Positions 1 to 64,000 of a stretch of 64,000 nucleotides of DNA are shown here, one piece after another. The position numbers were made by a program, and so were the translations under genes. This DNA is from Escherichia phage EK8. The stretch lies in the sequence record PQ805430.1, one strand, 5' to 3'. The notes under the pieces were generated by a model. It searched no databases and was not told where the DNA came from. It saw only the letters and a program-made list of their open reading frames with translations. How positions within the stretch are numbered: position 1 is the stretch's first letter; the number at the start of each line of letters is the position of its first letter.

Positions 1-79
1 AACGCTTACTCGCACTTGAATCCAAATAATATAAGCCTCTTGGGGGGCTTTTCCATTGAGAATAACAACAGGAGCTACT

Positions 80-2089
80 ATGGAATCTCAATTCCGCCAA
101 CCAAAAAAAGTTATTAATGTCGAAGTTAATAAACAGAGTATTGCTCGTAACTTTGGCATTGGTGATAACGAGGTTTGCTACGCGAAAGCTGGGCAACCTC
201 TAGCAGGCTACAAAGCTATCTACGATAAAGCCAGCCAGCGAGCGTATATGCTTCCTGCTGGCTTGACTGGTACTGTTACGTCTTTTTCCACTGCGGGCGT
301 TCTGACGCATTCTGGTGGCACTGTAGACCTCAGTGCTCTGGCAGTAGAACGAGATGAATACTTTGATCTGAACCAGACGTTTACTTCTGGTGCTACGCTC
401 CAGCGTAAGAATGAGACTATTGGCCTCGGTGCTAAACGTTACCGCTGGGATGGGACACTTCCTAAGTCTATACCATCAGGATCCACCCCTACCTCTACGG
501 GTGGTGTAGGCATTGGAGCATGGATTTCTGTCGGCTATGCGTCATTACGGGAAAATCTTGACCAGAATGAATCTGATATTTCAGGACTGAAAACTACCAC
601 AACTAAAATACAGTCCCAGCACGGAAATAATCATCGGTATAAAGTGCTTTTCGAGTTGCCTTTAAAATTCAGCGCTTACGATGCAGTTTCCGTGGCAAAT
701 GGGTACGAATACTTATACGCAACTGGCCACGCTATTGATCATTCACAAAATGAATTGTGGGTTGTTTATCAGGCGTCTGGAGGTGATACGGCAAACTGGT
801 GGGTGGTATACGACCTTTTGACTCTCACCGAAAAAACATTTTTCAGGGCCGGGAAAAGATGGACAAAATGTTTTTCTCTTATTCATTCTGGTGGAGAAAG
901 ATTCATTTATGCCAGAAGTGCTTCTACTGGTTGGTTGGCTAAGTTTAATGTTACATCACTGCCGGCTTCTGGTACTACAATAACTGAAATGACACCTCCC
1001 AGAGATGAGGTGAAATACATTTACGCTTCTGAATTTAACGGGGAACTTCTTGTTCCTTATGACGCCCCAACTACAAATAGTACAGCGTATTCAAATACCT
1101 TTAATATTCTGGATAAAGATACCTGGGAAATTAAAAGAACTATAAGGATGGATACTATTGGGGCTGGCAACGAATACGGAGCAACGCCTTTACTGTATAA
1201 GAATCAGGGTACTGTAATGTGCGCTGACGGTATAGCTATGGCTTACGGCGGATATTATGACAGTGATAATCCAGGGACGGCAAGTAGTGACCTAAGGGTT
1301 GTTCAGGGTGTTGTTATAAAAAACCCTGATGGAGTGAATATTCTTAATGGATTGTTCGACCCAATCGGTGGAATGTCTATTTTAAACGCATTGGGCAGAT
1401 CAGCAAACAGGTTTGAGACGGAAGGTCTTTATTTTGATTCATACACCGGTAGGCTCACTACGCTTTGGCATTATACGGATGCTGCTGATGGTACGTTCCT
1501 GATTGTTGAGGCTTTTTCTGGTGATGTGAACGCTATCGACATGAAGCCAGCAGCCATAGAGTCGAGGCCACGAGTGCCTGACATTATCTCTCTGTGGCGT
1601 AGTGATTTCCAAAAAAACGTACCGTTAGATCCGAGTACAGGGCAGTCACTCCCGGATGTTATTGATATATGCAAGATGATGATTCGTTATGATCTCAGAA
1701 TGGCGGTATGGTATTCATCCAATTTCAGTGATTTGACATTTAATGGGGATACGTTTAATGGGAGCACTACATTTACATCATCCTCATTTGTAACTCTGGA
1801 AAGAGGAACGAATACTACGTTCTACCTCAGAATAAGAAATTCGGGGATGTATCAGGAATGGTTAATTTTAACCCCTGAGGCCACCCCTTCGTATAGCCAG
1901 TTAGGAATGGTGGCTACTCAGTACAGATTTCAGGGAACAAGCACAGGATTTTTCTGTGGCACCGGAAGCCCTGAGGGCGTTGTAACCGCGTCACCAGGTT
2001 CTATTTATTGCAACCGTTCTGGTGGTGCTTCTGGTAGTGTTTATTTTAAAACATCAGGTTCTGGTAATACGGGGTGGGTAGCTAAATGA
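80..2089 (+). CDS. large virion-associated protein, possible tail fiber/tailspike (function tentative)
   Basis: 670-aa ORF from ATG 80 with AGGAG upstream (track start 56 is TTG); Gly/Ser/Thr/Asn-rich composition; stop overlaps next start (ATGA); lies upstream of lysis cassette; no catalytic motif recognised. Confidence 0.4.
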   Translation: MESQFRQPKKVINVEVNKQSIARNFGIGDNEVCYAKAGQPLAGYKAIYDKASQRAYMLPAGLTGTVTSFSTAGVLTHSGGTVDLSALAVERDEYFDLNQTFTSGATLQRKNETIGLGAKRYRWDGTLPKSIPSGSTPTSTGGVGIGAWISVGYASLRENLDQNESDISGLKTTTTKIQSQHGNNHRYKVLFELPLKFSAYDAVSVANGYEYLYATGHAIDHSQNELWVVYQASGGDTANWWVVYDLLTLTEKTFFRAGKRWTKCFSLIHSGGERFIYARSASTGWLAKFNVTSLPASGTTITEMTPPRDEVKYIYASEFNGELLVPYDAPTTNSTAYSNTFNILDKDTWEIKRTIRMDTIGAGNEYGATPLLYKNQGTVMCADGIAMAYGGYYDSDNPGTASSDLRVVQGVVIKNPDGVNILNGLFDPIGGMSILNALGRSANRFETEGLYFDSYTGRLTTLWHYTDAADGTFLIVEAFSGDVNAIDMKPAAIESRPRVPDIISLWRSDFQKNVPLDPSTGQSLPDVIDICKMMIRYDLRMAVWYSSNFSDLTFNGDTFNGSTTFTSSSFVTLERGTNTTFYLRIRNSGMYQEWLILTPEATPSYSQLGMVATQYRFQGTSTGFFCGTGSPEGVVTASPGSIYCNRSGGASGSVYFKTSGSGNTGWVAK

Positions 2090-2289
2090 TTAAAACAACT
2101 GTTTTTCGTGATAAGAATGGAAGCGTAATCAATATTGGCCCATGGAATTACATGGAGATGCCAATGGTGGATGAAGAAAATGGCGAGCTAACGTGGGTAA
2201 TAAATAACCCACTACCGGAAGGGGCAACTTCAAGCGACGAGGACGTCATTCCTGATGGGCATGGGGGATTTATGGCTGTGAACCCCTAA
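2086..2289 (+). CDS. hypothetical acidic protein (67 aa)
   Basis: ATGA stop/start overlap with upstream gene; no motif recognised. Confidence 0.4.
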   Translation: MIKTTVFRDKNGSVINIGPWNYMEMPMVDEENGELTWVINNPLPEGATSSDEDVIPDGHGGFMAVNP

Positions 2290-2412
2290 TAGTCATCCTC
2301 AGCATCTTTTGACGCTGACCACATGATGACAGCAATGAGCACTATGACGGCAGGGATGCCGATTATCAACAGTGCTGTAAACATATGCGATTCCTTTTTA
2401 ATTGGAGGTTTT

Positions 2413-2889
2413 ATGCAACTTACTAATAATGAGCGAGCGTTTCTAAAAATGCTGACTGTTTCTGAAGGAACCAGTACCAGTAAATACACCAAAAATAACG
2501 GTTATGATGTAATCGTTAATGGTATTGGTGGTGAACCGAAGACCTTTACTGACTACAGCAAGCACCCCAATGTGCTGGTCACTGTAAACAACAAAGGTCT
2601 TAAGTCTACCGCTGCTGGGGCATATCAGATTCTTTATAAATACTGGGTTGCCTACAAAAAGCAGCTTGGACTTAAAGGATTCTATCCCGAAGATCAGGAT
2701 GCAATTGCAATGCAATTGATCAAAGAATGTAAGGCCCGTGACGACATTAACGCTGGTCGTATTGAGGCTGCTATCACTAAGTGTCGCTCCCGCTGGGCAT
2801 CTCTGCCTGGTGCAGGCTACGGCCAGTTTGAGCACAAGATGGATACTCTGGTTTCAGCGTATAAAAAAGCTGGGGGTACTGTAGCGTGA
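2413..2889 (+). CDS. endolysin, lambda R-type lytic transglycosylase
   Basis: 158-aa product from ATG 2413 (GGAGG upstream); blocks GYDVIV, KQLGLK, WASLPGAGYGQFEHK, KKAGGTV match lambda R as recalled. Confidence 0.85.
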   Translation: MQLTNNERAFLKMLTVSEGTSTSKYTKNNGYDVIVNGIGGEPKTFTDYSKHPNVLVTVNNKGLKSTAAGAYQILYKYWVAYKKQLGLKGFYPEDQDAIAMQLIKECKARDDINAGRIEAAITKCRSRWASLPGAGYGQFEHKMDTLVSAYKKAGGTVA

Positions 2890-3122
2890 AGCTGCGACTG
2901 GTACAAAACTGGCGATCAGCATGGAAGTGGTACTCAGTCCACATCATGATTGTAATCGTCGCTTTGCCAGAGATCTGGAGCTATTTTCCGCAGGAGTTCA
3001 AAGACTCCCTGCCTCCAGGTGCGTTGAAGTACGCCATGATGTTCCTGGGCGTATCAGCGATTCTGGCTCGCTTGTTCTCTCAGGAGAAGTCCAAAGATGA
3101 TGAACCTGATAAAGACGTATAA
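2886..3122 (+). CDS. putative holin
   Basis: 78 aa, two hydrophobic helices (YSVHIMIVIVALPEIW; ALKYAMMFLGVSAILARLF), charged C-terminus EKSKDDEPDKDV; start overlaps endolysin stop; sits between endolysin and spanins. Confidence 0.5.
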   Translation: MKLRLVQNWRSAWKWYSVHIMIVIVALPEIWSYFPQEFKDSLPPGALKYAMMFLGVSAILARLFSQEKSKDDEPDKDV

Positions 3123-3594
3123 GGTCTATATCGGTTTAGTCCTGGCCCTGGTTATAATAGCCGGGGCTTGTTGGCTAACGTGGACTGTCACGGATTCACG
3201 GTGGCAGTCGAAATATGATTCATTGGAAACACAGTATGCTGATGCTTCCGCAAAGGCCCAGAATGAAGCCAGGGCAAAGGAGTTGGAATATGACCTCAAT
3301 ATCTCTAAAGCCAATGCTGAGGGGGCTAAACGGGAAGCTGAGGCTAATACTGCTGCCGCTGATGCTAATGCTTCTGTTGTCCGGTTGCACCAACGACTCA
3401 ATACGCTACTTGCCAACACCAGCACCGAAACGACCGGCACTGGACTCAAGGGCAGAACCCCCAACGAAACCATCGTTCTGCTTACCAACGTGTTCCAAAA
3501 ATCTGTCGAACGAAATAGACAACTGGCTGAGTTCGCGGATAAAAGCTGGAACGCAGCTAAACAGTGTTATGACAGCTACAATTCGACACGATAA
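3097..3594 (+). CDS. i-spanin (Rz-like)
   Basis: N-terminal TM helix (IGLVLALVIIAGACWL) followed by Ala/Glu/Lys-rich helical periplasmic domain; carries an out-of-frame lipoprotein ORF. Confidence 0.7.
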   Translation: MMNLIKTYKVYIGLVLALVIIAGACWLTWTVTDSRWQSKYDSLETQYADASAKAQNEARAKELEYDLNISKANAEGAKREAEANTAAADANASVVRLHQRLNTLLANTSTETTGTGLKGRTPNETIVLLTNVFQKSVERNRQLAEFADKSWNAAKQCYDSYNSTR

Positions 3595-3616
3595 TTACGC
3601 TAATTATGTTGTTTAA
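3314..3616 (+). CDS. o-spanin (Rz1-like lipoprotein), overlapped with i-spanin gene
   Basis: ATG 3314 gives MLRGLNGKLRLILLPLMLMLLLSG-C: signal peptide with lipobox LSGC; Pro-rich mature part; starts inside Rz-like gene in another frame and ends 22 nt past it. Confidence 0.6.
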   Translation: MLRGLNGKLRLILLPLMLMLLLSGCTNDSIRYLPTPAPKRPALDSRAEPPTKPSFCLPTCSKNLSNEIDNWLSSRIKAGTQLNSVMTATIRHDNYANYVV

Positions 3617-3678
3617 ATTTTAATTAGTATTAAAATAAGACAGAGTTAACTTAACTATCTCTATAGAGGTTTAAATTT

Positions 3679-4134
3679 ATGGCTAATAAAGGTGTTTATA
3701 AAAAACCGGCACCTATCGGTTCTGGTGTAGTAACCACTGATGACGTTATCGCTCAGGGTTACGATTTCGTTTACCTGAAAATGGGCGGTATGCTCAAAGT
3801 TCAGGAAGCAACCGTTGAAGGCGATCTGACTATCAAAGGCGATACTGCCTATGAGCCTCCGGTTCCCCTGAGTCTGTCCACTGACCTGGCTGCAACTAAA
3901 TCTGTTGCTACCGGTGCCCAGTTGACTCTGACCGTTGCTGCTGCAAACGGCTTTGGTGATTACAGCTACCAGTGGTACAAAGACGGTGCTCCGATCTCTG
4001 GCCGTACTGGTGCGTCATTCTCCAAATCTTCTGCGGAAGCTGGCGATGCAGGTGATTATTACTGCGTGGCGACGGATAAGATGGGTGACACTGTTACCTC
4101 TAAAACTTGTAAAGTTACCGTTACTACTGCGTAA
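3679..4134 (+). CDS. Ig-like domain virion protein (possible capsid decoration protein)
   Basis: 151 aa; C-terminal YQWYKDG...GDAGDYYCVATD...KVTV resembles an Ig (I-set/BIG2-like) domain; AGAGG RBS. Confidence 0.55.
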   Translation: MANKGVYKKPAPIGSGVVTTDDVIAQGYDFVYLKMGGMLKVQEATVEGDLTIKGDTAYEPPVPLSLSTDLAATKSVATGAQLTLTVAAANGFGDYSYQWYKDGAPISGRTGASFSKSSAEAGDAGDYYCVATDKMGDTVTSKTCKVTVTTA

Positions 4135-4164
4135 GTGCTTCTACGTTGCTAAATATTGTAGACT

Positions 4165-4188
4165 AGCCCCCATTCGGGGGCTTTTTTA
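4165..4188 (+). terminator. rho-independent terminator closing the plus-strand lysis/structural unit
   Basis: GCCCCC-ATTC-GGGGGC hairpin followed by TTTTTT. Confidence 0.7.
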
Positions 4189-4440
4189 TAACATCTGCAC
4201 CCGGATATCCCGAACGTAGTGGTATCTTAACAGCCTGGCGGCTGTGTCCAGACTCATGAAGGTTCGAAGGCTATCATCGACACTATAGAGATGAAATTCC
4301 TCACCCTTATTGGGTTTACGAAACGCGATGTAATACTCGCTCATCCCGGTCTGTACGATATAGGCTGTCTTAATCTTAAGTCCGGTGATCTCTTTTTCAT
4401 AGATCCGTTTAAATACGGTCATTCTTCCCCCTTGCGGCAA
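4186..4440 (-). CDS. hypothetical protein
   Basis: ORF at distal end of leftward unit; start uncertain. Confidence 0.35.
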   Translation of the reverse strand: MPQGGRMTVFKRIYEKEITGLKIKTAYIVQTGMSEYYIAFRKPNKGEEFHLYSVDDSLRTFMSLDTAARLLRYHYVRDIRVQML

Positions 4441-4646
4441 CGGGAAAAGAATCCCGATTGACCGCCTACTATGTCTACCCTGCGAGCAGGGAGCACAACA
4501 CGGCTGGCCAGACGACCAGCCTTATCTTTCTGACGTTCGGCGTGAAGTGCCGTCCCAGGGGCGTACATGCGCTGCAATTCACGGGAGCATTTCCGGTGGT
4601 TCCCTACAGCTTTGGGCTTACCACAAATCTGACAGTTGAAGGCCAC
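4419..4646 (-). CDS. hypothetical protein with N-terminal CxxC motif
   Basis: MAFNCQICGKPKAVGNHRKC suggests a small zinc-binding module. Confidence 0.35.
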   Translation of the reverse strand: MAFNCQICGKPKAVGNHRKCSRELQRMYAPGTALHAERQKDKAGRLASRVVLPARRVDIVGGQSGFFSRCRKGEE

Positions 4647-4656
4647 GGTTTACTCC

Positions 4657-4842
4657 CTATGCTGCATTCTCCCGGAGGTCTTTGACCGTTCCGTCTACCA
4701 CCCATTCGTAAGGCACCAGCACTACGGCTGAACCTTTACTCACTGGTTTGATGGCGAACATGCTTTTGCATTGCACGATCCCAGATCCAATGATGGCATC
4801 GGTTGTACGCTTGGAGCGTAACTCAAAGTTGTATTCGAACAT
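4657..4842 (-). CDS. hypothetical protein
   Basis: 61-aa ORF directly downstream of dam. Confidence 0.35.
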   Translation of the reverse strand: MFEYNFELRSKRTTDAIIGSGIVQCKSMFAIKPVSKGSAVVLVPYEWVVDGTVKDLRENAA

Positions 4843-4848
4843 GGAGCC

Positions 4849-5655
4849 TCACTTTAATACGGCGATGATGTCGTTTACGGTTTCACGACTATCGGATTTG
4901 GCACTGATTGCCCGGCGAGCAGGTAGCTCAGTGATAGTAAAGCCAGATGACTCGTATAGGTCAATGATTCTTGGTGCCGAACTGTTTGTGATGACAGTCG
5001 GTACACCTTTCTTCCTGGCTTCCAGTGCCATAGTTACTAATCGCTTTTGGTCACCAAAACCGAAAGTCTTACCAGAATAAGTGGTAAAGCCTTTCTTGCC
5101 AGGCAGCGGTTCATACGGAGGATCGCAGAAGATAACATCACCTTCCTGGGCTAATGCCATATGGGTAGCGAAGTCCACGCAGAACGTCTTAGGCCGCAGG
5201 CCAGCGTTAACGTACTCTTCCAGTTCAGCACGCGGGAAGTAAGGCTGAGCCTTCTTGCCCCACGGCACATTGAACAGGCGATCATTGTTGTAACGGCAGA
5301 GGCCGTTAAAGCAGGTACGGTTAATGACCAGGAAGAACGCTGCCTGTGAGTAGGCTGAATAGCCCTCACTGTTCAGGCGATCCTGGACACGGTAATAATT
5401 CTCTTCCGAGTCCACCCACTTACAAAGCTGTTCAGCTTCGTTGATCAGTCGGTGGCCTTGATGGTTGAGGACGTTGTACAGATTGATGAGATCCGGGTTC
5501 ACGTCATTGATGAGGTTCTCTTCAAAACCAGCATTCATGAATACGGAACCGGCCCCAACAAAGGGTTCAATCAGGCGCTTACCTTTGGGAAGGTGGTGCA
5601 GAATTACAGGCAGTTGGCTATGTTTGCCACCCGCCCATTTCAGGAAGGGTTTCAT
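4849..5655 (-). CDS. dam: DNA adenine methyltransferase (Dam family, GATC-type)
   Basis: N-terminal FLKWAGGK...EPFVGAGSVF (AdoMet binding) and catalytic DPPY motif. Confidence 0.9.
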   Translation of the reverse strand: MKPFLKWAGGKHSQLPVILHHLPKGKRLIEPFVGAGSVFMNAGFEENLINDVNPDLINLYNVLNHQGHRLINEAEQLCKWVDSEENYYRVQDRLNSEGYSAYSQAAFFLVINRTCFNGLCRYNNDRLFNVPWGKKAQPYFPRAELEEYVNAGLRPKTFCVDFATHMALAQEGDVIFCDPPYEPLPGKKGFTTYSGKTFGFGDQKRLVTMALEARKKGVPTVITNSSAPRIIDLYESSGFTITELPARRAISAKSDSRETVNDIIAVLK

Positions 5656-5664
5656 AGATACCTC

Positions 5665-5688
5665 AATAAAAAAGCCCCTTACGGGGCT
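5665..5688 (-). terminator. rho-independent terminator (minus strand)
   Basis: AGCCCC-TTAC-GGGGCT hairpin with A-run on plus strand = U-run for minus transcripts. Confidence 0.55.
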
Positions 5689-6011
5689 GGTGGTGGTTTG
5701 GGTTTACCTAACTTTATACTGATGGCCAGTTCGGATAGCTGGAAAAATCTTCCCCCAAAGTGGGCACAAATTGCCACAAAGATGGGCAGGGTAACCCCTT
5801 TGGGCAAAGACTCTTTGTACTCAGGATAGGCTCCAGATGCCAGGTATCCGGCAAGCAGGCACGCAAGAAATTCGCAAAGCACCCACAAAACTGACGGGTC
5901 AGTTTCTCGCATAAATCTACGACCGACAGAGATAAAGCCACTCATCGCAGAGATGATCAGTACCCCAAACAAATCCCAGTATTGCTGATTTGGTTGGTTA
6001 TCTGGTGGCAT
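5679..6011 (-). CDS. hypothetical membrane protein
   Basis: multiple hydrophobic segments; Pro-rich C-terminus; start uncertain. Confidence 0.4.
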   Translation of the reverse strand: MPPDNQPNQQYWDLFGVLIISAMSGFISVGRRFMRETDPSVLWVLCEFLACLLAGYLASGAYPEYKESLPKGVTLPIFVAICAHFGGRFFQLSELAISIKLGKPKPPPAP

Positions 6012-6069
6012 ACCTACTCCAGGGTTAAAGATAGATGCTAAGAATTTTACATATATTTTGAGATAATAC

Positions 6070-6417
6070 CTAACCCTTACTGACGTTATGCTTGTTAGCT
6101 AACGCATTACGTAAACCTTTACTCATCTTAGCGTCATCATGGCCTTTAAATTCAAGATCCATAAAGATAAGATTAAAGCCTTTAACATTTACCTTAAGTT
6201 CACGTAAGTAGATGGGGCTATCTAAGGTTTCTTGATAAAAAGTTAAATCCTGATCATCCAGCTCTAACTTACCCATTACATACTTATCGTAGCCTTCTGC
6301 TATTTTCTGCTTATTGTAGGTAGGCGGGCTGATAGAAACTTGATCTCCTTCATCGCCATTATCACAAAAGAATCTGGCAGTAAGGAAAACACTAAGTTTA
6401 ATTTTTACTTCTGCCAT
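6070..6417 (-). CDS. hypothetical protein
   Basis: start moved to internal ATG 6417 to avoid 95-nt overlap with upstream gene. Confidence 0.4.
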   Translation of the reverse strand: MAEVKIKLSVFLTARFFCDNGDEGDQVSISPPTYNKQKIAEGYDKYVMGKLELDDQDLTFYQETLDSPIYLRELKVNVKGFNLIFMDLEFKGHDDAKMSKGLRNALANKHNVSKG

Positions 6418-6424
6418 ACTGATC

Positions 6425-6892
6425 TCACTTAAACGTGATGTGGTGCGGAATGAACTGCACCGAACGGTTGAACTGGAAACGTTCACAAAGCTGTTTGAGA
6501 GCAGGGAGATCGTCATCAAACATGTGAACTTCTACCGGGCCGGAATAAACCAGAAGGTTATACACCGTGGAGATTTTCCACTCTTTGGTTTTGCGGTTAT
6601 CGTCTGCACTACGCATATGATAACGGGCATCCGGGAAGCCGGAGTTTTTCAGGTAGATATGGGTGTCCTGCATGACGCTTTCGTCGCGGTTCGAGACAAC
6701 ACCAATTTCATAACCGGCACCGGCCATACAAGCGGCAGTGCGGATAAGACTCAGGTTGAGGCGCTCCATACGGAATGCCTTATGCCAACCCAACCAGGCT
6801 GCATTGTTGTTACGGTTTTCGGGGATGAGAGCACTACGAGCACTACTCGTATTGATTGTCCCATCCAGGTCGAACAGTGCCAGCTTACGCAT
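6425..6892 (-). CDS. HAD-superfamily phosphatase (possible nucleotidase)
   Basis: N-terminal LALFDLDGTI = HAD motif I (DxDGT). Confidence 0.6.
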   Translation of the reverse strand: MRKLALFDLDGTINTSSARSALIPENRNNNAAWLGWHKAFRMERLNLSLIRTAACMAGAGYEIGVVSNRDESVMQDTHIYLKNSGFPDARYHMRSADDNRKTKEWKISTVYNLLVYSGPVEVHMFDDDLPALKQLCERFQFNRSVQFIPHHITFK

Positions 6893-6894
6893 AG

Positions 6895-7056
6895 TTAACC
6901 TCTTGGTTTGCCCGCAGGCAGTTTATCGTTCAGGTTGTGCCGGTTGATGTACTCACGGCGTCCTTCGTGTAATTCCTTCACCTTTGCTTCCGCAATGGCG
7001 ATACGCATGTCGTAATTACGCAGCGTGTCTTCGTGATGCTTTTTCATCTCAGACAT
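6895..7056 (-). CDS. hypothetical small protein
   Basis: ATG 7056 with GAGGT RBS; track ORF extends to 7116 via alternative start. Confidence 0.35.
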   Translation of the reverse strand: MSEMKKHHEDTLRNYDMRIAIAEAKVKELHEGRREYINRHNLNDKLPAGKPRG

Positions 7057-7084
7057 AGTGACCTCAATAAAGCCCCCGAAGGGG

Positions 7085-7270
7085 CTAACCGATAAAGTAA
7101 TGTAGGATTTTGGCACCTACACCGAACATAACAGCAGTGGTGACACACGCTGTCAGGATGGCCATGATTACATCGCCAATCGACCATTCATCAAGTGCAT
7201 TGAAGAAAGTGGATACAGCAAAGAACCAGGCTACTGTCCAGTAGATGCCCCACATCATATTTGGATCCAT
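7085..7270 (-). CDS. small membrane protein
   Basis: 61 aa, two hydrophobic helices; immediately downstream of DNA polymerase. Confidence 0.45.
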   Translation of the reverse strand: MDPNMMWGIYWTVAWFFAVSTFFNALDEWSIGDVIMAILTACVTTAVMFGVGAKILHYFIG

Positions 7271-9982
7271 TTATGCTCCTGTCCACGTACCGTGGGCATC
7301 AACGTATTTAACCCAATCCTTCGGCTTCCACTTTGACGTGTCTTCCGCTGGTTTAGGGCATTTATAGGCTCCGGCCTCCGCCCACTTGATTTTGCGACGG
7401 TAGAGCATTTCAGCAGCTACAGCGTCACGGATCTCCTGCTCACTCAGGTTGTTGTCCAGCGTGATAGGCGTAGCCCAGTTCGGCCAATAGAGGTCGAGGT
7501 TGGCGGGCAACGGTACACGAGGGTCAGCAATCTCAGGCAGACCTTTCCAGGCCATTTCTTCGATCAGATGATCATTGGCGAATTTAACCGCTGTAATGTC
7601 TCTGCGAATAAGCAGGTAGATAGCATCGTGGATGAGTGCTACGGGGAGAATGTCATTACGGAAGGGACTTGCCCACACCTTCTGCATAAAAGCGTTTACA
7701 GCTCGGTTGGTGAGCAATCCGTATGACTGACCACTCACTGCGTTGCCGAGGCTCCGGCCTTCGGCCTCTGCCTCGCGCATCGTGCGTGAGCTTCCCATGA
7801 CGGAACGTTTGAGTAATGGTGTACGGATACGGAGGCCAAAGGCTCCGGTGCCATAACCATCCTCGGTTGCTTTCTGGATCTTGCCCTGTACCCACTTGCC
7901 CGATACTTCGTAGAGCTTGTGGAAGTTTTCTTCGATCCGCTGAGCTTCTTCTTTCGAGAAGCCGCAGTTCTTGACCAGGGTAAGCCAGGTGCCCAGATAT
8001 TGCAGAGCAAACGACACGGGCTTGGACTGACCACGCTCAGCTTTAAACTCTTCCTGGATTCGGTTAATCCCCTCAACGGTGTTCGGCAGGTGAGCAAATT
8101 TCTCCGGCCAGTATGCGTAGGTACGCATGGAGTGAGGGTCATACCCGTCCGTAAAGACTTTAATCTTGTTCGGATCCTGGGTGAGCAGAGCATTGATACG
8201 GTCTTCCAGAGCATTGAAGTCAGCCCCGGCAAAGATCCATCCATCGGGTGCCGAGAAGATGTATTTAATCAGCTTACCGAATGTAGAACCGGATGGGAGG
8301 TTTTGCAGGTTAGGATCTGACGAACTCAACCGCCCGGACAACGTACCGCCGAGGTTAAAGCAACCATGCAGATACCAGCGACCGTTACCTTTGTCGAAGC
8401 CAGCTTCAAACGCCGGAATGAACGACGACAAGATTTTGGAAACCTTGTTGTAGTCGATCAGTGCCCGCAGTAGAGCTTTGGCCTCTTCCGTCTTAGCATG
8501 GAACTCCAGCTTATCGATGGTGTCCGATGCAGCCGATGGCTGTTTGGTTTTGGTACGCTCAATCACCGGTAGCTGCATCACATCGTAAAGAAGGATGGCT
8601 ACCTGTTGATTACTGCCTGGGTTGAATTGAATGTGGCTAAAGTGCTCCAGCGGGTGCTGTTTCGTCTTGAGCTTGGCATTCGCAGCAACCATAGTGTTGG
8701 TCTGAATGATCTTCTCAGCCTGCTTCACGAAGCGGGTGCCACGCATTAACTGAATAGCGGCATTGAGGCCAGCCTCCAGCTTCTGTCTGGCTTCCTTGAT
8801 CTTCTCCGGTATCATTGGCATACCGGTAAGTTCGATTTGCAGGATGGTTTTCAACGACGGCAGGAATTGCTCTTTGTACAGCTTAAGCTGCCCATCCCGT
8901 ACCATGATCGGATAATACTTCTCCTTCACGTACATCGTTGACATGGTGTCAATGACGTTGTACTGGAGCAGTTCCGGCAACGGGATCGCCATGATGTTGT
9001 TGATATCGTCTTTGGCCCAGTTCCCGGCGAACTCGTGAGCCAGGGTTTTCAAGCCCAGTTCATTACCCGCAGTGGAGTTGGTAGCCAGATACGCGATGAG
9101 CTTGGTATCGTCGATGTTCTTGGTTAGGACTTCCAGACCTTCCAACAACCCGGCATTATCCAGAGGATCTGCCATATACAGGTTGTAGATGAGCACCTTG
9201 ATATCGTACCCGCCGTGGTGATAAACAACCTTACCGTTGTACGCTTCGAAGAACTTTTTCAGCTTATGGCGGAAGTAAGGATCGAAGATCCTGACGTTCT
9301 CTCCATTCTGCTGTATCAGGTCACAACGCATCCCGATACCACCAGTGGTATCTTTACTGAATGAGATCGTGCCGATACCGGCTTTAAACGGGTGCAGACT
9401 GAAAGTCTCAAGGTCAACTGCGACCTCATCCCACTTCATGATTTCGGCAAATGCCTTATCAATCTCACTGTCCGTTATCGGATAGTAAGCCCATTTCAGA
9501 ATGTCGTTACCCAGTGCCTCATACGTCCCTTTGAGGCTGGAAGCCAGGGTCTTAATGGATAAGTCCAGCTTTTCAGACACTGCCGGGTTATACGTCAGAG
9601 CCTGATAGTTGATGCCCAGGGTTACCTGGATATCTTCGTAGCCGGGGATTGCACACGGGAGCATGTAGCCTAATTGAGCCTCAGCCTTCGTATTCTTGGT
9701 CAAGACCTTGAAGTAGTTGGAGTCGGCACAATACACATGCTTGGTTTGCAGTTTCTTTAATGCTGGGAGTAGCTGTTCGAGGTACTTCTTGATATGCCCG
9801 ACAGGTGCTTTGTTATTGGGCTGATAGTCCAGCGTGAATACCACTAAATTCTCAGCTTTATAACCACTATCTTCCAGGGGATCAACATAGAAACGTTTTA
9901 TCTCAGATGGCTGCAATGCTGCCTCTTTGATAAGGATCGCCGTTTCATACGTTGGCCTGGTGGCATAAATGATGTGTCTCAT
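7271..9982 (-). CDS. DNA polymerase, family A, with 3'-5' exonuclease domain
   Basis: Exo motif VAVDLETFSL; pol motif A DFNALEDR; motif B RGQSKPVSFALQYLG; motif C LIHDAIYLL. Confidence 0.9.
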   Translation of the reverse strand: MRHIIYATRPTYETAILIKEAALQPSEIKRFYVDPLEDSGYKAENLVVFTLDYQPNNKAPVGHIKKYLEQLLPALKKLQTKHVYCADSNYFKVLTKNTKAEAQLGYMLPCAIPGYEDIQVTLGINYQALTYNPAVSEKLDLSIKTLASSLKGTYEALGNDILKWAYYPITDSEIDKAFAEIMKWDEVAVDLETFSLHPFKAGIGTISFSKDTTGGIGMRCDLIQQNGENVRIFDPYFRHKLKKFFEAYNGKVVYHHGGYDIKVLIYNLYMADPLDNAGLLEGLEVLTKNIDDTKLIAYLATNSTAGNELGLKTLAHEFAGNWAKDDINNIMAIPLPELLQYNVIDTMSTMYVKEKYYPIMVRDGQLKLYKEQFLPSLKTILQIELTGMPMIPEKIKEARQKLEAGLNAAIQLMRGTRFVKQAEKIIQTNTMVAANAKLKTKQHPLEHFSHIQFNPGSNQQVAILLYDVMQLPVIERTKTKQPSAASDTIDKLEFHAKTEEAKALLRALIDYNKVSKILSSFIPAFEAGFDKGNGRWYLHGCFNLGGTLSGRLSSSDPNLQNLPSGSTFGKLIKYIFSAPDGWIFAGADFNALEDRINALLTQDPNKIKVFTDGYDPHSMRTYAYWPEKFAHLPNTVEGINRIQEEFKAERGQSKPVSFALQYLGTWLTLVKNCGFSKEEAQRIEENFHKLYEVSGKWVQGKIQKATEDGYGTGAFGLRIRTPLLKRSVMGSSRTMREAEAEGRSLGNAVSGQSYGLLTNRAVNAFMQKVWASPFRNDILPVALIHDAIYLLIRRDITAVKFANDHLIEEMAWKGLPEIADPRVPLPANLDLYWPNWATPITLDNNLSEQEIRDAVAAEMLYRRKIKWAEAGAYKCPKPAEDTSKWKPKDWVKYVDAHGTWTGA

Positions 9983-10011
9983 ACAGAGCGACCTCTCTCG
10001 TCGATAAGCAT

Positions 10012-10038
10012 GAATAAAAAAGCCAGCCCGAAGGCTGG
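10012..10038 (-). terminator. rho-independent terminator (minus strand) after rIIB-like gene
   Basis: GCCAGCC-CGAA-GGCTGGC hairpin with adjacent A-run on plus strand. Confidence 0.6.
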
Positions 10039-10060
10039 CCAGGGTGATGCAGTTTACAGC

Positions 10061-12145
10061 TTACTTCGCCAGGGTTTCAATCATCGCAGCAACTTCGTCG
10101 CTGACGCCGAGTTTAGCCCAGGATTTCTTGGCCGAACGCTTAATAGCCAGTGCGTCACGCGCAATGCTTTCGTTGATGGTGCTGCCTTTCAGCAGAGCTT
10201 CCATCTGAGCTTTCGGTGAACCTGCTTTCGCTGGCTTAGCCTTTTTCTCAGTCAGGCCGTCAAAGTCATCGACTTTTTTAACGGCGACCGGAGGCTTAGC
10301 AGCATCAGCCGCTTCGGTAACAACTTTACCGATATCGTCGGACAGCCCAAGAGCAGTCCAGCTTTTCTTACTGGCTTTCTTAAACAGAGCCAGTTCGAGA
10401 GCTTTATTGCCCGCACCAGTGCTGGTCGTTGCAGACTTAAACTCAGCATACAGACGCTGAGCAGTCTGAGCTTTGGTTTCACGTTTCACGTCGTCACCTT
10501 TCGGTTTAACCGGGGTCAGGTTTTCAACAGAGTTGGCCTTAACCGGTTCCGGTTTCAGATCCGTTGCTTTCACTTCCGGGGAAGCTGGTGCAACCGGTAC
10601 ATGCTTTTCATCGCCAATCGGATCGATGTTGGTGTTACGGATATCACCTTCGACCAATTCGGCTACCGTGGTATCTACGCCGTCCAGATCGGTGATGGTC
10701 AGTTTGGAACCTTTCTGACCGCCAATCTGTACAGTCTGGATTACCGGGATGTGCTTACCGCGCAGGACTGCGTTGAGGATTTCAGCACCACCGTCGATAG
10801 ATGACAGCTTGCCACCACGGTTAACGTGATTGGCCTGCTTATCGTTCAGCAGAGCGACGATGTGATACCCGGCCACACGCATTTTATTGTTGTTGTACTC
10901 TGGCACCGCGATAACGTCTTCCGGGGCTACTTTACCAACAATGGTAAATTCACCAGAGAAGCCGCTCAGGTAGCTGAGTGCAGCAACATGCAGACCGTTG
11001 GAACAGTCCTGACGACGATCCGGGTCAACCAGAGATTCATCCATAAAGACACGGGAACCCACTTTCTGTTTGACGTTACGGGTGTGACAGTCAACCATGA
11101 TGCCCGCATCTTTTTCGGATTTAACACCGGATGCAGTCAGGCGTTTGTAGATCACGATGGAGCCATCGTCAGCAATCGGCAGATCGCCGTGCTTCATGAA
11201 CTTCATCAGGTCTTCAACGCTGAAACGGCGTTTGTGAACCACCGTACCCAGGCGTTCCAGGAATTTCTGGAAGCCAGTGAAGTCTTTCAGATCCGTGGCT
11301 GCTTTAACTTGTGCAGCCAGGTGCTGAGCTTCCGGGATGATGGTACGGCCACCGTTGGTAACCGCCACTACCGTTTCGTCTTCGGTCAGCTTTTCGTGGA
11401 ACTTCGGATCGGATGCAGGTACTGCTTCCTTCTCCAGAATGTCCAGTCGAGCATTGGCCTCAGCGATTTTCTGCTCATTGGTTTGAACCGGAGCAACCGG
11501 AGCCGGAGCATTGGCAGGCTTGTACGTTACCACACCGCCCAGGCGAGCCAGTTCGGTTACGAACAGCTTAACCCGTGCATCGTTAACATCATACGCCACG
11601 AGAACCGGCAGGCTGCTGGATACCAGGTCATGGGCTTCTTTCAGCCCAGCCCCGGCGACAGCACGGATAGCTTTGATAACAGCAACCTTCTGCCCCTGCG
11701 GGTATGCTTCCAGCATCACGTCATAGTTACCCGGAGGGATAACCACGTCGTCGAACTCAGTCTCTACCGACTCGCCGGGGATAACCCCCAGCTTGATCGG
11801 ATTGACATAAGCAGACGGTGCCGGTTGGGTAACCGCAGGCTGCTCAGGTTCATCACTGAACCAGTCAGCAATACGTTTTTTCGCCACTTTGAAGAAGCGA
11901 ACAACACCATTACTGGCTTTCTCTGCTTCATCAAATTCCGGCTGATGGACAACCGGTATAACCGGTGCCAGGGAGACTTCCACTGCACGAGGGGGAACCT
12001 CGGACAGCGGAGCCTTCACCGTTTCCATAATGCGGGTGACACGAGGATCACCCTGCTTTACGGTTACGGTATCACCGTCCTCGGTAAAGAGGACGATGTT
12101 CGCAGAGTCAACTGACACTGCGATCACCACAACTGAATTTTTCAT
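10061..12145 (-). CDS. rIIB: rIIB-like protein with N-terminal extension and C-terminal tandem repeats
   Basis: central DCSNGLHVAALSYL...VIAVPEYNNNKMRVAGYHIV resembles T4 rIIB core as recalled; adjacent to rIIA-like gene with 4-nt overlap; residues ~140-209 resemble ribosomal L7/L12 CTD; two ~35-aa repeats (KKSW..LG.SD) at C-terminus. Confidence 0.6.
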   Translation of the reverse strand: MKNSVVVIAVSVDSANIVLFTEDGDTVTVKQGDPRVTRIMETVKAPLSEVPPRAVEVSLAPVIPVVHQPEFDEAEKASNGVVRFFKVAKKRIADWFSDEPEQPAVTQPAPSAYVNPIKLGVIPGESVETEFDDVVIPPGNYDVMLEAYPQGQKVAVIKAIRAVAGAGLKEAHDLVSSSLPVLVAYDVNDARVKLFVTELARLGGVVTYKPANAPAPVAPVQTNEQKIAEANARLDILEKEAVPASDPKFHEKLTEDETVVAVTNGGRTIIPEAQHLAAQVKAATDLKDFTGFQKFLERLGTVVHKRRFSVEDLMKFMKHGDLPIADDGSIVIYKRLTASGVKSEKDAGIMVDCHTRNVKQKVGSRVFMDESLVDPDRRQDCSNGLHVAALSYLSGFSGEFTIVGKVAPEDVIAVPEYNNNKMRVAGYHIVALLNDKQANHVNRGGKLSSIDGGAEILNAVLRGKHIPVIQTVQIGGQKGSKLTITDLDGVDTTVAELVEGDIRNTNIDPIGDEKHVPVAPASPEVKATDLKPEPVKANSVENLTPVKPKGDDVKRETKAQTAQRLYAEFKSATTSTGAGNKALELALFKKASKKSWTALGLSDDIGKVVTEAADAAKPPVAVKKVDDFDGLTEKKAKPAKAGSPKAQMEALLKGSTINESIARDALAIKRSAKKSWAKLGVSDEVAAMIETLAK

Positions 12146-14580
12146 TTTTTATTTCCGTTTTTCATCGCGATTAAAACGAGGGATCGGAGAGCAGCTTTTC
12201 TCTCCGGGTACATGTCGGCAATCTCACGGACTTGCTCAATCGTTAATTTACGAATCACAATATCCGACTTGATGGCCTTAATTTGCTTGATCCAAGCAAA
12301 CTCGGTCAGGTGCAAGGTTTCAACAACCTTACACTGCTCGTACTCTTCTTCGGTCAAGACCTCATCGGTGTACAGGCGATAGAGGCTGCACTCGTCGATA
12401 GCTTTGATTACAGCTTCCAAATCCTTACGGAATGTTAGCTTCTTCAAGCCAGGGACTTTAATGTCCAGCTTCTCCAGCATACGCAATGTGCCAGATTCTA
12501 TGTTATGGGCAGTGGACAGATCCGATTGACGTTCTTTGGTCAGGTAGGTCTTCATCTCTTTGCTGAGATAAATCTCCAGCATAGGTTTGATGAAATACTG
12601 ATCTACCGGAACCGCACCACGGCGTGCTGCCATGTTACGCTCGATACCGTTACGGACTACCACTGCGTTATCCAGCAGATTGTCATCCAGCATGGATGGC
12701 GTGCAGAAACGGCCCAGCTTATTGTGCTTCACATCGTCGTACTCAACGTAGAACAGCGGAGCGTCGGTATTACCTTTCCACTCTTTAGCTGTCTTGATTT
12801 TCGAACGTGTGAACACCATAACGCCTTTGTCGCCAGTGTCCACCATGTTACGGATGGGCACCAGGCCATTTGCGATTACTGGTTTGGCTTCAGCAAGTTT
12901 TTTACGCTGCTTTTTGTACTTCTCGACCGGATCCCATTCATGATTCAGGGTCAGGTCAACGACAGTCCAGCCAGCGTCAGTGAAGGCTTTGATCGGTGCA
13001 ACCTTTGCATCCTTCTTCATGCCGATGTGGTAAATGTAATAGTTCTTACGGAAGTCAGAGCCATTAAAACCAGGCCACTGCTCGCAGGAATACTCTACTT
13101 CTTTCAGGCGGGTAGTGATGAACACCACACGCTGAGTCAGGCAGTAGAGATTGCTCAGGATTTCCATGTCCTTGTGGTACAGGTGGAAATTCTTTGCGGT
13201 CAGCGAACGATAGCCTTTGAACTGAACCACACGAAGTGATCTCAGATCCAGGTCTTTATGCTCAAAGACTTTGGCTACCGGCTTCCAGATGAACTGGTAA
13301 TGGAAACGACGTAACGCATCGTTGCGGCTGGTATTTTTAGCCACGTTAAGGGCACCCAGCAGGGCACTTTCGATGCTCGGATGAATATTCCGCTCCGCGA
13401 GGAACTTCTTATACGAAGCCAGTTCACAATTTTTGAAGTATTTACGCCAGTGCTCAACGAGATCTTTACCCAGAGGTGAGGTCAGATAACGCTGTTGCAG
13501 ATCGGAAAAGCCACGGATGAAGTGATACCAGTTTTTATCCTGCAAACGGTTGGCATTGACATCCCGCAGTTCCTCGCCAACTTTCATGGCTGTTACCGGA
13601 ATGCTGGCACGGATATCTTTTTCGACACGCTTGGTCAGGTTAACGCAGAGGTCAACGATACCGTTCTCCGTCATCTTCTGGCTTGACAGTGCCTCACGGC
13701 CCGGTGTTAAAGCCAGAGTGTCAGGAGCAGCCTGAACGAGCATACGACGGATGTTCACGATACGCATGAAACGACGGATGGTGTCCAGGGCAGGACGAGT
13801 TGCCGGGGTATCCAGTGCCGGATAAACGACGTTACCATAACGGATAAACACTGCGTGCTCACCCATATAATCGTCATACCAGCGGTTCGAGTCCATGTGA
13901 TAAGAACCTGGCTCGAAGGACATACCCAGTGTTTCCAGACGGCCAGTGGCACCACGGTAATAACCGGATACTTCCAGATCCACTTTCATTTCGCCATGCA
14001 GCGTGATGTAACGGATGTACTGGAGGAACTCGTACTCATCCCCATCTTCGACACGGATACGCACTTCCAGACCGGTTTCAGTGGTCGGAGCGTCCATGAT
14101 TTTGGTAATACCCGGACGGCCACCAGATTCTATTGAGGATTTAGTTATGTTGTATACCGTCTTAGTTCCCTGGTTATACGAGATAACCCGGAAGCTGTCG
14201 GTATACGCGAATGGTGATTTACAGCCCAGGCCAAAGCCACCAGTCACATTGCTGTTGGTCTTTTTGGTGGACGCACCATAGGTGCCGTACACTTCACCCA
14301 TTTTGTCATGGGGAATGCCTGTACCGAAGTCACGGAAGATGAGATCACCTTCTTCGTTGATGGATACTTTAACGGCTGTGTCTTTCAGGCCAGCCTCAAT
14401 ATGGGCATCCCAGGAGTTGCAGAGCGTTTCACGCACTACAGCTAATTTCTGGTTTGAATAGAGGTTGGCTGACAAAATCTGGAAGAACGCCGGATCGTCA
14501 GAGATACCGAAGTTGATGGTCTGGTTGGCACCGCCCAGAGTTGCGGAAGACGCCAGTTGTGTTGAGTCGGCTACCTGCAT
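12142..14580 (-). CDS. rIIA: rIIA-like protein (GHKL-type ATPase fold)
   Basis: FFQILSANLYSNQKLAVVRE, DFGTGIP and GGFGLGCKSPFAYTDSF match T4 rIIA N-terminal GHKL-like motifs as recalled. Confidence 0.75.
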   Translation of the reverse strand: MQVADSTQLASSATLGGANQTINFGISDDPAFFQILSANLYSNQKLAVVRETLCNSWDAHIEAGLKDTAVKVSINEEGDLIFRDFGTGIPHDKMGEVYGTYGASTKKTNSNVTGGFGLGCKSPFAYTDSFRVISYNQGTKTVYNITKSSIESGGRPGITKIMDAPTTETGLEVRIRVEDGDEYEFLQYIRYITLHGEMKVDLEVSGYYRGATGRLETLGMSFEPGSYHMDSNRWYDDYMGEHAVFIRYGNVVYPALDTPATRPALDTIRRFMRIVNIRRMLVQAAPDTLALTPGREALSSQKMTENGIVDLCVNLTKRVEKDIRASIPVTAMKVGEELRDVNANRLQDKNWYHFIRGFSDLQQRYLTSPLGKDLVEHWRKYFKNCELASYKKFLAERNIHPSIESALLGALNVAKNTSRNDALRRFHYQFIWKPVAKVFEHKDLDLRSLRVVQFKGYRSLTAKNFHLYHKDMEILSNLYCLTQRVVFITTRLKEVEYSCEQWPGFNGSDFRKNYYIYHIGMKKDAKVAPIKAFTDAGWTVVDLTLNHEWDPVEKYKKQRKKLAEAKPVIANGLVPIRNMVDTGDKGVMVFTRSKIKTAKEWKGNTDAPLFYVEYDDVKHNKLGRFCTPSMLDDNLLDNAVVVRNGIERNMAARRGAVPVDQYFIKPMLEIYLSKEMKTYLTKERQSDLSTAHNIESGTLRMLEKLDIKVPGLKKLTFRKDLEAVIKAIDECSLYRLYTDEVLTEEEYEQCKVVETLHLTEFAWIKQIKAIKSDIVIRKLTIEQVREIADMYPERKAALRSLVLIAMKNGNKK

Positions 14581-14619
14581 TTGAAATTCCTCAAGTAAGA
14601 TTTAGAAAGGCTTTTAGTA

Positions 14620-14644
14620 AGAAAAAGCCAGATTAAATCTGGCT
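14620..14644 (-). terminator. rho-independent terminator (minus strand)
   Basis: 8-bp stem AGCCAGAT/ATCTGGCT with TAA loop, A-run on plus side. Confidence 0.55.
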
Positions 14645-14651
14645 TATTGGG

Positions 14652-14984
14652 TTAGATTTTTGGCAGCTTACCCGCCATAGCTTGCAGTACAAATACGGCC
14701 ATATCTGATGCACGATCATCAGAAAGGTCAGATAATTGGAATCCCCAGTCTTCATCCCATTCATCAGCAATACGCTGAACTTCGGCCAGACCCGCCTGCA
14801 CCATATCCGGGGTCGGAGTGGTGAACGCTTCTTCTAACTGTTGAATACGCTGAACGAGGGCGAGAGCCAGATTATCTCCAGTAAGGTCGCGCCAAAGGTG
14901 GCCATTACGATGAGCAACGAAATGAGCACCGCAATCGTGAGAGACTTCATATTCGCCTACCTTCACAATGGTTTTGGTTGTCAT
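14652..14984 (-). CDS. hypothetical protein
   Basis: 110-aa ORF in replication gene block. Confidence 0.5.
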   Translation of the reverse strand: MTTKTIVKVGEYEVSHDCGAHFVAHRNGHLWRDLTGDNLALALVQRIQQLEEAFTTPTPDMVQAGLAEVQRIADEWDEDWGFQLSDLSDDRASDMAVFVLQAMAGKLPKI

Positions 14985-15508
14985 ACAAACACTCCTAAAG
15001 TGTTCTTGGTCGCACGCTGGAACAGCATATCCAGGTTATGCGCATGTTTGGTTTTAAACTCGGCTACCTGCTCATCACTGAGAGGCTGGAAGTGTTCCAG
15101 GTCGAGTTCCTCTTTGATGCCAATCTTCCGCATTTGTTCATGCAGAAGGCTCGGCAATAGTTGGTACAGGTGAGTTGCACTTTCACACCGGCCTACGGCA
15201 GCGATCAGTGCAGCATTAACGTAGGCACCTTCCTCATCCAGAATCTTCCGGCGTTTTGCCATCAGTTCGTGCATTTCGGGATACAGGAATTTGGCCAGTG
15301 TCTGGGGGAAACGTACCGGTTGCGATTCGAACCGGAATACTTCACCCCCGAACGTAAACGTTAATAACGGCGACTTTCTCGCTTCCTGGTTTCGCTGGGC
15401 AATCGACATGATCTTCTCATCGAAGTAGTCAATCGCCCCCTGAAACATGTAACGGTGCAATAGCTTCACCACAAGCTGGATATCTTTGGTTGTCAGGTCT
15501 TTGATCAT
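14981..15508 (-). CDS. hypothetical protein
   Basis: 175-aa ORF, overlapping stop/start with neighbours. Confidence 0.5.
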   Translation of the reverse strand: MIKDLTTKDIQLVVKLLHRYMFQGAIDYFDEKIMSIAQRNQEARKSPLLTFTFGGEVFRFESQPVRFPQTLAKFLYPEMHELMAKRRKILDEEGAYVNAALIAAVGRCESATHLYQLLPSLLHEQMRKIGIKEELDLEHFQPLSDEQVAEFKTKHAHNLDMLFQRATKNTLGVFV

Positions 15509-16860
15509 CAGTACAGATCCCCAGTAAGAAATAGCTGCTTACGGGCACGAGTGCAGGCCACATACAGAAGCCGCATACGGATTTCAGTGTCCACACAATA
15601 CCCGATATCAGCCAGGTCAATATAAACACGTCGGAAGGTGGAACCCTGTGACTTGTAGACTGTCTGGGCATAGACCGGGCGTAAGTCTACCCAGGTGTCT
15701 TTCACCTTACGCATCTGGTGCAGATAGGCTTCGGCTGCTTTAGGCTCCGGGGTATTCTCATACTCCCGGTACAGTCGGTTGATGATTTTGGAGATGGCCT
15801 TATGGTCATGTGGCATGAAGAACGTTCGTTCGTTCTCGTTGTTCATGTACACCCAATAGCCAGGCTCTCCATGCTGAACATCCTCTTCGAGGGCACTGAT
15901 ATAAACCAGGCCATCAGTACGGATGCCACCAGTGCCTTTCTTGCCAGCCACGTAGTGGTTGTTGATCGCATAATCCCCGGCCTGAAAGTCACGGCTACCG
16001 GTGATGATTCTGTTCATGCCTTTGTTGTAGGCTTGAACCCGGTTGTTACGAAAGGCCAGGAATTTGCTGGTGCTAAAGATCCAGTCGTCGGACGACATAT
16101 CCGCCAGCATTACCCGGTCGAACTGAGGACGTGGCATCCACACGATGTGTTTCCCGTCGATAGGACAGGGCGGGATACGCCAGTCCTTCGCCAGAATACG
16201 CTTACGCAGTTCCACGCTGAGTTTGAAGATGGGCGTATCAGTATCAAAACGCTCCACGATCTTAAGCTCAGCTTTACGGAAGCCAGATTCGAATGCAGGC
16301 ATCGACTTGGCATCGGCATTCTTCAACTGAGCAGGATCACCAACAAAGATAACTTTCGTATCCTTGCTGATTTTCTTCTTAATCCAGTCGAATAATTCCT
16401 CGTCGATATAGCTCGCCTCATCAATGATGAGGATGCACTTACCGGCCTTGAAATCGTATTTCCGGTCGGCCAGTCTGTCCTTCCTGGGATTGTTGGGATC
16501 CGGTGCCATAGTCAGCCCCAGATAGCTGTGAATAGTTTTCACCTCTGGATTCATGACAGTAATGTCATCACCAGTCACCGACGCATCCAGGCCACGGAGT
16601 TGAATCTCCATAGCCTCACATGCTTTATTGGTGGTGGCGGTGAAATTGATAGGCAGACCGGTTTTACCCTTCAAACCCAGCAGTCGCCGGGTCTTATGGA
16701 AGTCATGAAGGGTACGCACGAAGTGCTTTAGCACGAATGTCTTACCGGTTCCCCCGGCACCCTCCAGAACCATAAACTGTTCTGTGGAGCTACCGAGGAA
16801 CCCGTGCATTATCTGAATGGCCGATTCCTGATCGGCATTAAGTTTTACGTCTTCGGACAT
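15508..16860 (-). CDS. SF1 DNA helicase (RecD/Dda-like)
   Basis: Walker A LEGAGGTGKTF; Walker B LIIDEASYI; C-terminal YVACTRARKQLFL helicase motif. Confidence 0.8.
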   Translation of the reverse strand: MSEDVKLNADQESAIQIMHGFLGSSTEQFMVLEGAGGTGKTFVLKHFVRTLHDFHKTRRLLGLKGKTGLPINFTATTNKACEAMEIQLRGLDASVTGDDITVMNPEVKTIHSYLGLTMAPDPNNPRKDRLADRKYDFKAGKCILIIDEASYIDEELFDWIKKKISKDTKVIFVGDPAQLKNADAKSMPAFESGFRKAELKIVERFDTDTPIFKLSVELRKRILAKDWRIPPCPIDGKHIVWMPRPQFDRVMLADMSSDDWIFSTSKFLAFRNNRVQAYNKGMNRIITGSRDFQAGDYAINNHYVAGKKGTGGIRTDGLVYISALEEDVQHGEPGYWVYMNNENERTFFMPHDHKAISKIINRLYREYENTPEPKAAEAYLHQMRKVKDTWVDLRPVYAQTVYKSQGSTFRRVYIDLADIGYCVDTEIRMRLLYVACTRARKQLFLTGDLY

Positions 16861-16877
16861 GATTACCTCTTAGAGGA

Positions 16878-18047
16878 TCAATCGTCCTCCGGCATTTTAA
16901 AGTGTACAACCTGACCGAATGGCGGTGTGAAACCTGGGTTACCATAGACTGCCCAGATCACCGGTTTACGGGGGTTAGGAATGTTGTGCAGATTGTGGAT
17001 GTAACCATCCGTCAATACAACCAGCCAGCGGGACTGATCGGCAGCGTAGGATTCCATCAACTCGTCGATGACCGTACCACCACCGCCCTTCATCTCAATG
17101 TTCAGGAGAGCCTTGAGACTACGGACACGGTTTTTGCTACGCAGCACATGGTCAAACTGCATCACCTCGATATAGTCCGGGTTGAAGCCCTTCAATACGT
17201 GGTGAGTTTCACTGACGAAGAAGTTGAAGATCTTATCGGTTATTGATCCTGATGTATCCCAGCCGAAAGCACCTGGGCCTAAGCCAGGGGAATATTGACT
17301 CGGCAGATAGATACCCATCGGGTGATAACGACGGTTCGGACGCATCCAGTTGAAATCGCCTTTGGTCATGGCGAAAAACAGACGACGAAGCACACGCTGC
17401 CAGGGAATGGCAGGCTTAAGAATGCTGTCAATCAGTCGCTGTAAGTCTGGGCCAATATCGCTGGGCATTTTGCCAGCCATCTCAGCCATCGCCTTACCAC
17501 GCATGACAAGCTCTTGCACCTTCTGCTTAATTTCCTGTCTGGTTTCGGTCTGGTGAGGCCCGTTAGGTTCACGCAGATCCTTCATCGGCATACCGCCAAA
17601 CATATTGTCCGGGGTAGAGCCTTTACCATTCTCTTCCTCTTCATCCTGTAGCAGGCGATACACCTGCATAGTGGAGAGGTTACGGAAATCTTCACGCAGT
17701 AGACCACCCTTCGGCATTTTCAGGCCGACACGGGTGAGGATTAAGTTGATCACGTAATCCGCAGCTTTGTTCCAGAGGTCAGGATCCATACCCTGAGCAC
17801 GTTCAGTGCAGTGCTCCAGTGCGATATGCAGACCTTCATGGGCGACGATGAACTCACGCTCATCAGGGGTGAGGGATTTGAAAAATTCCTCGTTGTAGTA
17901 ACAGTTCAGCCCGTCCGTAAAGGCCGTGGCTTCTGTATTGTTAATGCTGTGCTTACAGCCCAGGATGATGTGAGTGAAGAACACCATCTCATCTTTTGTA
18001 AGTAGGCCGATCTTGGCCTTGCTCATAATTTTTTGGAAGTCCATCAC
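16878..18047 (-). CDS. vWA-domain protein with N-terminal HExxH motif (CobT-like)
   Basis: HEGLH within AHEGLHIALEH; MIDAS-like DTSGS; near AAA ATPase genes. Confidence 0.65.
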   Translation of the reverse strand: MMDFQKIMSKAKIGLLTKDEMVFFTHIILGCKHSINNTEATAFTDGLNCYYNEEFFKSLTPDEREFIVAHEGLHIALEHCTERAQGMDPDLWNKAADYVINLILTRVGLKMPKGGLLREDFRNLSTMQVYRLLQDEEEENGKGSTPDNMFGGMPMKDLREPNGPHQTETRQEIKQKVQELVMRGKAMAEMAGKMPSDIGPDLQRLIDSILKPAIPWQRVLRRLFFAMTKGDFNWMRPNRRYHPMGIYLPSQYSPGLGPGAFGWDTSGSITDKIFNFFVSETHHVLKGFNPDYIEVMQFDHVLRSKNRVRSLKALLNIEMKGGGGTVIDELMESYAADQSRWLVVLTDGYIHNLHNIPNPRKPVIWAVYGNPGFTPPFGQVVHFKMPEDD

Positions 18048-18588
18048 TGTTACCTTTCAGTAAGATCATGGTTTTAATTTCGAATGCCCGATCATTTATC
18101 AGCGACCAATCGAGTTGACGCAGATAATCGTCGAGCAGATATAGTTCACTTTTAATACCCTCATGGGTATCAACCACCATCCACTTATGTACCATGAACT
18201 CACTTTCGTCAGACCAGTAGTACATATCGCAATGCGCACGCATTGTTCTTGATGACTGTGGGTTGAATTTCTCCGTACTGATATTGATTATGCAGTGCGG
18301 AATGTAGGCTTGCCCCAGCAGCTTAGAAGGCGACGGGCTGGATGGTTTAATAAACCGGGAAAAGAGACAGAGAGGATTACGCTGGAATGACCACACGAGT
18401 GGCAACTGCATATCCTCTTGGATGGGTAGTATGATCCTCTGTGCCTCTTCTAAACGAGAATCGGGGACTACCACAAATATTTCTTCTGCCTTTTCGAATT
18501 GGGAAGCCCAGCTTTGTTCGTACTGTTCTTTCCATTCACGCCCGGAGGCCAGACGGGGCTGATCGTTTAGCCACGGATACTTGCTCAT
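17989..18588 (-). CDS. hypothetical protein
   Basis: 199-aa ORF between vWA and AAA genes. Confidence 0.5.
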   Translation of the reverse strand: MSKYPWLNDQPRLASGREWKEQYEQSWASQFEKAEEIFVVVPDSRLEEAQRIILPIQEDMQLPLVWSFQRNPLCLFSRFIKPSSPSPSKLLGQAYIPHCIINISTEKFNPQSSRTMRAHCDMYYWSDESEFMVHKWMVVDTHEGIKSELYLLDDYLRQLDWSLINDRAFEIKTMILLKGNSDGLPKNYEQGQDRPTYKR

Positions 18589-18603
18589 GATAGTCCCCTT
18601 TAC

Positions 18604-19236
18604 TTAGCCGACGATAGAACGGTCTTCTTTGCCGTGGCGTTTCACAATTTCAACGGCCATGTAATACGGCATTGCAGTGATGTTCAGGCTTTCCACTACA
18701 GCGGTTTTTCCGCCGTGCAGAATAGCGAACACATTAGGATTGTTACGGCTTTGGTAAACATCCACCGGGCCGGACATACCGTCCATACGAGTGATCTGCA
18801 CAAAACGCAGTTTGTTGGTCGGTTGTTTTGCTTCCGGCTTACCGAACATCGCGTTACATGCTTCGCAGTCGGTACGGCCACAATGCTTTTCAGGGATAGC
18901 CGCATCACGCAGAGCAGAGAACAGATAGCTCAGAGCGTCGATAGCATCATCCTGGCTTTGTGGATCAAAGATTTCGGGATCTTTATACTCCGGGTTCGGG
19001 CCAGCCGGTTCAGCCTGTTGATACGCAGTCTGGTCTTCGCCGGGTTTAGCCGGGTCAACAGCCACTTCGGGCATTACACCGACTTCCAGTGCAGCACCGG
19101 CAGCGACAACAGCCTCCTCTACGAGGTTACGCAGATTGGCTCGTTGATCCTGGCGAGCACGAGTGATTGCCAGTTCAATTGCCAGTTCTTGCAGGCTTTG
19201 TGGTAAAGAATTAAAGGTACGGATGGTATTAGACAT
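18604..19236 (-). CDS. hypothetical protein
   Basis: 210-aa ORF; CGRTDCEAC Cys cluster. Confidence 0.5.
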   Translation of the reverse strand: MSNTIRTFNSLPQSLQELAIELAITRARQDQRANLRNLVEEAVVAAGAALEVGVMPEVAVDPAKPGEDQTAYQQAEPAGPNPEYKDPEIFDPQSQDDAIDALSYLFSALRDAAIPEKHCGRTDCEACNAMFGKPEAKQPTNKLRFVQITRMDGMSGPVDVYQSRNNPNVFAILHGGKTAVVESLNITAMPYYMAVEIVKRHGKEDRSIVG

Positions 19237-19277
19237 TGACTGTCTCCAGTTAAAGTGGGGCCGAAGCCCCAGGGGGA

Positions 19278-20318
19278 TTAATGCCAGAGTTCTTTGCTGT
19301 TACGAGCGATCCAGTCCTTCATCGCTTCATGCTGGATGAGTGAATCGTCACGCGCCATGATGTGACGGAATGCGATTACCTGGTACTCCATCAGCATACG
19401 CTCGATGTACGGCACCAGTTTATCGATGTTGTCCTTATTGGCGTGCTGAGCCATTGAACCGGCTACAGCGTAAACCAGCGACGGATTATCATCGCTTTCC
19501 GGGCAACGGGCTTTCAGCGGGTCTGCCAGAATGTCAGCCAGCTTCGGCACCTGGTCGAAGATTTTACAGAATGCAATAAATTCAGCACCTACACCAGATG
19601 AGATACAGCCAGCCACCAGCGGCAGGTCAGCATCAGTTACCGGTTCGCCACGGATCAGCTTATCCAGGAACATCCAGGTACGCGGAGCAGCGAAGGTCAG
19701 GTCGTCGTGGTCAGGCTTGAAGTGATGCACATAGTCCGGTTTGAACTCCAGAAACGCAGCGATACGATAATCGATATTCTGCGTCAGGGCATACTTCATG
19801 AAGCAATCCAGGTTGGTATACACCTGGAAGTTGATCATACGAGACTGCAACGGAGTTGGTAACGGGTTAACGATGGCACCATCGTCTTCCATGTTACCGG
19901 CAGCGGCCAGGAGTGCATGGGAGTGCAGCTTACGCTGGCCTACCATTTTATCCAGGATCAGCTTGAATGCAGCAGCCTGTACGGACGGAGCCGCAGACGG
20001 CAGTTCATCCAGGAATACCAGCCAGCCTTTGTAGCCTTCGGGGATAGAATCCCCTTCGACCGGGAATACGTCGAACGGTACATACTCCGCAATGTTGCGG
20101 GCACCGGACGTGTTGAAGTATGGCAGACCGTTCATGTCAGCAGGGTCATACGTGCTCAGACGCACGTCAATGACCTTGAGGCTGAACTTTTCTGCGATGG
20201 TGCGAATGATATCGGATTTACCGATGGCAGGTGATCCATGCAGCATAGGCACCAGACGTTTTTTGAGCACACGTTCTACGAACGGGATGGAGTGATCCAG
20301 ACGGACTTGGGTTGTCAT
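19278..20318 (-). CDS. AAA+ ATPase (MoxR/CobS-like)
   Basis: Walker A LHGSPAIGKSD; Walker B LVFLDELP. Confidence 0.7.
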   Translation of the reverse strand: MTTQVRLDHSIPFVERVLKKRLVPMLHGSPAIGKSDIIRTIAEKFSLKVIDVRLSTYDPADMNGLPYFNTSGARNIAEYVPFDVFPVEGDSIPEGYKGWLVFLDELPSAAPSVQAAAFKLILDKMVGQRKLHSHALLAAAGNMEDDGAIVNPLPTPLQSRMINFQVYTNLDCFMKYALTQNIDYRIAAFLEFKPDYVHHFKPDHDDLTFAAPRTWMFLDKLIRGEPVTDADLPLVAGCISSGVGAEFIAFCKIFDQVPKLADILADPLKARCPESDDNPSLVYAVAGSMAQHANKDNIDKLVPYIERMLMEYQVIAFRHIMARDDSLIQHEAMKDWIARNSKELWH

Positions 20319-20320
20319 AA

Positions 20321-21088
20321 CTATACCTGTAAGAAGTAACGGTGAATGAGTTGATTCACAACACGGACGCCAATAGCATTCGTCTTGTAGACCATTTTAA
20401 GTTGGGCCTGCACTTCGTTGATGACCTTCTTCTTGTACTGGCTTAAGTTCTTGCCAGTACCGAACGCCTTAATGTACTCGTCCAGTAAACGAGACTCCGG
20501 CACCAGGTCGAGAAGGGATTGCAGGGACGGTCGGATGGTACTGAAATGCAGTGCCACACGTCCTAAAAATTCTGTACGCACACCCAGTTCACGCATACGG
20601 TCGTGGGTGAGGTTAGCTTCGCCATTGAAAGCACCAGCGAACACGAATAATACGTGCTCAACGGAGACTTTCTCGTACTTGCCATAGTCACCAAAGACAC
20701 TGGCGGTACTGCTTTCCAGCATGGTGAGGAACTCGTTCTGGACACCGGCCAGAGCTTCGTGAGTCTCACCGCCTACGCCATTGGTAAACAGCTTATCGAA
20801 CTCGTCTACGAAGATTACGATGCCGTTTACCCCGACCATTCCCCGGAGGGGAGCCAGGGCTTTGGATAACGAGTTACCCGATACACCTTCTTTGGTTAAA
20901 CCAGCAGCGTTGACTTCCAGCATCTGAATTTCACGCTCTTTGGCGAGAGTCGAGATCAGGTGAGATTTACCAGATCCTGATTCACCCGACAGGATGAAGT
21001 GAGGGCGGATCGCACCTTTAGATTTAGTGTAAGCATCAAAGACGCGGCCTAATACGCCCGCAACTTCTTCTTGTTCTGGGAGAATCAT
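20321..21088 (-). CDS. P-loop ATPase (AAA-like)
   Basis: Walker A SGESGSGKSHL; Walker B IVIFVDEFDKL. Confidence 0.65.
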   Translation of the reverse strand: MILPEQEEVAGVLGRVFDAYTKSKGAIRPHFILSGESGSGKSHLISTLAKEREIQMLEVNAAGLTKEGVSGNSLSKALAPLRGMVGVNGIVIFVDEFDKLFTNGVGGETHEALAGVQNEFLTMLESSTASVFGDYGKYEKVSVEHVLFVFAGAFNGEANLTHDRMRELGVRTEFLGRVALHFSTIRPSLQSLLDLVPESRLLDEYIKAFGTGKNLSQYKKKVINEVQAQLKMVYKTNAIGVRVVNQLIHRYFLQV

Positions 21089-21159
21089 AGATACCTCGAA
21101 TTAGGTTCAGGTGCCTACTCACGGTCGGCAGGGACTTTCATATTTCAGCACCAGAGGGA

Positions 21160-21552
21160 TTAACGACAGTCGAACGCAATACCGAATTGCTTCTGGCCTT
21201 CGTAGCGGAATACGCCATAGAAGCCCGCATACTGGCCTGTGCCTTTGCTGAACAGCAGACCAATGTTGTTGTAGCCCTGTATACCAGAAGGCTTCTGGAT
21301 GATGAGCTGAGGCGACACCATTGCTACTTTGCCTTTCGCGTTAATCACGGTGAATCGGTCACCCTGATCACGGATGAAGGAGATGGCCAACGGCTGATCC
21401 GGTTTACCCGTTTCAGTGCGAACAGCCTGACACCAGAGATCAGTAGCCGGGGCGGAGGCAACCGCCGTAACCTGCGTAGCAGGTGTAGGCTGGTTGACGA
21501 CGCACCCAGCAAGAGAAAAAACAGCGACAGCAACGAGAATAAGTTTTTTCAT
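21160..21552 (-). CDS. lipoprotein
   Basis: MKKLILVAVAVFSLAG-C signal peptide with lipobox LAGC; second Cys at C-terminus. Confidence 0.7.
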   Translation of the reverse strand: MKKLILVAVAVFSLAGCVVNQPTPATQVTAVASAPATDLWCQAVRTETGKPDQPLAISFIRDQGDRFTVINAKGKVAMVSPQLIIQKPSGIQGYNNIGLLFSKGTGQYAGFYGVFRYEGQKQFGIAFDCR

Positions 21553-21723
21553 TTCTTAACTTCCGGTACGAATTGCATTACACAATTCTGGTTTCGAGGT
21601 ATGTTGAGTTCGCACTCATCACGTTTTTGTGTAAGTTCACTAGTTACTGTCCAATAGGTCAGCAAACCCATAAGAAATGCTCCCAACACTAAACCAATAA
21701 CAAATTCCGGTTTATGATTCATC
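21552..21723 (-). CDS. small membrane protein (57 aa), coupled to lipoprotein gene
   Basis: hand-translated MNHKPEFVIGLVLGAFLMGLLTYW...; TGA overlaps lipoprotein ATG (ATGA); not in ORF track (<60 aa). Confidence 0.35.
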
Positions 21724-22044
21724 TTTGATGCCCCTTAAACCAGGGATTGAGTTAAGCCGGGAGATGTATTCACCGATGTAAAACAACTCATTAATTTCAT
21801 CTTGCGTACAAATTAATTTATTGCCTGCATCAGTGATGATTTCCCAGGTTGGTATGAATACTAAAGCCGGGATACCATTGCCTTCACGCAGAACGAACGC
21901 ATTACCGCAACGGCGACCATCTTTAGTGAAAAGCTGGCGACCAACCTCTACTACGCCATCAGGCTTATAAGCAGTGGCCCATTCGGGTAAAACTTCACGT
22001 TTGAATTGCTCATTTTGATCTTCAAAGTAATCTTCAAAGCTCAT
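21712..22044 (-). CDS. hypothetical protein
   Basis: 110-aa ORF. Confidence 0.5.
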   Translation of the reverse strand: MSFEDYFEDQNEQFKREVLPEWATAYKPDGVVEVGRQLFTKDGRRCGNAFVLREGNGIPALVFIPTWEIITDAGNKLICTQDEINELFYIGEYISRLNSIPGLRGIKDES

Positions 22045-22403
22045 ACCTGCTCCTTCTTGGCACGCTGCATTCGTTTACAATTCTCTTTCTGGCTTACCAG
22101 TTCGAGGTGTTCCGGATTACAGCAGAGACGGTTACGGCATTTATGATCCACCTGCTTATTGCCGGGGATGTAGCCGAAGTAATGGGTAGCCATGACGATG
22201 TGAGTAGCACACGTCTGGCTGTTAATACTGATACGGCCATAACCTCCACCACGTCCTTCGCCCGAAGTGGGGCCAGTCCAGATATGACAAGGGGATACGA
22301 CACCGTTAACGCGATAACCGCAGTCACGGATATCCACCCGCTTCATGATACGGTCGCAGATTTCCTGACGACGATCAGGATGGGGATGTTTTTTCGTGAT
22401 CAC
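22041..22403 (-). CDS. HNH endonuclease
   Basis: Cys/His-rich core QVDHKCRNRLCCNPEHLELVSQKEN. Confidence 0.8.
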   Translation of the reverse strand: MITKKHPHPDRRQEICDRIMKRVDIRDCGYRVNGVVSPCHIWTGPTSGEGRGGGYGRISINSQTCATHIVMATHYFGYIPGNKQVDHKCRNRLCCNPEHLELVSQKENCKRMQRAKKEQV

Positions 22404-22654
22404 TTTGAATCCAGAAATAGTAGGGCTTGCTCCAGATATAACCGAAGGTCAAGCAGTTCGTCATGATAGAGGAAGAGGCTATGAAACTTGTCGTGATACA
22501 TACTGCGCCCATGTTCAGTAGTCGAGTAATACTCTTCATGTAGTTCCAGTTTGTACCTGGAATCCTTCCTCCTGGTTTCTTTGGTGATTGTTACCGTCAC
22601 CGTACCATTGGTATGACGACGTTCGATCACTTGGGTCATACTGTCCATAAACAC
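22400..22654 (-). CDS. hypothetical protein
   Basis: 84-aa ORF, ATGA overlap with HNH gene. Confidence 0.45.
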   Translation of the reverse strand: MFMDSMTQVIERRHTNGTVTVTITKETRRKDSRYKLELHEEYYSTTEHGRSMYHDKFHSLFLYHDELLDLRLYLEQALLFLDSK

Positions 22655-22711
22655 TCCTGACTGTCTTACTCCCGAAGTGGGGAGATCGACTCATTGAGTG
22701 CCCGGAGGGCA

Positions 22712-22969
22712 CTACTCTTCGGGTTCAGCAATTTCCACTGAGAAGCCCTGCTGGGCTAACAGTGTGGCTACTTCACCGGTTTCGAGATAACGGGTAGGCT
22801 CGCAGTTCATGGTACGGCCTGCGGGCAGGTAGATGGTTTTGCCCACTTCTTTGATGAGGGTGTTGTGATACATCATCACCAGAGAGTGAACAGTGTTCTC
22901 ATCGTAGGGATACAGATGAGCTTTGATTTCGCTCAGGGCTTCGTCCAGGTTATTCGCTGTCCTGAACAT
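22712..22969 (-). CDS. hypothetical protein
   Basis: start placed at internal ATG to limit overlap; track ORF extends to 23026. Confidence 0.4.
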   Translation of the reverse strand: MFRTANNLDEALSEIKAHLYPYDENTVHSLVMMYHNTLIKEVGKTIYLPAGRTMNCEPTRYLETGEVATLLAQQGFSVEIAEPEE

Positions 22970-23543
22970 CGGCACCGGAGCCAGAGGGATCTTTGAAAGC
23001 ATTTGCATATACCTTAGCTGCAACACGACGCATTAAGGCAATGGCCTGTTCCTGCGTCATATCTTCCAGTTGTGAGTCGATATCCAGAGCACGTTCAAGC
23101 TGCTCAGGGGCGTAGATTTCTTTGTCGTGGAGAATGTCCAGCATTGCATGGCCAGACTTCTTCACATACTGGCTTAGGTAGCCCCAGAAAGCCGGTGTAG
23201 GCTGTCCTGACGGCGTAAAGAAGCCAGACAATACACGAGCTTCCAGACCAGCATAATCCGCATCGGATAATGTTTTATGGGCTTTAGCCAGTTGACAATT
23301 AGATTCTTTAAACAGGTCTTCTTGCAGACGTAAACCCATCTCCAGGGGAGTTTCCTGTTTACGTTTAGGGGCTAATAATTCATCGTACAGTTTGTCAATA
23401 GAAGTCTGGCCTTCATATGCCATCTGAACTTTGACAGCACGTACTGTAGCGACACGGAGGCCATACATGTTGGCTACCTGATACTCGCTGTACTGCAACA
23501 AAGCACGGCGAACCTTGTTTTCCATATCTTTGGTAAGTTGCAT
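22950..23543 (-). CDS. hypothetical protein, possible HTH DNA-binding regulator
   Basis: first gene after a 516-nt noncoding region; N-terminal ALLQYSEYQVANMYGLRVATVRA is helix-turn-helix-like. Confidence 0.45.
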   Translation of the reverse strand: MQLTKDMENKVRRALLQYSEYQVANMYGLRVATVRAVKVQMAYEGQTSIDKLYDELLAPKRKQETPLEMGLRLQEDLFKESNCQLAKAHKTLSDADYAGLEARVLSGFFTPSGQPTPAFWGYLSQYVKKSGHAMLDILHDKEIYAPEQLERALDIDSQLEDMTQEQAIALMRRVAAKVYANAFKDPSGSGADVQDSE

Positions 23544-23695
23544 TTTAATCTCCAGGGTTAAATTTAAGCCTATAGATAACCTGATTTGGTATATAGGATC
23601 GTTTAGTCAGACTGTCTCAAATGACTGTCTTCAACATATAGGTTTAAAACTTACGACACATACTATGTAAGGTCTAAAACTGTATGCTCAAAACT

Positions 23696-23720
23696 AAAAA
23701 CCCCTCACAAGGAGGGGTTT
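23696..23720 (-). terminator. hairpin terminator, potentially bidirectional
   Basis: AAAAA-CCCCTC-ACAAG-GAGGGG-TTT. Confidence 0.5.
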
Positions 23721-23964
23721 CTATTGCCATGTTTATCGTTGATTACAGGATCTGGAATCCTGCGCGTCTCAACCCTAGTGGGTCAGTCGCCGATTTCACT
23801 TTTACGACCAGAGGATCGTCTGTATGAACTACATCTGATACATGGCGGTACAGATGCAGCAACGATAAGATAAACCAGATTAGCATCAGGTATCCTCATC
23901 GTAAGGTGAATCACACTATGTAATTCACATTGGATTATATAACCATAATACAATGTAAACTAAG

Positions 23965-23995
23965 AAAAAGTAGGACACCCTAAGATGGGGTGTCC
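23965..23995 (-). terminator. rho-independent terminator (minus strand)
   Basis: 8-bp stem GGACACCC/GGGTGTCC, A-run on plus side. Confidence 0.55.
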
Positions 23996-24059
23996 TTTCA
24001 GAAAGTAAAAACTAAGTTATGCAGACGCAGAGCGTCATTCATTAAACGCACGGAGTGCG

Positions 24060-24305
24060 TCATTTAAGTTTAAAACGGAGCTTCTGGGTTCCACCCTGTT
24101 CATCGAATACGGACTGCACTTCCACTACACCCTCGTGATCCAGTACCAGTACCTTGTCAGCTTTATTGGTGAACTCACCCTCGATTTCAATGACCTTCAA
24201 GCCTAACAGCTTCTTGGTTTTGAACTCGTTCAGCTTATCTTCGGTGGTATAGATGACTCTGGTTTGTTGTGTAATATGTTGATAACCGCGAAATGGGTCG
24301 GCCAT
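24060..24305 (-). CDS. hypothetical protein
   Basis: 81-aa ORF. Confidence 0.5.
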   Translation of the reverse strand: MADPFRGYQHITQQTRVIYTTEDKLNEFKTKKLLGLKVIEIEGEFTNKADKVLVLDHEGVVEVQSVFDEQGGTQKLRFKLK

Positions 24306-24577
24306 TATTCCTCCAGGTATAGACGGATCAGCTTGTCCTCCCCGTCTTCGTAGACACTGACGCCAACCACGCCGAATACTGGCAGATTGATACGCATCCA
24401 GCCTTTCTCCAGCAGATCAGGAGTAATGCGGAACTCGGTCGGGTTAACTCCGGCCAGCATACTGGCCTTGACCGTCGAAACGAGAGAGGCGGGAACATTC
24501 AACCGGGCGACAGGCTTACCCGGTTGTGGCAGAGATTGCAGCAATTTCATAGTTACCTCGATTTGAAGGTGATGCAC
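24305..24577 (-). CDS. hypothetical protein
   Basis: 90-aa ORF. Confidence 0.5.
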   Translation of the reverse strand: MHHLQIEVTMKLLQSLPQPGKPVARLNVPASLVSTVKASMLAGVNPTEFRITPDLLEKGWMRINLPVFGVVGVSVYEDGEDKLIRLYLEE

Positions 24578-24798
24578 TTAAACGAGCCATAAACACTCTC
24601 ATACTGGATTGAGTCAGTATCTATGGGCATTAGTATGCAAGGGAATGTACGGTTAACCTCATCGATCCAGGCATTGGGTACGAGTACCTCATGATCCTTT
24701 ATACCGATGAGCATTTCAGTTCTGAGTTCATCCATGATATCGCCCGGCAACCGGACTTCTACCCTGGGATCTGAACCATTGGATATGAAGACAGCCAT
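24553..24798 (-). CDS. hypothetical protein
   Basis: 81-aa ORF. Confidence 0.5.
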   Translation of the reverse strand: MAVFISNGSDPRVEVRLPGDIMDELRTEMLIGIKDHEVLVPNAWIDEVNRTFPCILMPIDTDSIQYESVYGSFKCITFKSR

Positions 24799-24806
24799 AG
24801 GATCTC

Positions 24807-24953
24807 TTATCGTTTATACCAGTCTTTGATTTTGCAAGTAGTACAAACTGAGAATAGTTTTATGTATTGATTCGCTGTACCACCAAATTTTCTTGCACGT
24901 TCCTCAGCAGAAGGAACAAGTACAATTTCTTTATTACACTTCGAACATTTCAT
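24807..24953 (-). CDS. small Cys4 zinc-ribbon protein (48 aa)
   Basis: hand-translated MKCSKCNKEIVLVP...CTTCKIKDWYKR; CxxC...CxxC; GGAG RBS 8 nt upstream; not in ORF track (<60 aa). Confidence 0.45.
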   Translation of the reverse strand: MKCSKCNKEIVLVPSAEERARKFGGTANQYIKLFSVCTTCKIKDWYKR

Positions 24954-24971
24954 AGGATCTCCAAATGAAAT

Positions 24972-24992
24972 AGCCACCCCGAAGGGGTGGCT
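24972..24992 (-). terminator. hairpin terminator (minus strand)
   Basis: 9-bp stem AGCCACCCC/GGGGTGGCT with GAA loop immediately after upstream stop. Confidence 0.5.
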
Positions 24993-24997
24993 GGTGG

Positions 24998-25195
24998 TTA
25001 TTTCGGATACTTCGGGTCATTTTCTTTAAGCCAGATAACATGGCGATTGAAGGTATTAACCAGACGGTTGTATTCACCACCTGTGGCGACATTAATCATA
25101 TCAATGCCACATTCGAAGCTGCATGTTAGATTAGCAATCTGGATACTGGTCTTTCTGGCTTGTCGCTTATGCCACCAGATTTTAAGAAAGAGCAT
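24998..25195 (-). CDS. hypothetical small protein
   Basis: 65 aa from internal ATG 25195, 11 nt after RNAP II large subunit stop. Confidence 0.4.
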   Translation of the reverse strand: MLFLKIWWHKRQARKTSIQIANLTCSFECGIDMINVATGGEYNRLVNTFNRHVIWLKENDPKYPK

Positions 25196-26456
25196 AGTTT
25201 GAGTTCCTGATCTTATCGCCCAGGTCGTTGCTGAGCTTCTCGTAGACACCATCGGTGGTCTGATATAACTGGTTCATGAGCATAGCCAGCATGTCGCTAT
25301 CAGCGAAGTCAGCCATGATCTCTTTGTACCAGTAACGGGTGATATCGCAGTTGTTTGCATGGCAACCAAACGCATCATGCACCGTGATAATCGGGAACGG
25401 TTTGTACGTCAGCATGTCATCAGTGATAGACAGCAGCTTGGTAACAATCCACTCCGGCAGGCACATAACGTTGCTCCAGGTCAGCAGTGGCAGGATGGAC
25501 AGGTCAGCGATGTGAGCCTTTTCCATCAAAGCCAGAGCTTCAACCAGTTCAGCATGTACAGGCAGACGGTTAGCACCGTTGGCATACATGATTTGAGCAT
25601 TGGCCAGCATCTCATTCGCAGGGTGAACGATAGCCGGATCGTAGTTACAGCGACGTTCCATCCCACGCAGGAGATAGGCGTCACAACCGTGAATGGTATT
25701 GGCAACGTTGGCACGGCCACGCTCAGTACCTTCGTTCACCTTGTATTGCAGCGTGAACGTAGCGTGGTCGAGTTCGTCTACTTCAATCCTGGTTTCCTTC
25801 GACTCCATGACTTTCATCACGGCTACGAAGCCATCCGGGAACACCAGAGTGTGATCCAGTGCGAACGGACGCCAGGACTCCAGCAGTTCATCCATTAACT
25901 GGAATGCACCCGGAGCGATGATCATCGCAGCGTTGTAGAACACGTCCAGCATTTCACCTTCACCGAATACACGCTTTGGTACGGCCTTAGAGCCATAGCC
26001 AGAGGTCATCACGGCTTGTTTCACGTCCTTACGTGGAACAGTGATGGTAGCGTGACCGGTTTCCAGCAGGAGTTTATTCATCTCTGCTGTGGTGTTGCTG
26101 TACGCATCCATACGGGAGCGAGGGTCAATCATGCCAGTGTTGTAGGCACCAGAGATGCAGCCCGTGAGGGCTGACATAATCTGGATACCAGAGCAGCAGG
26201 CATCGAAGTGAACGATATGCCCAACAGGGATACCACGGCGAGCACGGTCAATGACCATTGCAGCCTTACGGAACAGGGCAGGTTCTTCTGCCTGATCCGC
26301 GATAGCTTCGAGGTTGTTGATGTTGTTCTGGATGAACTCGATACGAGTATCGAACAGTTCTTTATCCATACCAAAGTGGTTGGCAGCATCTATACAGAGG
26401 TATTCCCAGCCAGTGAACGTCTGGAACCCGGAACCGAAATTGATAGTCTTTTGCAT
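25182..26456 (-). CDS. phage RNA polymerase II, catalytic C-terminal subunit (T7-like single-subunit RNAP, split)
   Basis: motif A FDACCSGIQIMSAL; motif B RKDVKQAVMTSGYGSK; motif C VHDAFGC, all T7 RNAP-like. Confidence 0.85.
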   Translation of the reverse strand: MQKTINFGSGFQTFTGWEYLCIDAANHFGMDKELFDTRIEFIQNNINNLEAIADQAEEPALFRKAAMVIDRARRGIPVGHIVHFDACCSGIQIMSALTGCISGAYNTGMIDPRSRMDAYSNTTAEMNKLLLETGHATITVPRKDVKQAVMTSGYGSKAVPKRVFGEGEMLDVFYNAAMIIAPGAFQLMDELLESWRPFALDHTLVFPDGFVAVMKVMESKETRIEVDELDHATFTLQYKVNEGTERGRANVANTIHGCDAYLLRGMERRCNYDPAIVHPANEMLANAQIMYANGANRLPVHAELVEALALMEKAHIADLSILPLLTWSNVMCLPEWIVTKLLSITDDMLTYKPFPIITVHDAFGCHANNCDITRYWYKEIMADFADSDMLAMLMNQLYQTTDGVYEKLSNDLGDKIRNSNYALS

Positions 26457-26466
26457 AAGTTAATCC

Positions 26467-27468
26467 TCATTTTCTGAATTTATCAGGTACACCAATTACC
26501 GGCTCTTGATCGGCCAGGTTAATCATTGCTTTTTTGAAGCTGGTGCCCTGTGGGGTGATATGGTAGCCACAAGCGTACATGCGCCCGCGTTTGTCTACCT
26601 TGTTGCTGATATAGAACCGGTTACCCTGGTTCACCATCAGGCTGTAGAAGTAGTAGGACTGCTCCTTATAGGATGCCCAGTTCTCCTTCTGTTTGCGGAT
26701 CATATCCGCTATCTGCCAGTCACTGAGATCCTCATCAGACTCAATGCTATCCAGATCGTGAGTTGGTTCTTCCTCCACTGAGCATAGGAACTCAACGTCC
26801 AGGGACAGAGGAACACGATTGCGTGAATTAAGTACATCAAGGCAGATGTTTCCGTCATGATGGTTGAACCCTCCACCCAGAATGAGGCTATCGCTCTTGT
26901 GGGTATAGTAGGCAGTTGAACGGTTATTCGTGAGCTTACGAGGCTCACAAACCAGTGGTGGTAAATAGCATGAATATTCAATGAAGTTGCTTAATTCTTC
27001 ACTGAACTGAATGTTACTGATTATCTGGATTGGGCTGTTACGGTGATGCTTGTTCAGGTCGAACACGTCGGTTGTAGCGAGTACAGCCAGCACCTCAGCG
27101 ATGGTCTGCACGCTATCACGTTTGTCATCGAAGCCCAGACGGGAAGCCAGTTGACCGATGGCATTGACCAGAGGCGTTTCAGCCTGGAAGTAGGTCACAC
27201 CAACGAAGATCTCTTTGACGAGATTCTCCAGGTCAAGCTGGGCTAAGTGATGCAGCCGGACAGCTTTGCTGTCGTAATACTGCTCACTCATCCACTGCTT
27301 CAATAACTCAACGCCCTGCTCCACTTCTGGCAGCAGGTTCTCGGTGCCCTCAAATAACTCCTTACGGATGTATCCGTCGATATGACGGCGATTGAACTGA
27401 CGTTCGTTTACGAGTTGTAACTCTTTTGGTGGCAACCACTTATGTTCCATAATTCCCTCTAATCTCAA
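26467..27468 (-). CDS. phage RNA polymerase II, N-terminal subunit (T7-like RNAP, split)
   Basis: DKRGRMYACGY matches T7 RNAP DWRGRVYA region; directly upstream of catalytic subunit with 10-nt gap. Confidence 0.8.
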   Translation of the reverse strand: MRLEGIMEHKWLPPKELQLVNERQFNRRHIDGYIRKELFEGTENLLPEVEQGVELLKQWMSEQYYDSKAVRLHHLAQLDLENLVKEIFVGVTYFQAETPLVNAIGQLASRLGFDDKRDSVQTIAEVLAVLATTDVFDLNKHHRNSPIQIISNIQFSEELSNFIEYSCYLPPLVCEPRKLTNNRSTAYYTHKSDSLILGGGFNHHDGNICLDVLNSRNRVPLSLDVEFLCSVEEEPTHDLDSIESDEDLSDWQIADMIRKQKENWASYKEQSYYFYSLMVNQGNRFYISNKVDKRGRMYACGYHITPQGTSFKKAMINLADQEPVIGVPDKFRK

Positions 27469-27501
27469 ATAAAGAGGCCAACCCTAAGGTTGGCCGATTG
27501 G

Positions 27502-27801
27502 TTACGCGAGTTCGAACTTTGCACCTTCCGGCGTGGCTTCGCCATACGACAGGACGATGCGGGATGCCAGCGCTTTCAGTTGTTTCTCAACGTCAGCCTC
27601 AGACTTACAGTCTTTCAGCATGTCGATGATCATCCCTTCCAGGGGATGAGACTCACGCAGGCCAATACCCTGACCACCCAGACGTTTCAGACCTTGTTTG
27701 GTCATCACGCCGATGTTCAGATAGCCAGCGATTTTGTTGCGGTTAGCATCAGCAGCAGGAGCGGAGTTGTTAGAACCAGAAGAACGACGATTGAAAGCCA
27801 T
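27502..27801 (-). CDS. hypothetical protein, possible RNAP II accessory/DNA-binding factor
   Basis: 99 aa, basic Gly-rich N-terminus; directly upstream of RNAP II genes; GAGGT RBS. Confidence 0.4.
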   Translation of the reverse strand: MAFNRRSSGSNNSAPAADANRNKIAGYLNIGVMTKQGLKRLGGQGIGLRESHPLEGMIIDMLKDCKSEADVEKQLKALASRIVLSYGEATPEGAKFELA

Positions 27802-27864
27802 GATATATACCTCGAAGAATGAGTAGATGAATGATATTTAAAGGATTGGGGGGTTTTCCCCTCT

Positions 27865-27879
27865 GAGGCGCTATGCGCC
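27865..27879 (-). promoter_or_regulatory. candidate hairpin promoter (GC stem, TAT loop)
   Basis: AGGCGC-TAT-GCGCCT, ~65 nt upstream of 27801 start. Confidence 0.3.
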
Positions 27880-27881
27880 TT

Positions 27882-28163
27882 CTAACAGATGATGAGGCAG
27901 CTAACAGCGTCCCTCCAGGCTGCATAGAGCACCGGATTGCTGTTGACCTCATCATTGTATTGGGACAGGTCTTCGAACGCTTCACGACCCAGGTGGGCAG
28001 CAGCAATCTCGACCTGAATTTCCAGCGATATGTCTTCCATCACAAGCTGTGACAGACCTTTACGAAACAGGAACAATGCCAGAGCACGCATCTCCCCGTC
28101 TTTCCATGCACGGGAAGCCCAACGAAGGTTGGTTTGAGCGTGGTCAATATTCATATTTGGCAT
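27882..28163 (-). CDS. hypothetical early protein
   Basis: 93-aa ORF. Confidence 0.45.
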   Translation of the reverse strand: MPNMNIDHAQTNLRWASRAWKDGEMRALALFLFRKGLSQLVMEDISLEIQVEIAAAHLGREAFEDLSQYNDEVNSNPVLYAAWRDAVSCLIIC

Positions 28164-28230
28164 ACAGATAGTCCTTAAGGGTGAGCGAGGATCCCAGCAG
28201 CCCTGGAATCCCCGGTAGTTATTCTGTTCG

Positions 28231-28245
28231 ACGCGCTATGCGCGT
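28231..28245 (-). promoter_or_regulatory. candidate hairpin promoter (GC stem, TAT loop)
   Basis: ACGCGC-TAT-GCGCGT, ~70 nt upstream of 28163 start. Confidence 0.3.
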
Positions 28246-28529
28246 TTTCCTTCCAGAGTGACGTAGGACATTTCAACCGTGATAGTGGAGTAGACACCCA
28301 GCAAACACTTTGTGGCTATGGCATAACGCTCATCCCTACGCAGGGTAAATGCGTAGTAAACGTTATCCTGTTTGAACTGGTAGCTCTCGTTGATATCCAG
28401 CTTCGAGGGTGTATAGGCATAGATGCTCACATCAGCTAACACCACGCCTTCAATGGCATCGGTTATCTGGTTTATATCCCAGTCGATCACTGCGGTTAAG
28501 TCTTTGGATTTATACGTATGCTCGGCCAT
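28236..28529 (-). CDS. hypothetical early protein
   Basis: 97-aa ORF. Confidence 0.45.
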   Translation of the reverse strand: MAEHTYKSKDLTAVIDWDINQITDAIEGVVLADVSIYAYTPSKLDINESYQFKQDNVYYAFTLRRDERYAIATKCLLGVYSTITVEMSYVTLEGKRA

Positions 28530-28843
28530 TACATGCCCTTAATAGTTGCCTCCACCATTGTTACCTCTGGCTTCTTGAGCATGTGATGCGTCACGTAGAC
28601 AGCCAGGATGACAAACTTGTTGTCGATACCCGGTATGGTAACGATGGTCTGAATGGTTCCACCCAGGTTATTCGGGCCTAAACTGACGTTGGCCAGGTTA
28701 ACCGGGAAGGTGTCCTTGTACACGAATTTGGGGCTTATCAGCCGCATTGTACGAAGATGATCATACTGCTCAGCACTCAGCCAGCCTATGGCTTCACCAT
28801 CGTTTACCTTACGGATTTCGTACTCACGTACCTTAGTAGTCAC
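28529..28843 (-). CDS. hypothetical early protein
   Basis: 104-aa ORF, overlapping start/stop with neighbours. Confidence 0.45.
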   Translation of the reverse strand: MTTKVREYEIRKVNDGEAIGWLSAEQYDHLRTMRLISPKFVYKDTFPVNLANVSLGPNNLGGTIQTIVTIPGIDNKFVILAVYVTHHMLKKPEVTMVEATIKGM

Positions 28844-29205
28844 TCGGCTTCTCCTGTAAGTTTCAGCGGTGGTTTATATTTCAGAAACCAGCGTGAGATG
28901 ATACGGCGATTAACCTGTGGAATTAACTCACCACGGTCTACAGCACGTCCACGCCAGTCTTCCGGGCAGTCCATAAATATGGGCTTAGGCGGATCGCCTC
29001 CGTCATACCAGTACACGATGGACGGTAGTTCGAACACCGTATCGGGAGTTATCAACGTAGTGGTACGCATGGCATCAAACTCTTCCTGAGTTATCTTGGC
29101 CTCAACGATGAGGCTAATACCATTCGGGCTTCGTTGTAATATATCCCGTAAGTAAATTGATTTTGACATTAAAAGGGTATCTCCTTGGTGAAGTTGAATA
29201 CCCAC
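28840..29205 (-). CDS. hypothetical early protein
   Basis: 121-aa ORF. Confidence 0.45.
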   Translation of the reverse strand: MGIQLHQGDTLLMSKSIYLRDILQRSPNGISLIVEAKITQEEFDAMRTTTLITPDTVFELPSIVYWYDGGDPPKPIFMDCPEDWRGRAVDRGELIPQVNRRIISRWFLKYKPPLKLTGEAE

Positions 29206-29462
29206 GTCATCGGTTGAATAACATCTTCGATACGTTCGTATTCTTCACTGGTTAAAGTATCAGGACGACCTTCGAGATATAAATCTTCGGTCACATTCAG
29301 ATAGCTGGATACACCAAAGTCAGATTTGAATGTATCTACCACTTTACGGTATACAGCGCCTTCACCTAATAAGGTTAAAGCAGTACGTATAGCATCTACT
29401 TCATTCTGGCTTAACTGACATACCACACGAGAGAACCCTCTAGATCTTAGTTCGTATCCCAT
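29169..29462 (-). CDS. hypothetical early protein
   Basis: 97-aa ORF. Confidence 0.4.
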   Translation of the reverse strand: MGYELRSRGFSRVVCQLSQNEVDAIRTALTLLGEGAVYRKVVDTFKSDFGVSSYLNVTEDLYLEGRPDTLTSEEYERIEDVIQPMTWVFNFTKEIPF

Positions 29463-29785
29463 GGTGTATTAAACCTCGCTATTAGTTGACCGTTCTTTTC
29501 AAAGTACAGGAAATTAATACGGACTGAATCCAGATATAGAAGGCTGCTATTACCGGACACTAATAAATGCGGTACAGCCAGTTCTTCTTTTTTAAAAATA
29601 GGCACATCCAGGATGCAGTCCTCCACACCTAATAAGTGTTGAGTACGCATGTTTAATATCAGATCATCATTAATCTCGAAATAACGATGACCATTATCAT
29701 TAACGCTGGTGGCACGACAATAACGTTTCATGCACCCTCCACTCGAACAAAGTGATACATTTCCTGCACCGAAGGTGTAGGCCAT
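29447..29785 (-). CDS. hypothetical early protein
   Basis: 112-aa ORF. Confidence 0.4.
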   Translation of the reverse strand: MAYTFGAGNVSLCSSGGCMKRYCRATSVNDNGHRYFEINDDLILNMRTQHLLGVEDCILDVPIFKKEELAVPHLLVSGNSSLLYLDSVRINFLYFEKNGQLIARFNTPWDTN

Positions 29786-30039
29786 TCGAACTGGGAATTA
29801 GAGCATGGCTCTAATGTAATACGTAATTCAGTACCAGGTATCTGATATTGCATATATACGTTGGTCTGGATTAAGTGAATTTGTTCGGGTTTTAATATCG
29901 TCAATGAATCACGATAATTTATCATTCGATTGCCCAACAAATAGTTGGTACGAATAACCCCAATATCCTCTTCACTTAATTTACGTGAGATCAGATAACC
30001 ATGCTGTATGGCAGCAAGTATTATCTCGTTCACTTGCAC
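29728..30039 (-). CDS. hypothetical early protein
   Basis: 103-aa ORF. Confidence 0.4.
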   Translation of the reverse strand: MQVNEIILAAIQHGYLISRKLSEEDIGVIRTNYLLGNRMINYRDSLTILKPEQIHLIQTNVYMQYQIPGTELRITLEPCSNSQFEWPTPSVQEMYHFVRVEGA

Positions 30040-30689
30040 TCCTTATAACAGTAGGCAACGATTTCAACATCGACCTCTTTACGCCGGGCAACCATATCTT
30101 CATGCTCTTGAATACGAGCACGACCATACGGTGACAGCCAGTCATCAGGATCAGCTTTAGCGTAACGGGCTTCGATACAGCCACGACGCCACTTGATCAA
30201 ATAGCGATGAGCAGCCAGATATGACTTGAAGAACTGAGCACGATAAACGCACTCTTCATCAAACTCTCTGGCTTCATCACCCATTACACGGTTGGAGATA
30301 AACTTATCGGTAAGGAACTTACCGGTGCCAACCTCACGCAGGAAATACATGGTCTTGAATTGGGTATCACCCCCACGATATTCATGCAGTCGCAACATCG
30401 TGATTTCCATATCCTCACGTTGACGTGTGGGTACAGGAATAGGTTTACCCGGATAAGTCCAGTAATAGCTGTGGTATTCATCGCCATCCCAGTCTTCTTC
30501 ACGAGGGATCTGACCTTGCAGCCAGATGGTGAGATAGATTTTGGCATGGCGTAATTCCGGGAATACACGCGGATATGCTAACCGTGGATCAATGGGTTCA
30601 ACCCATGAACCACCACGCATACGACTGGACTTGGGTTTAGGCAGAAACTCCTTACGTCGTTTAATGGCATACACATGCTGAGTTAACAT
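30030..30689 (-). CDS. hypothetical early protein (219 aa)
   Basis: largest ORF in early block; Trp/Tyr/Arg-rich. Confidence 0.5.
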   Translation of the reverse strand: MLTQHVYAIKRRKEFLPKPKSSRMRGGSWVEPIDPRLAYPRVFPELRHAKIYLTIWLQGQIPREEDWDGDEYHSYYWTYPGKPIPVPTRQREDMEITMLRLHEYRGGDTQFKTMYFLREVGTGKFLTDKFISNRVMGDEAREFDEECVYRAQFFKSYLAAHRYLIKWRRGCIEARYAKADPDDWLSPYGRARIQEHEDMVARRKEVDVEIVAYCYKECK

Positions 30690-30928
30690 TAACGAAACCT
30701 CATTTGTGTTACAGGTTCAATGTGGAATTGCCAGTGGTTATTACCCAGGTATTCCACGGAATAGTAATTACCCATATGGTGGGTTTTATCCTTACCCATA
30801 TGGTTAATACTTACAGCCGGTGCATCAATGACATTAATACCCAGTAGTTTGAATATACGCATTTGATCCATCATGGCTTTAGTTAGCCAGATGCCTTTAC
30901 CGGTCTTACTACATCTGAGCTTTTGCAT
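30689..30928 (-). CDS. hypothetical early protein
   Basis: 79-aa ORF. Confidence 0.4.
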   Translation of the reverse strand: MQKLRCSKTGKGIWLTKAMMDQMRIFKLLGINVIDAPAVSINHMGKDKTHHMGNYYSVEYLGNNHWQFHIEPVTQMRFR

Positions 30929-31199
30929 AGGCTTCCTCTACTAATAAACGTAGAGCGTGCATAGCCTGATTACAGGTTTCACCCTCTTTGGTGATGTGGA
31001 TAATGTCAGCCGGTGTACCGTCTTCCAGGGTTTTACCAATATCCGCATACAGAATGTAATTACCACGGCCATCGGATTCCATAGACAGCTTTACGTCTTT
31101 CTCTTTGAAATAACGCTCATCATCTTCGTCGATAGCGTTAATTTCTGTATTGGTTCGATTACCGAAAGGACGGGTATAGATTAAGCAATTAATTGGCAT
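30909..31199 (-). CDS. hypothetical early protein
   Basis: 96-aa ORF. Confidence 0.4.
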   Translation of the reverse strand: MPINCLIYTRPFGNRTNTEINAIDEDDERYFKEKDVKLSMESDGRGNYILYADIGKTLEDGTPADIIHITKEGETCNQAMHALRLLVEEAYAKAQM

Positions 31200-31321
31200 A
31201 AGATTTACCTTTTAACCATGCAGCTTTATAGATATCCCATAAGTCTATCTCAATAGCTTTAGGGCCATAATTAGCAGTGAGCCACATTCTGTAATCACTG
31301 CGGCATTGAATGAGTTCTTGT

Positions 31322-31570
31322 TCAGTCACGGAATAATTGCTCCATATCGGTTAACAATTCGTATTTAAGGCTGACCTGCACTTCCATTGGAATGGGTTGA
31401 GGTGTCACGCCTAACATAAGCTGGGTTCGATGCTGACTTATAAAGTCCTCATCAATAATTTTGGTAATGAGTTGAGTTATATCTAACTCCACTTCACCAT
31501 CTTTAAGGTAATACCTTAAGATAATTGGTTTAAGTTTACTCATACGATTAGTCCAGGACGGGAAACTCAT
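31322..31570 (-). CDS. hypothetical early protein
   Basis: 82-aa ORF. Confidence 0.4.
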   Translation of the reverse strand: MSFPSWTNRMSKLKPIILRYYLKDGEVELDITQLITKIIDEDFISQHRTQLMLGVTPQPIPMEVQVSLKYELLTDMEQLFRD

Positions 31571-31590
31571 AAATATGGCCGGAGGCCATA

Positions 31591-31618
31591 AAAAATAAGA
31601 TAAGCCCCGAAGGGCTTA
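31591..31618 (-). terminator. rho-independent terminator (minus strand)
   Basis: TAAGCCC-CGAA-GGGCTTA hairpin with A-run on plus side. Confidence 0.55.
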
Positions 31619-31622
31619 TTTA

Positions 31623-31793
31623 GATTTAAACAAAGATATGGGATAACCAATCATAAATATCACAAAGCCCATTACGAGAATGAAGGCAGTGAATACCAGT
31701 TCAGCAATAAGCATGGCAATGGCAAACACAAACGGCAGCAGGCCAGTGAAGTAAAGTACGACCATTACGATCAGGAATGTGATCATTCAAATG
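31623..31793 (-). CDS. small membrane protein (~56 aa)
   Basis: hand-translated MITFLIVMVVLYFTGLLPFVFAIAMLIAELVF...; not in ORF track; coordinates approximate. Confidence 0.3.
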
Positions 31794-32175
31794 TTACCTT
31801 TTTCCAATACTGCATATTGATATAACCACCCTTACGAATATGTTTATCGATACGGTTAAGCGTATGCTCCACCTGAGCTTTAAGTTCTGGCTTGCAGCCG
31901 TCACGGTACTCAGCGGAATGCGCGAGGTAATAATCCTCGCCATAGATCGTTATCTCGATCCGATTGATGTAATACTGCTGTCCCAGGTGCGTCTGCATCA
32001 GACGACGAGCAATACGAGGGAATGTCAATGCGCGAGCATGTTCACGCTCTAAACGCATTTCGAAGCCCGCAGCACGGGCTTTAACGATTTCGTCATGTAC
32101 CATTAAATGTGATTGCATAATATGTCCCCAGTCCCGAAGCGATGATGAACAACCATACAGCGAGAATAATGGCAA
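31783..32175 (-). CDS. hypothetical early protein
   Basis: 130-aa ORF. Confidence 0.45.
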   Translation of the reverse strand: MPLFSLYGCSSSLRDWGHIMQSHLMVHDEIVKARAAGFEMRLEREHARALTFPRIARRLMQTHLGQQYYINRIEITIYGEDYYLAHSAEYRDGCKPELKAQVEHTLNRIDKHIRKGGYINMQYWKKVTFE

Positions 32176-32383
32176 TAATGCCTATCTCCAGTGCATGGTT
32201 AGGTTTGGTTCCGAACATGCGAGCACGTTCTTCCTCATGCCGAATACCCCAATAGAGCATCGGCACAACGATGATAGTGAACAACGCAAAGCCTAAGAGG
32301 TAACCCATACTTAGTCCTCGTACTGATTCATGCTTACCAGACGGACAGCAGCGAAGGTTGCTACTACGGATACAGCAGCCCAT
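32093..32383 (-). CDS. small membrane protein
   Basis: 96 aa with two hydrophobic helices. Confidence 0.45.
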   Translation of the reverse strand: MGCCIRSSNLRCCPSGKHESVRGLSMGYLLGFALFTIIVVPMLYWGIRHEEERARMFGTKPNHALEIGIIAIILAVWLFIIASGLGTYYAITFNGT

Positions 32384-32443
32384 ACGAGCAGACCGGTTAA
32401 AATAGTCATAATTAATACCTCTGGTTTAAATGGAATCACCCGA

Positions 32444-32456
32444 CTCGCTATGCGAG
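32444..32456 (-). promoter_or_regulatory. candidate hairpin promoter (GC stem, TAT loop)
   Basis: CTCGC-TAT-GCGAG in intergenic gap, ~35-60 nt upstream of next gene start. Confidence 0.3.
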
Positions 32457-32471
32457 CCAGGTTTTGATTAT

Positions 32472-33026
32472 TTATGCACGGATGACAAGTTGCATGTCTG
32501 GTACAGTCAAAGCAGCGTTCGTGTCCTGCACGTAGACTGCGTTATGTGGGTCACCCTCTTCCAGTGTCTTCTGTAACTTTTGACGACCACCATACGCATA
32601 TCCCTGGGCCATATAGAACAGAGTACCATCAGGTAGGTCACCAAACCGCTCCACACGCGGTAAATCGCTTGCACCTACATCAACTACAGGCAGATTGAGT
32701 TCAGTCGCTCTGTGAGCGATACAGGCGCTTTTAGAGGGATTGACCATCTCGCTACGCTCAATGGTCGCTTCGCTGCACTTCATGCAATTACAAGCATCAC
32801 CACATACAGATAAGTCAGTAAGTGGTTTGATTGGACGACAGAACTCAATAACATCTGACCAGCCATCTACAGGCTCATTATCACCGTGGAACAGTGTGAT
32901 GTAGTGGAAGTCAGATTCACGCTGTCCTAACAGCCATGCGTATACAGATGCTTTATCTTCAAACTCTTTCTCTGTCGAGTGAGTTGCATCAAAGGTCAGA
33001 TAGTCCAGTACGAATAACGTAGTCAT
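32472..33026 (-). CDS. first early protein (Cys-rich)
   Basis: ATG 33026 with GGAG RBS (track start 33095 alternative); CGDACNCMKCSE Cys cluster; first gene of leftward unit. Confidence 0.5.
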   Translation of the reverse strand: MTTLFVLDYLTFDATHSTEKEFEDKASVYAWLLGQRESDFHYITLFHGDNEPVDGWSDVIEFCRPIKPLTDLSVCGDACNCMKCSEATIERSEMVNPSKSACIAHRATELNLPVVDVGASDLPRVERFGDLPDGTLFYMAQGYAYGGRQKLQKTLEEGDPHNAVYVQDTNAALTVPDMQLVIRA

Positions 33027-33122
33027 AGTATGTCTCCAATAAGTTAAGTGTATTACTTCACTTAAAGTGCTATGCACTACTACCGGTCGTAACACTACGG
33101 TACTACGTACCTACGTGTTACT

Positions 33123-33174
33123 GACTAACCAATACTTCGTACTACGCTTCGCTACGTACTCGTATTGGTTAGTC
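33123..33174. repeat. perfect 13-bp inverted repeat flanking a 26-nt TACG-rich core
   Basis: GACTAACCAATAC (33123-33135) and GTATTGGTTAGTC (33162-33174); spacer TTCGTACTACGCTTCGCTACGTACTC. Confidence 0.6.
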
Positions 33175-33202
33175 TTACATCCCTAGTTATGTATACACAT
33201 AC

Positions 33203-33384
33203 TAATAGTAAGGTTATTAGATATAAGGTAGATATGAGTTATAGATATAGGATAGGTATAGGTATAGAGATAGTAGTTGATAGGGTATAGGTAGAGATAA
33301 GTGATATAGATATAGATAAAGTAGTAGTAAGAGTAAGTAGTAACAAAGTAGTAAGTAAGTAGAGATAGTAGTAACAGGTAGATA
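33203..33384. repeat. strand-asymmetric low-complexity tract almost devoid of C on the plus strand
   Basis: ~180 nt of GTA/TAG/GATA-type units with only two C residues by manual count. Confidence 0.6.
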
Positions 33385-33461
33385 CTAAACATAAGTAAGT
33401 AGTGTTTTACTCAGTAAATACATCCTAATCTCTGTCAACCTTTTCCACTAATATAAATTTC

Positions 33462-33476
33462 CGATAAGGGTTATCG
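33462..33476 (-). promoter_or_regulatory. hairpin with 3-nt purine loop (candidate promoter/regulatory element)
   Basis: CGATAA-GGG-TTATCG upstream of leftward early unit. Confidence 0.25.
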
Positions 33477-33610
33477 ATAAAAGTGGTATAGGAAACTTAC
33501 TGTATGATTTCTGACCGTCATACCTAGCGCGAGTAAAAGCTGTAAAGTTTTGGTAACTTATAGCGCGCCTTACTGTCTCAGTGGTGAGTTGTGTAATGTG
33601 TAATTGTGTA

Positions 33611-33641
33611 GAAAAGAAATAGCCTACTCCGAAGAGTAGGC
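33611..33641 (-). terminator. rho-independent terminator (minus strand)
   Basis: 8-bp stem GCCTACTC/GAGTAGGC, CGAA loop, A-run on plus side. Confidence 0.6.
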
Positions 33642-33648
33642 ATTGATG

Positions 33649-33903
33649 TTATGCAGTAGCAGTAGCTGATGCAGCCAGAGCTTTGACTTGGTTATCAAGC
33701 TCAGACTTAGCTGCGTTGTAAATCATCTGGTCTTTGATTTCGATGAGTTCACCGAAGCGTTTAGCTTTGTTCTCTGCTACCTTAGCCAGCTCATCACCAG
33801 CAGTAGCCAGACGATTGACTGCGGTTGCAGTTGTGGTGACAGTGGATACGGTTGCAACTACAGCACCAGTGAGAGCAGCGAACAGACCTTGTGGTTGGGA
33901 CAT
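33649..33903 (-). CDS. hypothetical protein (84 aa, Ala/Thr-rich)
   Basis: stand-alone ORF with its own terminator inside the switch region. Confidence 0.45.
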   Translation of the reverse strand: MSQPQGLFAALTGAVVATVSTVTTTATAVNRLATAGDELAKVAENKAKRFGELIEIKDQMIYNAAKSELDNQVKALAASATATA

Positions 33904-34217
33904 GAGTAATACTCCATAGCTATTGGATTAATGTAAGGGATGAAGGCATCTCACCTTCAAGACTCTGAAGCCTCCCACATCGCAGAGCTACGATTGTGGG
34001 TGCATACATGTGATTAATCTCAAGCAGACAATGTATGAAAACACTGAATGAGATGGATACGTATATCCATATGATGGCCTATGGCCTGAATTGTGTAAGG
34101 CGTAGTAAGAATCCTTTTTCAGCCAGCACTATGGAGGGGGTATCCACCCAAAGCTACAGCCAGAGTAGTAAGTTGAGCACTCGTACCTAAATTAAAAAAT
34201 TTTATAAAAGTTTTCCC

Positions 34218-34418
34218 TTAAACTTTTTTATCTCTATCCAGCGGAGCTATCCTGTTTACCCACCCTTCAAACTTATCCCTGAGTTTATCCATACCGTTCC
34301 AAATACTTTCAAAGATATAAGCAAGCACTAACGCTATACCACCCACCAACCATATCACTAACCAAACTGGCAGCAGAGAGATACGGATAGCCTTGCTCTT
34401 GGTACTCATGCGATACAT
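34218..34418 (-). CDS. small membrane protein
   Basis: 66 aa; hydrophobic LLPVWLVIWLVGGIALVLAYIF. Confidence 0.4.
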   Translation of the reverse strand: MYRMSTKSKAIRISLLPVWLVIWLVGGIALVLAYIFESIWNGMDKLRDKFEGWVNRIAPLDRDKKV

Positions 34419-34506
34419 AAAATTTTCCTCATAAAATTTTTAAAAATTGCCCAACCTTTCGACCCTATTTATACTCTGGCTTAGAACCTATAGGGAGACT
34501 ATATCA

Positions 34507-35193
34507 ATGGCATTGCTCGATTTAAATACACTCAAAGCTGCGTTGCCTGACAACATCCGTAAGACTATCACTGATGAAGTGTTGAATGGGATTAACGCTG
34601 CTGTGGCTGACCCCCAGTTTTACGAGTATTACCGTAACAACCTGTTGAGCTATGGCCATGTGCTGAAAGAAGGGAAGTTTACGGTTAAGCAGTACAGTGC
34701 AGCAGTCCGGTATGTGTCGTATAAGCTGATGGGCTTAACGAACCAGGAAGCGTGGATGAAGACCTTCCCGGACAAGTATGCGTACTTCGCTCAGAAGGGC
34801 ACCAGTGCAAAAGACATTTCAAGTTACGTCCATGCGTACCATAATACTAAACTGGTAAACCTGGTAATGGAGCAGTCGCTTGTTCCTGTGCATGTGGTAG
34901 GCCGTGACCTGTTCTGGAAAGCTCTCAACGTTCAGGCTGAGTTAATGGTCAGTGCTACCAGTGAAAAGGTACGCAGCGATGCTGCGAACAGCGTACTGAA
35001 CACGTTGCGCCCGCCTGAGACTAAGAAGATGGAACTGGATATCAACCACAAGGACGATGGTACGCTGGAGGCGTTGCGTGCTGCTACGCAGGCTCTGGTA
35101 GACCAGCAATCGAATGCGATTGCTAGTGGGACAGTAACAGCAGGGCAGGTGGCCGCGTACCGTGTCATTGAAGCGGAGAAACTCGATGAGTAA
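34507..35193 (+). CDS. hypothetical protein, possible terminase small subunit (position only)
   Basis: ATG 34507 with GGGAG RBS (track start 34447 is TTG); first gene of rightward late unit, upstream of terminase large subunit. Confidence 0.35.
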   Translation: MALLDLNTLKAALPDNIRKTITDEVLNGINAAVADPQFYEYYRNNLLSYGHVLKEGKFTVKQYSAAVRYVSYKLMGLTNQEAWMKTFPDKYAYFAQKGTSAKDISSYVHAYHNTKLVNLVMEQSLVPVHVVGRDLFWKALNVQAELMVSATSEKVRSDAANSVLNTLRPPETKKMELDINHKDDGTLEALRAATQALVDQQSNAIASGTVTAGQVAAYRVIEAEKLDE

Positions 35194-35356
35194 GCCAGAA
35201 CTGATAGTGACACTGTTTGGGATAGGTGCGTTTTTACTGGGTGCATTCATGGCCTGGCTTAAGCGTTGTCGGCATTCATATTACTTTGTACGCACGGCCA
35301 CTGATGGAAAAAAGGTGCTGTGCTGTGCGAAATGCGGGAAGGTTAAAGTCCAATGA
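35186..35356 (+). CDS. small membrane/Cys-motif protein (56 aa)
   Basis: TM helix LIVTLFGIGAFLLGAFMAWL then CCAKCGK; overlapping start/stop with both neighbours. Confidence 0.35.
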   Translation: MSKPELIVTLFGIGAFLLGAFMAWLKRCRHSYYFVRTATDGKKVLCCAKCGKVKVQ

Positions 35357-35496
35357 TTACCTTATGGCCCGATTTCAAAGATCAATCCCTGGCTTTCAAC
35401 GAAGAAGAAGGTAAGTGGGAATTTAATAGCCGCCTCTACAGACGTAGGGGCCAGGCCGAAAAAGCAGCCTGGAAAGCATGGAATAAGATGCGATGA
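35353..35496 (+). CDS. small hypothetical protein (47 aa)
   Basis: hand-translated MITLWPDFKDQSLAFNEEEGKWEF...; stop overlaps terminase ATG (ATGA). Confidence 0.3.
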   Translation: MITLWPDFKDQSLAFNEEEGKWEFNSRLYRRRGQAEKAAWKAWNKMR

Positions 35497-37106
35497 AAGA
35501 CCTGGTAATGGGAGAACAGATCACCGCCCGCACCGTGGATAGCTGGTTGGCAGACGTTGACTATAACGACGATCCGACTTACCAGCCGTCCCGGTTCGCG
35601 CTGGAATTTGTGCTGTTCATCAAGATGGTGAACGGCGGGCAGGGGGAGGAAAACAAATCCCCCGTCCTGCACTACAAAATGTTGGATCAGGTTGTGTCCG
35701 GCGATACCCGTATCGCCAACATGATTCACCGTGGTGCCGCTAAGACGACCATCATGGGTGAATACCTGTTCCTGTATATCGGCGTTTATGGGGAGATCCC
35801 CGGCTTCGGTAAAATTGAACTGGCCTTGTACGTGTCGGACTCCATCGATAACGGCGTGAAGAACATGCGTAAGAACCTGGAGTTCCGCTATGAGAACAGC
35901 CCGTTCTTGCAGCAGTACATCCCGGTAGCGAAGTTCACTGATATCCGCTGGGAGTTCCAGAACGTCGATGGTAATAAGTTCGTGGTCAAGGGCTACGGTG
36001 CGAAGACCGGCGTTCGTGGTACGAAAGAAATGGGTAAACGTCCCCGTCTGGCGGTACTCGATGACCTGGTTTCGGATGAGGACGCACGTTCTCCGACTGT
36101 TATCGCGGCCATCGAAGATACCATCTACAAGGCAGTGGAATACGCCCTCCACCCTGAACGTAACATGATGATCTGGTCGGGTACGCCGTTTAACGCATCC
36201 GATCCACTGTACAAAGCAGTCGAGTCCGGTGCCTGGTCGGTTAACGTCTACCCGGTGTGCGAGCGTTTCCCCTGCACGAAAGAAGATTTCCGGGGTAGCT
36301 GGCCTGACCGTTTCCCGTATGAGTACGTCAAACGCCAGTACGATAAGGCGTTACAGGCCGGAATGATTTCGATGTTTAACCAGGAGCTTATGCTTCGCAT
36401 TATGTCCGACGAGGATCGCCTGATCGCAGATGGTGATATTCGTTGGTACAAAATCGACCTGGTTAAAAATAACCCGACCAACTTCAACTTCTACATCACC
36501 ACTGACTTTGCGACCGGCGAGAAGCAGGCGAATGACTTCTCGGTTATCTCCGTGTGGGCTTATAACAACAACGGTGACTGGTTCTGGGTAGACGGGATCT
36601 GTAAACGACAGGATATGGCCAAGAACATTGATGACCTCTTCCGGCTCAATGCAAAATACAGGCCAATCTCCGTGGGTGTTGAAGTCTCCGGGCAACAGCA
36701 GGGCTTTATCTCAATCATCCAGGAGCGTATGGGCCGAACCAACAACTGGTTCACTCTGGCTTCAAACGAGAACTCAAACCAGCCTGGTATCAGGCCGAAT
36801 ACGAACAAGCTGCAACGCTTTAACGTAGTCGTGCCCTGGTTTAAGGCCGGTAAGATGTATTTCCCGATTGAGCACAAACATGAAGCCCCGCTCATGGAAA
36901 TGATGGATGAACTTAAGCTGGCCTCAGTCGGAGGGTTTAAGTCCAAGCACGATGACGCCGTTGATACCATCTCCATGCTCGCCAGCATGAAACCGTTCAA
37001 GCCGAGCGAAGAAAGCACGCAGACAACCTGGGAGGATGGTAATATTTGGGATCAGAAAGTTGATGATGGTTGGGGCGATAGTGGCCTTAACTCCTACCTA
37101 CCGTGA
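35493..37106 (+). CDS. terminase large subunit
   Basis: Walker A-like HRGAAKTT; Walker B LAVLDDLVSDE; nuclease-domain block ITTDFATGEKQANDFSVISVWAY. Confidence 0.85.
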   Translation: MKDLVMGEQITARTVDSWLADVDYNDDPTYQPSRFALEFVLFIKMVNGGQGEENKSPVLHYKMLDQVVSGDTRIANMIHRGAAKTTIMGEYLFLYIGVYGEIPGFGKIELALYVSDSIDNGVKNMRKNLEFRYENSPFLQQYIPVAKFTDIRWEFQNVDGNKFVVKGYGAKTGVRGTKEMGKRPRLAVLDDLVSDEDARSPTVIAAIEDTIYKAVEYALHPERNMMIWSGTPFNASDPLYKAVESGAWSVNVYPVCERFPCTKEDFRGSWPDRFPYEYVKRQYDKALQAGMISMFNQELMLRIMSDEDRLIADGDIRWYKIDLVKNNPTNFNFYITTDFATGEKQANDFSVISVWAYNNNGDWFWVDGICKRQDMAKNIDDLFRLNAKYRPISVGVEVSGQQQGFISIIQERMGRTNNWFTLASNENSNQPGIRPNTNKLQRFNVVVPWFKAGKMYFPIEHKHEAPLMEMMDELKLASVGGFKSKHDDAVDTISMLASMKPFKPSEESTQTTWEDGNIWDQKVDDGWGDSGLNSYLP

Positions 37107-37114
37107 GGTGAGGC

Positions 37115-38023
37115 ATGAAATTAAGACTGTCCGACGTATTGGATAACCTTCTGGTCGGAGAGTTCGCACAAACAGGCTGGGCACAAGATGGTGAGTTTTC
37201 CGTAGCGACGGTGAACAAGATTATCATCCTGCTCAATGCTGCATTGGGCGATATCTCTTCTCGGTTCTGGATTAAGAGGAAAGAAGTCTTCCTCCAGACC
37301 TGCCGGGGCCAGACGCTGTACGTGATCGATAACTCGGTCGCAAGTGCCCAGATGAAATTGCAGGGTGGCAACTGTAATTTAACCACCAGCACTGGTGAAG
37401 TCTGGGAAGATGATCTCCAGCAGATCTATGAAGTCTATGACTGCAACGGGAATGAGATGCCTCTCGCGCACGACGTAGGTTCGCCGCACGCCAGTGCAAG
37501 GCGAACCTGCAAGTGCGGGGCACCGATTAGCCCGGAAGAACTGGATGAGATGTGTTACAAATGCCGTAACGCCCGGTTCAGTAAAACCGTGGATAAACCA
37601 GGTACGATTGTTACCCGGCACCATCCGTTTGGTGTACCGAACATTCGTCCGGGCGACTCGTGCTCTATCCAGCTTGCAGCGTATAACACGATCCGTGTAC
37701 CGGATAACCTGACTCCGCAGAAACTGCGTGTCGTGTACCGGGCAACGGCGAAGCGTGTTAAGAAAATTGAAAACAACGGTGTCCCATATGACCCAACTCG
37801 AATTTTTATTGATGTGCCTTACGAGTATCTCCAGGCGATTCTTTTTTATATTGCTTCTCGTAAGTTCAACTCTAATAAATCCGGGGTACAGGGTGGGATG
37901 CACGAAGGGAACAACTACTACCAAAAATACATTGCAGCCTGTACACTACTGCAAGACCAGGGAGCCGGTGTCGAACCGGTAGGGAACTCAGGAAGTAAGT
38001 TCGAACAGAACGGATTTGTATAA
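37115..38023 (+). CDS. hypothetical virion/packaging-associated protein
   Basis: 302 aa; CKCGAPISPEELDEMCYKCRN Cys motif; start 9 nt after terminase stop. Confidence 0.45.
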   Translation: MKLRLSDVLDNLLVGEFAQTGWAQDGEFSVATVNKIIILLNAALGDISSRFWIKRKEVFLQTCRGQTLYVIDNSVASAQMKLQGGNCNLTTSTGEVWEDDLQQIYEVYDCNGNEMPLAHDVGSPHASARRTCKCGAPISPEELDEMCYKCRNARFSKTVDKPGTIVTRHHPFGVPNIRPGDSCSIQLAAYNTIRVPDNLTPQKLRVVYRATAKRVKKIENNGVPYDPTRIFIDVPYEYLQAILFYIASRKFNSNKSGVQGGMHEGNNYYQKYIAACTLLQDQGAGVEPVGNSGSKFEQNGFV

Positions 38024-38045
38024 TAAAAAGCCCCTCATTGAGGGG
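38014..38045. terminator. bidirectional terminator between convergent genes
   Basis: AAAAA-GCCCCTC-ATT-GAGGGGC-TTAATTATTT. Confidence 0.6.
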
Positions 38046-38054
38046 CTTAATTAT

Positions 38055-38501
38055 TTAAATGCTACAGGCACCGCTTTCACACTTGTTGTTCTCAGCAAAC
38101 TCAGCCAGTGCAGCTTTGGTCTGAATTTCTTCAAACAGACGCTGTTTCAGGCGATAACCTTCCACCAGCCAGATCTTCTCAATGGCGTTTTCACGGGCAA
38201 CATCGCAGCCAATGGAGAAGTTAAAGTTCTCCGGGCTGGCGCAGGCAGAATGACCAATCACGGTGAAGCCGTTTTCCAGAGTCAGTACGCAGATGGTCAC
38301 CAGCTTATGGGACTCCAGCGTTTCCTGGGTGGTATCCGGGGAATCACTGTTCTGGTTTGCACCGGAGATACCTTCGGCAGCGGTGAAGAAGACTTCGGAT
38401 TTAATCAGGGACTTGATGTAATCCGGGGTAAGACGCGGAGCTTTATCGGCACCAGCAGCAACAATTTTCTGTTCGAGATCAGACATTGGGTTTCTCTTCA
38501 T
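38055..38501 (-). CDS. hypothetical protein (island gene)
   Basis: 148-aa ORF on reverse strand inside late module; alternative start 38486. Confidence 0.45.
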   Translation of the reverse strand: MKRNPMSDLEQKIVAAGADKAPRLTPDYIKSLIKSEVFFTAAEGISGANQNSDSPDTTQETLESHKLVTICVLTLENGFTVIGHSACASPENFNFSIGCDVARENAIEKIWLVEGYRLKQRLFEEIQTKAALAEFAENNKCESGACSI

Positions 38502-38596
38502 AGAGTGGTTTCATGGAATAGCCGAACATGACTGCATTGTCATACTCGACACTGTTGGCAAATACCAGGTACTTCTTGCCACGGCGATCCGTGACT

Positions 38597-38782
38597 TCAT
38601 AAGCATAAGGTATCGGCATAATTTGTACCTTTTCTTACCCGTGAGAGTATACGTCTGCACATGGATTTAGTGATCGGGGAGCTATGCTCAAAGAACATTA
38701 GCTTATTACACATTGTTACCACAGCGAGACAGAATACTCCCTGCTCATCTGGTTTAGTCCGGTAATAACGTTTAATTTTCAT
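38597..38782 (-). CDS. hypothetical small protein (61 aa)
   Basis: start moved to internal ATG 38782 (AAGGA RBS) because the longer track ORF runs through a terminator hairpin. Confidence 0.35.
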   Translation of the reverse strand: MKIKRYYRTKPDEQGVFCLAVVTMCNKLMFFEHSSPITKSMCRRILSRVRKGTNYADTLCL

Positions 38783-38795
38783 AGGTATCCTTAAT

Positions 38796-38820
38796 GGAAA
38801 AAGCCCCTCCAAAGAGGGGC
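38796..38820 (-). terminator. rho-independent terminator (minus strand)
   Basis: GCCCCTC-CAAA-GAGGGGC hairpin with A-run on plus side. Confidence 0.55.
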
Positions 38821-38920
38821 TATTCCAGGCTTGCAGGTGCATAGGCGCTTTTATATTCCCTATGCGGATAACCTTGTCGGGTATTTCCAACCATTACGCA
38901 CCAGGCGTAACGACGGGAAC

Positions 38921-39166
38921 TTATAAGCCAGCCTTGATAACTTCCAACTGGCTTTTCATCATCACCCAGAATACGGCTGGTATCTTCTCGTAACCGAGGT
39001 TTATAAACATGTCACGTATCTGAATGTTATGAATACGTTTGGCTATAAGCAGACTACAACATCTGAGCTTATCGTCAACGGGTTCGTTATACTTTTTTGC
39101 CATAGCAATACAGAGATCTACCGTATCCACGGCATCAAGAAACTCATCAATAGGATCGGGGAACAT
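38921..39166 (-). CDS. hypothetical protein
   Basis: 81-aa ORF upstream of tRNA pair. Confidence 0.45.
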   Translation of the reverse strand: MFPDPIDEFLDAVDTVDLCIAMAKKYNEPVDDKLRCCSLLIAKRIHNIQIRDMFINLGYEKIPAVFWVMMKSQLEVIKAGL

Positions 39167-39198
39167 GATTGTTACTCTGGTTTAGGGAGGGTATGAAT

Positions 39199-39274
39199 TG
39201 GATGGGGTATCTGGATTCGAACCAGAGAATGCCGATATCAAAGACCGGTGCCGTAACCACTTGGCTATACCCCA
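39199..39274 (-). tRNA. tRNA-Gln (anticodon UUG)
   Basis: hand-folded cloverleaf: acceptor TGGGGTA/TACCCCA, anticodon loop CTTTGAT, T-arm CTGGTTCGAATCCAG, encoded CCA; close to E. coli tRNA-Gln as recalled. Confidence 0.8.
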
Positions 39275-39279
39275 GAAGG

Positions 39280-39355
39280 TGGCGATGGGATGGAGATTCG
39301 AACTCCAATGTCGCGGATTAACAGTCCGGTGCTTTACCGAGTTAGCTATCCCATC
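39280..39355 (-). tRNA. tRNA-Asn (anticodon GUU)
   Basis: hand-folded: acceptor GATGGGA/TCCCATC, anticodon loop CTGTTAA, T-arm TGGAGTTCGAATCTCCA, discriminator G and encoded CCA; 5-nt spacer to tRNA-Gln. Confidence 0.8.
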
Positions 39356-39464
39356 TTATTAATTAAGACACTCTGTTACCTGCCGATCCATGTGGCTGCA
39401 TGGAATGATAACACACTGAGATTAGGGTATGAGCCTGTTCAATGTTGAGTGTCCTAATTAATAA
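39356..39464. repeat. 18-bp inverted repeat (17/18) enclosing a 73-nt spacer, abutting tRNA-Asn
   Basis: TTATTAATTAAGACACTC (39356-39373) vs complement GAGTGTCCTAATTAATAA (39447-39464). Confidence 0.5.
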
Positions 39465-39745
39465 GCCCCCTGTAAAGCCGGGGGGGCAACTCCGAGTTCG
39501 GTAATCTGGTTCTGGTTCCAGAGCACTCCAGGTATTAAGCCTTTGTGCAGGGACGGGTCACTGCCCGTATTATCAAATCGTATTCCCAAAGTAGAACATG
39601 GTTCTTAGTCGCTGGCGTCACCGGTGCTTCTAAGCATCAACACACTCGTAAGTATGTTCAGGTTTAAAAGCTCCCCCATCGCTGAGGGAGAAAATTGATA
39701 ATGCAGGTGGTGTAAGTTAAGTATTACCGCACCCGCAGCCAGATA

Positions 39746-40294
39746 TCAAGCCTGGTTTGGAAGAAGTTGAGAAAAATCTGGTTCGGTGAAAGTCACCATG
39801 TTTTTCAGGAACTTCCCTTCCGGGTAGAATTTACCGTTCAGTTTGATATCACGCTTAACCTTAATGCACATAGTCGGGTAGTTACCGTGCAGATACAGGT
39901 CGTCAGGCTGGAAGCCCAGATCATAGTAATAAGCCAGGGCTTTAATCTTGTCGCCTTCGCTGCTAATGAACTTAGACATGTTAGATTCATGCACCAGGTC
40001 ATAGCAGGAGTTACCATCGAAACCAGCCACATGAGCTACTCCGTCGTTAACGGTGGTCAGGTCACCCTGTGCATCCAGGATACCGGGCATATCGATACTG
40101 GTTTCATCCGTATCGCCATTCAGATCCCAGACTACCTTCATACCAGGGTGTGCAGCTTCGACCATTTCGATAGCTTCCTCTAAACAAAGCATTGCCTGTT
40201 TACGGATAGCCTTAACGTTAGGGTTGTTCAGATCGCCTTTCGCGTTACCAAATGCTAAATTAAGTGCAGTAACTTTTTCGAAAGTAGTTTTCAT
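39746..40294 (-). CDS. possible MazG/HisE-like nucleotide pyrophosphohydrolase
   Basis: 182 aa; helical Glu-rich LCLEEAIEMVEA resembles EExxE metal-binding motif. Confidence 0.4.
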   Translation of the reverse strand: MKTTFEKVTALNLAFGNAKGDLNNPNVKAIRKQAMLCLEEAIEMVEAAHPGMKVVWDLNGDTDETSIDMPGILDAQGDLTTVNDGVAHVAGFDGNSCYDLVHESNMSKFISSEGDKIKALAYYYDLGFQPDDLYLHGNYPTMCIKVKRDIKLNGKFYPEGKFLKNMVTFTEPDFSQLLPNQA

Positions 40295-40359
40295 GAAAGG
40301 TTTCCTTTCTCTTTAAATTGACAATAATGGGTGAAATTATTCACCAGAGCAGAGGACAT

Positions 40360-42597
40360 ATGACTGACCTTGCCCCCGATGACGTACAGATTGCTGCTGG
40401 GGTAGAGGTGCCTAAGCTGACCGACTGGTCGCGTGAACCGACGCTTTCCATTTTCAAACAGGACTTGCAGAGTTGCGAATCCTCGCACCAGGCTCAGATG
40501 AGCAAGGTCGAAGAATGGAATGACTATCGGAATGCGACCGGTAAAGCGGCACCGAAAACCACTAAAGGGCAATCCAAAGTTCAGCCTAAACTTATTCGTA
40601 AGCAGGCTGAGTGGCGGTATGCTGCATTATCGGAGCCGTTCTTAGCAAGCCCAGATCTGTTTAAAGTCTCCCCGATTACCTGGGAAGATAAGAAGGGGGC
40701 TGTTCAGAACGAACTCCTGTTGAACATGCAGTTTACTAACAAGATGAACCGTGTTGCTTTTATCGATGAGTACGTTCGTGCTGCTGTCGATGAGGGCACC
40801 GTTGTGCTGCGTACTGGTTGGGACTTCGAAGAGGTTGAAGAAACCGTCGAAGAACCTATTTACCAGGGTATGGTTGATCCTCGCATGAGCGATATCTATC
40901 AGCAGATGCAGCAACTGGAAATGGAAAACCCAGTCCAACTGCTCAGTCTTGACCAATCACTGCAAGACGGATATGCCCAGTTCAAACAGACTGGCTTACC
41001 AATCCGTTTAATTCAAACCGGCGTGCGTATGGTTAAAAAGATGCGCACCGTCAAAAATCAGCCAACTCTGGAAGTATGTCGGTTGGCAAACCTCTATATT
41101 GATCCTTCATGTAATGGTGATATTAAAAAGGCCAACTTTGTAGTTTATGCCTTCGAAACCTCCATCGCGGAATTGAAGGCAGAGGGCCGTTACCGAAACC
41201 TGGAGAAACTCAATGTCTCATCTGAATCGCCTTTATCGGCTGCTAACTTCACCCCGAATGCTGCCCCCGATTTCCAGCCAGCAGGTAAATCCCGTAAGAG
41301 AATTGTTGCTTACGAGTATTGGGGATATTGGGATATTGACGGTAGCGGTCGTCTTACTGCAATTGTCGGCACATGGGTAGGTGATACCCTCATCCGTCTG
41401 GAAGAGAACCCTTTCCCTGACGGTGAACTTCCATTCACTATCGTGCAATACCTGCCGGTGCGTAAGGCCGTATACGGTGAACCCGATGGCGAACTCCTGA
41501 AAGATAACCAGGATATCGCTGGTGCTGTAACCCGTGGGATGATTGACCTGCTCGGCAAATCGGCTAACTCGCAGACTGGCTTCGCCAAGTCTCTGCTCGA
41601 TAGCCTCAACAAGAAACGTTACCAGCAGGGACTCGACTATGAGTTTAACCCTGGGGTATCACCGGAAAATGGTATCTATAGCCACAAGTACCCGGAGATT
41701 CCGGTATCTGCTCAGTACATGCTGAGCCTGATGAATACCGAAGCCGAATCCATGACAGGTGTTAAAGCGTTTGCCAATACCGGTCTGGACGGTGACTCCC
41801 TGGGTGGTACTGCTACGGCAGTCCGTGGGGCACTGGATGCAGCATCCAAACGTGAGATGGGTATCCTCCGTCGTTTATCCACTGGCTTAGTGGAAGTGGC
41901 CCGTAAGGTCATTGCCATGAATGCTGTATGGCTGGACGAGGAAGAGGTAGTCCGTGTTACCGAAGATGAGTTTATCCCGGTACGTCGTGACGATCTGAAA
42001 GGTGAGTTTGACCTCAAGGTCACTATCTCCACCGCAGAAGCCGATGAGCAACAAGCTCAGGATCTGGCATTCATGCTCCAGACTCTGGGTAACAATATCG
42101 ACTTCGGTATGACTCAGATGATCCTCGGTGAGATTGCCCGTCTGCGTAAGATGCCTGATCTGCAACACAAGATCATGTCCTTCCAGCCGCAGCCTGATCC
42201 GATGCAGCAAGCTATCCAGCAAGCTCAGCTTGAACTGCTGCAAGCTCAGATTGAACTTACCCGTGCTCAGGCTCTCGAAGCTGGTACTAAAGGTTCTCTC
42301 AACCAGAGCAAGGTTCCTGTTGAACAGGCTCGTGCTAACCACATTCAATCCAGTGCGGATAAAAACAATCTGGATTTCCTCCAGGAACAGAATGGGGTTA
42401 AACACCAGCAACAACTGGAACTTACCCGGACGAAAACTGATGAGCAAATGGCACTCGCTGAGTTGCAAAGTAACCATCAATCCACGTTGGCTAAGCTCAC
42501 CCATAACTTAAATCTGTTGCAGGAACATGCGAAGGCTGGCTTAAACAGACAGACTCAACGTATGAATAACGCTGGACGAAGCCCAGCAACTGCGTAA
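40360..42597 (+). CDS. portal protein
   Basis: 745 aa from ATG 40360 (GAGG RBS); Gln-rich coiled-coil C-terminus; two genes upstream of major capsid gene as in N4. Confidence 0.6.
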   Translation: MTDLAPDDVQIAAGVEVPKLTDWSREPTLSIFKQDLQSCESSHQAQMSKVEEWNDYRNATGKAAPKTTKGQSKVQPKLIRKQAEWRYAALSEPFLASPDLFKVSPITWEDKKGAVQNELLLNMQFTNKMNRVAFIDEYVRAAVDEGTVVLRTGWDFEEVEETVEEPIYQGMVDPRMSDIYQQMQQLEMENPVQLLSLDQSLQDGYAQFKQTGLPIRLIQTGVRMVKKMRTVKNQPTLEVCRLANLYIDPSCNGDIKKANFVVYAFETSIAELKAEGRYRNLEKLNVSSESPLSAANFTPNAAPDFQPAGKSRKRIVAYEYWGYWDIDGSGRLTAIVGTWVGDTLIRLEENPFPDGELPFTIVQYLPVRKAVYGEPDGELLKDNQDIAGAVTRGMIDLLGKSANSQTGFAKSLLDSLNKKRYQQGLDYEFNPGVSPENGIYSHKYPEIPVSAQYMLSLMNTEAESMTGVKAFANTGLDGDSLGGTATAVRGALDAASKREMGILRRLSTGLVEVARKVIAMNAVWLDEEEVVRVTEDEFIPVRRDDLKGEFDLKVTISTAEADEQQAQDLAFMLQTLGNNIDFGMTQMILGEIARLRKMPDLQHKIMSFQPQPDPMQQAIQQAQLELLQAQIELTRAQALEAGTKGSLNQSKVPVEQARANHIQSSADKNNLDFLQEQNGVKHQQQLELTRTKTDEQMALAELQSNHQSTLAKLTHNLNLLQEHAKAGLNRQTQRMNNAGRSPATA

Positions 42598-42663
42598 AAC
42601 TATAGGCAGGTTGGATAATTTATTGTATTGTCCACCTGCCTTAACTCTATATGAGGTTACCGT

Positions 42664-42984
42664 ATGTCTTTAGAAACCGAACTCGAAAGCCAGATTAGCC
42701 GTGATACAAAAGTCATGGAGAAAGGTAAAGCGTTACGACGACTCCTTAATAGCTCCGACTTTAAATCCGTAATCATTAACGGCTTCCTTCGTGAATATGC
42801 GCTCCACCTGGTTTACCAGCGTGCGGAATCCACGGAAGATGGGGATAAAGTTTCTCGTAAGATCGATGCAGTAGCCGAATTTAAAGCGTACATCGATAAA
42901 GTATTATTGGACGCTGCAACCGCAGAGAAGACAGTTGGCGAAGCCAGCGAAGCACTTCTCTCTATTCGAAATAACGAGGAATAA
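42664..42984 (+). CDS. hypothetical head-assembly protein
   Basis: 106-aa ORF between portal and scaffold-like genes. Confidence 0.45.
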   Translation: MSLETELESQISRDTKVMEKGKALRRLLNSSDFKSVIINGFLREYALHLVYQRAESTEDGDKVSRKIDAVAEFKAYIDKVLLDAATAEKTVGEASEALLSIRNNEE

Positions 42985-42986
42985 GC

Positions 42987-44171
42987 ATGAGTGGAAACGC
43001 CGAGCAACTAGGTCAGGACGTTGACGTATTCGCAATGTCGGATGACGAATTAAGCCGGTTGGATATCTCTCAATACCTGGGTGGTGCAGAACCGTCCCCG
43101 AAAGAAGATCCCCAACCTGAACAAACTACCGTTACCGAACCGGAACCGGAAACTCCGAACCCGGATGATAACGGTGAAGTTGTAGAGACAGGTGAGGGCG
43201 ACCCAAAACCGGGTGACGATGCTGAAGCACCTAAACCGGGTGAAGGCGAAGATGAGCCGAAGCCGGAGGCGGAGCCGGAAGGCAAGGCGAAATCTGAGCC
43301 GGATGCTGATCCTAAAAAGCCTGATCCTTCATCTCAGAATGTACCGGATTACAAAGCGTTTTATGAGCAACTCACCAAACCCTTTAAAGCCAATGGGCGT
43401 GACCTGACTCTCTCCAGCCCGGAAGAGATGATTACGCTTATGCAGATGGGCGCGAACTACAACGCGAAGATGGCTGCTCTGAAACCCAACCGTCGCTTTA
43501 TGAAGATGCTTGAGCAGAACGAACTGCTGGACGAAGGTAAGCTCGGTTTCCTTATCGACCTGAGCAAGCGTGATCCTAAAGCAATCGCCAAGCTGGTGAA
43601 GGACAGCGGATTTAATTTCGACGAGTATGATCCTGATGCCGAAGTGGACTATCAGTCCAAGCACACTGCACCTCCGGTTGAACAGATCGACCTCGAAGAT
43701 GTTGTTACTGAACTCGGCCAGCAACCTGGTTTCGCAGATATGCTGAACGTGGTTACTACTGGCTGGGATGCTGCAAGCCAGGAAATCGTTGGTAAGAACC
43801 CGCAGATTCTGCGTGTCCTCCAGCAACAAAAAGCCCTGGGCCACTTTGACCTGATCCAGGCAGAAGTAGATCGCTCCGCATTGTTAGGTAAAGCCAATGG
43901 CATGACCACGCTTCAACTGTACTCTGCTGCTGAGCAAAAACTGATGCAGGAAGGTAAGCTGGGTGTTGCACCGCAACCTCAACCTACCCCTGCTCAGCAA
44001 GCTGCACCGGTAGTAACTGCTCCGGCTAAGAAGGACAATACTGCTGCTAAAAAAGCTGCTGCTGCACCGAAGCAAACCGTACAGGGCAAAACCTCTGCAC
44101 CGGTAAGTGATAATTTATTTTCACTTTCTGATGAAGAGTTTGCTAAGATTGACCCAACTAAATTTAAGTAA
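42987..44171 (+). CDS. scaffolding-like protein
   Basis: 394 aa; acidic Pro/Glu-rich low-complexity N-terminus, helical remainder; immediately upstream of major capsid gene. Confidence 0.45.
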   Translation: MSGNAEQLGQDVDVFAMSDDELSRLDISQYLGGAEPSPKEDPQPEQTTVTEPEPETPNPDDNGEVVETGEGDPKPGDDAEAPKPGEGEDEPKPEAEPEGKAKSEPDADPKKPDPSSQNVPDYKAFYEQLTKPFKANGRDLTLSSPEEMITLMQMGANYNAKMAALKPNRRFMKMLEQNELLDEGKLGFLIDLSKRDPKAIAKLVKDSGFNFDEYDPDAEVDYQSKHTAPPVEQIDLEDVVTELGQQPGFADMLNVVTTGWDAASQEIVGKNPQILRVLQQQKALGHFDLIQAEVDRSALLGKANGMTTLQLYSAAEQKLMQEGKLGVAPQPQPTPAQQAAPVVTAPAKKDNTAAKKAAAAPKQTVQGKTSAPVSDNLFSLSDEEFAKIDPTKFK

Positions 44172-44185
44172 GAGGCTGACTATTT

Positions 44186-45358
44186 ATGGTTATGCAATAT
44201 AAAGACCCCGCTAATGGGCGTGAGTCCAGTGTTGGCCCGCAGATTATCACTGCGTACTACCAGCGCCAGGCTTTGACCGAACTGCGTAAAGAGCAGTTCT
44301 TCACCCAGTTGGCTAACGCTCAATCTATTCCGTCGAACTACGGTAAGAAAATTAAGCGTTTCCACTACATGCCGATCCTCGACGAACGCAATATTAACGA
44401 CGAAGGTATCGACGCAACCGGTGCGAAAATCGTTAACGGTAACCTGTACGGCTCCAGCAAAGATATCGGCTCTGTGCCGAACAAGCTGCCGGTACTGGGC
44501 GAAAACGGTGGTCGTGTTAACCGCGTTGGTGTTACCCGTCTGGAACTGGAAGGCACCTTTGAGAAGTTCGGCTTCTTCACTGAGTACACCCGTGACTCTC
44601 TGAACTTCGACACTGATGCTGACCTGTTGATGCACATCAACCGCGAACTGCTGACTGCCGCGAACCAGATCACCGAAGATGCCCTGGGCATCGACCTGAT
44701 CAACAACGCCGGTACAATCCGTTATGCGGGCGAAGCAACCCAGCGTAGTGAAATCGGCCAGGGTGACGTGGTTACCTACGTTGACCTGATGCGTCTGTCT
44801 ATCGACCTCGATAACAACCGCACTCCGAAACACACCACGATCCTGACTGGTACTCGTAACATCGATACCAAAGTCGTTCCGGCTGCACGTTATGCGTACA
44901 TCGGTTCCGAACTGATCCCAACCCTTCGCGCGATGACTGACCTGCATGGTAATCCGGCGTTTATTTCTGCCGAGCATTACGCTGCTGGTACTACCCTGGC
45001 GACCGGTGAAGTTGGCCAGATCGACCAGTTCCGTTTCATCGTTAACCCGAACATGTTCAAGTGGGAAGGTGCCGGTGCGACTCTGGAATCTGGCGATGAC
45101 GCTGTGTACTACAACAACGGCGAGAACTATGACGTGTTCCCGATTCTGGTTGTTGGTGACGAGTCCTTTGCGACCATCACTTTCCAGACTTCCGGTAACT
45201 CCGTTAAGTTTGAAATCAACCACAAGAAACCGGGCGAAAACCTCGACCGTCTTGACCCGTATGGCGAAACTGGCTTCATCTCTATTCGCTGGTTCTACGG
45301 CTTCATGGCACTGCGTCCTGAGCGTATCGCACTGGTTCAAACTGCTGCCAAGATGTAA
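44186..45358 (+). CDS. major capsid protein
   Basis: 390 aa; AAGAGG RBS; high-expression-type codon usage; followed by strongest terminator in window. Confidence 0.65.
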   Translation: MVMQYKDPANGRESSVGPQIITAYYQRQALTELRKEQFFTQLANAQSIPSNYGKKIKRFHYMPILDERNINDEGIDATGAKIVNGNLYGSSKDIGSVPNKLPVLGENGGRVNRVGVTRLELEGTFEKFGFFTEYTRDSLNFDTDADLLMHINRELLTAANQITEDALGIDLINNAGTIRYAGEATQRSEIGQGDVVTYVDLMRLSIDLDNNRTPKHTTILTGTRNIDTKVVPAARYAYIGSELIPTLRAMTDLHGNPAFISAEHYAAGTTLATGEVGQIDQFRFIVNPNMFKWEGAGATLESGDDAVYYNNGENYDVFPILVVGDESFATITFQTSGNSVKFEINHKKPGENLDRLDPYGETGFISIRWFYGFMALRPERIALVQTAAKM

Positions 45359-45391
45359 TTCTGGCTTCGGCTTGTGAGATGAGCTAAAGTA

Positions 45392-45422
45392 AGACCGGGG
45401 ATAATACCCCGGTCTTTTTTTA
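45392..45422 (+). terminator. rho-independent terminator after major capsid gene
   Basis: 9-bp stem AGACCGGGG/CCCCGGTCT, loop ATAATA, then TTTTTTT. Confidence 0.8.
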
Positions 45423-45446
45423 TTTAATCAATGAGGTATTTACTTT

Positions 45447-46022
45447 ATGTCACAGTTTGATGAAACCACCGACCAGGGCGAGATCCCGGAACAAGATGAA
45501 CGTGCAGCCCTTGAAGCCCGTGCTAAAGTGCTGAACATTTCCTATCACACCAATATTTCTACCGAGAAGCTGCGTGAACGTGTTAACGCTGCAATCTCCG
45601 GTACTCGTGAACAAGACTCCGAACGTCCGGCAAAAGATGAGTCTGACGTTGCACGTCGTAGCCGACTGAAAAAGAAAGCCAGTCGCCTGATTCGTGTACG
45701 TATCCACTGTAATGACCCGGCTAAAAAAGACTGGCCCGGTGAGTATATTACCGTGGGCAATAACGCGGTTGGTACGTATCGTAAGTACGTTCCGTACAAC
45801 CAGGACGAACCTTTCCACCTGCCGGAAATCATCGTCAATGCTCTGCGTGAAAAGCGCGTTCAGGTGTTTGCCACCAAGAAAAGCAAGAACGGTATTCCGG
45901 TACGTGAATCCAAATCCATCGCTGCTTACGCTATCGAAGTCGTTCAGCCTCTGACCGAAGAAGAACTGACTCAGTTGGCGAACTCCCAGATGGCCCGTAA
46001 CGCTTTAAGCGATAACGTTTAA
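45447..46022 (+). CDS. virion protein (hypothetical)
   Basis: 191-aa ORF in capsid-to-vRNAP block. Confidence 0.5.
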   Translation: MSQFDETTDQGEIPEQDERAALEARAKVLNISYHTNISTEKLRERVNAAISGTREQDSERPAKDESDVARRSRLKKKASRLIRVRIHCNDPAKKDWPGEYITVGNNAVGTYRKYVPYNQDEPFHLPEIIVNALREKRVQVFATKKSKNGIPVRESKSIAAYAIEVVQPLTEEELTQLANSQMARNALSDNV

Positions 46023-46033
46023 GGTAATCGACA

Positions 46034-46801
46034 ATGGCAGAGATTATTACCCCACCAGACGTAACTAGTGATCCGCTAAACATCACGGATCTGACGTTAA
46101 AGACACTGGATGGTACTGGTGTTCTGGATCAGATGCTGGCTACGATGCGTGTGCATTTAGGTGAGCAGTTTGAAAAGGAACGAATCCAGGGTACTGAGTA
46201 TGCTGAGGTTTACCTCGGTGCATTCCAGTCAACGTTGGCTGCTGCCATTCAGTTCCTTCTGGCACGTCGTAAGTTGGGACTTGACCTTAAGCTACAGGAA
46301 GCACAAATCAGTCTGACCACTGCTCAGGAAGAACAGATTCGGGCTGAGATGCAGAAGATCCCTTATGAGATCCAGGCGCTCCAGAAACAACTTGAACTGG
46401 CTGATAAGCAGATTGCCCAGGCTGATAAGCAACTGGAACTGACCGAAGCTCAGATTCAGGTTCAACTGAAACAGCTCGACCTGATGGCTGAACAGCTCGA
46501 ACAGGCTAAAGCCCAGACTGCCTACTATGAGCAACGCACCATTACGGAGAAAGCTCAGACCTCGGCTGGTGTGGCTGCAACTGGTTCTGTTATTGGTACT
46601 CAGGTTGCACTGATGAATAAACAGGCTGATGGTTACGACCGTAACGCTGAACAGCAAGCTGCTCAGATTATCACTAACACCTGGAACGTTCGTCGTCAGA
46701 CTGATGAAGATACGTCTGCCAACACCACCAACAAACTGGATGATGCCTCTGTCGGGGCGGTTATTTCTAAACTGGCCGCAGGTATAAACGTGGTTCTGTA
46801 A
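46034..46801 (+). CDS. virion protein with coiled-coil (hypothetical)
   Basis: 255 aa; heptad-like Q/L/E repeats. Confidence 0.5.
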   Translation: MAEIITPPDVTSDPLNITDLTLKTLDGTGVLDQMLATMRVHLGEQFEKERIQGTEYAEVYLGAFQSTLAAAIQFLLARRKLGLDLKLQEAQISLTTAQEEQIRAEMQKIPYEIQALQKQLELADKQIAQADKQLELTEAQIQVQLKQLDLMAEQLEQAKAQTAYYEQRTITEKAQTSAGVAATGSVIGTQVALMNKQADGYDRNAEQQAAQIITNTWNVRRQTDEDTSANTTNKLDDASVGAVISKLAAGINVVL

Positions 46802-46827
46802 TCACTCTGGTTTAAAGGTATACTCAA

Positions 46828-46848
46828 GGGAGCTTCGGCTCCCTTTTC
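46828..46848 (+). terminator. rho-independent terminator
   Basis: GGGAGC-TTCG-GCTCCC followed by TTTTC. Confidence 0.6.
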
Positions 46849-46863
46849 ATTGTGAGGTTCCCG

Positions 46864-49638
46864 ATGGGATTATTCGGCAGTAAGAAAAAGACCTACCGTG
46901 ACCTGTCGTATTCCCGGCTTATCGAAGATGACTATCTGCCGGATGTTATCGGCCAGGCCATTACCACCTATGTACTTGACGAAGACAACACGTCCAGCCT
47001 TGCTGACCTGATGATTGAGTATGGGTGGAAAAGTAACGCAGTTAAATGGAATGCTGCTTATCGCTGGGCAAGTAAACCAGGTAAGTATGCTTATGGCGTG
47101 CCATCGGCATCCATCGTAAACCAGACGGATTTTACCGGGGCTGCATCCCTCAATGAGGTATTGGAGTCACTGACCGGGCAGACCAATCTGAATTACATCT
47201 ACAGCAAATTCGGCTCCATCAACATGCGTCATGCCATGTGGCAGTTGCTGATTAGCCAGTATTCCTATAACCCAACTACCAACCAGCTTAACGGGCTGAA
47301 TGCTTCGTTGGGGGCTACGGCATATCTGTACTCAGCCAAATCATTCTTCAATGCACAAGTCTGGTTACTGGCAGATCCGTTTACTCTGGAACACTGGGGC
47401 TTCTCCCCGGAATCCGGTGCAACGCAGAACCGTGCTCAGAACCTGGCCGCTGCTGATGTGCCCGATGGTACTGCCATTGGCCAAGAGAACTATACCCGTG
47501 TGGAATACACCTTCCGCTTCACTGGTTTGACCAAGACTGACGTTGTGACGACCACGGAAGTAGAGACTACCGTTCGTACACCGAATGAATCTGGTGGCTA
47601 CGACAATGAGACTACGACCACCAGCAGTGATTCTACAACCTCGACGACGGATAATAACGGGCAGACTCTGCCTCCAGCATCCAACATCATAAGCCAGGAT
47701 AAGACAGTAACGGATACCACTACCAATACTGAAACTGACGATCCTACCACCACCACGACTACTGACCCGGATACCGGCGTCATTACCATTGTGAAGACTA
47801 CCGTTAGCCGTAAGACTACGGTTACGACTTCCAGCAATGATGTGGTGGCATTTTTCAATATGGGCTTCGGCCAGTACGATTATTCTTCTGATCTGTTCGT
47901 CGATACCACAACGGTACTGGACGACAACGATATGAATAACTATGACCCGAATGCTGTACTGGATCCGTCCGGGGAAAGTGTGGGTGGGGATGATGACTAT
48001 TTCCAGGTGCTGTATACCTATGCCGTGGGTGATACTACACACATCGGTTATTTCACCTATCAGTATGGTTCCGGTAACTATCCAGACCTGGATGGCATCT
48101 CTGATACTACAGTAACGGATTTTGGTAAGTCATACCCTCGAATGTATTTCCGACTGAATGGCAACAAGTTATCCGATTCACGTTATGTGGATACGGCTGC
48201 TTATAAGACCTCCATCAAGTTCGGCAAGAAACTTGATATGGACTGGCTTGAGATCTTGGGCAAGATTTATGACAGTCTCAGTTCTTTGAAAAAAATTCGT
48301 GACGTACTGATGATCCAGTGTGTTCCGGCCAATACCAGTAACAAACTGGAGCAGGAATATCTGTTCCGTTATTTCAAAACGCTATATGGCATCCGACCTG
48401 TTATAACCGATTCGAATATCGGTACAACGACCGTAATGGGTGACGGTGGGGGTAGTTCTACCCGTCCAACCACTGATTACGATACGTATGCTGCTCATGC
48501 CGGTACGACTATGAAGTCCACTGATGGGACGATTAACGTCTACAACTCAATGGATGCTATCGGCTGGCGAAGCATTACAGGAACGATTGGCCCGGTCGGT
48601 TCAGTGGCCTCCGGGCGGGGTACTGGTACTAAGCTCGTAATTTACAAGCGTACTACCAGTGACGACCGAGGTAAGACCTCAACCCAGACGACATATGGCA
48701 CGGCAAACACCAGCTACCACTACTACCGTATGCAGGTTTCTGCCACGGTATACGAGGAAGTCCGGGTGTATGAGTTAAGTCATAAAGTCGATGTAGGTGG
48801 TAAAGGGGTAGGGCGATCCGGTGACAGTGATGAACTGATGGTTCCACTGGATTACGCCTTCCGTAAAGAGTTCTCCCCACATGAGCGTGAAACCCTCTAT
48901 GCACGGGCAACCCACATTCTGATCTGTACGGAATACACGGTTAAAACCAAATGGTATCAATCGGGTATTTTCAAAGCAGTAGTTGTGGTGATTGCTGTTG
49001 TGCTGTCCTGGTGGACAGGAGGTGCGTCTCTTACGCTCATCGGTGCGGTTACTGCTGCTGCTACAGCGATAGGGGCTATGATAGTTATGTCCCTGCTCAG
49101 CAAATATGTGTTCAGTAAGCTGGGTGGGGTATTTGCTATTATCGCTACCGTGGTAGCTATAGCTGTTGCTATATACACTGGTTATCTATATCTGACTAGC
49201 ACAACAGGGCCGTTCAGTGTTACAGCCACTCAAATGATGCAGGTAAGTAATGTTGCATTCCAAGCGGCTCAGTCTGCTCAGCAAGGTGCTATCGCCAAAG
49301 AAATGCAGAAAATTGCTACGCTGGAAGAAGAGATCGCCGATAAGCAAGAAGCGTTGAAAGTAGCCCAGAAGGAACTAACTAATCCTTACAATACCATCGA
49401 AGATGGTGTGTTTCTTAAAGCGCTTCAAGGTTACGCTTACCTGGGAGAGAAACCGCAGGAATACTATGCTCGTACCCTAAATACTAACATTGGTGCTGAA
49501 ACAAATAACCTGGTTGAAATGTATTACAGCCAATCTATCCAGCTTCCTTCGGATGTGGCTATTAACCAGCTTATACTGCAAAATATACAAAGACCGTTCG
49601 AACTCTTCAATGAGTTAAGCAATCTTATTAACCAATAG
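46864..49638 (+). CDS. large virion protein, Thr-rich with C-terminal TM helices (possible ejection protein)
   Basis: 924 aa from ATG 46864 (track start 46852 is GTG); long Thr/Ser-rich tract; hydrophobic VVVIAVVLSWW / LTLIGAVTAAATAIGAMIVM / VFAIIATVVAIAVAIY near C-terminus. Confidence 0.55.
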   Translation: MGLFGSKKKTYRDLSYSRLIEDDYLPDVIGQAITTYVLDEDNTSSLADLMIEYGWKSNAVKWNAAYRWASKPGKYAYGVPSASIVNQTDFTGAASLNEVLESLTGQTNLNYIYSKFGSINMRHAMWQLLISQYSYNPTTNQLNGLNASLGATAYLYSAKSFFNAQVWLLADPFTLEHWGFSPESGATQNRAQNLAAADVPDGTAIGQENYTRVEYTFRFTGLTKTDVVTTTEVETTVRTPNESGGYDNETTTTSSDSTTSTTDNNGQTLPPASNIISQDKTVTDTTTNTETDDPTTTTTTDPDTGVITIVKTTVSRKTTVTTSSNDVVAFFNMGFGQYDYSSDLFVDTTTVLDDNDMNNYDPNAVLDPSGESVGGDDDYFQVLYTYAVGDTTHIGYFTYQYGSGNYPDLDGISDTTVTDFGKSYPRMYFRLNGNKLSDSRYVDTAAYKTSIKFGKKLDMDWLEILGKIYDSLSSLKKIRDVLMIQCVPANTSNKLEQEYLFRYFKTLYGIRPVITDSNIGTTTVMGDGGGSSTRPTTDYDTYAAHAGTTMKSTDGTINVYNSMDAIGWRSITGTIGPVGSVASGRGTGTKLVIYKRTTSDDRGKTSTQTTYGTANTSYHYYRMQVSATVYEEVRVYELSHKVDVGGKGVGRSGDSDELMVPLDYAFRKEFSPHERETLYARATHILICTEYTVKTKWYQSGIFKAVVVVIAVVLSWWTGGASLTLIGAVTAAATAIGAMIVMSLLSKYVFSKLGGVFAIIATVVAIAVAIYTGYLYLTSTTGPFSVTATQMMQVSNVAFQAAQSAQQGAIAKEMQKIATLEEEIADKQEALKVAQKELTNPYNTIEDGVFLKALQGYAYLGEKPQEYYARTLNTNIGAETNNLVEMYYSQSIQLPSDVAINQLILQNIQRPFELFNELSNLINQ

Positions 49639-49646
49639 GAGGATTC

Positions 49647-50060
49647 ATGGGTGAATTAACTTCTCTCATCCAGAACCTGTTTGGTGGGGGTACTCAGGCA
49701 GACACGGTGCCTATTACTCCTAATATGGCAGGGGCAAGTATCAGCTCTAATGCCTCACCGAATGCGTTCAATACCCCGACTATTACTGACACCCTCAGTA
49801 ATGGTATGTCTGGTTTGCAGATCGGCCAGCTTGGACTGGGTGCTGCTAATGGCCTGCTCAATGGTTATCTTGGTTTCCAGAACCTCAGACTTGCTAAAAG
49901 CCAGGCACGTCAAGCTCAACAGAACTGGGATAAACAGTGGTCTGCCAATGTGAAGAACACTAATGCTGCGCTGTCTGACCGACAGGCTGCTCGTGTCGCT
50001 TCTAACCCTAATGCGTATGAGTCCGTGGACTCCTACATGAAAAAATACGGGATCAGCTAA
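49647..50060 (+). CDS. virion protein (hypothetical)
   Basis: 137 aa, Gly/Asn/Leu-rich. Confidence 0.5.
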   Translation: MGELTSLIQNLFGGGTQADTVPITPNMAGASISSNASPNAFNTPTITDTLSNGMSGLQIGQLGLGAANGLLNGYLGFQNLRLAKSQARQAQQNWDKQWSANVKNTNAALSDRQAARVASNPNAYESVDSYMKKYGIS

Positions 50061-51223
50061 TGGCAACTATTCGGACACAACAACTGGCTCCGGTAAACTT
50101 CGGTGATTCCAATCAACTCCTGCGGGTTGCACAACAGCTCATTCAGCAGGGTGCTGGTGGCCTCGTCGATACCTTCGGACAGTTACGTCAGAATGTTGTG
50201 GATCGAAACACTGCTAATGCGGTTAACCTGCTTACTGGTGCTCAGTCAACCGATGAGTTGGCTCAGCGTCAGGGGCAGGTTGCCCAGATTCTCCAGGCTG
50301 CAAATGGGGATATCAACAACGAAGCAGTGCAACGAGCGCAACTGACCATGCCGGATACACTGTTAGGCCGTCAGCTTAACACCAACCGGATTACGGAGTT
50401 CAACCAACAACAACATGACCAGCCTCTGTTAAACCAGGCTATGGCTCTGTACGCTGCTGGCGATAAAGCCGGTGCTCAGCAAATTCTGTCTGGTGTTCAG
50501 GGTGATGCTTCCAAAGCATTGACCTTTGGTGCCAGCCGGGAAGACGCTGCTGCTCAGCGTAGTCTGCAAGAACGTCAGCTTGGTATTCAGGCTGCTGGTT
50601 TGGCATTACGTCGTCAGGCCGCTGCACAACGTGCTGCTGCTGCGGGGAATAGCAGTAAACAGTTACAGGGGATGCTTAATAAGATCCTCGGTATCACTGG
50701 TGATGCGAATATCGCTTCTACCGAAGCTGCGGTCAAAGAAGAGAACGCTCGTTTGAAGGATGCGGAGAGTAACAACCCTCTGCTGAATCCGAACAACGAC
50801 TCTACTGCGGCTGCTGCTAAGATCACCAATGACAACCGGTCTGTATTGACCAGTTTGCTTCCTAACTCCTGGCGTAGTGACCGGGGCGGTCGTCTTTTAG
50901 GACTCATTGATCAACTGGATCCTGATAAGAAGCTCACCGAAAAAGAACGCACCAACATGCTTAAGGGCATGAACGATGTGTTTGAGAACGCGAACCTTAA
51001 CGAAGATCCAGATAAAGCTGCTTTAGACTGGGGTAAAAAAGCTCTGGATAACTTAGGTAAAGTTCGTACCCAGCGATTGCAAAATACTCAATCTCAGATT
51101 GATCAGAAGAAGGCTACCCGACTCGCTCAAATGCAGGTATTATTACAAAGCATGTTAGCGAACGGTAATGGTCAACTCGACCCAATGGCCCTTCAACTGC
51201 TCAATCAAGATTATGAGGAATAG
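50060..51223 (+). CDS. virion protein (hypothetical), Gln/Ala-rich
   Basis: 387 aa; immediately upstream of vRNAP gene. Confidence 0.5.
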   Translation: MATIRTQQLAPVNFGDSNQLLRVAQQLIQQGAGGLVDTFGQLRQNVVDRNTANAVNLLTGAQSTDELAQRQGQVAQILQAANGDINNEAVQRAQLTMPDTLLGRQLNTNRITEFNQQQHDQPLLNQAMALYAAGDKAGAQQILSGVQGDASKALTFGASREDAAAQRSLQERQLGIQAAGLALRRQAAAQRAAAAGNSSKQLQGMLNKILGITGDANIASTEAAVKEENARLKDAESNNPLLNPNNDSTAAAAKITNDNRSVLTSLLPNSWRSDRGGRLLGLIDQLDPDKKLTEKERTNMLKGMNDVFENANLNEDPDKAALDWGKKALDNLGKVRTQRLQNTQSQIDQKKATRLAQMQVLLQSMLANGNGQLDPMALQLLNQDYEE

Positions 51224-51225
51224 CA

Positions 51226-54200
51226 ATGGCAGACTCTCTGTTGTCCCAGGCTCTTAATGCTTTAAGCAACGGCGAGTTCACCAATCCTACCGAAGCTGTT
51301 TCCGTTCCGCAGGCTGCTCCCCAGCAGCCTGTCTCCAAAGATTCTCAAGTCCTTGACGCCACCCAACGTATTAATACTGGCTTTGCTGCTAAGGGCATCT
51401 ATCCGTCTATCTCTGGTGAAATCGAACGTTTAAATCAGCAAAAAGCAGGACGTGAACAAGTCGTTCAAGCATACGAAGAAGATATGCAACGTCTGGTTCC
51501 AACCAACGCTTTAGAGTCTGGTTCCCCGGTAATTCGCACCGGTGCCCAGATTACCAACGCAATGGCTGGTTTCGGCAGTTCAATTGCACGTATCGCTCTC
51601 CAGGTGAAAAACCTTAACAATCTCGGTGCTGTAGCTGCCGGGATGGACGGTGCCACCGATGAAGAAAAACTCGCCTTTAACCGTGAAGCCACTCAACGTG
51701 GTGCTGAGGCTGCTGCACTGGTAGGCAATAATGCCCGTCGTGTTCAGGATATCCTCGGCGGTGTTCCGGGTGCGTCTGCTAAGGCGATTGCCGAAGCATC
51801 TGAAATCCCGAATCAGCTTAAGGCTTACCCTTCTGATACCAACCTGCTTGACCGTGAGATTCCTCGTGGTGCAGCAAAAATTCCTTCTGCAACTCAGGAC
51901 GATTCTCTTCTGGGTTCGGTAGGTCAATACTTCAATAACCTGAATGATCGACTTGTCGGATCGGTAAATGGCATGACTGGTGAAGACCAGACCGGCCAGA
52001 CTGAATCTGTACGTGACCGACTGCAACGTGCTCAGACTGCCCTTACCCAAACTCAGAAATCCCTGGGTAACACTGCACAAGGCGTCGATAACGAATGGGG
52101 AACGGACTCCTGGGTTAACCGTGAACAAACTCAACGTATGGCTCAGCAACTGGAAGAAGAGAATAAAGATCTCTCCATCCCTGGTGCTATTGCTAACACT
52201 GTTGGGGAATATCTGGCTAACCCTTCACTGGTTATCCAATCTGCCGCAGAGTCCTTACCTTACGCACTTGGTCGTGTCGGTATCATTGCCGGTACTACCG
52301 GTCAGGCGGTACAAAACCAGACTGATGGTTACCGTGGTCAGGCAGATGGACAGCTTCCTACTGATGAGCAAATCAGTGATGTAACCCGACTCAATGCGTT
52401 GCATTCTGGTTTGAACTTTGTGGAGAACGTAGTCAATGCACGCGCTCTTACCGGTCTTAGCAATGCTGCTATCACTGCTCCACTTCGCCGTGGTGGTGAA
52501 GCACTGGCTGATACTGCCCTCGGACGAGCGATTACCAACGCTGTCGCTCGGAATGGCGTATCTCGTGCTGCTCTGGCAGCAGGGCGAGCAATTACTCCCG
52601 AACCTGTTAGGGAACTTGGCCTGACTATGGCCATTAACGGTCTGACCGAAGCTGCACAAAATCAGATCGAAACTCGCAACCTGCTCGGTGATGATCGCTG
52701 GGATACCGAAGGCAACATCAATGCTGGTGTGCTTGGTGCCCTGTCTGCTGGTGTAATGACTGGCCCATCTACTCTGGCGGCTGGTGCCGGTGCCGTAGGT
52801 GAGCGTATTGCCCGTGCTGCTCAGGAACGTCGTGACGCTGCTAACCCACAAGCTGCCGAAGCTCGTCGTGCTGCACAAGACGCTGCTAAGCCGTTTGAAG
52901 ATCTGACCAACCCGGAACATGCGGATTACAACCCGCAGGCTGCTATTCGCCAACAGACCAACGTGTTTGCTGATGAATCAACTACTCCTGAAGTACGTCA
53001 GGCTGCTATCGACCGTGCTCAGTCCGTCCGTGATTCTGCCGAACAGAACCTGGCTTCGGTTACTGATGAAGTACGCCAAATCCAGAAAGATATGGCTACC
53101 CGTCAGGAAATCGAACGTCGTCTGGAAGATATCCAGACCAACCCGGATTCTGAGTACAAAGGTAGCGAAGCTCAACTGACCACTATCCGTGACCAGATTG
53201 ATGAGCGTATGCCGGATGAAGCTGCTCAACAGGATCTGGTTTCCCGCTTCCAGGCTGCAAACGAAAACGTTGAACGTGTGCGTAGTGCCTACGATCAGTT
53301 TGAGAATGCTGCTGGTCTGCGTGAACGTCAGGCTCCAGAAGAAGCTCAGGCTCAGATGGATACTGCTACCAATCCTGATGCAACTCAGGAACAGGTTGAT
53401 ACGGCTGCTGACCATGTGGTTACGCACCCTATGCAGTACACCCCGGAACAACTCCGTACTCTGGCCGATGATACGACCAACCGTTTCAGCGACACTCAGC
53501 GTGAAGCGATTCGTAAACTGGCTGATGCCCGTGTTGCCCAGAACAACCTGAAAGATGATCTGCGTGTAAACCAGGATATTATGCAGGGTGGTAAGGGCTA
53601 CCGTTCCCTGGGTGAATACACCTCTGCTTATGCTGCTGCTATCCGTTCCGGTGATAAGACTATGGCTACCAACCTGCGTGAGCAGTTAGGTCGCTTCCAG
53701 GCTTCTCATGAACAGAAAGCTGCCGTTGCTCAGCAAATGATGGACTCTGGTAACTACGGCCAGCTTATCCGTCAGAACAGTCAGTGGGTGGCTAACGAAG
53801 GTAAGAAACTTCGTGGTAAAGATAAGACCCGTAACGGTGCTCTGGATATTCATTCTGGCTCCGGTCGTCTGGTTGCTCGTCTTCAAGAAGAAGCCGAAGC
53901 AATCCGTGCAACTTCCGCTGCCCTGGATGCAATGTCTCAGGCTCGTCCGGCTGCTCCCGCTACCGCTCCGCAGCCGTCCTCCCCTGCACCAGCGAACGAC
54001 GCAACCACAACGGTGGAGGCGAAGCCGGAACCGGCAGTGGTGGAGTCGGAAGCGACTGTTACCAAATCATCCCTCTCTCACTATGCCAATGACGGCGTAC
54101 TGACTCAGGATGCTGATGGTGATATGGCTCTGCGTCTGGATCAGTTCTCTCCGGCTGAACAACAGTTCCTGCGTGACAACAATATGGTTGATGCTCAGAA

Positions 54201-57200
54201 CATGGTTAAAGCTGCTTTCTTACGCCGTGCTGAACCGCGTAAAGATGACGCCCATAAACCACGTACTCTGAACCAGCAAGACCGCATTGCCCCGGCAGAA
54301 CAACAGACTCAGCAAGAGCAGGTACAGGCTCAGGATACCAATGAGAATGACCCTACTCCGGCCAGCACTGTAGAAACCGACACCAACGTAACTACCGATC
54401 AGACTACGGCAACGAAGACTGACGAGAACACGAAGGCAGACGGTGCTACCCGTGTCCTACGTCCAGAAGGTAAATCTCTGGAGACTGCCCGTACCGAAGA
54501 ACGAGCTAAGCCATTCTCAGAACAGAACCTTGTTCTCACTGGTTTCGTTCAGCGTGTCCGTGAAGGTTTCGTTAACCCACTGGTTACCGTTGAAAACTTC
54601 ATGTCCAGCGTTATGGATAAAGCTGACTGGTCTGGTCGCTTCACCGAAGTGAACCGTTACCTTGCTCAGCCGATGAACGCTGCCCAGAAGAATCTGGTCG
54701 GTATGTTCACCAAATTCCATAAAGCAGTGGAAGGTGATATCGATCCTGCTATTAAACAGAAGATCGGTAAAACCCGTGGTGGTCTGGATCGCTCTGCTTA
54801 TAACTACCAGGATTTTGTCCAGTTTCTTACCACTGACGGTAAACTGGATGAAAACACGAAGACGGCCCTGACCGCCTCTATGTTCACCTGGCTTGCAGAG
54901 AACGGTAACAAGCTCATCGCCACTCGTGACGATATGGCTGGCCTGTTCCATATGGATAAAGGTGAAGTACCGGTAGAGATCCATAATCGCTTCTCTGAGA
55001 TCGGTTCTTCTCAGCGTGCTGTTATCCAGTCCCTTGGCCAACGTGCTTACCAGATGCTGGGCTTCAAGGTACTGAAAGACGTTGACCCTAACCGTGCTGG
55101 ACGTATGCAGCAAGCTCTCGGCATGTACGCAATGCACGTTATGATGAAACGTGGCTACCTGGAGCAGACAACTATGACTGCTCGTGAGTACGCCGACGTT
55201 ATCACTACTGGTTTGGATCCTGAAGCTGCTCAGGCTAAACGTGCAGAGTTTGCTCGTGACTTCCTGAATGGTGAGTCCATCGATAAAGCGAAAGAGACAT
55301 TCAACTTTGTTCGTGTACCACGTAAAGAAGTAAACGGTAAACTCGTACCGGCAGATAACATTGCCCGTATCGTTGAAGCCAACAAAGGGACTTCCGGGGT
55401 TATGAGCAAGCTGTTTAGCTTTGACTCATCCCAGACTTTCCCGTTGACTAAGAAGCCAGGTAAATTCATTCAGAATACCGTAGGTGACTTTGGTCAGCAG
55501 GTTCCTTCTGAATTGGCAGAACGTCTGACTAAAGCCCAGCAACAACCGTACCGGATCAATGAGTCCCTGGTTAACGCCATGAACACGATCCGCAATGTGG
55601 ATGAAGCTGCATTGCTGCACATGATGGGTGTTCGTACTGAGACAGAAACTCCGTTCATGCACGCTCGTGACCGTATCGGGCAGCAGGCCAAAAACGACGA
55701 TATCATTCGTGCTCTGGCTAATGCTGATGAGGTAATGGGTACTCTGGATTCCATCGACCAGCAGATCTATATGCCGCTGGCAGTATGGAGTAACAACCGT
55801 GTCGGCGTAGCGTCCAACATGCTCAACCCGCAGGGGAACAAAGTTCACCGTGCAATGGTAGGCATGGAAGCACACCGTGTTGATATCCCGGTAAACCAGG
55901 CACCAATCGACGCCAACGGTAACATCACTGAGTACGGCCAGTTCTTACTGACTGTGGCTCAGGGTATGGAAGAGGCGCCGATCAAGAAACCAGGCACTAC
56001 TGATAAGATGCCTACGGTTGATAAAGTGACTGGTGGTACTTATCTGCAAGGTATGCAGGAATACCTGAAAAGTGACAGCGTTCGTGCTGGCATTAAAGCC
56101 ATGCAGAATATCGTTGAGGGTAACTCCACTCCGCGTGATATCGAAACCGTTAAGCAAACCGTTGCCGAATTTGGCATGGGGCCACACTCCTTCCAGTCAC
56201 TCCATGCACTGGCTCTGGTTAACCAGGCTCGTGAACAGGGTGCTGAAAAAGTGCAGGTTGCTATCGGTGGCGAATCAGATGGTGTCACCAACGGGCCGAT
56301 CCTTACCAATGTGCTCTATGGTACGGCAGACACTGACCTTCTCGCTCGTGGTGGCCTTTACACTGCTGACGCTGGTGTTACCAACGTACCGCAGTACCGC
56401 GAACAAGGTGGGCAGGACTACTACCAGTTATTGGGGACAGCTCAGAAGGAAGCATGGGATGCCATGTATCCTCCGACGACTGGCCGGGTAACGGATCAGA
56501 ACCAGAAGTTCCGTCGTGCAATTGATTACTTATCTCCTGGTTTCGGCTCTCGTTCGAAAGCCAAAGTACAGGCTACCCCATTCAACTACGGTTCCGGTAT
56601 GGACTCGCTCAAGCGAGCAAGTGCCAGAGACACCATTGATAGTGTCTACGGTCATATCACTGATATTGCCGAAGCCTATAGCCGTTCCAAAGTTGAGGGT
56701 GATTTTGCTCGCCATAAACTGGAGAAAGCAATCGAGATCGTACTGGCCCAGGGCAAGACGCTAGGGATTAAAGTTCCCGCATTTTCCGGCCTGGGTAAAA
56801 CGGAATCACTGTTAACCACCGAATTGCCACGTCCAATTGTGGACGCGATTATGCAGATCGATATGGCTATCCGTGGTGAAGCATCCGAGACTGCGATTGA
56901 GCGTGTTGCTGCTCACTACATCAAAACCCGTGACACTAACACTGCGATTACTAATGCAGCGTTTGAAGTGGGCAAAGTTGTACGTGACCGTGCAGAGGCT
57001 CTGGCTCTGGAACAGGCAGTTAAAGACGGGCAAGTAGGTTCCATCAACGATATCGCCGTAGAAGGCTTATCGACTGATGCAAAAGCTAACCTGTCTGAAC
57101 AACTGCGTGAAGCCAGTGCTATCGTCCCTACCGCTACCGGATCCCTTTCCAAAAATAAACTGGAATCAGGTTACGTGGCTGCTAAGGTCGGTACTACCTT

Positions 57201-60200
57201 CAAAACCAATGACCCAACCACCGAGGTATATGCCTCGTTCCGTGAGGGTGCTAACCCTACTGGTACTGGCTTAACCAACACCAAACCGACGACCTTTAAG
57301 GACGTAAGATCTGGCGCTCAGGTTAAAGAACAGATCGCTCCGGGTGTGTCTACAAGTGCATTGGTTGTGCAGGGTACTGATGCTGCAATCTCAACTCGTG
57401 TTATCGCTGAGCGTCCGGCTCAGAACTTCCATGATGCGAACCTGTTCGCTATTACGGATATGATTGAAGGTGCCAAAGCGCAGAACAAAGCCATGTGGGA
57501 TACAGTGGTCGGTTATGACTCTCAGTTAGCGAATACCGAAGCATTAATCCGCACCCTAGAAGGTGTTACCCAACAAGACGGATTAACGTCACTGGATTGG
57601 ATTAATATTGCCGGGTCTTTGCAACAACTGGCTTTCAAGGCTGAACTAATTGGATCCCCTAAAGAGTCCGTATCGGCGGTAGCCGTACTTGGACGGGTAG
57701 TCGGTGATGCTTATAACCGTGAGATTGCCAAGCTCAACACACTCAACGAAGTTGAGTATGTAAACCAGTATGGTTATGAGGGTGGTGAATACCAGGTTAC
57801 TGCTGCCGACCGTAAAGCTCTGGCTGACAAAATTGACTCTCTACGCATATCACGGGATAAAGCGGTTGATAAGGCAATGACTCTTGGCGGTGAACTAAAT
57901 ACCCTGCTACAGCAAGGTACAACCACATCCAAGCGTAAAGCCGATGCTGTTAATGCTGCTCAACGCCGTCAGGCTATTGAACAAGCTGCTGCTGATAGCG
58001 TACCGGTTACCCGTGATGCCAAAGGCAAGAACGCTCTTGAGCGTTTCCTGACTGAAAGCAAAGACGGCACCGTTAATGCTAAAGACCTGATGAACTTTAC
58101 CGTTAAGTCCCTGGCTTCCGGTCGTACTGATGGTTCAGCACTGCAAAGCCGTATGCGTACCACTTACAGCGAACTTGCTAAAGTGCTCGCAGCGACTCTG
58201 CCGGAAAACCTGACCGTTAATATCCTGTCTGCTCAACATAATCCAAAAGGGGTTATGGGTGCTGAGCAGAACGTTAACTCACGAGCATGGTTTTATAGTG
58301 ACGGTAAGGTAAACCAGATCAACATCAAGATGGATGGCCCGGAAGCACCGGGGCTGGAAGTTGTGCTGCATGAAATGCTTCACGCTGCCACTGCCCGTGC
58401 TCTGGATGCTGCTCGCCGTGATCCTAAAGCTAACCCGGCTCTGACCGAAATCGTTGGCCGACTGGAATCACTGCGTAGCGAGATCGAACAGTCCGTACAG
58501 AGTATGCCTCAGTTTGCACCGGCAGTCCGTAACGTGGACGAGTTAATCTCGTGGGGTATGACTAATCCGGCATTTCAGCAACATCTTGATGGTTTGCAGT
58601 CCTCCATGTACCCACGTCAACGCGAAGGTGTACGTGGTCGTCTGGGTTCCATGTTTAAACAGTTTGCCAACACTGTGCTGCGTGCGGTCTACGCCTTTAC
58701 TGGTCGTAAGCCTTCCGCTAAACAGATGACGGCAATGGAAGCCCTAATTCTGGATACTGCTGACGTACTCCAGACTGCCACGGTTAATCCGGGCAATGCT
58801 GGTAACGTTAATCTGGCAATGGCCTCATCTACCCGTGCAGCACAAACTGCCGGACAGTACACCCATCGCCAGATATTCGATGCTCTGTCGTCCTCGACTG
58901 CTGGTAAGCGGAACACTTCTGCCTTTACCGGAAATCTGGGTAAGATCATCGAAAATGTATCGGATAAACTGTTTAGTCAAATTGGTGGTGATCACCTGAC
59001 CAACCTTCCGGCAGGTCACGGTTATACACCGGGCCAGGTATGGGCGAATGCTCTTACCGGGGGCAAGGCACCGTTCACTACCAAAGCATTGGCTGCTGGT
59101 TTCCACATGACTGACCAGGAAGCATTCGCTATCGAGTCCATTGAGACTGCGGTTGCTGCTGCTCTGGATTCTGGTTTCGGTACTGCTGTGAACCGTGAGA
59201 TCCGTAAATCCTGGGAAGCTGCCCGTAAGCAGGTAACCCCGGAACAGTTCCATAACGGTAACTGGAATACGGCTACCCCGGCAGAGAAAGCTGCTGCACA
59301 AGCAAAGTGGGATCACCTGTTCAAACTGGAAGCCAGCCAGAACGGTAAGAACCGCTACCTCGCACAGTTTGTGGCAATGACTCTGGGTCATGAAGAAACC
59401 AGTAAACTGATGGGCTTCACCAATGAAGTTGCCGATGCTAACGCTCCGGTCACTCCGTTCGAGAAAGCTGCTGCCTTCTTTAACCATTCGGTTAACTGGG
59501 CATCGGGTTACCTGACTCGCACCAACAATGGCCAACTGGTAAACCAGAAGGCTCAGGCACTGGCTCAACAGTTGATTGAAATCGACTTGAAGAACCGTGA
59601 CAAATCCGTTGATGCACTTGAGAAAGCGTTTATCTACGTCAGCGATCTGGGTGAGAAAGCTGGTAATAAAATCTGGGATGCTGCTCATGCAACTGCTGAT
59701 GCGAAACTGATTCGTGAGAACCCTCTCGGTATCGTTCGTATGGCCGGGTCTATTACCCGTCTGGCTGCTAAGCGTAATCTGGATGTGCTGAGCGATACCA
59801 TTCGTCAGGTACGTGATATGAATAACCCGAATACCGCTGATGGTTGGGCTGCTCAAATCCTGTCTGATATCGCTAACCCGGATAAAGTACGTAGTGCGTT
59901 CGAATCGCTGCAACGACACACGAACCTCATTGAACAACGTCGCCGTAATTTCGCAGAAATTACTCGTGGCAACGTGATGGGAGCGTTCGAAAATAACGGT
60001 GAGTATCTGACCAACGAAGATAAAACTGCGTTGTCTTATACCCTGCTGCGAACCGAAGCACACTCACTGCTCAATACCCGCTCCCTGGATGACGTTCAGC
60101 AACTGGTTTCCAGCAAAGCTAAACGTAATGCAGAGATTCGTAATCTGGAGCAAATCGTATTGGCAGATCCGAATGGTAATGATATGGTTATCCGCGCTAA

Positions 60201-62316
60201 AGCACTCGGCTATTATATGGTGACTGGGAAACCAACTGATGTAGGTTTAGCTAAGAATGCACAAGCCATTGCTTCTGGAGCTGGTACTCACTACGTCACG
60301 ACTGGTTTAGCAGACCGCAATGGTGCCCTGACAGAGGCAATAGATCAACTGGCTACTCTGTACGCCATAGACTACTCAAAACCAGAGCATTTATCGGCTA
60401 CTGCTGCCGTCATGAAACGTGAGATGGCTAACCCTTACAATGGCATTAAAGCGTTGCTGAATGTGCATAAAGTGCTGGCCGAGGACGCAGCCTCTACCCT
60501 GTTCCAGGATAACGAGATCTCCCGGATTAAAGGCTACGTTCCAGAGGTAACCAACCCTTATCGTGATGTGAAGATTGTTGAAGAGGGTGACCGTGCTCAA
60601 CGTTCAGAGCTTGAGGCAATGGGGTATCAGTTTGTAGGCATGGTGCCGACTGATCCGACTATCCCAAGCATGGGCAAGAAAGCAATGTACGCCACTAAGG
60701 ACAACGGCTCTCAACGTTACGTGTCTGGTGCTGTGAGCTTAACCAGCAATCAACGTAAAGGTTCGTCGGCTATCCGTAACCAGAACTACCGCAAAGGGCA
60801 AGGCCCGACTGTGGCCGATGGCAGCAAAGCTGTGTATGCCGCTGCTCGTCGCCGTGCTCAAATGAGTTATAAAGACTTTGACCCTACTCAGGTTAAAGAT
60901 ACTTATATGATTCCGGTGTTCGGAACTGATGGCCGTATTATGGACTTCCAGTACGAGATGAATGCCACTAACCGTGACACTCTGCTGGATCGTAACAATG
61001 ACTTTGCACACCTGCTGGGTCAGTACGCAGGGCAGAACTTCGATAAGCTGCATAGCCCGACTCAGAACCGAGTCATTATGGAAGCTTTACACGAAGACTA
61101 CCGATCCAACTACGCTGCCAATCCAGAGCGTTACGTTGCAATTGGGCCACAAGTTGCTGATGCCCGCTCCAGAGAAATCTGGGCTATGCTGCCGCAACAG
61201 ACCCGTTACGACGCTGAATCAATCTGGGGTGCAGGCGAACCTATGCAGGTACGCAGTGATCTGGTCAACCTCGTGTTCGGTTTCCGTAAGCTGACAGTGG
61301 CGAATGCCTTTGATAAGGATGCCCAGGATCGCAATATGGCCGAGTCTTTAGCGACCTCCGTTTTCAACACTCTGGGCCTCCTGACCAATTCCAACGGGAA
61401 AGTCATGGCTGCTCAGACTGAACGTGGTGTTCAAGGGGGTGTTGAACTACTGAAAGATATTATCGTGATCCGTAACGTCACCACTTTGATGCGCAACCTA
61501 GTGGGTAATGCAGCATTGCTGAAAGCCTATGGCGTGTCTCCGACTGATATTGTGAAGGACACCAAGACTGCTTTACAGGCTGGTTTGAGCTACCGCAAAA
61601 ACACTGCACTGCTGCTGAAATACCAACAGCAACAACGTGCAGGTATCGGTAACTACGAACAGCTTGAGCAGAAGATCATTCAACTGGAAGACCAGCTTGC
61701 TCGTAACCCGATCAAGGACTTCATCGAAGCCGGTACTATGCCGAGCATAGTTGATGATGTAGATACTTCTGATACTGCGTATACTTTTACGTCAGGCTTA
61801 CAGCAGAAGATCTCTGGTGTGACTGATAAAATCCCGGCATCTGTACGGACGGCGGCTAAGTGGGCGTTTGTGACTAAAGACACACCGCTTTACAAATTCC
61901 TGTCCAATACCGCTCAGTTCGGTGACTTTACGTCGAAATATGTGCTGTACAAATACAGTATGAATAAGGCGGATACTAAACTGAACCACGCAGAAGCGGT
62001 ACAGCGTGCAACCGATGCGTTCGTTAACTACGACCTGCCGACTTCGCCAGAGTTGCAGTATATGAACGACATGGGTTTGTTCATGTTTACGAAGTATCGT
62101 CTGCGGATCCAGCGTGCAATGCTGACCCTGATGAAGGAACGTCCGGGCACTGCACTGGCTCAATCCGTACTGGTGTCGCGCTTTACCGATGCACCTCCGG
62201 CACTGGAGCCTAACTTAATTACTGGTTTGGGTAATCCGTTCTCATCCGGCGTATTGCAGTTGCCGAATGCACTGACCCAGCCGATGCCGATTAAGTTAAT
62301 CCTCGGATCGCTGTAA
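51226..62316 (+). CDS. virion-encapsidated RNA polymerase (N4 vRNAP-like giant protein)
   Basis: uninterrupted 3696-aa ORF; size and position at end of late structural unit match N4 gp50; catalytic motifs not mapped by eye. Confidence 0.8.
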   Translation: MADSLLSQALNALSNGEFTNPTEAVSVPQAAPQQPVSKDSQVLDATQRINTGFAAKGIYPSISGEIERLNQQKAGREQVVQAYEEDMQRLVPTNALESGSPVIRTGAQITNAMAGFGSSIARIALQVKNLNNLGAVAAGMDGATDEEKLAFNREATQRGAEAAALVGNNARRVQDILGGVPGASAKAIAEASEIPNQLKAYPSDTNLLDREIPRGAAKIPSATQDDSLLGSVGQYFNNLNDRLVGSVNGMTGEDQTGQTESVRDRLQRAQTALTQTQKSLGNTAQGVDNEWGTDSWVNREQTQRMAQQLEEENKDLSIPGAIANTVGEYLANPSLVIQSAAESLPYALGRVGIIAGTTGQAVQNQTDGYRGQADGQLPTDEQISDVTRLNALHSGLNFVENVVNARALTGLSNAAITAPLRRGGEALADTALGRAITNAVARNGVSRAALAAGRAITPEPVRELGLTMAINGLTEAAQNQIETRNLLGDDRWDTEGNINAGVLGALSAGVMTGPSTLAAGAGAVGERIARAAQERRDAANPQAAEARRAAQDAAKPFEDLTNPEHADYNPQAAIRQQTNVFADESTTPEVRQAAIDRAQSVRDSAEQNLASVTDEVRQIQKDMATRQEIERRLEDIQTNPDSEYKGSEAQLTTIRDQIDERMPDEAAQQDLVSRFQAANENVERVRSAYDQFENAAGLRERQAPEEAQAQMDTATNPDATQEQVDTAADHVVTHPMQYTPEQLRTLADDTTNRFSDTQREAIRKLADARVAQNNLKDDLRVNQDIMQGGKGYRSLGEYTSAYAAAIRSGDKTMATNLREQLGRFQASHEQKAAVAQQMMDSGNYGQLIRQNSQWVANEGKKLRGKDKTRNGALDIHSGSGRLVARLQEEAEAIRATSAALDAMSQARPAAPATAPQPSSPAPANDATTTVEAKPEPAVVESEATVTKSSLSHYANDGVLTQDADGDMALRLDQFSPAEQQFLRDNNMVDAQNMVKAAFLRRAEPRKDDAHKPRTLNQQDRIAPAEQQTQQEQVQAQDTNENDPTPASTVETDTNVTTDQTTATKTDENTKADGATRVLRPEGKSLETARTEERAKPFSEQNLVLTGFVQRVREGFVNPLVTVENFMSSVMDKADWSGRFTEVNRYLAQPMNAAQKNLVGMFTKFHKAVEGDIDPAIKQKIGKTRGGLDRSAYNYQDFVQFLTTDGKLDENTKTALTASMFTWLAENGNKLIATRDDMAGLFHMDKGEVPVEIHNRFSEIGSSQRAVIQSLGQRAYQMLGFKVLKDVDPNRAGRMQQALGMYAMHVMMKRGYLEQTTMTAREYADVITTGLDPEAAQAKRAEFARDFLNGESIDKAKETFNFVRVPRKEVNGKLVPADNIARIVEANKGTSGVMSKLFSFDSSQTFPLTKKPGKFIQNTVGDFGQQVPSELAERLTKAQQQPYRINESLVNAMNTIRNVDEAALLHMMGVRTETETPFMHARDRIGQQAKNDDIIRALANADEVMGTLDSIDQQIYMPLAVWSNNRVGVASNMLNPQGNKVHRAMVGMEAHRVDIPVNQAPIDANGNITEYGQFLLTVAQGMEEAPIKKPGTTDKMPTVDKVTGGTYLQGMQEYLKSDSVRAGIKAMQNIVEGNSTPRDIETVKQTVAEFGMGPHSFQSLHALALVNQAREQGAEKVQVAIGGESDGVTNGPILTNVLYGTADTDLLARGGLYTADAGVTNVPQYREQGGQDYYQLLGTAQKEAWDAMYPPTTGRVTDQNQKFRRAIDYLSPGFGSRSKAKVQATPFNYGSGMDSLKRASARDTIDSVYGHITDIAEAYSRSKVEGDFARHKLEKAIEIVLAQGKTLGIKVPAFSGLGKTESLLTTELPRPIVDAIMQIDMAIRGEASETAIERVAAHYIKTRDTNTAITNAAFEVGKVVRDRAEALALEQAVKDGQVGSINDIAVEGLSTDAKANLSEQLREASAIVPTATGSLSKNKLESGYVAAKVGTTFKTNDPTTEVYASFREGANPTGTGLTNTKPTTFKDVRSGAQVKEQIAPGVSTSALVVQGTDAAISTRVIAERPAQNFHDANLFAITDMIEGAKAQNKAMWDTVVGYDSQLANTEALIRTLEGVTQQDGLTSLDWINIAGSLQQLAFKAELIGSPKESVSAVAVLGRVVGDAYNREIAKLNTLNEVEYVNQYGYEGGEYQVTAADRKALADKIDSLRISRDKAVDKAMTLGGELNTLLQQGTTTSKRKADAVNAAQRRQAIEQAAADSVPVTRDAKGKNALERFLTESKDGTVNAKDLMNFTVKSLASGRTDGSALQSRMRTTYSELAKVLAATLPENLTVNILSAQHNPKGVMGAEQNVNSRAWFYSDGKVNQINIKMDGPEAPGLEVVLHEMLHAATARALDAARRDPKANPALTEIVGRLESLRSEIEQSVQSMPQFAPAVRNVDELISWGMTNPAFQQHLDGLQSSMYPRQREGVRGRLGSMFKQFANTVLRAVYAFTGRKPSAKQMTAMEALILDTADVLQTATVNPGNAGNVNLAMASSTRAAQTAGQYTHRQIFDALSSSTAGKRNTSAFTGNLGKIIENVSDKLFSQIGGDHLTNLPAGHGYTPGQVWANALTGGKAPFTTKALAAGFHMTDQEAFAIESIETAVAAALDSGFGTAVNREIRKSWEAARKQVTPEQFHNGNWNTATPAEKAAAQAKWDHLFKLEASQNGKNRYLAQFVAMTLGHEETSKLMGFTNEVADANAPVTPFEKAAAFFNHSVNWASGYLTRTNNGQLVNQKAQALAQQLIEIDLKNRDKSVDALEKAFIYVSDLGEKAGNKIWDAAHATADAKLIRENPLGIVRMAGSITRLAAKRNLDVLSDTIRQVRDMNNPNTADGWAAQILSDIANPDKVRSAFESLQRHTNLIEQRRRNFAEITRGNVMGAFENNGEYLTNEDKTALSYTLLRTEAHSLLNTRSLDDVQQLVSSKAKRNAEIRNLEQIVLADPNGNDMVIRAKALGYYMVTGKPTDVGLAKNAQAIASGAGTHYVTTGLADRNGALTEAIDQLATLYAIDYSKPEHLSATAAVMKREMANPYNGIKALLNVHKVLAEDAASTLFQDNEISRIKGYVPEVTNPYRDVKIVEEGDRAQRSELEAMGYQFVGMVPTDPTIPSMGKKAMYATKDNGSQRYVSGAVSLTSNQRKGSSAIRNQNYRKGQGPTVADGSKAVYAAARRRAQMSYKDFDPTQVKDTYMIPVFGTDGRIMDFQYEMNATNRDTLLDRNNDFAHLLGQYAGQNFDKLHSPTQNRVIMEALHEDYRSNYAANPERYVAIGPQVADARSREIWAMLPQQTRYDAESIWGAGEPMQVRSDLVNLVFGFRKLTVANAFDKDAQDRNMAESLATSVFNTLGLLTNSNGKVMAAQTERGVQGGVELLKDIIVIRNVTTLMRNLVGNAALLKAYGVSPTDIVKDTKTALQAGLSYRKNTALLLKYQQQQRAGIGNYEQLEQKIIQLEDQLARNPIKDFIEAGTMPSIVDDVDTSDTAYTFTSGLQQKISGVTDKIPASVRTAAKWAFVTKDTPLYKFLSNTAQFGDFTSKYVLYKYSMNKADTKLNHAEAVQRATDAFVNYDLPTSPELQYMNDMGLFMFTKYRLRIQRAMLTLMKERPGTALAQSVLVSRFTDAPPALEPNLITGLGNPFSSGVLQLPNALTQPMPIKLILGSL

Positions 62317-62323
62317 AAAATAA

Positions 62324-62349
62324 AGCCTCCCTATTCGGGAGGCTTTTTA
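62324..62349. terminator. bidirectional terminator after vRNAP gene
   Basis: AGCCTCCC-TATTC-GGGAGGCT followed by TTTTT, A-run upstream. Confidence 0.7.
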
Positions 62350-62510
62350 CTTTCATGGTGCTCTTTCAATGCAGCCACGATAAAAGCGGCAACGATAATG
62401 ACTGCCGCTAAAAGTCCAACCCCATACAGGATGAACTTAAATACCATGAGCGCACCTATCAGAGCCAGGGCACCAAAGATGCCCAATATCCAGTAGATGA
62501 CACTGAGCAT
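62337..62510 (-). CDS. small membrane protein (~57 aa)
   Basis: hand-translated MLSVIYWILGIFGALALIGALMVFKFILYGVGLLAAVIIVAAFIVAAL...; stop inside terminator hairpin; not in ORF track. Confidence 0.3.
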
Positions 62511-62519
62511 CTATGCTCC

Positions 62520-63281
62520 TTAATCAAACAGATCCAACACTGCATCACCGCCAGCCGGTTTTACAAAACCTTCCTCAGTGGAGGTGACAGGTTTACCTGC
62601 ATCCTGAGTCGGAGCCGGGTCAGAAAACAGATCGAGGCTGTCTTCCGATACCTCCGTCTGCTGTTCACCGCCGAACGGATTGGATGCTGCCGTAGTGCTT
62701 TCAGCTTCGCCTTCATCTGCGAACAGATTTTCCGTCTGAGTTTCCACCGACTGCTCGGCTACGCTGCCTGACTGAGTATCAGCGAACAGATCAGTTGCTG
62801 CTTCTGTTCCTGCTCCTGCTGCCGCCGCAACCGTACTCGCTGCCGTCGTCGCTTTATCTGATCCCGTTTCAGGTTTGGTTTCCAGAACTGTTTCGGTTTC
62901 CGTACCTTTGGTTTCAGGCTGCTGCGCGTCCTGGCTTTCGCCTGCGGCTTCGCCAGACGCTTGCTGTGGTTGCTGAGTTTCTGCTGCTTGTTTAGCTTTC
63001 GCTTCATCGGCTGCAATTTCCTCTTTGGTGCGACGTTTACGACGCTTACGCGGAGTTGCAGGTTCAGCTTCACCAGTCGGTTTAGCTTCGCTTTCAGCTA
63101 CCGGATCAGTGTCGTCATCGTCGAAAGTGCCCTGGGGAACTTCCTCACCGACGCCAGCTACCGCTTTGATTTCGCCACCAATCGGGCCGATGTGAATTTC
63201 AACCGGTGCCAGGCCAGTTTCGGATTTCAGACCTAACAGTACCAGACGTAGAATGTCGTCGGTATTCAAAATGATTTGCAT
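62520..63281 (-). CDS. acidic, largely disordered protein with repeated D-L-F motifs
   Basis: 253 aa; ~45-aa N-terminal module, then Asp/Glu/Thr/Ala-rich low-complexity tail with TDLFAD, ENLFAD, LDLFSD, VLDLFD; basic RKRRKRR patch. Confidence 0.5.
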   Translation of the reverse strand: MQIILNTDDILRLVLLGLKSETGLAPVEIHIGPIGGEIKAVAGVGEEVPQGTFDDDDTDPVAESEAKPTGEAEPATPRKRRKRRTKEEIAADEAKAKQAAETQQPQQASGEAAGESQDAQQPETKGTETETVLETKPETGSDKATTAASTVAAAAGAGTEAATDLFADTQSGSVAEQSVETQTENLFADEGEAESTTAASNPFGGEQQTEVSEDSLDLFSDPAPTQDAGKPVTSTEEGFVKPAGGDAVLDLFD

Positions 63282-63286
63282 CTGGA

Positions 63287-63850
63287 TTATTCCTTCTTGG
63301 CTACCATAGCCATAGTTTTAAAGAGATCGGTTTCCATCGCTGCGTAGATCGCTGCAATGGCATCAGCCATGTGTTCAGCGAGGCTTGCATTCACCTCGCC
63401 CCGGTGCATAGGCCACGGTGCCTCCGGGTGCTTAGCCATTGCCCAAGCAATTGCCTGGGCTTTGGTTGCTTCCCTGGTGCCGGTAATTACCATTCTGGTT
63501 TCGATAGCGTTAACTTCGATCAGAGGTACGCGGGTATTTGAAGCCAGACTGAGTATACCGATACAAACGCCATACCCGGCCATAGCACGGGCAGATTGAC
63601 TACCATGAGGGACTTCGGCTGCGATGAGGTCACTTACCCTCATCCTGTCGATAAAGCCCTTAGAGAGCTGTTTAGCGCGGTTTAAATCGATAGCACTCTG
63701 CCGAGTTTGTTTACCCTTTGGAGTTACCGGTCGGATAACGTCCAGCCGTTCAATGATCAGCTTAGACGTTTCCGGGTTGTACAGACCTTCGGCAATGCCC
63801 CAGTTACTAAATGAGGGGTCACACCCCAGGATCCGTAAACCTTTAGGCAT
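63287..63850 (-). CDS. RuvC-like Holliday junction resolvase
   Basis: ATG 63850 (AAGGTGA RBS; track start 63877 alternative); LRILGCDPSFSNWG resembles RuvC N-terminal catalytic-Asp motif; C-terminal EHMADAIAAIYAA resembles RuvC acidic helix. Confidence 0.55.
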   Translation of the reverse strand: MPKGLRILGCDPSFSNWGIAEGLYNPETSKLIIERLDVIRPVTPKGKQTRQSAIDLNRAKQLSKGFIDRMRVSDLIAAEVPHGSQSARAMAGYGVCIGILSLASNTRVPLIEVNAIETRMVITGTREATKAQAIAWAMAKHPEAPWPMHRGEVNASLAEHMADAIAAIYAAMETDLFKTMAMVAKKE

Positions 63851-64000
63851 CGGTATCACCTTCAACCGCTTGCTCAATTTCCTGCTCTACGAACTGGAAC
63901 GGCAGCGTTTTGAAGATGGCACCGGCTACCTGCACACCGGCGATGAACGCATCACGCTCATTAGGTGTCAGCACTTTTTCCTTCCCACGGATGGTGGCTT
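63843..64000 (-). CDS. hypothetical protein, 5'-truncated at window edge
   Basis: open frame running off window end; stop overlaps resolvase start region. Confidence 0.4.
   Translation of the reverse strand, partial: ATIRGKEKVLTPNERDAFIAGVQVAGAIFKTLPFQFVEQEIEQAVEGDTDA

Follow-up and report, generated by a model that had tools for sequence, protein, structure and literature searches.

The rightward block of genes at the left end of the analyzed stretch of Escherichia phage EK8 DNA (64,000 nt of PQ805430.1; hereafter, the window) corresponds, with a probability of roughly 90%, to the right-hand two thirds of a conserved "adsorption and lysis island" of the Cbunavirus-type lineage of N4-like phages, in which the position of this late-strand island is ancestral, its contents are mosaic and the distal part of a spike has been swapped in. 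The Cbunavirus branch normally has a reversed tail-spike and lysis block among its replication genes, a layout already in print for Possum (PMC9569702) and CB1 (PMC6027278), and the placement in EK8 is therefore ordinary. Judging from sequence comparisons, the only recent foreign import in the island is the distal portion of the spike, together with a 67-aa open reading frame (ORF).

The block (80–4134, + strand) encodes a tail spike, the 67-aa ORF, an endolysin, a holin, Rz/Rz1 spanins and an Ig-like protein. All genes named in the initial annotation were recovered on the + strand at about the same positions (ORF list, Pfam, PHROGs). On the 3′ side, the block meets convergent leftward genes starting at 4186 (dam, DNA polymerase, rIIB/rIIA). 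The features are as follows:

1–29, + strand: 3′ end of a preceding tail-spike gene, which the window edge truncates; the stop codon of the upstream spike of Kc283 and SABI aligns at 27–29.
33–74, + strand: conserved inter-spike junction, with a weak hairpin (33–50) followed by CCATTGAGAATAACAACAGGAG with a ribosome-binding site.
80–2089, + strand: chimeric tail spike/receptor-binding protein, 669 aa (Pfam Tail_spike_N, E=2e-19).
2086–2289, + strand: 67-aa acidic companion ORF (phrog_33685), its start overlapping the stop of the spike gene (ATGA).
2413–2889, + strand: lambda R-type endolysin (soluble lytic transglycosylase), 158 aa (full-length match to lambda lysozyme 1AM7/3D3D, E=5e-50).
2886–3122, + strand: holin candidate, 78 aa (PF25612/DUF7940, E=5e-21; phrog_1356, holin).
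3097–3594, + strand: i-spanin (Rz-like), 165 aa (DUF2514, E=1e-18; phrog_312, E=8e-40), with an N-terminal membrane helix.
3314–3616, + strand: o-spanin (Rz1-like lipoprotein), 100 aa, +1 frame (phrog_11621, E=3e-17).
3679–4134, + strand: Ig-like virion protein, 151 aa (Ig_2, E=2e-9; Ig_3; Hoc-like phrog_4069, E=3e-28).
4165–4189, + strand: intrinsic terminator closing the rightward unit (7-bp stem with 6 G-C pairs, then TTTTTTAT).

The left edge of the window truncates the island; in relatives, one to three further tail genes lie upstream, where an adaptor "tail protein" opens the island and is accompanied by one or two additional spikes. The complete island would be a late-strand block of adaptor, tail spikes, endolysin, holin, Rz/Rz1 and Ig-like virion protein, reversed within the middle (replication) module, where thyX and dam/DNA polymerase flank it, with the window beginning inside the island. 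The window holds neither the left end of the island nor the thyX flank, and it is from L012, a same-species Logan (SRA) contig 96.3% identical at the nucleotide level over window positions 2412–10207, and from the other relatives that we infer the island to be embedded in this module rather than merely beside it. The block had been described as a separate rightward unit converging on a leftward replication unit; the convergence holds, at the terminator, but the unit is cut by the left edge and apparently lies inside the replication/middle module.

Reversed blocks occupying this locus, between the same flanking genes (thyX; dam/DNA polymerase), are found in CB1 and Kc283 (genus Cbunavirus), Klebsiella phage P184 and Erwinia phage MIF8 (Efbeekayvirus), Enterobacter phage SABI and L012. 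Throughout the Cbunavirus members with the island (CB1, CB3, CB4, Nepra, phiA41/A38, Possum/Horatius and Kc283), the locus, the reverse orientation and the order of spike(s), endolysin, holin, Rz/Rz1 and Ig-like protein are those of the window; the arrangement previously taken for an unusual relocation is thus the rule in this lineage. In the Efbeekayvirus genomes and in LIT1 (Litunavirus; gp48–56), an adaptor/tail-fibre and lysis block is likewise reversed in the middle region. P184 and MIF8 share the DUF7940 holin with the window, and P184 also has a small ORF after its last fibre gene, but both carry a PF00959 lysozyme in place of the lambda R-type enzyme and, unlike the window lineage, ribonucleotide reductase genes adjoining thyX. 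The block of LIT1, with tail-fibre and Rz/spanin genes (its Rz belonging to phrog_312, as in the window), is comparable, although its flanks and contents differ and it lacks a recognizable lambda-type endolysin and an Ig-like gene.

Over its entire 64 kb, the window is collinear with CB1, which bears out the suggestion that EK8 belongs to a Schitoviridae lineage different from that of N4, although a one-way nucleotide similarity of only ~65% to CB1 makes formal genus membership borderline. Core proteins are 85–94% identical to those of CB1 (91% for DNA polymerase, terminase and portal), whereas the endolysin, holin and i-spanin, at 98%, 94% and 92%, respectively, are conserved at or above this level, and in the nucleotide profile against CB1 no other 2-kb bin of the window is as well conserved as the lysis segment. 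Hence, on these comparisons, the lysis cassette is not foreign to the Cbunavirus-type lineage, contrary to the proposal that a foreign lysis module had been acquired.

The individual lysis genes also conform to this picture. CB1 has been reported to encode a lambda-type endolysin, a class II holin and overlapping Rz/Rz1 (PMC6027278). The lambda R-type assignment of the EK8 endolysin was confirmed: the catalytic-Glu motif SEGT aligns with that of 1AM7/3D3D, the true start is ATG-2413, preceded by GGAGG 5 nt upstream, the 158-aa length is the same in relatives, and amino acid identity to the CB1/Nepra enzymes is 98.7%; the nearest endolysins outside Schitoviridae, in Salmonella and E. coli siphoviruses, are ~61% identical. 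The holin, the GTG start of which overlaps the endolysin stop, has two hydrophobic helices and a charged C-terminus and is distantly homologous to N4 gp62 (27% identity, pairwise E=3e-8), the PF25612 family being common to the window, Kc283, P184, MIF8 and N4. The 78-aa protein is best regarded as a holin candidate; a second membrane protein annotated as "holin" in PHROGs (phrog_6854) is encoded outside the lysis cassette, at 5679–6011 (− strand). The i-spanin belongs to the same PHROG as LIT1 gp48. The o-spanin, with a signal peptide, the lipobox MLRGLNGKLRLILLPLMLMLLLSG|C (LLSG|C) and a proline-rich mature part, starts within Rz and ends 22 nt past the Rz stop, as expected of the overlapped pair that had been recognized. 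As in the lambda S-R-Rz/Rz1 cassette, the R protein of which is the full-length homologue of the EK8 endolysin, the spanin is two-component with Rz1 in the +1 frame; unlike in lambda, the genes run in the order endolysin, holin, spanin, a two-helix DUF7940 holin takes the place of the three-helix S, and Rz1 is overlapped, not embedded.

In N4, as had been stated initially, the spanin, endolysin and holin genes (gp60–62) lie between portal gp59 and terminase gp68. N4 core genes match the window in order (gp15/16, 24, 33, 34, 39, 46, 50, 53, 55–57, 59, 68 and 69), but among gp60–gp67, which include Rz, the GH108 SAR endolysin gp61, holin gp62, gp64, sheath gp65 and appendage gp66, only the holin matched in the window search, and this match falls in the island. 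The terminase-portal interval of the window instead contains a gp67-like gene followed by a leftward block (gp48/49-like gene, DUF7740, tRNA-Gln, tRNA-Asn and MazG). Both phages keep adsorption and lysis genes adjacent to each other on the late strand; however, their adsorption proteins are all unrelated, as are their spanins and endolysin families, and the holin precedes the endolysin in N4 but follows it in the window.

The spike is the virion-type protein that had been listed as 670 aa. Its mechanical ORF spans 56–2089 (677 aa, TTG start), but the real start is ATG-80, which is preceded by an AGGAG ribosome-binding site, and PHROG profiles align from residue 9. The inter-spike junction upstream is nearly identical in Kc283 and SABI, and an intergenic segment of Shigella phage ChubbyThor matches it at 95% identity; its hairpin (−8.7 kcal/mol) is no better than shuffled sequence. 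By sequence, residues ~1–158 form the N-terminal anchor of the lineage's own type (87% identity to SABI, 78% to Kc283, 34% to CB1), and the distal 510 residues (~159–669), comprising the stem, beta-propeller and C-terminal domains, are imported; this body is unrelated to the CB1 SGNH esterase and the Kc283 colanidase. In a structure model of medium confidence (pLDDT 71, last 60 residues poor), the N-terminus matches CBA120 TSP1/3/4 and G7C gp63.1, and the body matches receptor-binding proteins of Staphylococcus phages phi11/80alpha/P68 (Foldseek E ~1e-11). Within the branched tail-spike systems CBA120 TSP1–4 and G7C gp63.1–gp66, the N-terminal domains of the CBA120 TSPs and of G7C gp63.1 are 51–57% identical to the first 150 residues of the EK8 spike, which, unlike those systems, lacks a beta-helix depolymerase body; the stem-propeller-tower fold of phi11 Gp45-type proteins matches the EK8 body, although sequence identity is only 10–27%.

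The DNA at 555–2367, covering the distal spike, the 67-aa ORF and ~80 nt of spacer, is 94% identical to a lambda-like contig (L013); its boundaries are sharp, one falling where the Tail_spike_N domain ends and the other close to the ribosome-binding site of the endolysin gene. These sequences were probably swapped recently into this genome from a lambda-like phage or prophage; to this extent the proposal of a foreign host-range module stands, but it fails for the rest of the block. In CB1, Kc283 and SABI, the endolysin gene is preceded by a terminator hairpin, which the window has lost at the recombination junction. The 67-aa ORF, missed in the initial annotation and extra relative to Cbunavirus, is predicted from the ATGA overlap to be translationally coupled to the spike gene. 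Its homologues lie directly 3′ of tail-fibre/spike genes in L011, L012 and L013 and in phages of Klebsiella and E. coli that belong to several families.

Could the whole block, lysis cassette included, have been acquired recently from an unrelated phage? The truly foreign distal spike, an endolysin non-orthologous to N4 gp61, the affinity of this enzyme to those of siphoviruses and a G+C content (0.44–0.46 in 1–4000) slightly below most of the window would fit such an event. Yet the locus and flanks are the same in at least 2 genera plus SABI and comparable in LIT1, the holin is in the Pfam family of N4 gp62, the foreign DNA is sharply delimited and the lysis proteins are no more divergent from CB1 than are the polymerase, terminase and portal. 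For the lysis genes, the import is already contradicted, and as an account of the whole block it is very improbable. Even less credible, to the point of being negligible, is that a mis-joined or arbitrarily opened contig brought late genes beside replication genes. Compared with the maps of N4 and CB1, the window is a circular permutation, with genome ends near 33.9–34.0 kb and only one copy of the terminal-repeat region, but permutation shifts the start of a record, not gene order; moreover, the junction of Ig-like gene, small convergent ORFs, dam and DNA polymerase recurs gene for gene in the independently sequenced CB1, Kc283, SABI, P184, MIF8 and L012, and the terminator sits exactly at the convergence point.

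The Ig-like protein, encoded by one gene in the window and two in Kc283 and SABI, is weakly similar to the Ig domain of N4 gp17 (E=8e-4) and is probably built into the virion as a Hoc-like decoration or tail accessory protein; CB1_57, its CB1 orthologue, was detected in virions by mass spectrometry, as were CB1_61 and 62 (PMC6027278). Downstream, rightward transcription would end at the terminator (−19.5 kcal/mol, z=−5.0). No promoter was located, sigma-70-like matches in 1–5000 being at chance level (9 found versus 8.4 expected), and the timing of expression is therefore drawn from LUZ7 and LIT1, Pseudomonas phages of another subfamily. In LUZ7, every Crick-strand gene is strictly late and read by the host RNA polymerase (PMC9163698); by analogy, the island would be read late by the host sigma-70 enzyme from weak promoters. 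In both phages, middle transcripts run antisense through late cassettes, and this read-through has been proposed to keep late genes from being expressed prematurely (PMC9163698). The hairpin at 4165–4182 has a T-run on the + strand only and none on the − strand; leftward middle-stage transcripts, facing no T-run terminator, therefore probably continue into the island in antisense earlier in infection. The island might then be an independently regulated "host-interaction" unit, the reverse orientation of which is functional, with antisense transcripts curbing premature holin and endolysin expression, so that its placement is adaptive rather than the frozen accident of one ancient rearrangement. 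Retention of the arrangement across at least 3 genera accords with this tentative idea, but conservation could simply reflect descent and N4 manages without such placement; we consider it rather unlikely, albeit compatible with, and not exclusive of, a conserved lineage-specific island.

Functionally, as homology suggests, the spike would dock through its CBA120/G7C-type N-terminal domain and bind the host with the imported stem-propeller body, the two-helix holin would release the soluble transglycosylase, and the Rz/Rz1 complex would disrupt the outer membrane. Three endolysin families occur across the compared phages (GH108 in N4, PF00959 in P184/MIF8 and lambda R-type in the window), and the DUF7940 holin family is shared with N4. 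The island would thus hold a position ancestral to the lineage while its contents are mosaic, the endolysin type having been replaced in place in different members.

All 72 proteins of Escherichia phage N4 were compared with the window by tblastn, revealing an N4 core gene order that is conserved but circularly permuted, with RNAPII, gp24, rIIA/B and DNA polymerase encoded on the − strand between 27 and 7 kb. The + strand encodes gp69, terminase, portal, major capsid protein, gp53 and vRNAP at 34.5-62.3 kb, and a gp46-like gene lies at the right end, again on the − strand. N4 gp15/16, 24, 33, 34, 39, 56, 59, 68, and 69 were matched collinearly, and N4 gp50 matches the 3696-aa ORF at 51226-62316, whose product shares 85% identity with the vRNAP of the Cbunavirus phage CB1. 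With this giant vRNAP gene and the N4 core set in conserved order, the window belongs to the Schitoviridae. Its megablast neighbours are the Cbunavirus phages CB1, CB3, CB4, Nepra, phiA41/A38, Possum/Horatius, and Kc283, with the late region being about 83% identical to Cbunavirus phages over 85% coverage; the suggestion in the initial annotation of a different Schitoviridae lineage is borne out by this affiliation. The one-way similarity to CB1 is about 65%, with 82% aligned, for the 64-kb window (about 12 kb of the genome lies outside), the ICTV genus criterion being at least 70% genome-wide nucleotide similarity. No species-level match for the window was found in the phage collection, and the genome seems to represent a new relative of Cbunavirus at the species level.

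The genome ends are joined within the window (approximately 33600-34450): the terminal-repeat gene gp01 of CB1 maps to 33649-33903 (−) and the CB1 right-end sequence to 34035-34190. With the ends joined and the repeat in single copy, the source record does not represent the linear molecule as packaged but is a circularly permuted or collapsed assembly. Among related records, PQ898399.1 (Enterobacter phage SonariX, 248,734 bp) contains an apparently complete N4-type region similar to Enterobacter phage SABI, with coordinates mirroring those of SABI, which suggests a concatenated or mixed assembly.

The + strand of 56-4190 carries a run of tightly packed genes with clear family matches in Pfam and PHROGs. 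The ORFs and their matches confirm what had been read from the sequence, namely, that a lysis cassette, a 670-aa virion-type protein and an Ig-like protein occupy a separate rightward unit. Downstream of a tail spike gene starting at position 80, this unit and the leftward genes facing it comprise the following features.

2086-2289, + strand, 67-aa ORF, overlapping the spike stop codon (ATGA)
from 2413, + strand, endolysin of 158 aa, ATG-2413 preceded by GGAGG
2886-3122, + strand, holin of 78 aa, PF25612 (DUF7940), phrog_1356 ("holin")
3097-3594, + strand, i-spanin Rz, N-terminal membrane helix YKVYIGLVLALVIIAGACWLTW, phrog_312
3314-3616, + strand, o-spanin Rz1, +1 frame from ATG-3314, signal and lipobox MLRGLNGKLRLILLPLMLMLLLSG|C (LLSG|C), phrog_11621
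3679-4134, + strand, Ig-like protein of 151 aa, Ig_2 (E = 2e-9), Ig_3 and I-set, Hoc-like phrog_4069
4165-4189, + strand, intrinsic terminator closing the unit, 7-bp GC-rich hairpin and T-run, −19.5 kcal/mol, z = −5
from 4186, − strand, three small ORFs
4849-5655, − strand, Dam methylase
7271-9982, − strand, DNA polymerase, followed by rIIB and rIIA

The same reversed block, flanked by thyX at one end and at the other by small ORFs, Dam and DNA polymerase, is present on the annotated maps of CB1 and Kc283, the unclassified Enterobacter phage SABI, and the Efbeekayvirus members Klebsiella phage P184 and Erwinia phage MIF8. In LIT1 (Litunavirus), sequenced in 2010, the middle genes likewise contain a reversed tail-fibre block, whose last gene is an Rz of the same PHROG. 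The window includes the right flank of the block but only part of the island, bases 1-29 being the end of another spike gene; the thyX flank is visible in CB1, Kc283, SABI, and a Logan contig of the same species (L012; SRR31716257, 71,959 bp), which is 96.3% identical to window 2412-10207. The latter contains the whole island, namely thyX (opposite strand), a 239-aa Cap_depo adaptor, a 1062-aa endosialidase-like spike, a 683-aa spike, a 67-aa ORF, and the genes for endolysin, holin, Rz and Ig protein, followed by leftward genes of the same sizes as those in the window. Accordingly, this is the Cbunavirus-type reversed tail-fibre/lysis block between thyX and dam/DNA polymerase.

As stated in the initial annotation, the lysis genes of N4 lie elsewhere: gp60 (Rz), gp61 (endolysin), gp62 (holin), gp64, gp65 (sheath/receptor binding), and gp66 (appendage) are located between portal gp59 and terminase gp68. 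Of N4 gp60-67, only holin gp62 was matched in the window by tblastn, and the match falls inside the island. The corresponding terminase-portal interval of the window contains the following genes.

37115-38023, gp67-like structural gene
38055-38501, − strand, N4 gp48/49-like gene, PF13876
within 38055-40294, − strand, DUF7740 gene
39199-39355, − strand, tRNA-Gln and tRNA-Asn
39746-40294, − strand, MazG-like pyrophosphatase gene

The − strand segment 38055-40294 mirrors the island in placing middle-strand genes inside the late module, a feature shared by CB1 and LIT1. The relocation had been read as pointing to a different Schitoviridae lineage or a foreign lysis/host-range module, a reading to be abandoned if reference N4-like genomes showed the same arrangement; the annotated relatives and published descriptions do show the same reversed block. 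In the CB1 paper, a lambda-type endolysin, a class II holin and overlapping Rz/Rz1 were reported, with the lysis and tail genes being the main departures from N4 (PMC6027278). The layout is thus well known and already described for Cbunavirus-type N4-like phages.

Whether the block is nevertheless a foreign lysis/host-range module, as had also been proposed, can be judged from the comparison of every window ORF with CB1.

Protein identity of selected window ORFs to CB1
DNA polymerase (core), 91%
terminase (core), 91%
portal (core), 91%
major capsid protein (core), 93%
vRNAP (core), 85%
endolysin (lysis), 98%
holin (lysis), 94%
Rz (lysis), 92%

Bin 2001-4000 has the highest nucleotide identity to CB1 in the window (90% versus 70-82% elsewhere). 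Given such high protein and nucleotide identity, the lysis cassette is native to the lineage, and the proposal fails for the lysis genes (92-98% identical to CB1); it is supported only for the distal spike, the 67-aa ORF and the spacer (555-2367, 94% identical to a lambda-like contig, L013). The island content is mosaic, judging from the sequence comparisons: the holin is only 49% identical to those of Kc283 and SABI, the Ig protein shares 52% identity with its CB1 counterpart versus 87% for Kc283, and the identity of the spike N-terminus falls from 87% (SABI) through 78% (Kc283) to 34% (CB1). By the same comparisons, only the distal part of the spike, with the 67-aa ORF and spacer, is clearly imported.

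The imported piece (555-2367) comprises the spike from residue ~159 on, the 67-aa ORF and a spacer of about 80 nt. In L013, the 94% identical segment is preceded by a lambda GpJ-like gene; in a Citrobacter braakii prophage, where the two genes are arranged alike, the identity is 76.5%, and no DNA similarity of this segment to CB1 or Kc283 was found. On the left, the junction falls where the Tail_spike_N domain ends. On the right side, similarity to L013 stops at 2367 and that to CB1/Nepra resumes at approximately 2393, just 5′ of the endolysin ribosome-binding site, with the terminator hairpin of CB1, Kc283 and SABI being lost at the junction.

A mechanical call of the spike ORF gives 677 aa from TTG-56; because AGGAG precedes an ATG at position 80 and PHROG tail-spike profiles align from residue 9, we consider the protein to be 669 aa. 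It contains a Tail_spike_N domain (PF18668, E = 2e-19), and an identical protein was not on record in public assemblies by exact look-up. The structure was modelled with AlphaFold2 on 18 homologues (mean pLDDT 71, residues 611-669 poor). In Foldseek searches with this model, residues 1-150 align with the N-terminal domains of CBA120 TSP1/3/4 and G7C gp63.1 (5w6f, 4oj6, 4qnl) with E about 1e-16 and 51-57% identity. Beyond this domain, the model predicts a helical coiled-coil stem (153-181), propeller-like beta blades and small C-terminal domains, and the body is best matched by Staphylococcus phage receptor-binding proteins, from phi11, 80alpha, NF5, and P68 (E about 1e-11), with generic beta-propellers of the WD40 type ranking next. 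By tblastn, the spike shares 27% identity with a protein of Staphylococcus phage SA2 (E = 1e-18) and with Erwinia phage UCB24. Neither a right-handed beta-helix depolymerase body in the model nor a pectate-lyase/beta-helix match in Pfam was seen. Without a beta-helix, the enzymatic tail-spike type fails, and the protein would therefore work like a receptor-binding fibre. Judging from the model, a TSP-anchored receptor-binding fibre is probably the more fitting description, "spike" being a positional name only. Homologues of the body, the nearest being in Citrobacter braakii and Atlantibacter hermannii records, are carried behind three kinds of N-terminal anchor, namely Tail_spike_N, the P22 head-binding domain (PF09008), or none.

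The 67-aa ORF is always located 0-9 nt 3′ of a fibre/spike gene ending in the same 39-residue motif (GTGSPEGVVTASPGSIY..SGSGNTGWV.K; window 1973-2089). This pairing was found in prophages and in Klebsiella/E. coli phages from at least four morphotype/family groups (KOX1-like siphoviruses, ~157-kb myoviruses, ~40-kb podoviruses, and N4-like IME11/PGN829.1); phages of Acinetobacter, Gordonia, Pseudomonas, and Ralstonia have the motif alone, with no such ORF. The ORF product may be a tip chaperone or adaptor. Transfer of the cassette is directly visible. Tentatively, at roughly three chances in ten, we propose the broader reading that the distal spike body and its translationally coupled 67-aa partner form a mobile two-gene host-range cassette moving between temperate lambda-like siphoviruses/prophages (Citrobacter, Atlantibacter) and virulent N4-like podoviruses. 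The body would have a stem-propeller-tower fold, a putative assignment from the model to a fold characterised to date in receptor-binding proteins of Staphylococcus phages; its 67-aa partner would act as a tip chaperone/adaptor not described before, tied to the 39-residue C-terminal motif.

Several smaller features were observed around the cassette. An antisense 32-aa hydrophobic ORF (MFTALLIIGIPAVIVLIAVIMWSASKDAEDDY; 2289-2387, − strand) with an AAGGA ribosome-binding site has an in-frame stop in L013 and is missing from L012. Located in the imported spacer, it was not accepted as a gene and is probably a remnant or chance ORF. In L012 (12290-12320), a degraded copy (CTGCGTATAGAAACAG) of a LexA-box-like palindrome, CTGTATATAAAAACAG, lies in the spacer separating the 67-aa ORF from the endolysin gene, as if left behind by transfer from a temperate phage; this motif stands ahead of the next gene in the Citrobacter prophage L011 (8225-8250), and the spacer of the window differs. 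At the other end of the spike, the inter-spike junction (32-74, a hairpin and CCATTGAGAATAACAACAGGAG) is 95% identical to an intergenic stretch of the 159-kb Shigella phage ChubbyThor and near-identical in Kc283 and SABI. It may represent a recombination or expression signal shared between tail-spike genes of unrelated phage families; the hairpin at 33-50 is weak as a terminator, being no better than shuffled sequence.

The endolysin aligns end to end with the lambda lysozyme structures 1AM7/3D3D (E = 5e-50, residues 2-157 versus 3-153), its "SEGT" catalytic-Glu motif aligning to that of lambda, and the N-terminus MQLTNNERAF is hydrophilic, with neither an N-terminal signal nor a SAR domain. 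It is predicted to be a full-length lambda R-type lytic transglycosylase with conserved catalytic Glu. An extension from the in-frame ATG-2323, which could have added a SAR domain, was rejected, since GGAGG precedes ATG-2413, homologues have 158 aa and the upstream sequence is non-conserved imported spacer. The holin, whose GTG start overlaps the endolysin stop, has two hydrophobic stretches discerned by eye, WYSVHIMIVIVALPEIWSYF and ALKYAMMFLGVSAILARLF, and a charged C-terminal tail, SQEKSKDDEPDKDV. As a small protein with two predicted transmembrane helices and a charged C-terminus that adjoins the endolysin, it fits class II. Rz1 starts within Rz and ends 22 nt past the Rz stop, so the pair is of the overlapped type; no similarity of Rz to N4 gp60 was detected. 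A second holin-like gene (5679-6011, − strand, 110 aa, phrog_6854 annotated "holin") lies beyond the lysis cassette, beside dam on the middle-gene strand; it encodes a multi-helix membrane protein without a Pfam match, conserved as CB1 gp51, P184 gp55, and LIT1 gp45.

From established lysis biology, the holin would permeabilise the inner membrane, releasing the soluble lambda R-type transglycosylase, after which the Rz/Rz1 complex would disrupt the outer membrane. The 151-aa protein has predicted Ig-like domain(s) of Hoc-like decoration proteins and weak similarity to the N4 decoration protein gp17 (E = 8e-4); its CB1 orthologue was detected in virions by MS/MS and called a tail protein (PMC6027278). 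By analogy with the CB1 proteomics and the G7C/CBA120 and Possum models, the Ig protein would be a virion component, and the adaptor and spikes would form a branched adsorption apparatus.

In the related phages LUZ7 and LIT1, genes on the corresponding strand are strictly late; weak promoters serve their transcription by the host sigma-70 RNA polymerase, and such cassettes are crossed in antisense by middle transcripts (PMC9163698). By analogy, the island genes would be strictly late and read by the host enzyme from weak promoters, and middle transcripts would read antisense through the island, a model which fits the hairpin at 4165-4182, with a T-run on the + strand only. Sigma-70-like promoter matches in window 1-5000 were at chance level (9 found versus 8.4 expected) and none was assigned; the aligned intergenic regions before the endolysin and Ig-like genes are conserved in sequence, with no promoter recognisable. 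Rfam searches of the whole window at the gathering threshold returned only the two tRNAs.

Collectively, this is an ordinary, already described genome architecture of the Cbunavirus-type group, in a member that appears to be new at the species level. As a published hallmark, the block is usable as a quick lineage marker, not a discovery, and its placement matters little to the question asked; a modest value lies only in the species, the junctions and the holin/endolysin pairing. The cuts, one where the Tail_spike_N domain ends and one at the endolysin ribosome-binding site, are a clean example of recombination in such islands, and junctions with a lambda-like partner at 94% DNA identity are useful for receptor-binding-protein engineering and host prediction. 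The PF25612 (DUF7940) holin family is constant across the lineages compared, including N4 gp62, which serves an endolysin described as SAR-type and pinholin-dependent (PMC6027278), and the endolysin families vary: GH108 and PG_binding_3 in N4, PF00959 in P184 and MIF8, and lambda R-type in the window, CB1, Kc283, SABI, and some Klebsiella N4-like phages. The Schitoviridae have thus kept the holin family while swapping the endolysin family, which raises the testable question of how a single holin family serves SAR-type as well as soluble endolysins.

Follow-up and report, generated by a model that had tools for sequence, protein, structure and literature searches.

A predicted MoxR/midasin-class ATPase and a zincin-vWA protein form a conserved two-gene pair in the replication arm of an N4-like phage

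The window analysed here, 64,000 nucleotides of Escherichia phage EK8 (PQ805430.1), contains a compact block of five minus-strand genes with two ATPases and one protein that carries both a zincin-like and a vWA motif, which raises the question of which of these genes belong together and on what they may act. All five ORFs of the preliminary description are present at exactly the positions it gave (Table 1). The phage is N4-like, and the DNA of the window is about 75% identical to that of Cbunavirus phages. Along the block the genes are separated by 2, 41 and 15 nt, followed by an overlap of 59 nt and a gap of 17 nt to a downstream helicase gene, into which the block continues with no boundary signal at its end. 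Gene calls made independently on metagenomic contigs of 99% identity gave the same five genes, there with an overlap of 56 nt and an ATG start. The zincin-vWA gene probably starts with the ATG at 18044 rather than at 18047; the 3' end of the 199-aa ORF (17989-18047) overlaps this start and carries the Shine-Dalgarno sequence of the zincin-vWA gene.

Table 1. Positions of the five genes and of their predicted functional motifs in the window.
Feature	Position	Strand	Remark
255-aa ORF, predicted ClpX/HslU-type AAA+	20321-21088	minus	accessory gene
Walker A of 255-aa AAA+	20963-20986	minus	
Altered pore loop EGVSGN of 255-aa AAA+	20873-20890	minus	
Walker B of 255-aa AAA+	20801-20806	minus	
346-aa ORF, predicted MoxR/AAA_5-class AAA+ ATPase	19278-20318	minus	core gene 1, N4 gp24 orthologue
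Walker A GSPAIGKS of gp24-like ATPase	20214-20237	minus	invariant in A1 (n=35)
Walker B D104-E105 of gp24-like ATPase	20004-20009	minus	invariant in A1 (n=35)
Sensor-1 N142 of gp24-like ATPase	19893-19895	minus	invariant in A1 (n=35)
R160 of gp24-like ATPase	19839-19841	minus	invariant in A1 (n=35); putative arginine finger
R213 of gp24-like ATPase	19680-19682	minus	invariant in A1 (n=35); putative sensor 2
210-aa ORF, no assigned function	18604-19236	minus	clade-specific
199-aa ORF, no assigned function	17989-18588	minus	clade-specific
389-aa ORF, predicted DUF2201_N zincin + DUF2201 vWA/MIDAS	16878-18047	minus	core gene 2, N4 gp25 orthologue
HEGLH, residues 70-74 of 389-aa protein	17826-17840	minus	
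Zinc-site motif HEGLHIALEH (HExxHxxxxH)	17811-17840	minus	active-site helix, N-terminal domain
MIDAS motif DTSGS (DxSxS), residues 264-268	17244-17258	minus	
T325 of 389-aa protein	17073-17075	minus	completes MIDAS
D347 of 389-aa protein	17007-17009	minus	completes MIDAS

The 346-aa ATPase matched phrog_1297 ('ATPase') with E = 6.6e-122 and is 40% identical to N4 gp24 in a 35-sequence alignment (A1), in which its catalytic residues are invariant; their coordinates were confirmed by translation. The best PDB match of the gp24-like family profile was the AAA ring of midasin (E = 2.2e-11), and among the 35 family members Pfam matches were obtained to AAA_5 (22), AAA_3 (10) and bpMoxR (8), with bacterial orthologues exceeding the AAA_5 gathering cutoff. 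Compared to this, the ATPase of the window taken alone gave a sub-threshold match to generic AAA (E = 0.008) and reached no MoxR-type threshold in Pfam. Since, in addition, the family profile matched none of the solved MoxR, RavA, CbbQ and NorQ ATPases in the PDB at E <= 1, the gp24-like ATPases are a distinct subfamily. The MoxR-like assignment made earlier holds at the level of the MoxR/midasin/AAA_5 assemblage and needs profile-level evidence, while the suggested relationship to CobS/CobT received no support from the profile searches. Judged by its sequence, the 346-aa protein is the orthologue of N4 gp24 and an AAA+ ATPase with intact catalytic residues that belongs to the MoxR/midasin/AAA_5 class. 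For phage SP-058, the depositors assigned COG0714 (MoxR-like) and COG3864 to the corresponding pair.

The 389-aa protein matched the Pfam families DUF2201_N (E = 6.5e-37) and DUF2201/vWA-like (E = 1.2e-20), and weakly Peptidase_M48. By composition alone, a protein of this length would contain HEGLH and DTSGS about 0.03-0.04 times each; the profile matches together with the conservation across 83 phage and bacterial homologues indicate that they are not chance matches. H70, H74, D264, S266, S268 and D347 are kept in 83/83, H79 and T325 in 82/83 each, and the catalytic E71 in 77/83, including every phage protein of the set. In the remaining six, all bacterial, the glutamate is replaced by T or L and all three histidines are retained, so that proteolysis is not needed in every member of the family and the main function may be another one. 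The metagenomic alignments A2 and A3 showed invariant MIDAS residues, and the catalytic glutamate is at least 90% conserved in metagenomic alignments, one homologue (P0090) lacking the His-Glu. The N-domain profile of the family matched the strand and HExxH helix of the minigluzincin projannalysin (MJ1213; 4qhf, E = 4.1e-5); the M48 peptidases that follow (E = 0.07-0.4) and proabylysin (E = 1) are not significant alone. Unlike gluzincins with a downstream glutamate ligand, the 389-aa protein probably uses H79 or D97 as the third zinc ligand, and compared to minigluzincins and M48 peptidases (HtpX, BepA) its zincin domain differs in being soluble and joined to a vWA domain. Structural matches of this vWA domain include NorD, BchD and the midasin MIDAS domain. 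The protein is thus best described as a predicted fusion of an M48-like minimal zincin with a complete-MIDAS vWA domain, orthologous to N4 gp25. In all, the profile searches agree with every domain call of the preliminary description, including the zincin and MIDAS-vWA motifs of this protein.

Both ATPases of the block have intact Walker A and Walker B motifs. The 255-aa protein matched AAA (1.7e-12) and AAA_2 (6.3e-11) in Pfam, and its best sequence relatives in the PDB were ClpX (1um8, E = 1.8e-11) and HslU (1ofh, E = 5.3e-11), with which it shares, besides the Walker motifs, the EFxGR arginine and the sensor-2 GxR. Aligned to ClpX of E. coli, the protein proves to lack the N-terminal zinc-binding domain as well as the RKH loop and the ClpP-docking IGF loop, and the pore motif GYVG is changed to G[V/L/T]SG with loss of the pore-1 tyrosine. 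Its scores of about 40-44 bits stand against NCBIfam ClpX/HslU cutoffs of about 360. We classify it as a stand-alone, generic AAA+ module of the ClpX/HslU clade.

The 210-aa ORF matched phrog_23180 and no Pfam family; its central acidic region carries the conserved motifs 'VDPAKP' and 'DDAIDAL'. By tblastn it was found only in Cbunavirus records, including Kosakonia phage Kc283, while Enterobacter phage SABI has a weak positional homologue (32% identity, E = 5e-10).

A comparison with other genomes showed which of the five genes belong together. N4 gp24, an AAA ATPase, and gp25, a vWFA protein, can be aligned from end to end with the 346-aa and 389-aa proteins, respectively, and share with them the catalytic, zinc-site and MIDAS residues, the gene order and the genome arm. 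In N4, the two genes lie 167 nt apart without an annotated ClpX-like gene nearby, whereas in the window two clade-specific ORFs are located inside the pair and a ClpX-like gene 2 nt upstream. The co-occurrence analysis that had been proposed gave a gp24-like ATPase at 75/84 loci examined, bacterial chromosomes, cyanophage and jumbo phage included. Where both genes were called, the ATPase lies upstream on the same strand in 72/73 loci, and in 49 loci the two genes abut or overlap. The same order is found in cyanophage S-TIM5 and in jumbo phage PBECO4, in which homologues of both proteins are detectable. The linkage is not absolute, since Vequintavirus BP9 has them on divergent strands with 3.7 kb in between. 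In the comparative genomics of N4-like phages (Schitoviridae), gp24 and gp25 count among the 14 core genes, and in N4 both are classed as middle genes (PMC4193335). We conclude that the two-gene pair, and not the five-gene block, is the conserved functional unit.

The pair is an ordinary, though real, further member of a kind already catalogued in phages and bacteria. The earlier statement that its phage role is not established stands insofar as we found no experimental work on the function of any cassette member in the literature; however, the pair had been recognised computationally and a role proposed for it by Iyer et al. 2021 (PMC7824862), so that its novelty is lower than was implied. 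The MoxR AAA+ and metallopeptidase-vWA proteins of group 2.2 jumbo phages described there have the same two-protein architecture, but occur in myoviruses with a proposed function in virion assembly, while the pair of the window lies among the replication genes of a 75-kb podovirus. Neighbouring genes that encode an AAA+ ATPase and an adaptor with a MIDAS-vWA domain are likewise known from RavA-ViaA, CbbQ-CbbO, NorQ-NorD, CoxD-CoxE and BchI-BchD, whose clients are known metalloenzymes or Rubisco. To our knowledge, the vWA domain is joined to a zincin in none of these systems. In midasin (Rea1), the closest solved relative of the gp24-like profile, the MIDAS domain grips the substrate and the ring supplies the force, which makes it a model for the pair; it is a eukaryotic protein of about 4700-4900 residues in which one chain contains six AAA modules in series but no peptidase, unlike the two separate small proteins with a fused zincin observed here. 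CLCA proteins, in which a zincin peptidase precedes a vWA domain, differ in being secreted, self-cleaving and eukaryotic and in lacking an AAA+ partner.

By analogy with midasin, CbbQ-CbbO, NorQ-NorD and RavA-ViaA, the gp24-like ATPase would form a hexameric ring onto which the vWA domain of the gp25-like protein docks. The MIDAS ion could then capture a substrate peptide by one of its acidic residues, ATP hydrolysis by the ring would pull on or remodel the captured substrate, and the fused zincin would subsequently cut the exposed segment. On balance, and with moderate confidence, we regard the pair as a processing protease or chaperone that has two components, depends on ATP and is targeted through the MIDAS; binding between ATPase and adaptor as well as the peptidase activity are predicted. 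The putative target would be a phage or host protein complex of the replication phase rather than capsid or tail proteins. Such a non-virion substrate is more likely because the genes are N4 middle genes, the pair is part of the replication/early arm in this phage, and cassettes occur on bacterial chromosomes without phage neighbours; expression class and gene position are the sole grounds for this placement.

The published proposal for jumbo phages, preferred by Iyer et al. 2021 (PMC7824862), would instead make the pair a chaperone and cochaperone that builds parts of the virion and processes structural proteins by proteolysis, as in the MoxR-vWA precedent from tail development of the archaeal virus ATV (PMC7824862). 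It is consistent with a virion structural/packaging gene about 240 nt downstream of the pair in S-TIM5. We also know of no prohead protease annotated in N4-like phages, which counts in its favour. For the window we nevertheless consider a virion role rather unlikely: the expression class in N4 speaks against it, the structural genes are far off (~35-50 kb of the window), the pair is absent from the virion proteins listed for N4-like phages (PMC4193335), and the bacterial cassettes, in variable neighbourhoods, showed neither adjoining phage structural genes nor a third gene conserved across their loci. This variability, the weak bpMoxR matches and the prediction of MoxR-vWA couples as the core of several bacterial conflict systems (PMC7159879) could point to a phage-borne relative of such systems that disarms or destroys a host defence protein. 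Yet PADLOC defence models matched the pair only as generic P-loop noise, no third VMAP, iSTAND, FtsH or beta-propeller component was found at cassette loci, and a strict core gene of all N4-like phages (PMC4193335) is untypical of fast-changing counter-defence genes, so that this explanation appears very improbable.

Metal delivery, as by NorQ-NorD, CoxD-CoxE, BchI-BchD or the CobS-CobT chelatases, would require no protein cutting; the HExxHxxxxH domain would hold the metal and hand it over for insertion into a client enzyme. The six homologues with three histidines and no catalytic glutamate fit this idea, as do the structural matches of the vWA domain to NorD and BchD. RtcB, an Mn2+-dependent enzyme, adjoins the cassette in 9 Clostridia loci, with looser linkage in three others. 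Against it stand the retention of the glutamate in all phage proteins of the 83-protein set and the great majority of homologues, an N-domain scaffold that matches real peptidases (minigluzincins and M48), and the lack of a client metalloenzyme conserved beside the pair in phages, and we regard it as improbable. That all five genes encode one obligate multi-ATPase remodelling machine is more doubtful still. The tight spacing would agree with it, as would an identical order in Kc283, SABI and the near-identical metagenomic contigs and a similar one in LIT1 (ClpX-like, small ORF, gp24-like, ORF34, gp25-like). However, the ClpX-like gene is annotated neither in the N4 region nor in Horatius, is present in T5-like PM135 and Queuovirinae R7M within regions that yielded no homologue of gp24 or gp25, and lies downstream instead of upstream of the pair in SP-058, which makes it a patchily distributed, lineage-specific accessory gene. 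The 210-aa and 199-aa ORFs are confined to one clade; their slot is occupied by an unrelated ORF (ORF34) in LIT1 and contains no ORF in N4, SP-058 and S-TIM5, and the block itself runs into the helicase gene. Of the compact block described earlier, the tight spacing therefore stands, but not its unity, since the pair can be separated from the 255-aa AAA+ gene and the two small ORFs, all three of which are lineage-specific. These three genes are probably co-transcribed with the pair and may, within the clade, modulate it or supply its substrates.

The window spans almost the whole genome of an N4-like podovirus of the Schitoviridae. A 3696-aa ORF matches the giant virion RNA polymerase of the Schitoviridae in size, a 903-aa ORF occupies the position of the DNA polymerase, and rIIA and a Dda-like helicase were both confirmed by profile search. 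The five minus-strand ORFs of the block lie exactly where the preliminary description had placed them, with spacings of 2, 41 and 15 nt followed by an overlap of 59 nt, and with the helicase gene 17 nt further on. The DNA of this region is about 75% identical to that of Pectobacterium and Kosakonia Cbunavirus phages. In a promoter and terminator scan, the block was not delimited by any promoter-like or terminator-like signal; the sole minus-strand terminator-like site inside it falls within the ClpX-like gene, and shuffled sequence yielded about as many sites as the region scanned. A lookup in public assemblies did not return the exact ATPase sequence of the window, while a 99%-identical relative was present, and on metagenomic contigs with an ATPase of this identity the same five genes were called by an independent gene finder.

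Positions of the block genes, their surroundings and the compared loci
Feature	Sequence	Position	Strand	Remark
255-aa ClpX-like AAA+ protein	window	20321-21088	minus
346-aa ATPase	window	19278-20318	minus	N4 gp24 orthologue
210-aa ORF	window	18604-19236	minus
199-aa ORF	window	17989-18588	minus
389-aa zincin-vWA protein	window	16878-18047	minus	N4 gp25 orthologue
130-aa lipoprotein, lipobox signal	window	21160-21552		just upstream of block; weak Cor superinfection-exclusion match (phrog_1119, E = 3e-4)
HNH_3 homing-type endonuclease	window	22041-22403		just upstream of block; E = 4.3e-17
tRNA-Gln (TTG) and tRNA-Asn (GTT), adjacent	window	39199-39355	minus	near structural genes
Core pair near rII genes	window	10061-18047
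Core pair near rII genes	BP9 (L095)	22898-33034
Core pair near rII genes	N4 locus (L002)
gp25 labelled 'HNH endonuclease'	N4 locus (L002)	3165-4307
Hsp20 gene and core pair	S-TIM5 (L092)	1514-4149
Core pair to 480-aa protein	FSL SP-058 (L087)	3126-8496
Split ATPase gene	Pollock (L089)	1033-2821
Split ATPase gene	pSb-1 (L088)	745-3846
RtcB gene, bacterial cassettes	L042, L047, L050, L061, L063, L074, L079, L083			upstream of ATPase gene
RtcB gene, bacterial cassette	L077			downstream of zincin-vWA gene
RtcB gene, bacterial cassettes	L051, L071, L034			0.5-1.8 kb away

The 389-aa protein is composed of a zincin domain and a Rossmann-like vWA domain. It matched the Pfam families DUF2201_N ("putative metallopeptidase"; E = 6.5e-37, 128 bits, cutoff 23.2) and DUF2201 ("vWA-like"; E = 1.2e-20, 74.3 bits, cutoff 26.4), and both were present in all 120 homologues among the matches listed. 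The HEGLH and DTSGS motifs pointed out in the preliminary description proved to be real and conserved across 83 phage and bacterial homologues, the first being part of HExxHxxxxH and the second of a complete DxSxS...T...D site. Of the zinc-site residues, H70 and H74 were found in all 83 sequences, H79 was found in 82 and the catalytic E71 in 77; for the MIDAS, D264, S266, S268 and D347 were invariant and T325 was kept in 82/83. In the AlphaFold2 model (46 sequences, mean pLDDT 87.3), the HExxH motif lies inside the helix 61-76. A profile of the N-terminal domain matched the minimal zincin projannalysin (4qhf) at E = 4.1e-5 over the strand and the HExxH helix; the matches to M48 peptidases (3c37, HtpX, BepA) at E = 0.07-0.4 are not significant alone. 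Candidates for the third zinc ligand are H79 and D97, the latter having been built into the search pattern of the genome scan, which makes its conservation in that set uninformative. The bacterial zincin-vWA proteins often comprise about 600 aa and include an additional N-terminal region without any Pfam match. Single-sequence searches of the PDB with the ATPase and the zincin-vWA protein gave no meaningful match, and the chlorophyll a-b binding proteins found in this way (E >= 0.04) are attributed to chance.

For the 346-aa protein alone, only a generic AAA match below the cutoff was obtained (E = 0.008). Among 35 sequences of its family, G28, P30, G33, K34, S35, D104, E105, N142, R160 and R213 were invariant, comprising the Walker A and Walker B motifs, sensor 1 and the arginine residues. 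The family profile found the midasin AAA ring (E = 2.2e-11), and Pfam matches were obtained to AAA_5 (22/35), AAA_3, the MoxR family (10/35), and, below the cutoff, bpMoxR (8/35); bacterial orthologues exceeded the AAA_5 cutoff of 22 with 26.7-57 bits. The designation "MoxR-like" therefore appears right in the broad sense given by the midasin, AAA_5 and AAA_3 matches. The protein belongs to a distinct subfamily, however, since the profile missed the solved MoxR, RavA, CbbQ and NorQ ATPases at E <= 1.

While the observation of an AAA, MoxR-like and vWA-HExxH module was thus confirmed and its domain interpretation was right, the five genes do not form one functional unit. The conserved unit is the pair of ATPase and zincin-vWA genes (COG0714-like and COG3864, respectively), from which the other three are separable. 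Both proteins align over their full length with gp24 and gp25 of N4 (40% and 26% identity) and share every motif residue with them, and the two genes are adjacent in N4. In a comparison of 25 genomes, gp24 ("unknown") and gp25 ("vWFA domain") were listed among 14 core genes of N4-like phages, both being middle transcripts in N4 (PMC4193335); five of the core genes are listed with no known function, and gp24 and gp25 belong to these. By tblastn, the zincin-vWA protein was found in at least 669 and the ATPase in at least 829 phage records, including jumbo phages, Vequintaviruses and a cyanophage. HMMs of both proteins were applied to 84 loci, of which 80 came from a scan covering one genome for each prokaryotic species. 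In 75 of the 84 a gp24-like ATPase was found, and where both genes were called it lay upstream on the same strand in 72 of 73 loci, abutting or overlapping the zincin-vWA gene in 49. The window has the same order and strand at a distance of 1.2 kb. The order also recurs in cyanophage S-TIM5 and jumbo phage PBECO4. Vequintavirus BP9 has the two genes on divergent arms, separated by 3.7 kb. The cassette is also carried on chromosomal contigs of Nostoc, Cohnella, Arachnia, Acidovorax, Desulfobulbus and many Lachnospiraceae. Altogether, the pair is an already catalogued cassette, of which the window holds an ordinary, typical copy: a two-subunit MoxR-type system was described in a Bacillus jumbo phage by Hardies et al. 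(2007; PMC2147016). Literature on DUF2201, COG3864 and the function or essentiality of N4 gp24/gp25 was confined to mentions in genome annotations, and experimental work on any cassette member was not found.

Two observations concern the neighbours of the pair in phages. In S-TIM5, a gene for an Hsp20 small heat-shock protein is located immediately upstream in the same orientation, which fits a theme of protein quality control. In two unrelated groups, the Schitoviridae and the Vequintavirinae, rIIA/rIIB is no more than a few kb away from the MoxR-like and zincin-vWA genes; shared early or middle expression alone may be the cause.

The 210-aa and 199-aa ORFs were found only in Cbunavirus records (including Kosakonia phage Kc283, where the 199-aa ORF is unannotated) among the matches listed, plus diverged copies in SABI; for the 199-aa family, an exhaustive profile search (1.84 billion representative proteins) returned only 10 clusters. 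The slot between the core genes is filled by a 172-aa ORF in LIT1 and by a 191-aa ORF in a roseophage, and it is empty in N4, SP-058 and S-TIM5. A homology of the LIT1 ORF to either ORF of the window was rejected (hhalign probability below 1%). As the contents differ between phages, the site between the two core genes is variable. The start of the zincin-vWA gene overlaps the 199-aa ORF by 56-59 nt (17989-18047), and overlaps of 50-56 nt occur in Horatius and SABI, where the 199-aa protein is only about 31-57% identical. The conserved C-terminus of the 199-aa family corresponds to the Shine-Dalgarno sequence and the first codons of the zincin-vWA gene. Since an AAAGG Shine-Dalgarno sequence 8 nt before ATG 18044 accounts for the overlap and the tail encoded there is predicted to be disordered, the arrangement would fit translational coupling and not a protein motif or a frameshift. 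A programmed frameshift from the 199-aa ORF into the zincin-vWA gene was rejected, the downstream frame being +1 relative to the upstream ORF, and at the A-AAA-AAT heptamer in the overlap a -1 shift would enter the third frame. The 210-aa ORF shows conserved 'VDPAKP' and 'DDAIDAL' stretches in a central acidic region, and the Cbunavirus copies carry an HCGRxxCxAC cysteine motif that is deleted in SABI. That an acidic peptide of this kind might serve as a MIDAS ligand is pure speculation.

The 255-aa protein, encoded upstream of the ATPase, is a bare AAA+ module of the ClpX/HslU clade. Alignment to ClpX of E. coli and to five homologues from phages showed that Walker A, Walker B, the EFxGR arginine and the sensor-2 GxR are kept, while the zinc-binding domain, the RKH loop and the IGF loop of about 33 residues are missing, and the pore-1 GYVG of ClpX is changed to G[V/L/T]SG in the family. 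The NCBIfam ClpX models gave 39-44 bits compared to cutoffs of 359-371. Because these domains and loops are missing or altered, the annotation "ClpX" is an overcall, and an identity as true ClpX or HslU was rejected. The IGF loop of ClpX docks ClpP; to judge from its sequence, the 255-aa protein cannot dock to ClpP in the known way. A ClpX-like gene is located upstream of the pair in phiA41, Kc283, SABI and LIT1, and none is annotated in the N4 region or in Cbunavirus Horatius. In Salmonella phage FSL SP-058 it lies downstream of the pair, in the order MoxR-like, zincin-vWA, two small ORFs, ClpX-like AAA+ and an FtsH-like 480-aa protein. The last was assigned to COG0465 (FtsH) by the depositors and contains an AAA domain only according to Pfam, the peptidase domain being absent; with it, three AAA+ proteins stand in a row. 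ClpX-like genes also adjoin RNase H or lie near it in a T5-like phage and a Queuovirinae siphovirus, and in these regions the HMMs found no gp24/gp25 homologue.

An identity with CobS/CobT, which had been proposed for checking, or with another chelatase was not borne out: no CobS, CobT, BchI or BchD match was obtained for the 346-aa and 389-aa proteins in Pfam, NCBIfam or PHROG. The sole 'porphyrin biosynthesis' PHROG match belongs to the 255-aa AAA+ protein (E = 0.0021), and BchD appears only among the many vWA fold matches of the 389-aa protein. The label 'HNH endonuclease', given to gp25 homologues by phrog_1314 and in many RefSeq phage records and also attached to N4 gp25, is a propagated mis-annotation. 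The 389-aa protein has neither an HNH Pfam match nor an HNH fold, and the genuine HNH gene upstream of the block was readily recognised in the same Pfam scan. Two schitoviruses, Pollock and pSb-1, have their gp24-like ATPase gene divided into two pieces by a gene for an HNH homing endonuclease, and in pSb-1 the gp25-like gene is likewise annotated in two pieces; as a guess, the label could have originated from such insertions. The usual targets of homing endonucleases are conserved, important genes. A known anti-phage defence system was also rejected, as PADLOC gave only P-loop noise. The MoxR-vWA ternary conflict systems (Kaur et al. 2020) possess VMAP, iSTAND, FtsH or a beta-propeller as third component; this assignment was not supported either, with no conserved third gene at the 80 genome loci, no PADLOC match and bpMoxR scores below the cutoff.

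In terms of conserved residues, the cassette is thus shown to pair an AAA+ ATPase of the MoxR/midasin class, apparently intact, with a genetically coupled protein whose zincin and MIDAS sites both appear intact. Judging by midasin, CbbQ-CbbO, NorQ-NorD and RavA-ViaA, analogous systems whose mechanisms PMC7159879 summarises, the ATPase would form a hexameric ring on which the vWA domain docks, with the MIDAS ion gripping an acidic residue of the substrate. ATP hydrolysis would then remodel the substrate, and the fused zincin could cut the exposed segment. Iyer et al. proposed that the pair acts in virion assembly with proteolytic processing (PMC7824862), which is a live alternative as to the substrate. 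A substrate outside the virion is favoured here on four grounds, each of them short of conclusive: in N4 the pair belongs to the middle genes, it sits in the replication arm of the window, it adjoins nucleotide-metabolism, Hsp20 or rII genes in other phages, and the bacterial copies have no phage genes alongside.

A second live alternative is a non-proteolytic, metal-handling role of the pair, which is suggested by two observations in bacteria. At six loci on Desulfobulbus/Desulfobacter-type contigs (L012, L014, L017, L020, L022, L031), Thr or Leu takes the place of the catalytic Glu in HExxH, with H70, H74, H79 and all of the MIDAS site retained; such zincin domains may bind metal without cutting. 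The other is the adjacency to RtcB, an RNA-repair ligase (Pfam E = 1.8e-56) and the commonest neighbour of the bacterial cassette (13/80 loci). It directly adjoins the cassette on the same strand at nine Clostridia/Lachnospiraceae loci and is also nearby in a Synergistaceae MAG, Acidovorax soli and a Methylotenera MAG. The Clostridia cases may represent one lineage, and a link of RtcB to the cassette was not found in the literature consulted. Taken as a whole, the following joint reading is improbable: gp24/gp25-type cassettes would be an uncharacterised kind of two-component ATP-dependent protease that chooses its substrates by the MIDAS metal site and not by a degradation tag, with a conserved cellular target in RNA repair or translation, at which the repeated RtcB adjacency in bacteria would hint. 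As a core gene of N4-like phages and of several other large ones, it would serve to reprogramme or protect this machinery during infection, with the 210-aa and 199-aa ORFs as dedicated adaptors or substrates in this clade.

Knowing what gp24/gp25 do would close a real gap in what is understood of a large phage family, which includes therapeutic candidates, and might define a new type of ATP-dependent protease. The analysis sets the conserved two-gene core clearly apart from the lineage-specific genes around it and corrects two mis-annotations that are widespread, "HNH endonuclease" for homologues of gp25 and "ClpX" for the 255-aa AAA+ protein. The RtcB adjacency in bacteria and the Glu-less variants retaining the His ligands are two small leads. 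The biological question is genuine, and the copy in the window is no easier test case than N4 itself.

The three contigs with a 99%-identical ATPase (L098-L100) keep the five-gene block and differ in the flanks. They carry a Band_7 gene (278 aa) and two small ORFs upstream of the lipoprotein gene, and one of them (L099) has an extra HNH_3 endonuclease between the zincin-vWA gene and the helicase.

Follow-up and report, generated by a model that had tools for sequence, protein, structure and literature searches.

A probable composite transcription-punctuation region behind the RNAP II operon of Escherichia phage EK8

The 516-nt gap at positions 23544–24059 of the window (the whole stretch of 64,000 nt analyzed here, from Escherichia phage EK8, PQ805430.1) is, on balance, best read as a composite region for the punctuation of transcription in a Drc-type N4-like phage. 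A DNA-hairpin promoter is probably present, with a leaky terminator behind it, by analogy with the two elements mapped at the same position of phage LUZ7. Probably, the gap also harbors a mobile small gene, so far unannotated, whose folded mRNA is conserved, as well as an AT-rich leader that is conserved too (Table 1).

The gap extends from the TGA stop codon (24062–24060) of an 81-aa ORF to the ATG (23543) of a 197-aa ORF, and its G+C content is 39.5% (32.9% in the leader part), against 48.8% in the window and 48.5% in the leftward block of genes. A first-pass annotation had described this gap as the longest gene-free interval of the leftward block, AT-rich, noncoding and furnished with three hairpins at the early-to-middle boundary. 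Its extent and low G+C were borne out, and so were the hairpins: all three are real and exceed chance when folding is compared with shuffled sequences (z-scores of the elements in the gap are −2.9 to −4.1), ACGCAC-GGA-GTGCGT shares one base with the stop codon, and the two terminator-like hairpins are canonical intrinsic terminators according to both a terminator scan and the fold. A fourth hairpin, GACGC-TCT-GCGTC, had been missed. The location also finds support, the interval being the place where the RNAP II-containing operon ends and where LUZ7 has its PE7/T12 module and LIT1 the counterpart. On the other hand, the interval is the longest only when small internal ORFs are disregarded (the runner-up among ORF-poor intervals of the block is 413 nt, 6012–6424), and it is noncoding only in part, because a 47-aa ORF with a Shine-Dalgarno site is present and about half of the supposed regulatory spacer is an inserted small-gene cassette. 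Similarly, “just downstream” of the RNAP II genes holds only roughly, since five small ORFs (~1.1 kb) intervene between the RNAP II ORFs (27468–25182) and the gap. An HTH protein proposed for the next gene found no backing: its product has no match in Pfam or PDB, and an AF2 single-sequence model reaches a pLDDT of 44.

Table 1. Features in and around the gap, in the direction of transcription (positions of the window).
Feature	Position	Strand	Description
Upstream gene	24060..24305	-	81 aa, phrog_24879; last gene of the RNAP II-containing block
hp1, candidate DNA-hairpin promoter, TCC class	24046..24060	-	ACGCAC-TCC-GTGCGT on the coding strand; C-GGA-G on the template (+)
Predicted transcription start	24039..24040	-	Counted from loop centre 24053, G 24040 at +13 and A 24039 at +14
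hp2	24024..24036	-	GACGC-TCT-GCGTC; folds in RNA and DNA models
Spacer	23997..24023	-	TGCATAACTTAGTTTTTACTTTCTGAA, with ACTTARTT core; single-stranded (unpaired in the minimum-energy fold)
T1, intrinsic terminator	23962..23996	-	AGGACACCC-CATCTTA-GGGTGTCCT, then AC-TTTTT-C-TT
Region upstream of the cassette	23929..23961	-	TTTACA 23959-23954 and TATAAT 23939-23934, 14 nt apart
5′ hairpin of the cassette RNA	23906..23928	-	GTGAATTACA-TAG-TGTGATTCAC; in the minimum-energy fold; helix 1
47-aa ORF, unannotated	23743..23886	-	MLIWFILSLLHLYRHVSD...; Shine-Dalgarno GAGGA 23897-23893
Conserved mRNA architecture	23733..23901	-	Internal hairpins cover most of the ORF
T2, intrinsic terminator of the cassette	23696..23723	-	AAACCCCTCC-TTGT-GAGGGGTTT, then TTAGTTTT; terminator scan
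Leader	23544..23695	-	~150 nt, AT-rich (33% G+C), unstructured; Shine-Dalgarno GGAG at 23553-23550
Downstream gene	22950..23543	-	197 aa, phrog_26890, homolog of CB4_031; family and homolog match

The genome is of the Drc-type N4-like kind with Cbunavirus as its nearest relatives, and encodes a vRNAP of 3696 aa as well as an RNAP II with split genes. Genes around the gap run on the minus strand, so that the plus strand is the template. A Drc homolog is encoded at 27801–27502; phrog_6271 contains both this homolog and LUZ7 gp14, and the homolog shares 90% identity with the “ssDNA binding RNAP cofactor” of Kc283. BLASTP between the Drc proteins of the window and LUZ7 gave no match, and the link between the two is provided by their membership in one PHROG family and by the Kc283 ortholog. 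Two families of hairpins are found in this genome. Hairpins of the GC-ATA-GC type (4 observed, 0.02 expected) are all located upstream of RNAP II, one of them just before Drc, and GenBank lists their CB4 homologs as N4-type early promoters. TCC hairpins whose stem has 6 bp or more occur three times on the minus strand, where 0.09 are expected and 0/300 shuffles reach three; the plus strand has zero of them and a single 5-bp example at 11704. Each of the three carries T-G-A-(G/A)-T at +12 to +16 from the loop centre; for the two outside the gap, starts are predicted near 31561 and 22684.

The TCC hairpin in the gap, hp1, is a perfect 6-bp inverted repeat with a 3-nt loop, and its AC-TCC-GT core, closed by a C:G pair, is found likewise in all orthologs. 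It is intergenic, oriented as the downstream genes and a member of a class commoner than chance, and both Drc and a heterodimeric RNAP II are encoded by the phage. As DNA, hp1 folds at −5.8 kcal/mol (z −3.7, with 0/200 shuffles as good). Furthermore, its stem covaries among relatives around a constant TCC loop and C:G closing pair; five versions of the stem occur in all, including CTGGCC in Kc283 and CB1, GTGACC in P184, GCGTTC in LUZ7, and GCGTCT in LIT1. The order of stop codon, hairpin, and terminator is also kept in LIT1, CB4, CB1, Kc283, Horatius, SABI, P184, and Tribble.

Transcription of LUZ7 provides the closest comparison. The start of its promoter PE7 was mapped at 8259 by ONT-cappable-seq (PMC9163698; bioRxiv 10.1101/2022.03.18.484859, Tables S2-S5), and a check of the LUZ7 sequence revealed that this nucleotide is the G at +14 from GCGTTC-TCC-GAACGC (8238–8252), directly after the gene for the RNAP II large subunit. 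PE7, PE8, PM2, and PM3 are all TCC hairpins with the mapped start G at +14. PE7 and PE8 are classed as early and PM2–PM4 as middle promoters, PM4 having a 4-bp stem (bioRxiv 10.1101/2022.03.18.484859). Downstream of 8259, the terminator T12 has a measured 3′ end at 8301 and efficiencies of 0.06, 0.14, and 0.20, and transcripts from 8259 read through to orf23-30 (bioRxiv 10.1101/2022.03.18.484859). LIT1 has the same module as LUZ7, a TCC hairpin and then a terminator, right after its RNAP II gene. Both the PE7/T12 module and the present gap are located directly after a split T7-like RNAP II operon in a phage encoding Drc; both start with a 6-bp TCC hairpin, C:G closed, 0–9 nt past a stop codon, with a G 13–14 nt downstream inside T-G-A-G/A-T, and both continue with an intrinsic terminator 20–45 nt on and then the next operon. 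Unlike the present gap, LUZ7 has no hp2, conserved spacer, cassette, or long leader (only 30 nt lead to orf23); the stems are unrelated, and the LUZ7 elements are measured whereas those described here are predicted.

By this comparison with LUZ7, which belongs to a different subfamily, transcription from hp1 would begin ~13–14 nt downstream, near G 24040; the G is at +13 in the window and at +14 in L020, CB4, and P184. The template strand behind the final gene of the RNAP II-containing block would extrude a 6-bp hairpin with a C:G-closed GGA triloop, and such a hairpin would mark promoters of the class read by the single-subunit RNA polymerases that the phage itself encodes. Promoters of the N4 vRNAP follow a rule of this kind, namely a template hairpin of 5–7 bp whose C:G closing pair carries a G-purine-A triloop (PMC4496689), and the plus-strand form of hp1 fits it. 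The N4 promoters P1–P3 were checked in the sequence, among them P2 (557–573, AAGAAGC-TCC-GCTTCTT) and P3 (4546–4562, AAGCTGC-TCC-GCAGCTT). However, hp1 departs from N4 in its start and its location. In N4, transcription starts at TTGG, 11 nt away from the loop centre, and a G at template −8 is required, whereas hp1 has A at template −8, A at +11, and its first G at +13; hp1 is also found ~1.1 kb downstream of RNAP II and not in the left-end early region. The early region here has the separate GC-ATA-GC class, and N4 is without such a hairpin after gp16. In an uncertain, low-identity alignment, the loop- and stem-reading residues K114, R119, W129, D901, and R904 of N4 vRNAP correspond to P, K, Y, T, and T of the present enzyme, only the aromatic residue being kept; K114, R119, D901, and R904, which in N4 read the GGA loop and the −8 G, are those that differ, and the contacts to −8 to −11 would likewise not be conserved. 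A tentative reading is that TCC hairpins form the RNAP II/Drc promoter class throughout Drc-type schitoviruses, with vRNAP acting on another loop class (ATA here, TAC/TTC in LUZ7, ACA in P184); under this two-class reading, PE7 and PE8 of LUZ7 would already fire at 5 min as RNAP II promoters.

The terminator T1 has a stem-loop at 23996–23972 with 9 bp (6 GC), followed by ACUUUUUCUU (−16.4 kcal/mol, z −3.7; terminator scan and fold). Its position is kept, with differing stems, in CB4, SABI, P184, LUZ7, and LIT1. Predicted rho-independent terminators shared by the Pectobacterium phages CB1, CB3, and CB4 have been listed as Torf1_26, Torf3_29, and Torf4_29 (PMC6027278, Table S8), and T1 is the ortholog of the one after the homolog of the 81-aa gene (Torf4_29 in CB4). 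In that paper hp1 and hp2 are not described as promoter candidates and the leader is not described; the CB phages are without the cassette. A 2026 paper on anti-defence in Migulavirinae deals with a different locus. Forty nucleotides further downstream, T1 would end transcripts of the upstream operon and attenuate those of hp1, and most polymerases would probably read through it, by analogy with T12. Because T12 stops only 6–20% of transcripts, it is doubtful that T1 is the terminator of early transcription. A promoter ahead of such a strong-looking terminator is odd and counts against the promoter reading; in the present lineage T2 follows as well.

Between T1 and the leader, an insert of ~270 nt (23961–23696) is found here and in Klebsiella Efbeekayviruses and is absent from Cbunavirus. 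It would constitute a self-contained cassette, consisting of an upstream region, a 5′ hairpin, a Shine-Dalgarno site, an ORF of 46–56 aa, and its own terminator. The TTTACA and TATAAT hexamers keep their positions in P184, L029, and L032, and the pair may be a promoter, though atypical for sigma-70; a sigma-70 promoter scan called none on the minus strand of the gap, this pair included. In L032 the 5′ hairpin is retained and its inner stem is changed. At least 10 bp form the stem of T2, with UUUUUAGUUUU behind it (−17.0 kcal/mol, z −4.0), and T2 makes up helix 6 of the consensus; in Klebsiella phages its position is kept and its stem differs by compensatory changes.

The mRNA of the cassette is heavily structured (fold z −6.4). 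Of the 50 pairs that RNAalifold gave on nine lineages, 19 are compensatory; shuffles have 9.2 ± 1.9 (0/500 reach 19) and slid partners 1–7. A long-range helix pairs 23868–23861 with 23740–23733, and an alternative helix pairs 23869–23863 with 23901–23895, which adjoins the Shine-Dalgarno site; three-way covariation was read from the alignments. Codons 6–9 have two possible partners, one beside the Shine-Dalgarno site and the other in the 3′ UTR immediately after the stop codon, and this alternative pairing may gate translation. As to the ORF, its Shine-Dalgarno site and ATG are intact in 9/9 lineages (46–56 aa) despite a hypervariable middle. These include BU9, whose 5′ UTR is unrelated and whose homology starts exactly at the Shine-Dalgarno site and ATG. 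Public assemblies contain one identical protein and one 77% identical; the small ORF is annotated as hypothetical in some Klebsiella phage records, and many deposited Klebsiella phage genomes leave the gene unannotated. The hosts of the cassette are lytic N4-like phages and 60-kb Klebsiella phages, and none was found in plasmids or chromosomes. A “virion structural protein” label over the cassette in K17alpha62, the same locus as in P184, is an annotation artefact, and exact-pattern matches in L027 (a Clostridium MAG) and L037 are due to chance.

A tentative proposal is that the insert is a phage-restricted mobile small-protein gene whose mRNA is a structural switch, like hok but without the antisense partner; the two-class promoter reading is compatible with it. 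Like genes of the hok/sok type, the cassette has a short ORF, hydrophobic at the N-terminus and basic in its tail, a heavily structured mRNA, a long-range helix from the coding start to the 3′ end, and an alternative helix over the Shine-Dalgarno region. Unlike them, it is confined to lytic phages and has no sequence, Rfam, Pfam, or NCBIfam kinship to them, and no antisense RNA or promoter was found for it: a scan detected no sigma-70-like promoter on the opposite strand, where only TTCACA-N19-TACAAT, pointing away from the ORF, was seen by eye. The logic may also be inverted, as the Shine-Dalgarno site would be released once codons 6–9 are paired to the 3′ UTR. If the proposal is true, the hydrophobic, basic-tailed peptide would be translated only from one transcript form, complete or processed.

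Or the insert may be a structured noncoding RNA, whose 47-codon ORF is kept open through structural and compositional constraints only. The covariation is indeed very strong, and the first 17 codons are invariant against L020 even at synonymous sites, after which 11 nonsynonymous and 2 synonymous changes follow. A second frame is open too, for 30–65 codons, and the peptide has no family match in Pfam, NCBIfam, PHROGs, or PDB; a CsrA identity was weak, came from one member (E 0.07), and was rejected since the family profile against PDB did not recover it. A noncoding insert is nevertheless unlikely. The Shine-Dalgarno site and ATG are rightly spaced in all lineages and mark the very point where the BU9 homology begins, the frame survives indels in the hypervariable region with the stop codon at the same aligned place in 7/9 lineages, the hydrophobic N-terminus and the basic tail are both conserved, and the structure targets the Shine-Dalgarno region, which is sensible only for a translated gene.

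Transcripts reading through the terminators would cross the 150-nt leader before the next gene. The intergenic DNA, leader included, is ~80% identical to Cbunavirus, against 44–50% for the flanking proteins. It is 94% identical to L020, a close mosaic relative whose flanking genes are replaced or diverged, and the leader differs from that of L020 by zero changes and is kept whichever gene comes after. Its motifs are GTTTTAGACC and GTTTTAAACC, CCTTACATAGTATGTG at 23672–23657, AGACAGTC twice (23630–23623 and 23617–23610), and CTATAGGCT at 23575–23567. A consensus RNA structure of the leader has 0 pairs, and Rfam returned only two tRNAs at the gathering threshold, with nothing meaningful in 23400–24200 at E up to 5.

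This AT-rich DNA is where the first-pass annotation would place new initiation: a purely noncoding interval whose hairpins end vRNAP transcription, and N4-type AT-rich RNAP II promoters which restart it. RNAP II promoters of N4 are in fact a minimal AT-rich element from −7 to +2 (PMC4496689), the interval is AT-rich, most so in the leader, and two good terminators in series would make a restart promoter in the leader sensible. However, half of the interval is a gene cassette, early in infection the LUZ7 counterpart of T1 stops only 6% of transcripts, and the present phage encodes Drc in place of N4 gp2, while the mapped middle promoters of the Drc-type LUZ7 are GC-rich hairpins. Moreover, the motif comparison proposed for middle genes turned out negative, as no promoter-like motif of the AT-rich DNA in the gap recurs upstream of other middle genes and the leader's own motifs are unshared by their starts. 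As general promoters, GTTTTARACC (9 matches, 7.2 expected) and CTATAGG, ACCTATA, and other leader motifs are not enriched. Restart from AT-rich promoters is therefore judged quite unlikely. What survives of the original claim is a promoter in the interval, for which the comparative evidence of a phage-polymerase type is good, with the stop-abutting hairpin and not AT-rich DNA as the candidate; it stands upstream of the terminator and not after it. Its assignment to RNAP II-dependent middle transcription is at most tentative, because the LUZ7 counterpart is classed as early and TCC hairpins are found in both LUZ7 classes.

Alternatively, hp1 and hp2 could act as RNA, as 3′-end stabilisers or as processing sites, such as those of RNase III or E, with no initiation at all. 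The constant contact of hp1 with the stop codon would suit an RNA 3′-end element as well. In general TCC hairpins start 0–10 nt past a stop codon, as seen in the window (24060, 22713), P184 (10893, 11237), Kc283 (7799, 9478), LUZ7 (8238, 9521), and LIT1 (8977, 12014), and they fold well as RNA. A stabiliser, however, needs no invariant loop, and here TCC and the C:G pair are fixed over unrelated stems. The template strand gives a triloop of the GNA type, which the N4 literature connects with extrusion and stability of the hairpin; enriched (primary) 5′ ends are found 14 nt past the LUZ7 hairpins, and T-G-A-G/A-T is conserved at the predicted start. Only a slight chance is given to this explanation.

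The hp1 transcript probably carries hp2 as its 5′ stem-loop, at +5 to +17, so that the first nucleotides of this RNA would fold into it. Its P184 version, GAGTC-GCTC-GACTC, contains two compensatory pairs; hp2 itself falls outside the promoter rule, having neither a G at +13/+14 nor the C-TCC-G core. The spacer behind it is conserved in Cbunavirus, SABI, and partly P184. From hp1 to T1 the unit might be a small-RNA gene of ~78 nt (24040 to ~23963) acting in trans. A stem-loop, a single-stranded AU-rich segment, and a terminator with a U tail resemble the layout of Hfq-type sRNAs, the unit folds at −22.6 kcal/mol (z −4.1), the ACTTARTT core is kept from Cbunavirus to P184, and LUZ7 produces small RNAs, from a different intergenic region. 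Against this, Rfam has no match, LUZ7 and LIT1 are without hp2 and the spacer, most LUZ7 transcripts read through T12, and no target was identified, only a 6-bp complementarity to the leader found by inspection; a trans-acting RNA thus appears improbable. The small-RNA reading is compatible with the main explanation.

In T7, the promoters phi1.1A/B and then AT-rich DNA are found right after gene 1, at ~15% of the genome. A replication origin of this primary-origin type, in which the promoter feeds transcription into an AT-rich repeat element and thereby primes or opens the DNA, is very improbable here: the gap has the parallel placement, at 13–15% of the genome after the operon of a T7-like RNAP, a leader of low G+C with repeated short motifs that is conserved independently of the following gene, and a 16-nt motif found elsewhere only near the genome's left end (33213–33198), but its promoters are of the hairpin type, one or two terminators and the 270-nt cassette intervene between promoter and AT-rich block, a compositional or skew signal is absent, the similarity to the left end is not significant beyond the 16-mer (score 32, shuffle mean 38.7), and literature on an N4 origin was not found.

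Middle and “delayed-early” promoters of N4-like phages have long been difficult to define. The C-TCC-G signature with a start at about +14, together with the module of a hairpin and then a leaky terminator after the RNAP II operon, is common to at least five lineages, whose hosts are Pseudomonas, Pectobacterium, Kosakonia, Enterobacter, and Klebsiella, so that promoters of new schitovirus genomes would be predictable from sequence. The assignment of loops to polymerases is testable with two or three templates. Furthermore, the annotation of the locus is corrected, as a conserved small gene and an unusually well-supported mRNA structure were hidden in a “noncoding” gap, and a leader more conserved than the neighboring genes marks a cis function.

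The interval behind the RNAP II operon extends over 516 nt, from a TGA stop codon at 24062-24060 to an ATG at 23543, and is AT-rich as claimed (39.5% G+C vs. 48.8% in the whole window). The three hairpins of the first-pass annotation are all found and fold far better than shuffled sequence: hp1 as DNA gives z -3.7, T1 reaches -16.4 kcal/mol (z -3.7), and T2 -17.0 kcal/mol (z -4.0). A fourth, hp2 (GACGC-TCT-GCGTC), is absent from that annotation. The interval is the longest ORF-poor one in the leftward block if its own small ORFs are ignored, but not otherwise, and "noncoding" has to be qualified because an insert carries a 47-codon ORF with a Shine-Dalgarno site. The reading as an early terminator plus RNAP II-dependent middle promoters is partly right: terminators and a predicted promoter do sit where the RNAP II operon ends, while the promoter's identity and its placing relative to the terminator are to be corrected.

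Features of the EK8 window, with copies of the 16-nt motif in two relatives
Feature	Position	Strand
Virion RNA polymerase (vRNAP) gene, 3696 aa	51226-62316	+
Leftward early and middle gene block	about 33100 to 4849	-
T7-like RNAP II, two subunits	26467-27468 and 25182-26456	-
Drc homolog	27502-27801	-
hp1	24046-24060	-
hp2	24024-24036	-
T1	23962-23996	-
Insert: conserved upstream region; 10-bp 5' hairpin; Shine-Dalgarno GAGGA; ORF; T2	5' hairpin 23928-23906	-
Small ORF, 47 codons	23886-23743	-
T2	23696-23723	-
Leader	23544-23695	-
16-nt motif	window 33198-33213, 23657-23672; CB4 (genome L014) 830, 11380; L020 1299, 10215	
Octamer AGACAGTC, five copies, all on the leftward-block coding strand	23630, 23617, 22666, 19245, 15665	-
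GC-ATA-GC hairpins	33066-33078, 32444-32456, 28231-28245, 27866-27880	-
TCC-loop hairpins, stem of at least 6 bp	starting 31590, 24060 (hp1), 22713	-
Two of these three, 7-bp stems, TGAGT at predicted start	31574-31590 and 22697-22713	-
Weaker TCC hairpin, 5 bp, inside a gene	20840-20852	-
tRNA-Gln and tRNA-Asn genes, within the rightward block	39199-39355	-

The nearest deposited relatives are Cbunavirus members, Kosakonia phage Kc283 and Pectobacterium phages CB1, CB3, CB4, Nepra, and Possum; L020, a 74.6-kb public assembly, is a mosaic relative nearer to the window than these. Upstream of RNAP II lies a homolog of Drc, the ssDNA-binding RNAP II cofactor: phrog_6271 contains both it and LUZ7 gp14, and the Kc283 protein named "ssDNA binding RNA polymerase cofactor" matches it at 90% identity. 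Since BLASTP gives no match between this protein and LUZ7 Drc, the homolog is missed by pairwise search alone. CB1-like phages are Drc-type schitoviruses (PMC7145618), and the homolog places EK8 in the same type, ruling out the gp2 type represented by N4.

TCC-loop hairpins with stems of at least 6 bp are found three times in the leftward block against 0.09 expected; 0 of 300 shuffles gave three. The LUZ7 genome was scanned for hairpins and then compared with its start-site table (bioRxiv 10.1101/2022.03.18.484859, Table S2). The start of PE7, mapped at 8259 in that study, is the G lying at +14 when counted from the middle of GCGTTC-TCC-GAACGC (8238-8252), a hairpin beginning 9 nt past the RNAP II large-subunit gene. 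PE8 (9543), PM2 (35273), and PM3 (39375) have TCC hairpins of 6-7 bp and start on G at +14, and PM4 has one of 4 bp; loops are TTC or TAC in PE1 and PE3-PE5, the strong early promoters. PE7 is directly followed by the intrinsic terminator T12, whose 3' end maps to 8301 and whose efficiency is 0.06 early, 0.14 middle, and 0.20 late, and transcripts from 8259 continue through orf23-30 (bioRxiv 10.1101/2022.03.18.484859). By these LUZ7 values, T1 is likely to be weaker than its first-pass reading as the terminator of early transcription implies. The same order follows the RNAP II gene in LIT1 (GCGTCT-TCC-AGACGC, then a hairpin with a seven-T run), and hairpin-then-terminator is also found in CB4, CB1, Kc283, Horatius, SABI, and the Klebsiella phages P184 and Tribble. 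Across the compared phages, the hp1 stem takes five unrelated sequences; the TCC loop and C:G closing pair are invariant, and a G is located 13-14 nt downstream of the loop centre, within T-G-A-(G/A)-T. On the template strand, the loop of hp1 is the triplet GGA with a C:G closing pair; this combination underlies hairpin extrusion at N4 P2 and P3 (PMC4496689), whose hairpin sequences were confirmed against the N4 genome. On these sequence grounds hp1 can be assigned to the TCC hairpin promoter class, and the fixed loop and closing pair, the downstream G, and the mapped LUZ7 starts together predict transcription from G 24040 or A 24039.

A terminator precedes the TCC hairpin at 31590; the hairpin at 22713 shares bases with a TAG stop, and a further hairpin, CTCCC-CACTT-CGGGAG, comes after it. 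The unannotated 322-nt gap after the RNAP II gene of LIT1 (genome L038, 8968-9289), with its TCC hairpin and terminator, also includes what may be a Cys-rich ORF of ~50 aa (MSKHRLCKYCGKP...); at 9217-9233 there is another TCC hairpin. The record of Enterobacter phage SonariX (PQ898399.1, 248,734 bp) harbors the N4-like hp1-hp2 module and the 81-aa gene of the 76-kb phage SABI; its length suggests a concatenated or chimeric assembly.

As for the polymerase, PE7 and PE8 are classed as early and PM2-PM4 as middle in LUZ7 (bioRxiv 10.1101/2022.03.18.484859). N4 vRNAP also uses TCC loops, but hp1 of the window has A instead of G at -8 and a different start distance, and the N4 residues reading -8 to -11 are not conserved in the window vRNAP, where the stacking aromatic alone is kept in a weak alignment. 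The true early region of the window has another loop class: four GC-ATA-GC hairpins (0.02 expected in the leftward block), all upstream of RNAP II and the last just before the Drc homolog. Their CB4 homologs carry GenBank annotation as N4-type early promoters, and the four hairpins of the window are probably the true early promoters of vRNAP. Similarly, LUZ7 has tandem PE4/PE5 just before Drc, and the equivalent P184 family is CC-ACA-GG, one of whose hairpins precedes the Drc gene there. We infer that RNAP II, together with Drc, may be what reads TCC hairpins, PE7 and PE8 then simply being active by 5 min.

The hp2 span corresponds to +5 to +17 of the predicted hp1 transcript, and P184 retains hp2 with two compensatory pairs. 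Because hp2 lacks both the C-TCC-G core and a G at +13/14, it is taken for a stem-loop at the RNA 5' end rather than for a second promoter. T1 is a classical intrinsic terminator, whose ortholog was predicted in CB phages as Torf4_29 (PMC6027278). Between CB1 (genome L011) and CB4 (genome L001) its stems are identical and its loops reverse-complemented (TAAGATG vs. CATCTTA), the hairpin being flipped. As a minor alternative, the hp1 transcript stopped at T1 would itself be a ~78-nt small RNA, and its layout is sRNA-like.

The Cbunavirus gap at the same position is only about 245 nt and reads, on the coding strand, stop codon, hp1, hp2, TGCATAACTTAGTTTT, T1, an AT-rich leader of ~125 nt, and the next gene; in the window, an insert of ~270 nt separates T1 from the leader. 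Identity to Cbunavirus is ~80% for the noncoding parts and, for the flanking proteins, only 44-65% upstream and 50% downstream. Compared with L020, the gap is 94% identical, and neither the leader nor the initial stretch of the insert has a single change; in L020 the gene upstream has been replaced, and the downstream gene is only 53-77% identical to that of the window over its first half. By these alignments, the interval is a conserved island flanked by mosaic genes.

In Efbeekayvirus genomes, homologs of the insert occupy the same place and mostly lack annotation; others follow the major head gene of three 60-kb Klebsiella phages or come from several metagenome contigs. Searches of plasmids and of representative bacterial genomes gave none. 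The 257-nt insert RNA folds at -92.3 kcal/mol (shuffles -61.6 +/- 4.8, z -6.4). In a MAFFT alignment of nine lineages, RNAalifold gives 50 pairs, with 97% of cells paired overall, and 19 of the pairs have compensatory changes, vs. 9.2 +/- 1.9 in shuffles (0/500 reach 19) and 1-7 with slid partners. In a long-range helix, codons 7-9 (23868-23861) pair with the 3' UTR right past the stop (23740-23733), and the codon segment has an alternative partner beside the Shine-Dalgarno site (23901-23895). These three switch segments covary, with U/A/U in the window as against C/G/C elsewhere; GACAAG is retained beside the Shine-Dalgarno site even in BU9, whose 5' UTR is unrelated. The ORF is intact in 9/9 lineages (46-56 aa), and its product has a conserved N-terminus, WFILSLLxLYRxVS, and a basic tail; neither ORF nor insert RNA matches known protein and RNA families. 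Counting against coding are 11 nonsynonymous to 2 synonymous changes between the window and L020, and a second open frame overlapping the ORF (23783-23953, minus strand). In most lineages this frame runs for 30-65 codons before a stop, and no start signal is evident. Possibly it encodes a second product; probably its openness is due to RNA-structure constraints. We read the insert as a small translated gene on which mRNA structure would act as a gate, in the manner of a hok-type fold-back, although it is not of the hok family.

The leader, the last 150 nt of the gap (33% G+C), is its most conserved part, and a search for conserved RNA structure in it found none. Among the motifs retained between Cbunavirus and the Klebsiella phages are AAGTTTTA-ACCTATATG, AGACAGTC, TTGACTAA, and CTATAGGCT. 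SABI and Tribble likewise have the octamer in their leaders, and several of its copies in the window are in 5' UTRs near a Shine-Dalgarno site. A 16-nt motif, CCTTAC-N(1-4)-TAGTATGTR, has exactly two copies per genome in the window, CB4, and L020: one in the leader and the other at the left end, where it precedes the first early hairpin by 75-135 nt. The same leader precedes CB4_030 in CB4, a CB4_031 homolog in the window, and a diverged version in L020; being unchanged whichever gene comes next, it is not a gene-specific operator. An origin-like role is a tentative possibility at best. In the left-end region, 33190-33480 (minus strand), which lies ahead of the first gene, is dense in degenerate repeats of short length (TACT, CTATA, ACCTATA) and may be a genome-end or entry-related element. 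In the region where the two gene blocks diverge, close to where the physical end of the genome is presumed to lie, AACCTATAGGGAGAC at 34486-34498 (plus strand; also at about 84 in L020) resembles the -5 to +6 core of T7-class promoters (CTATAGGGAGA).

The core module of hairpin and terminator is of an already known kind; the new and testable parts of the interval are the cassette, that is, the insert with its small ORF and T2, and the leader.
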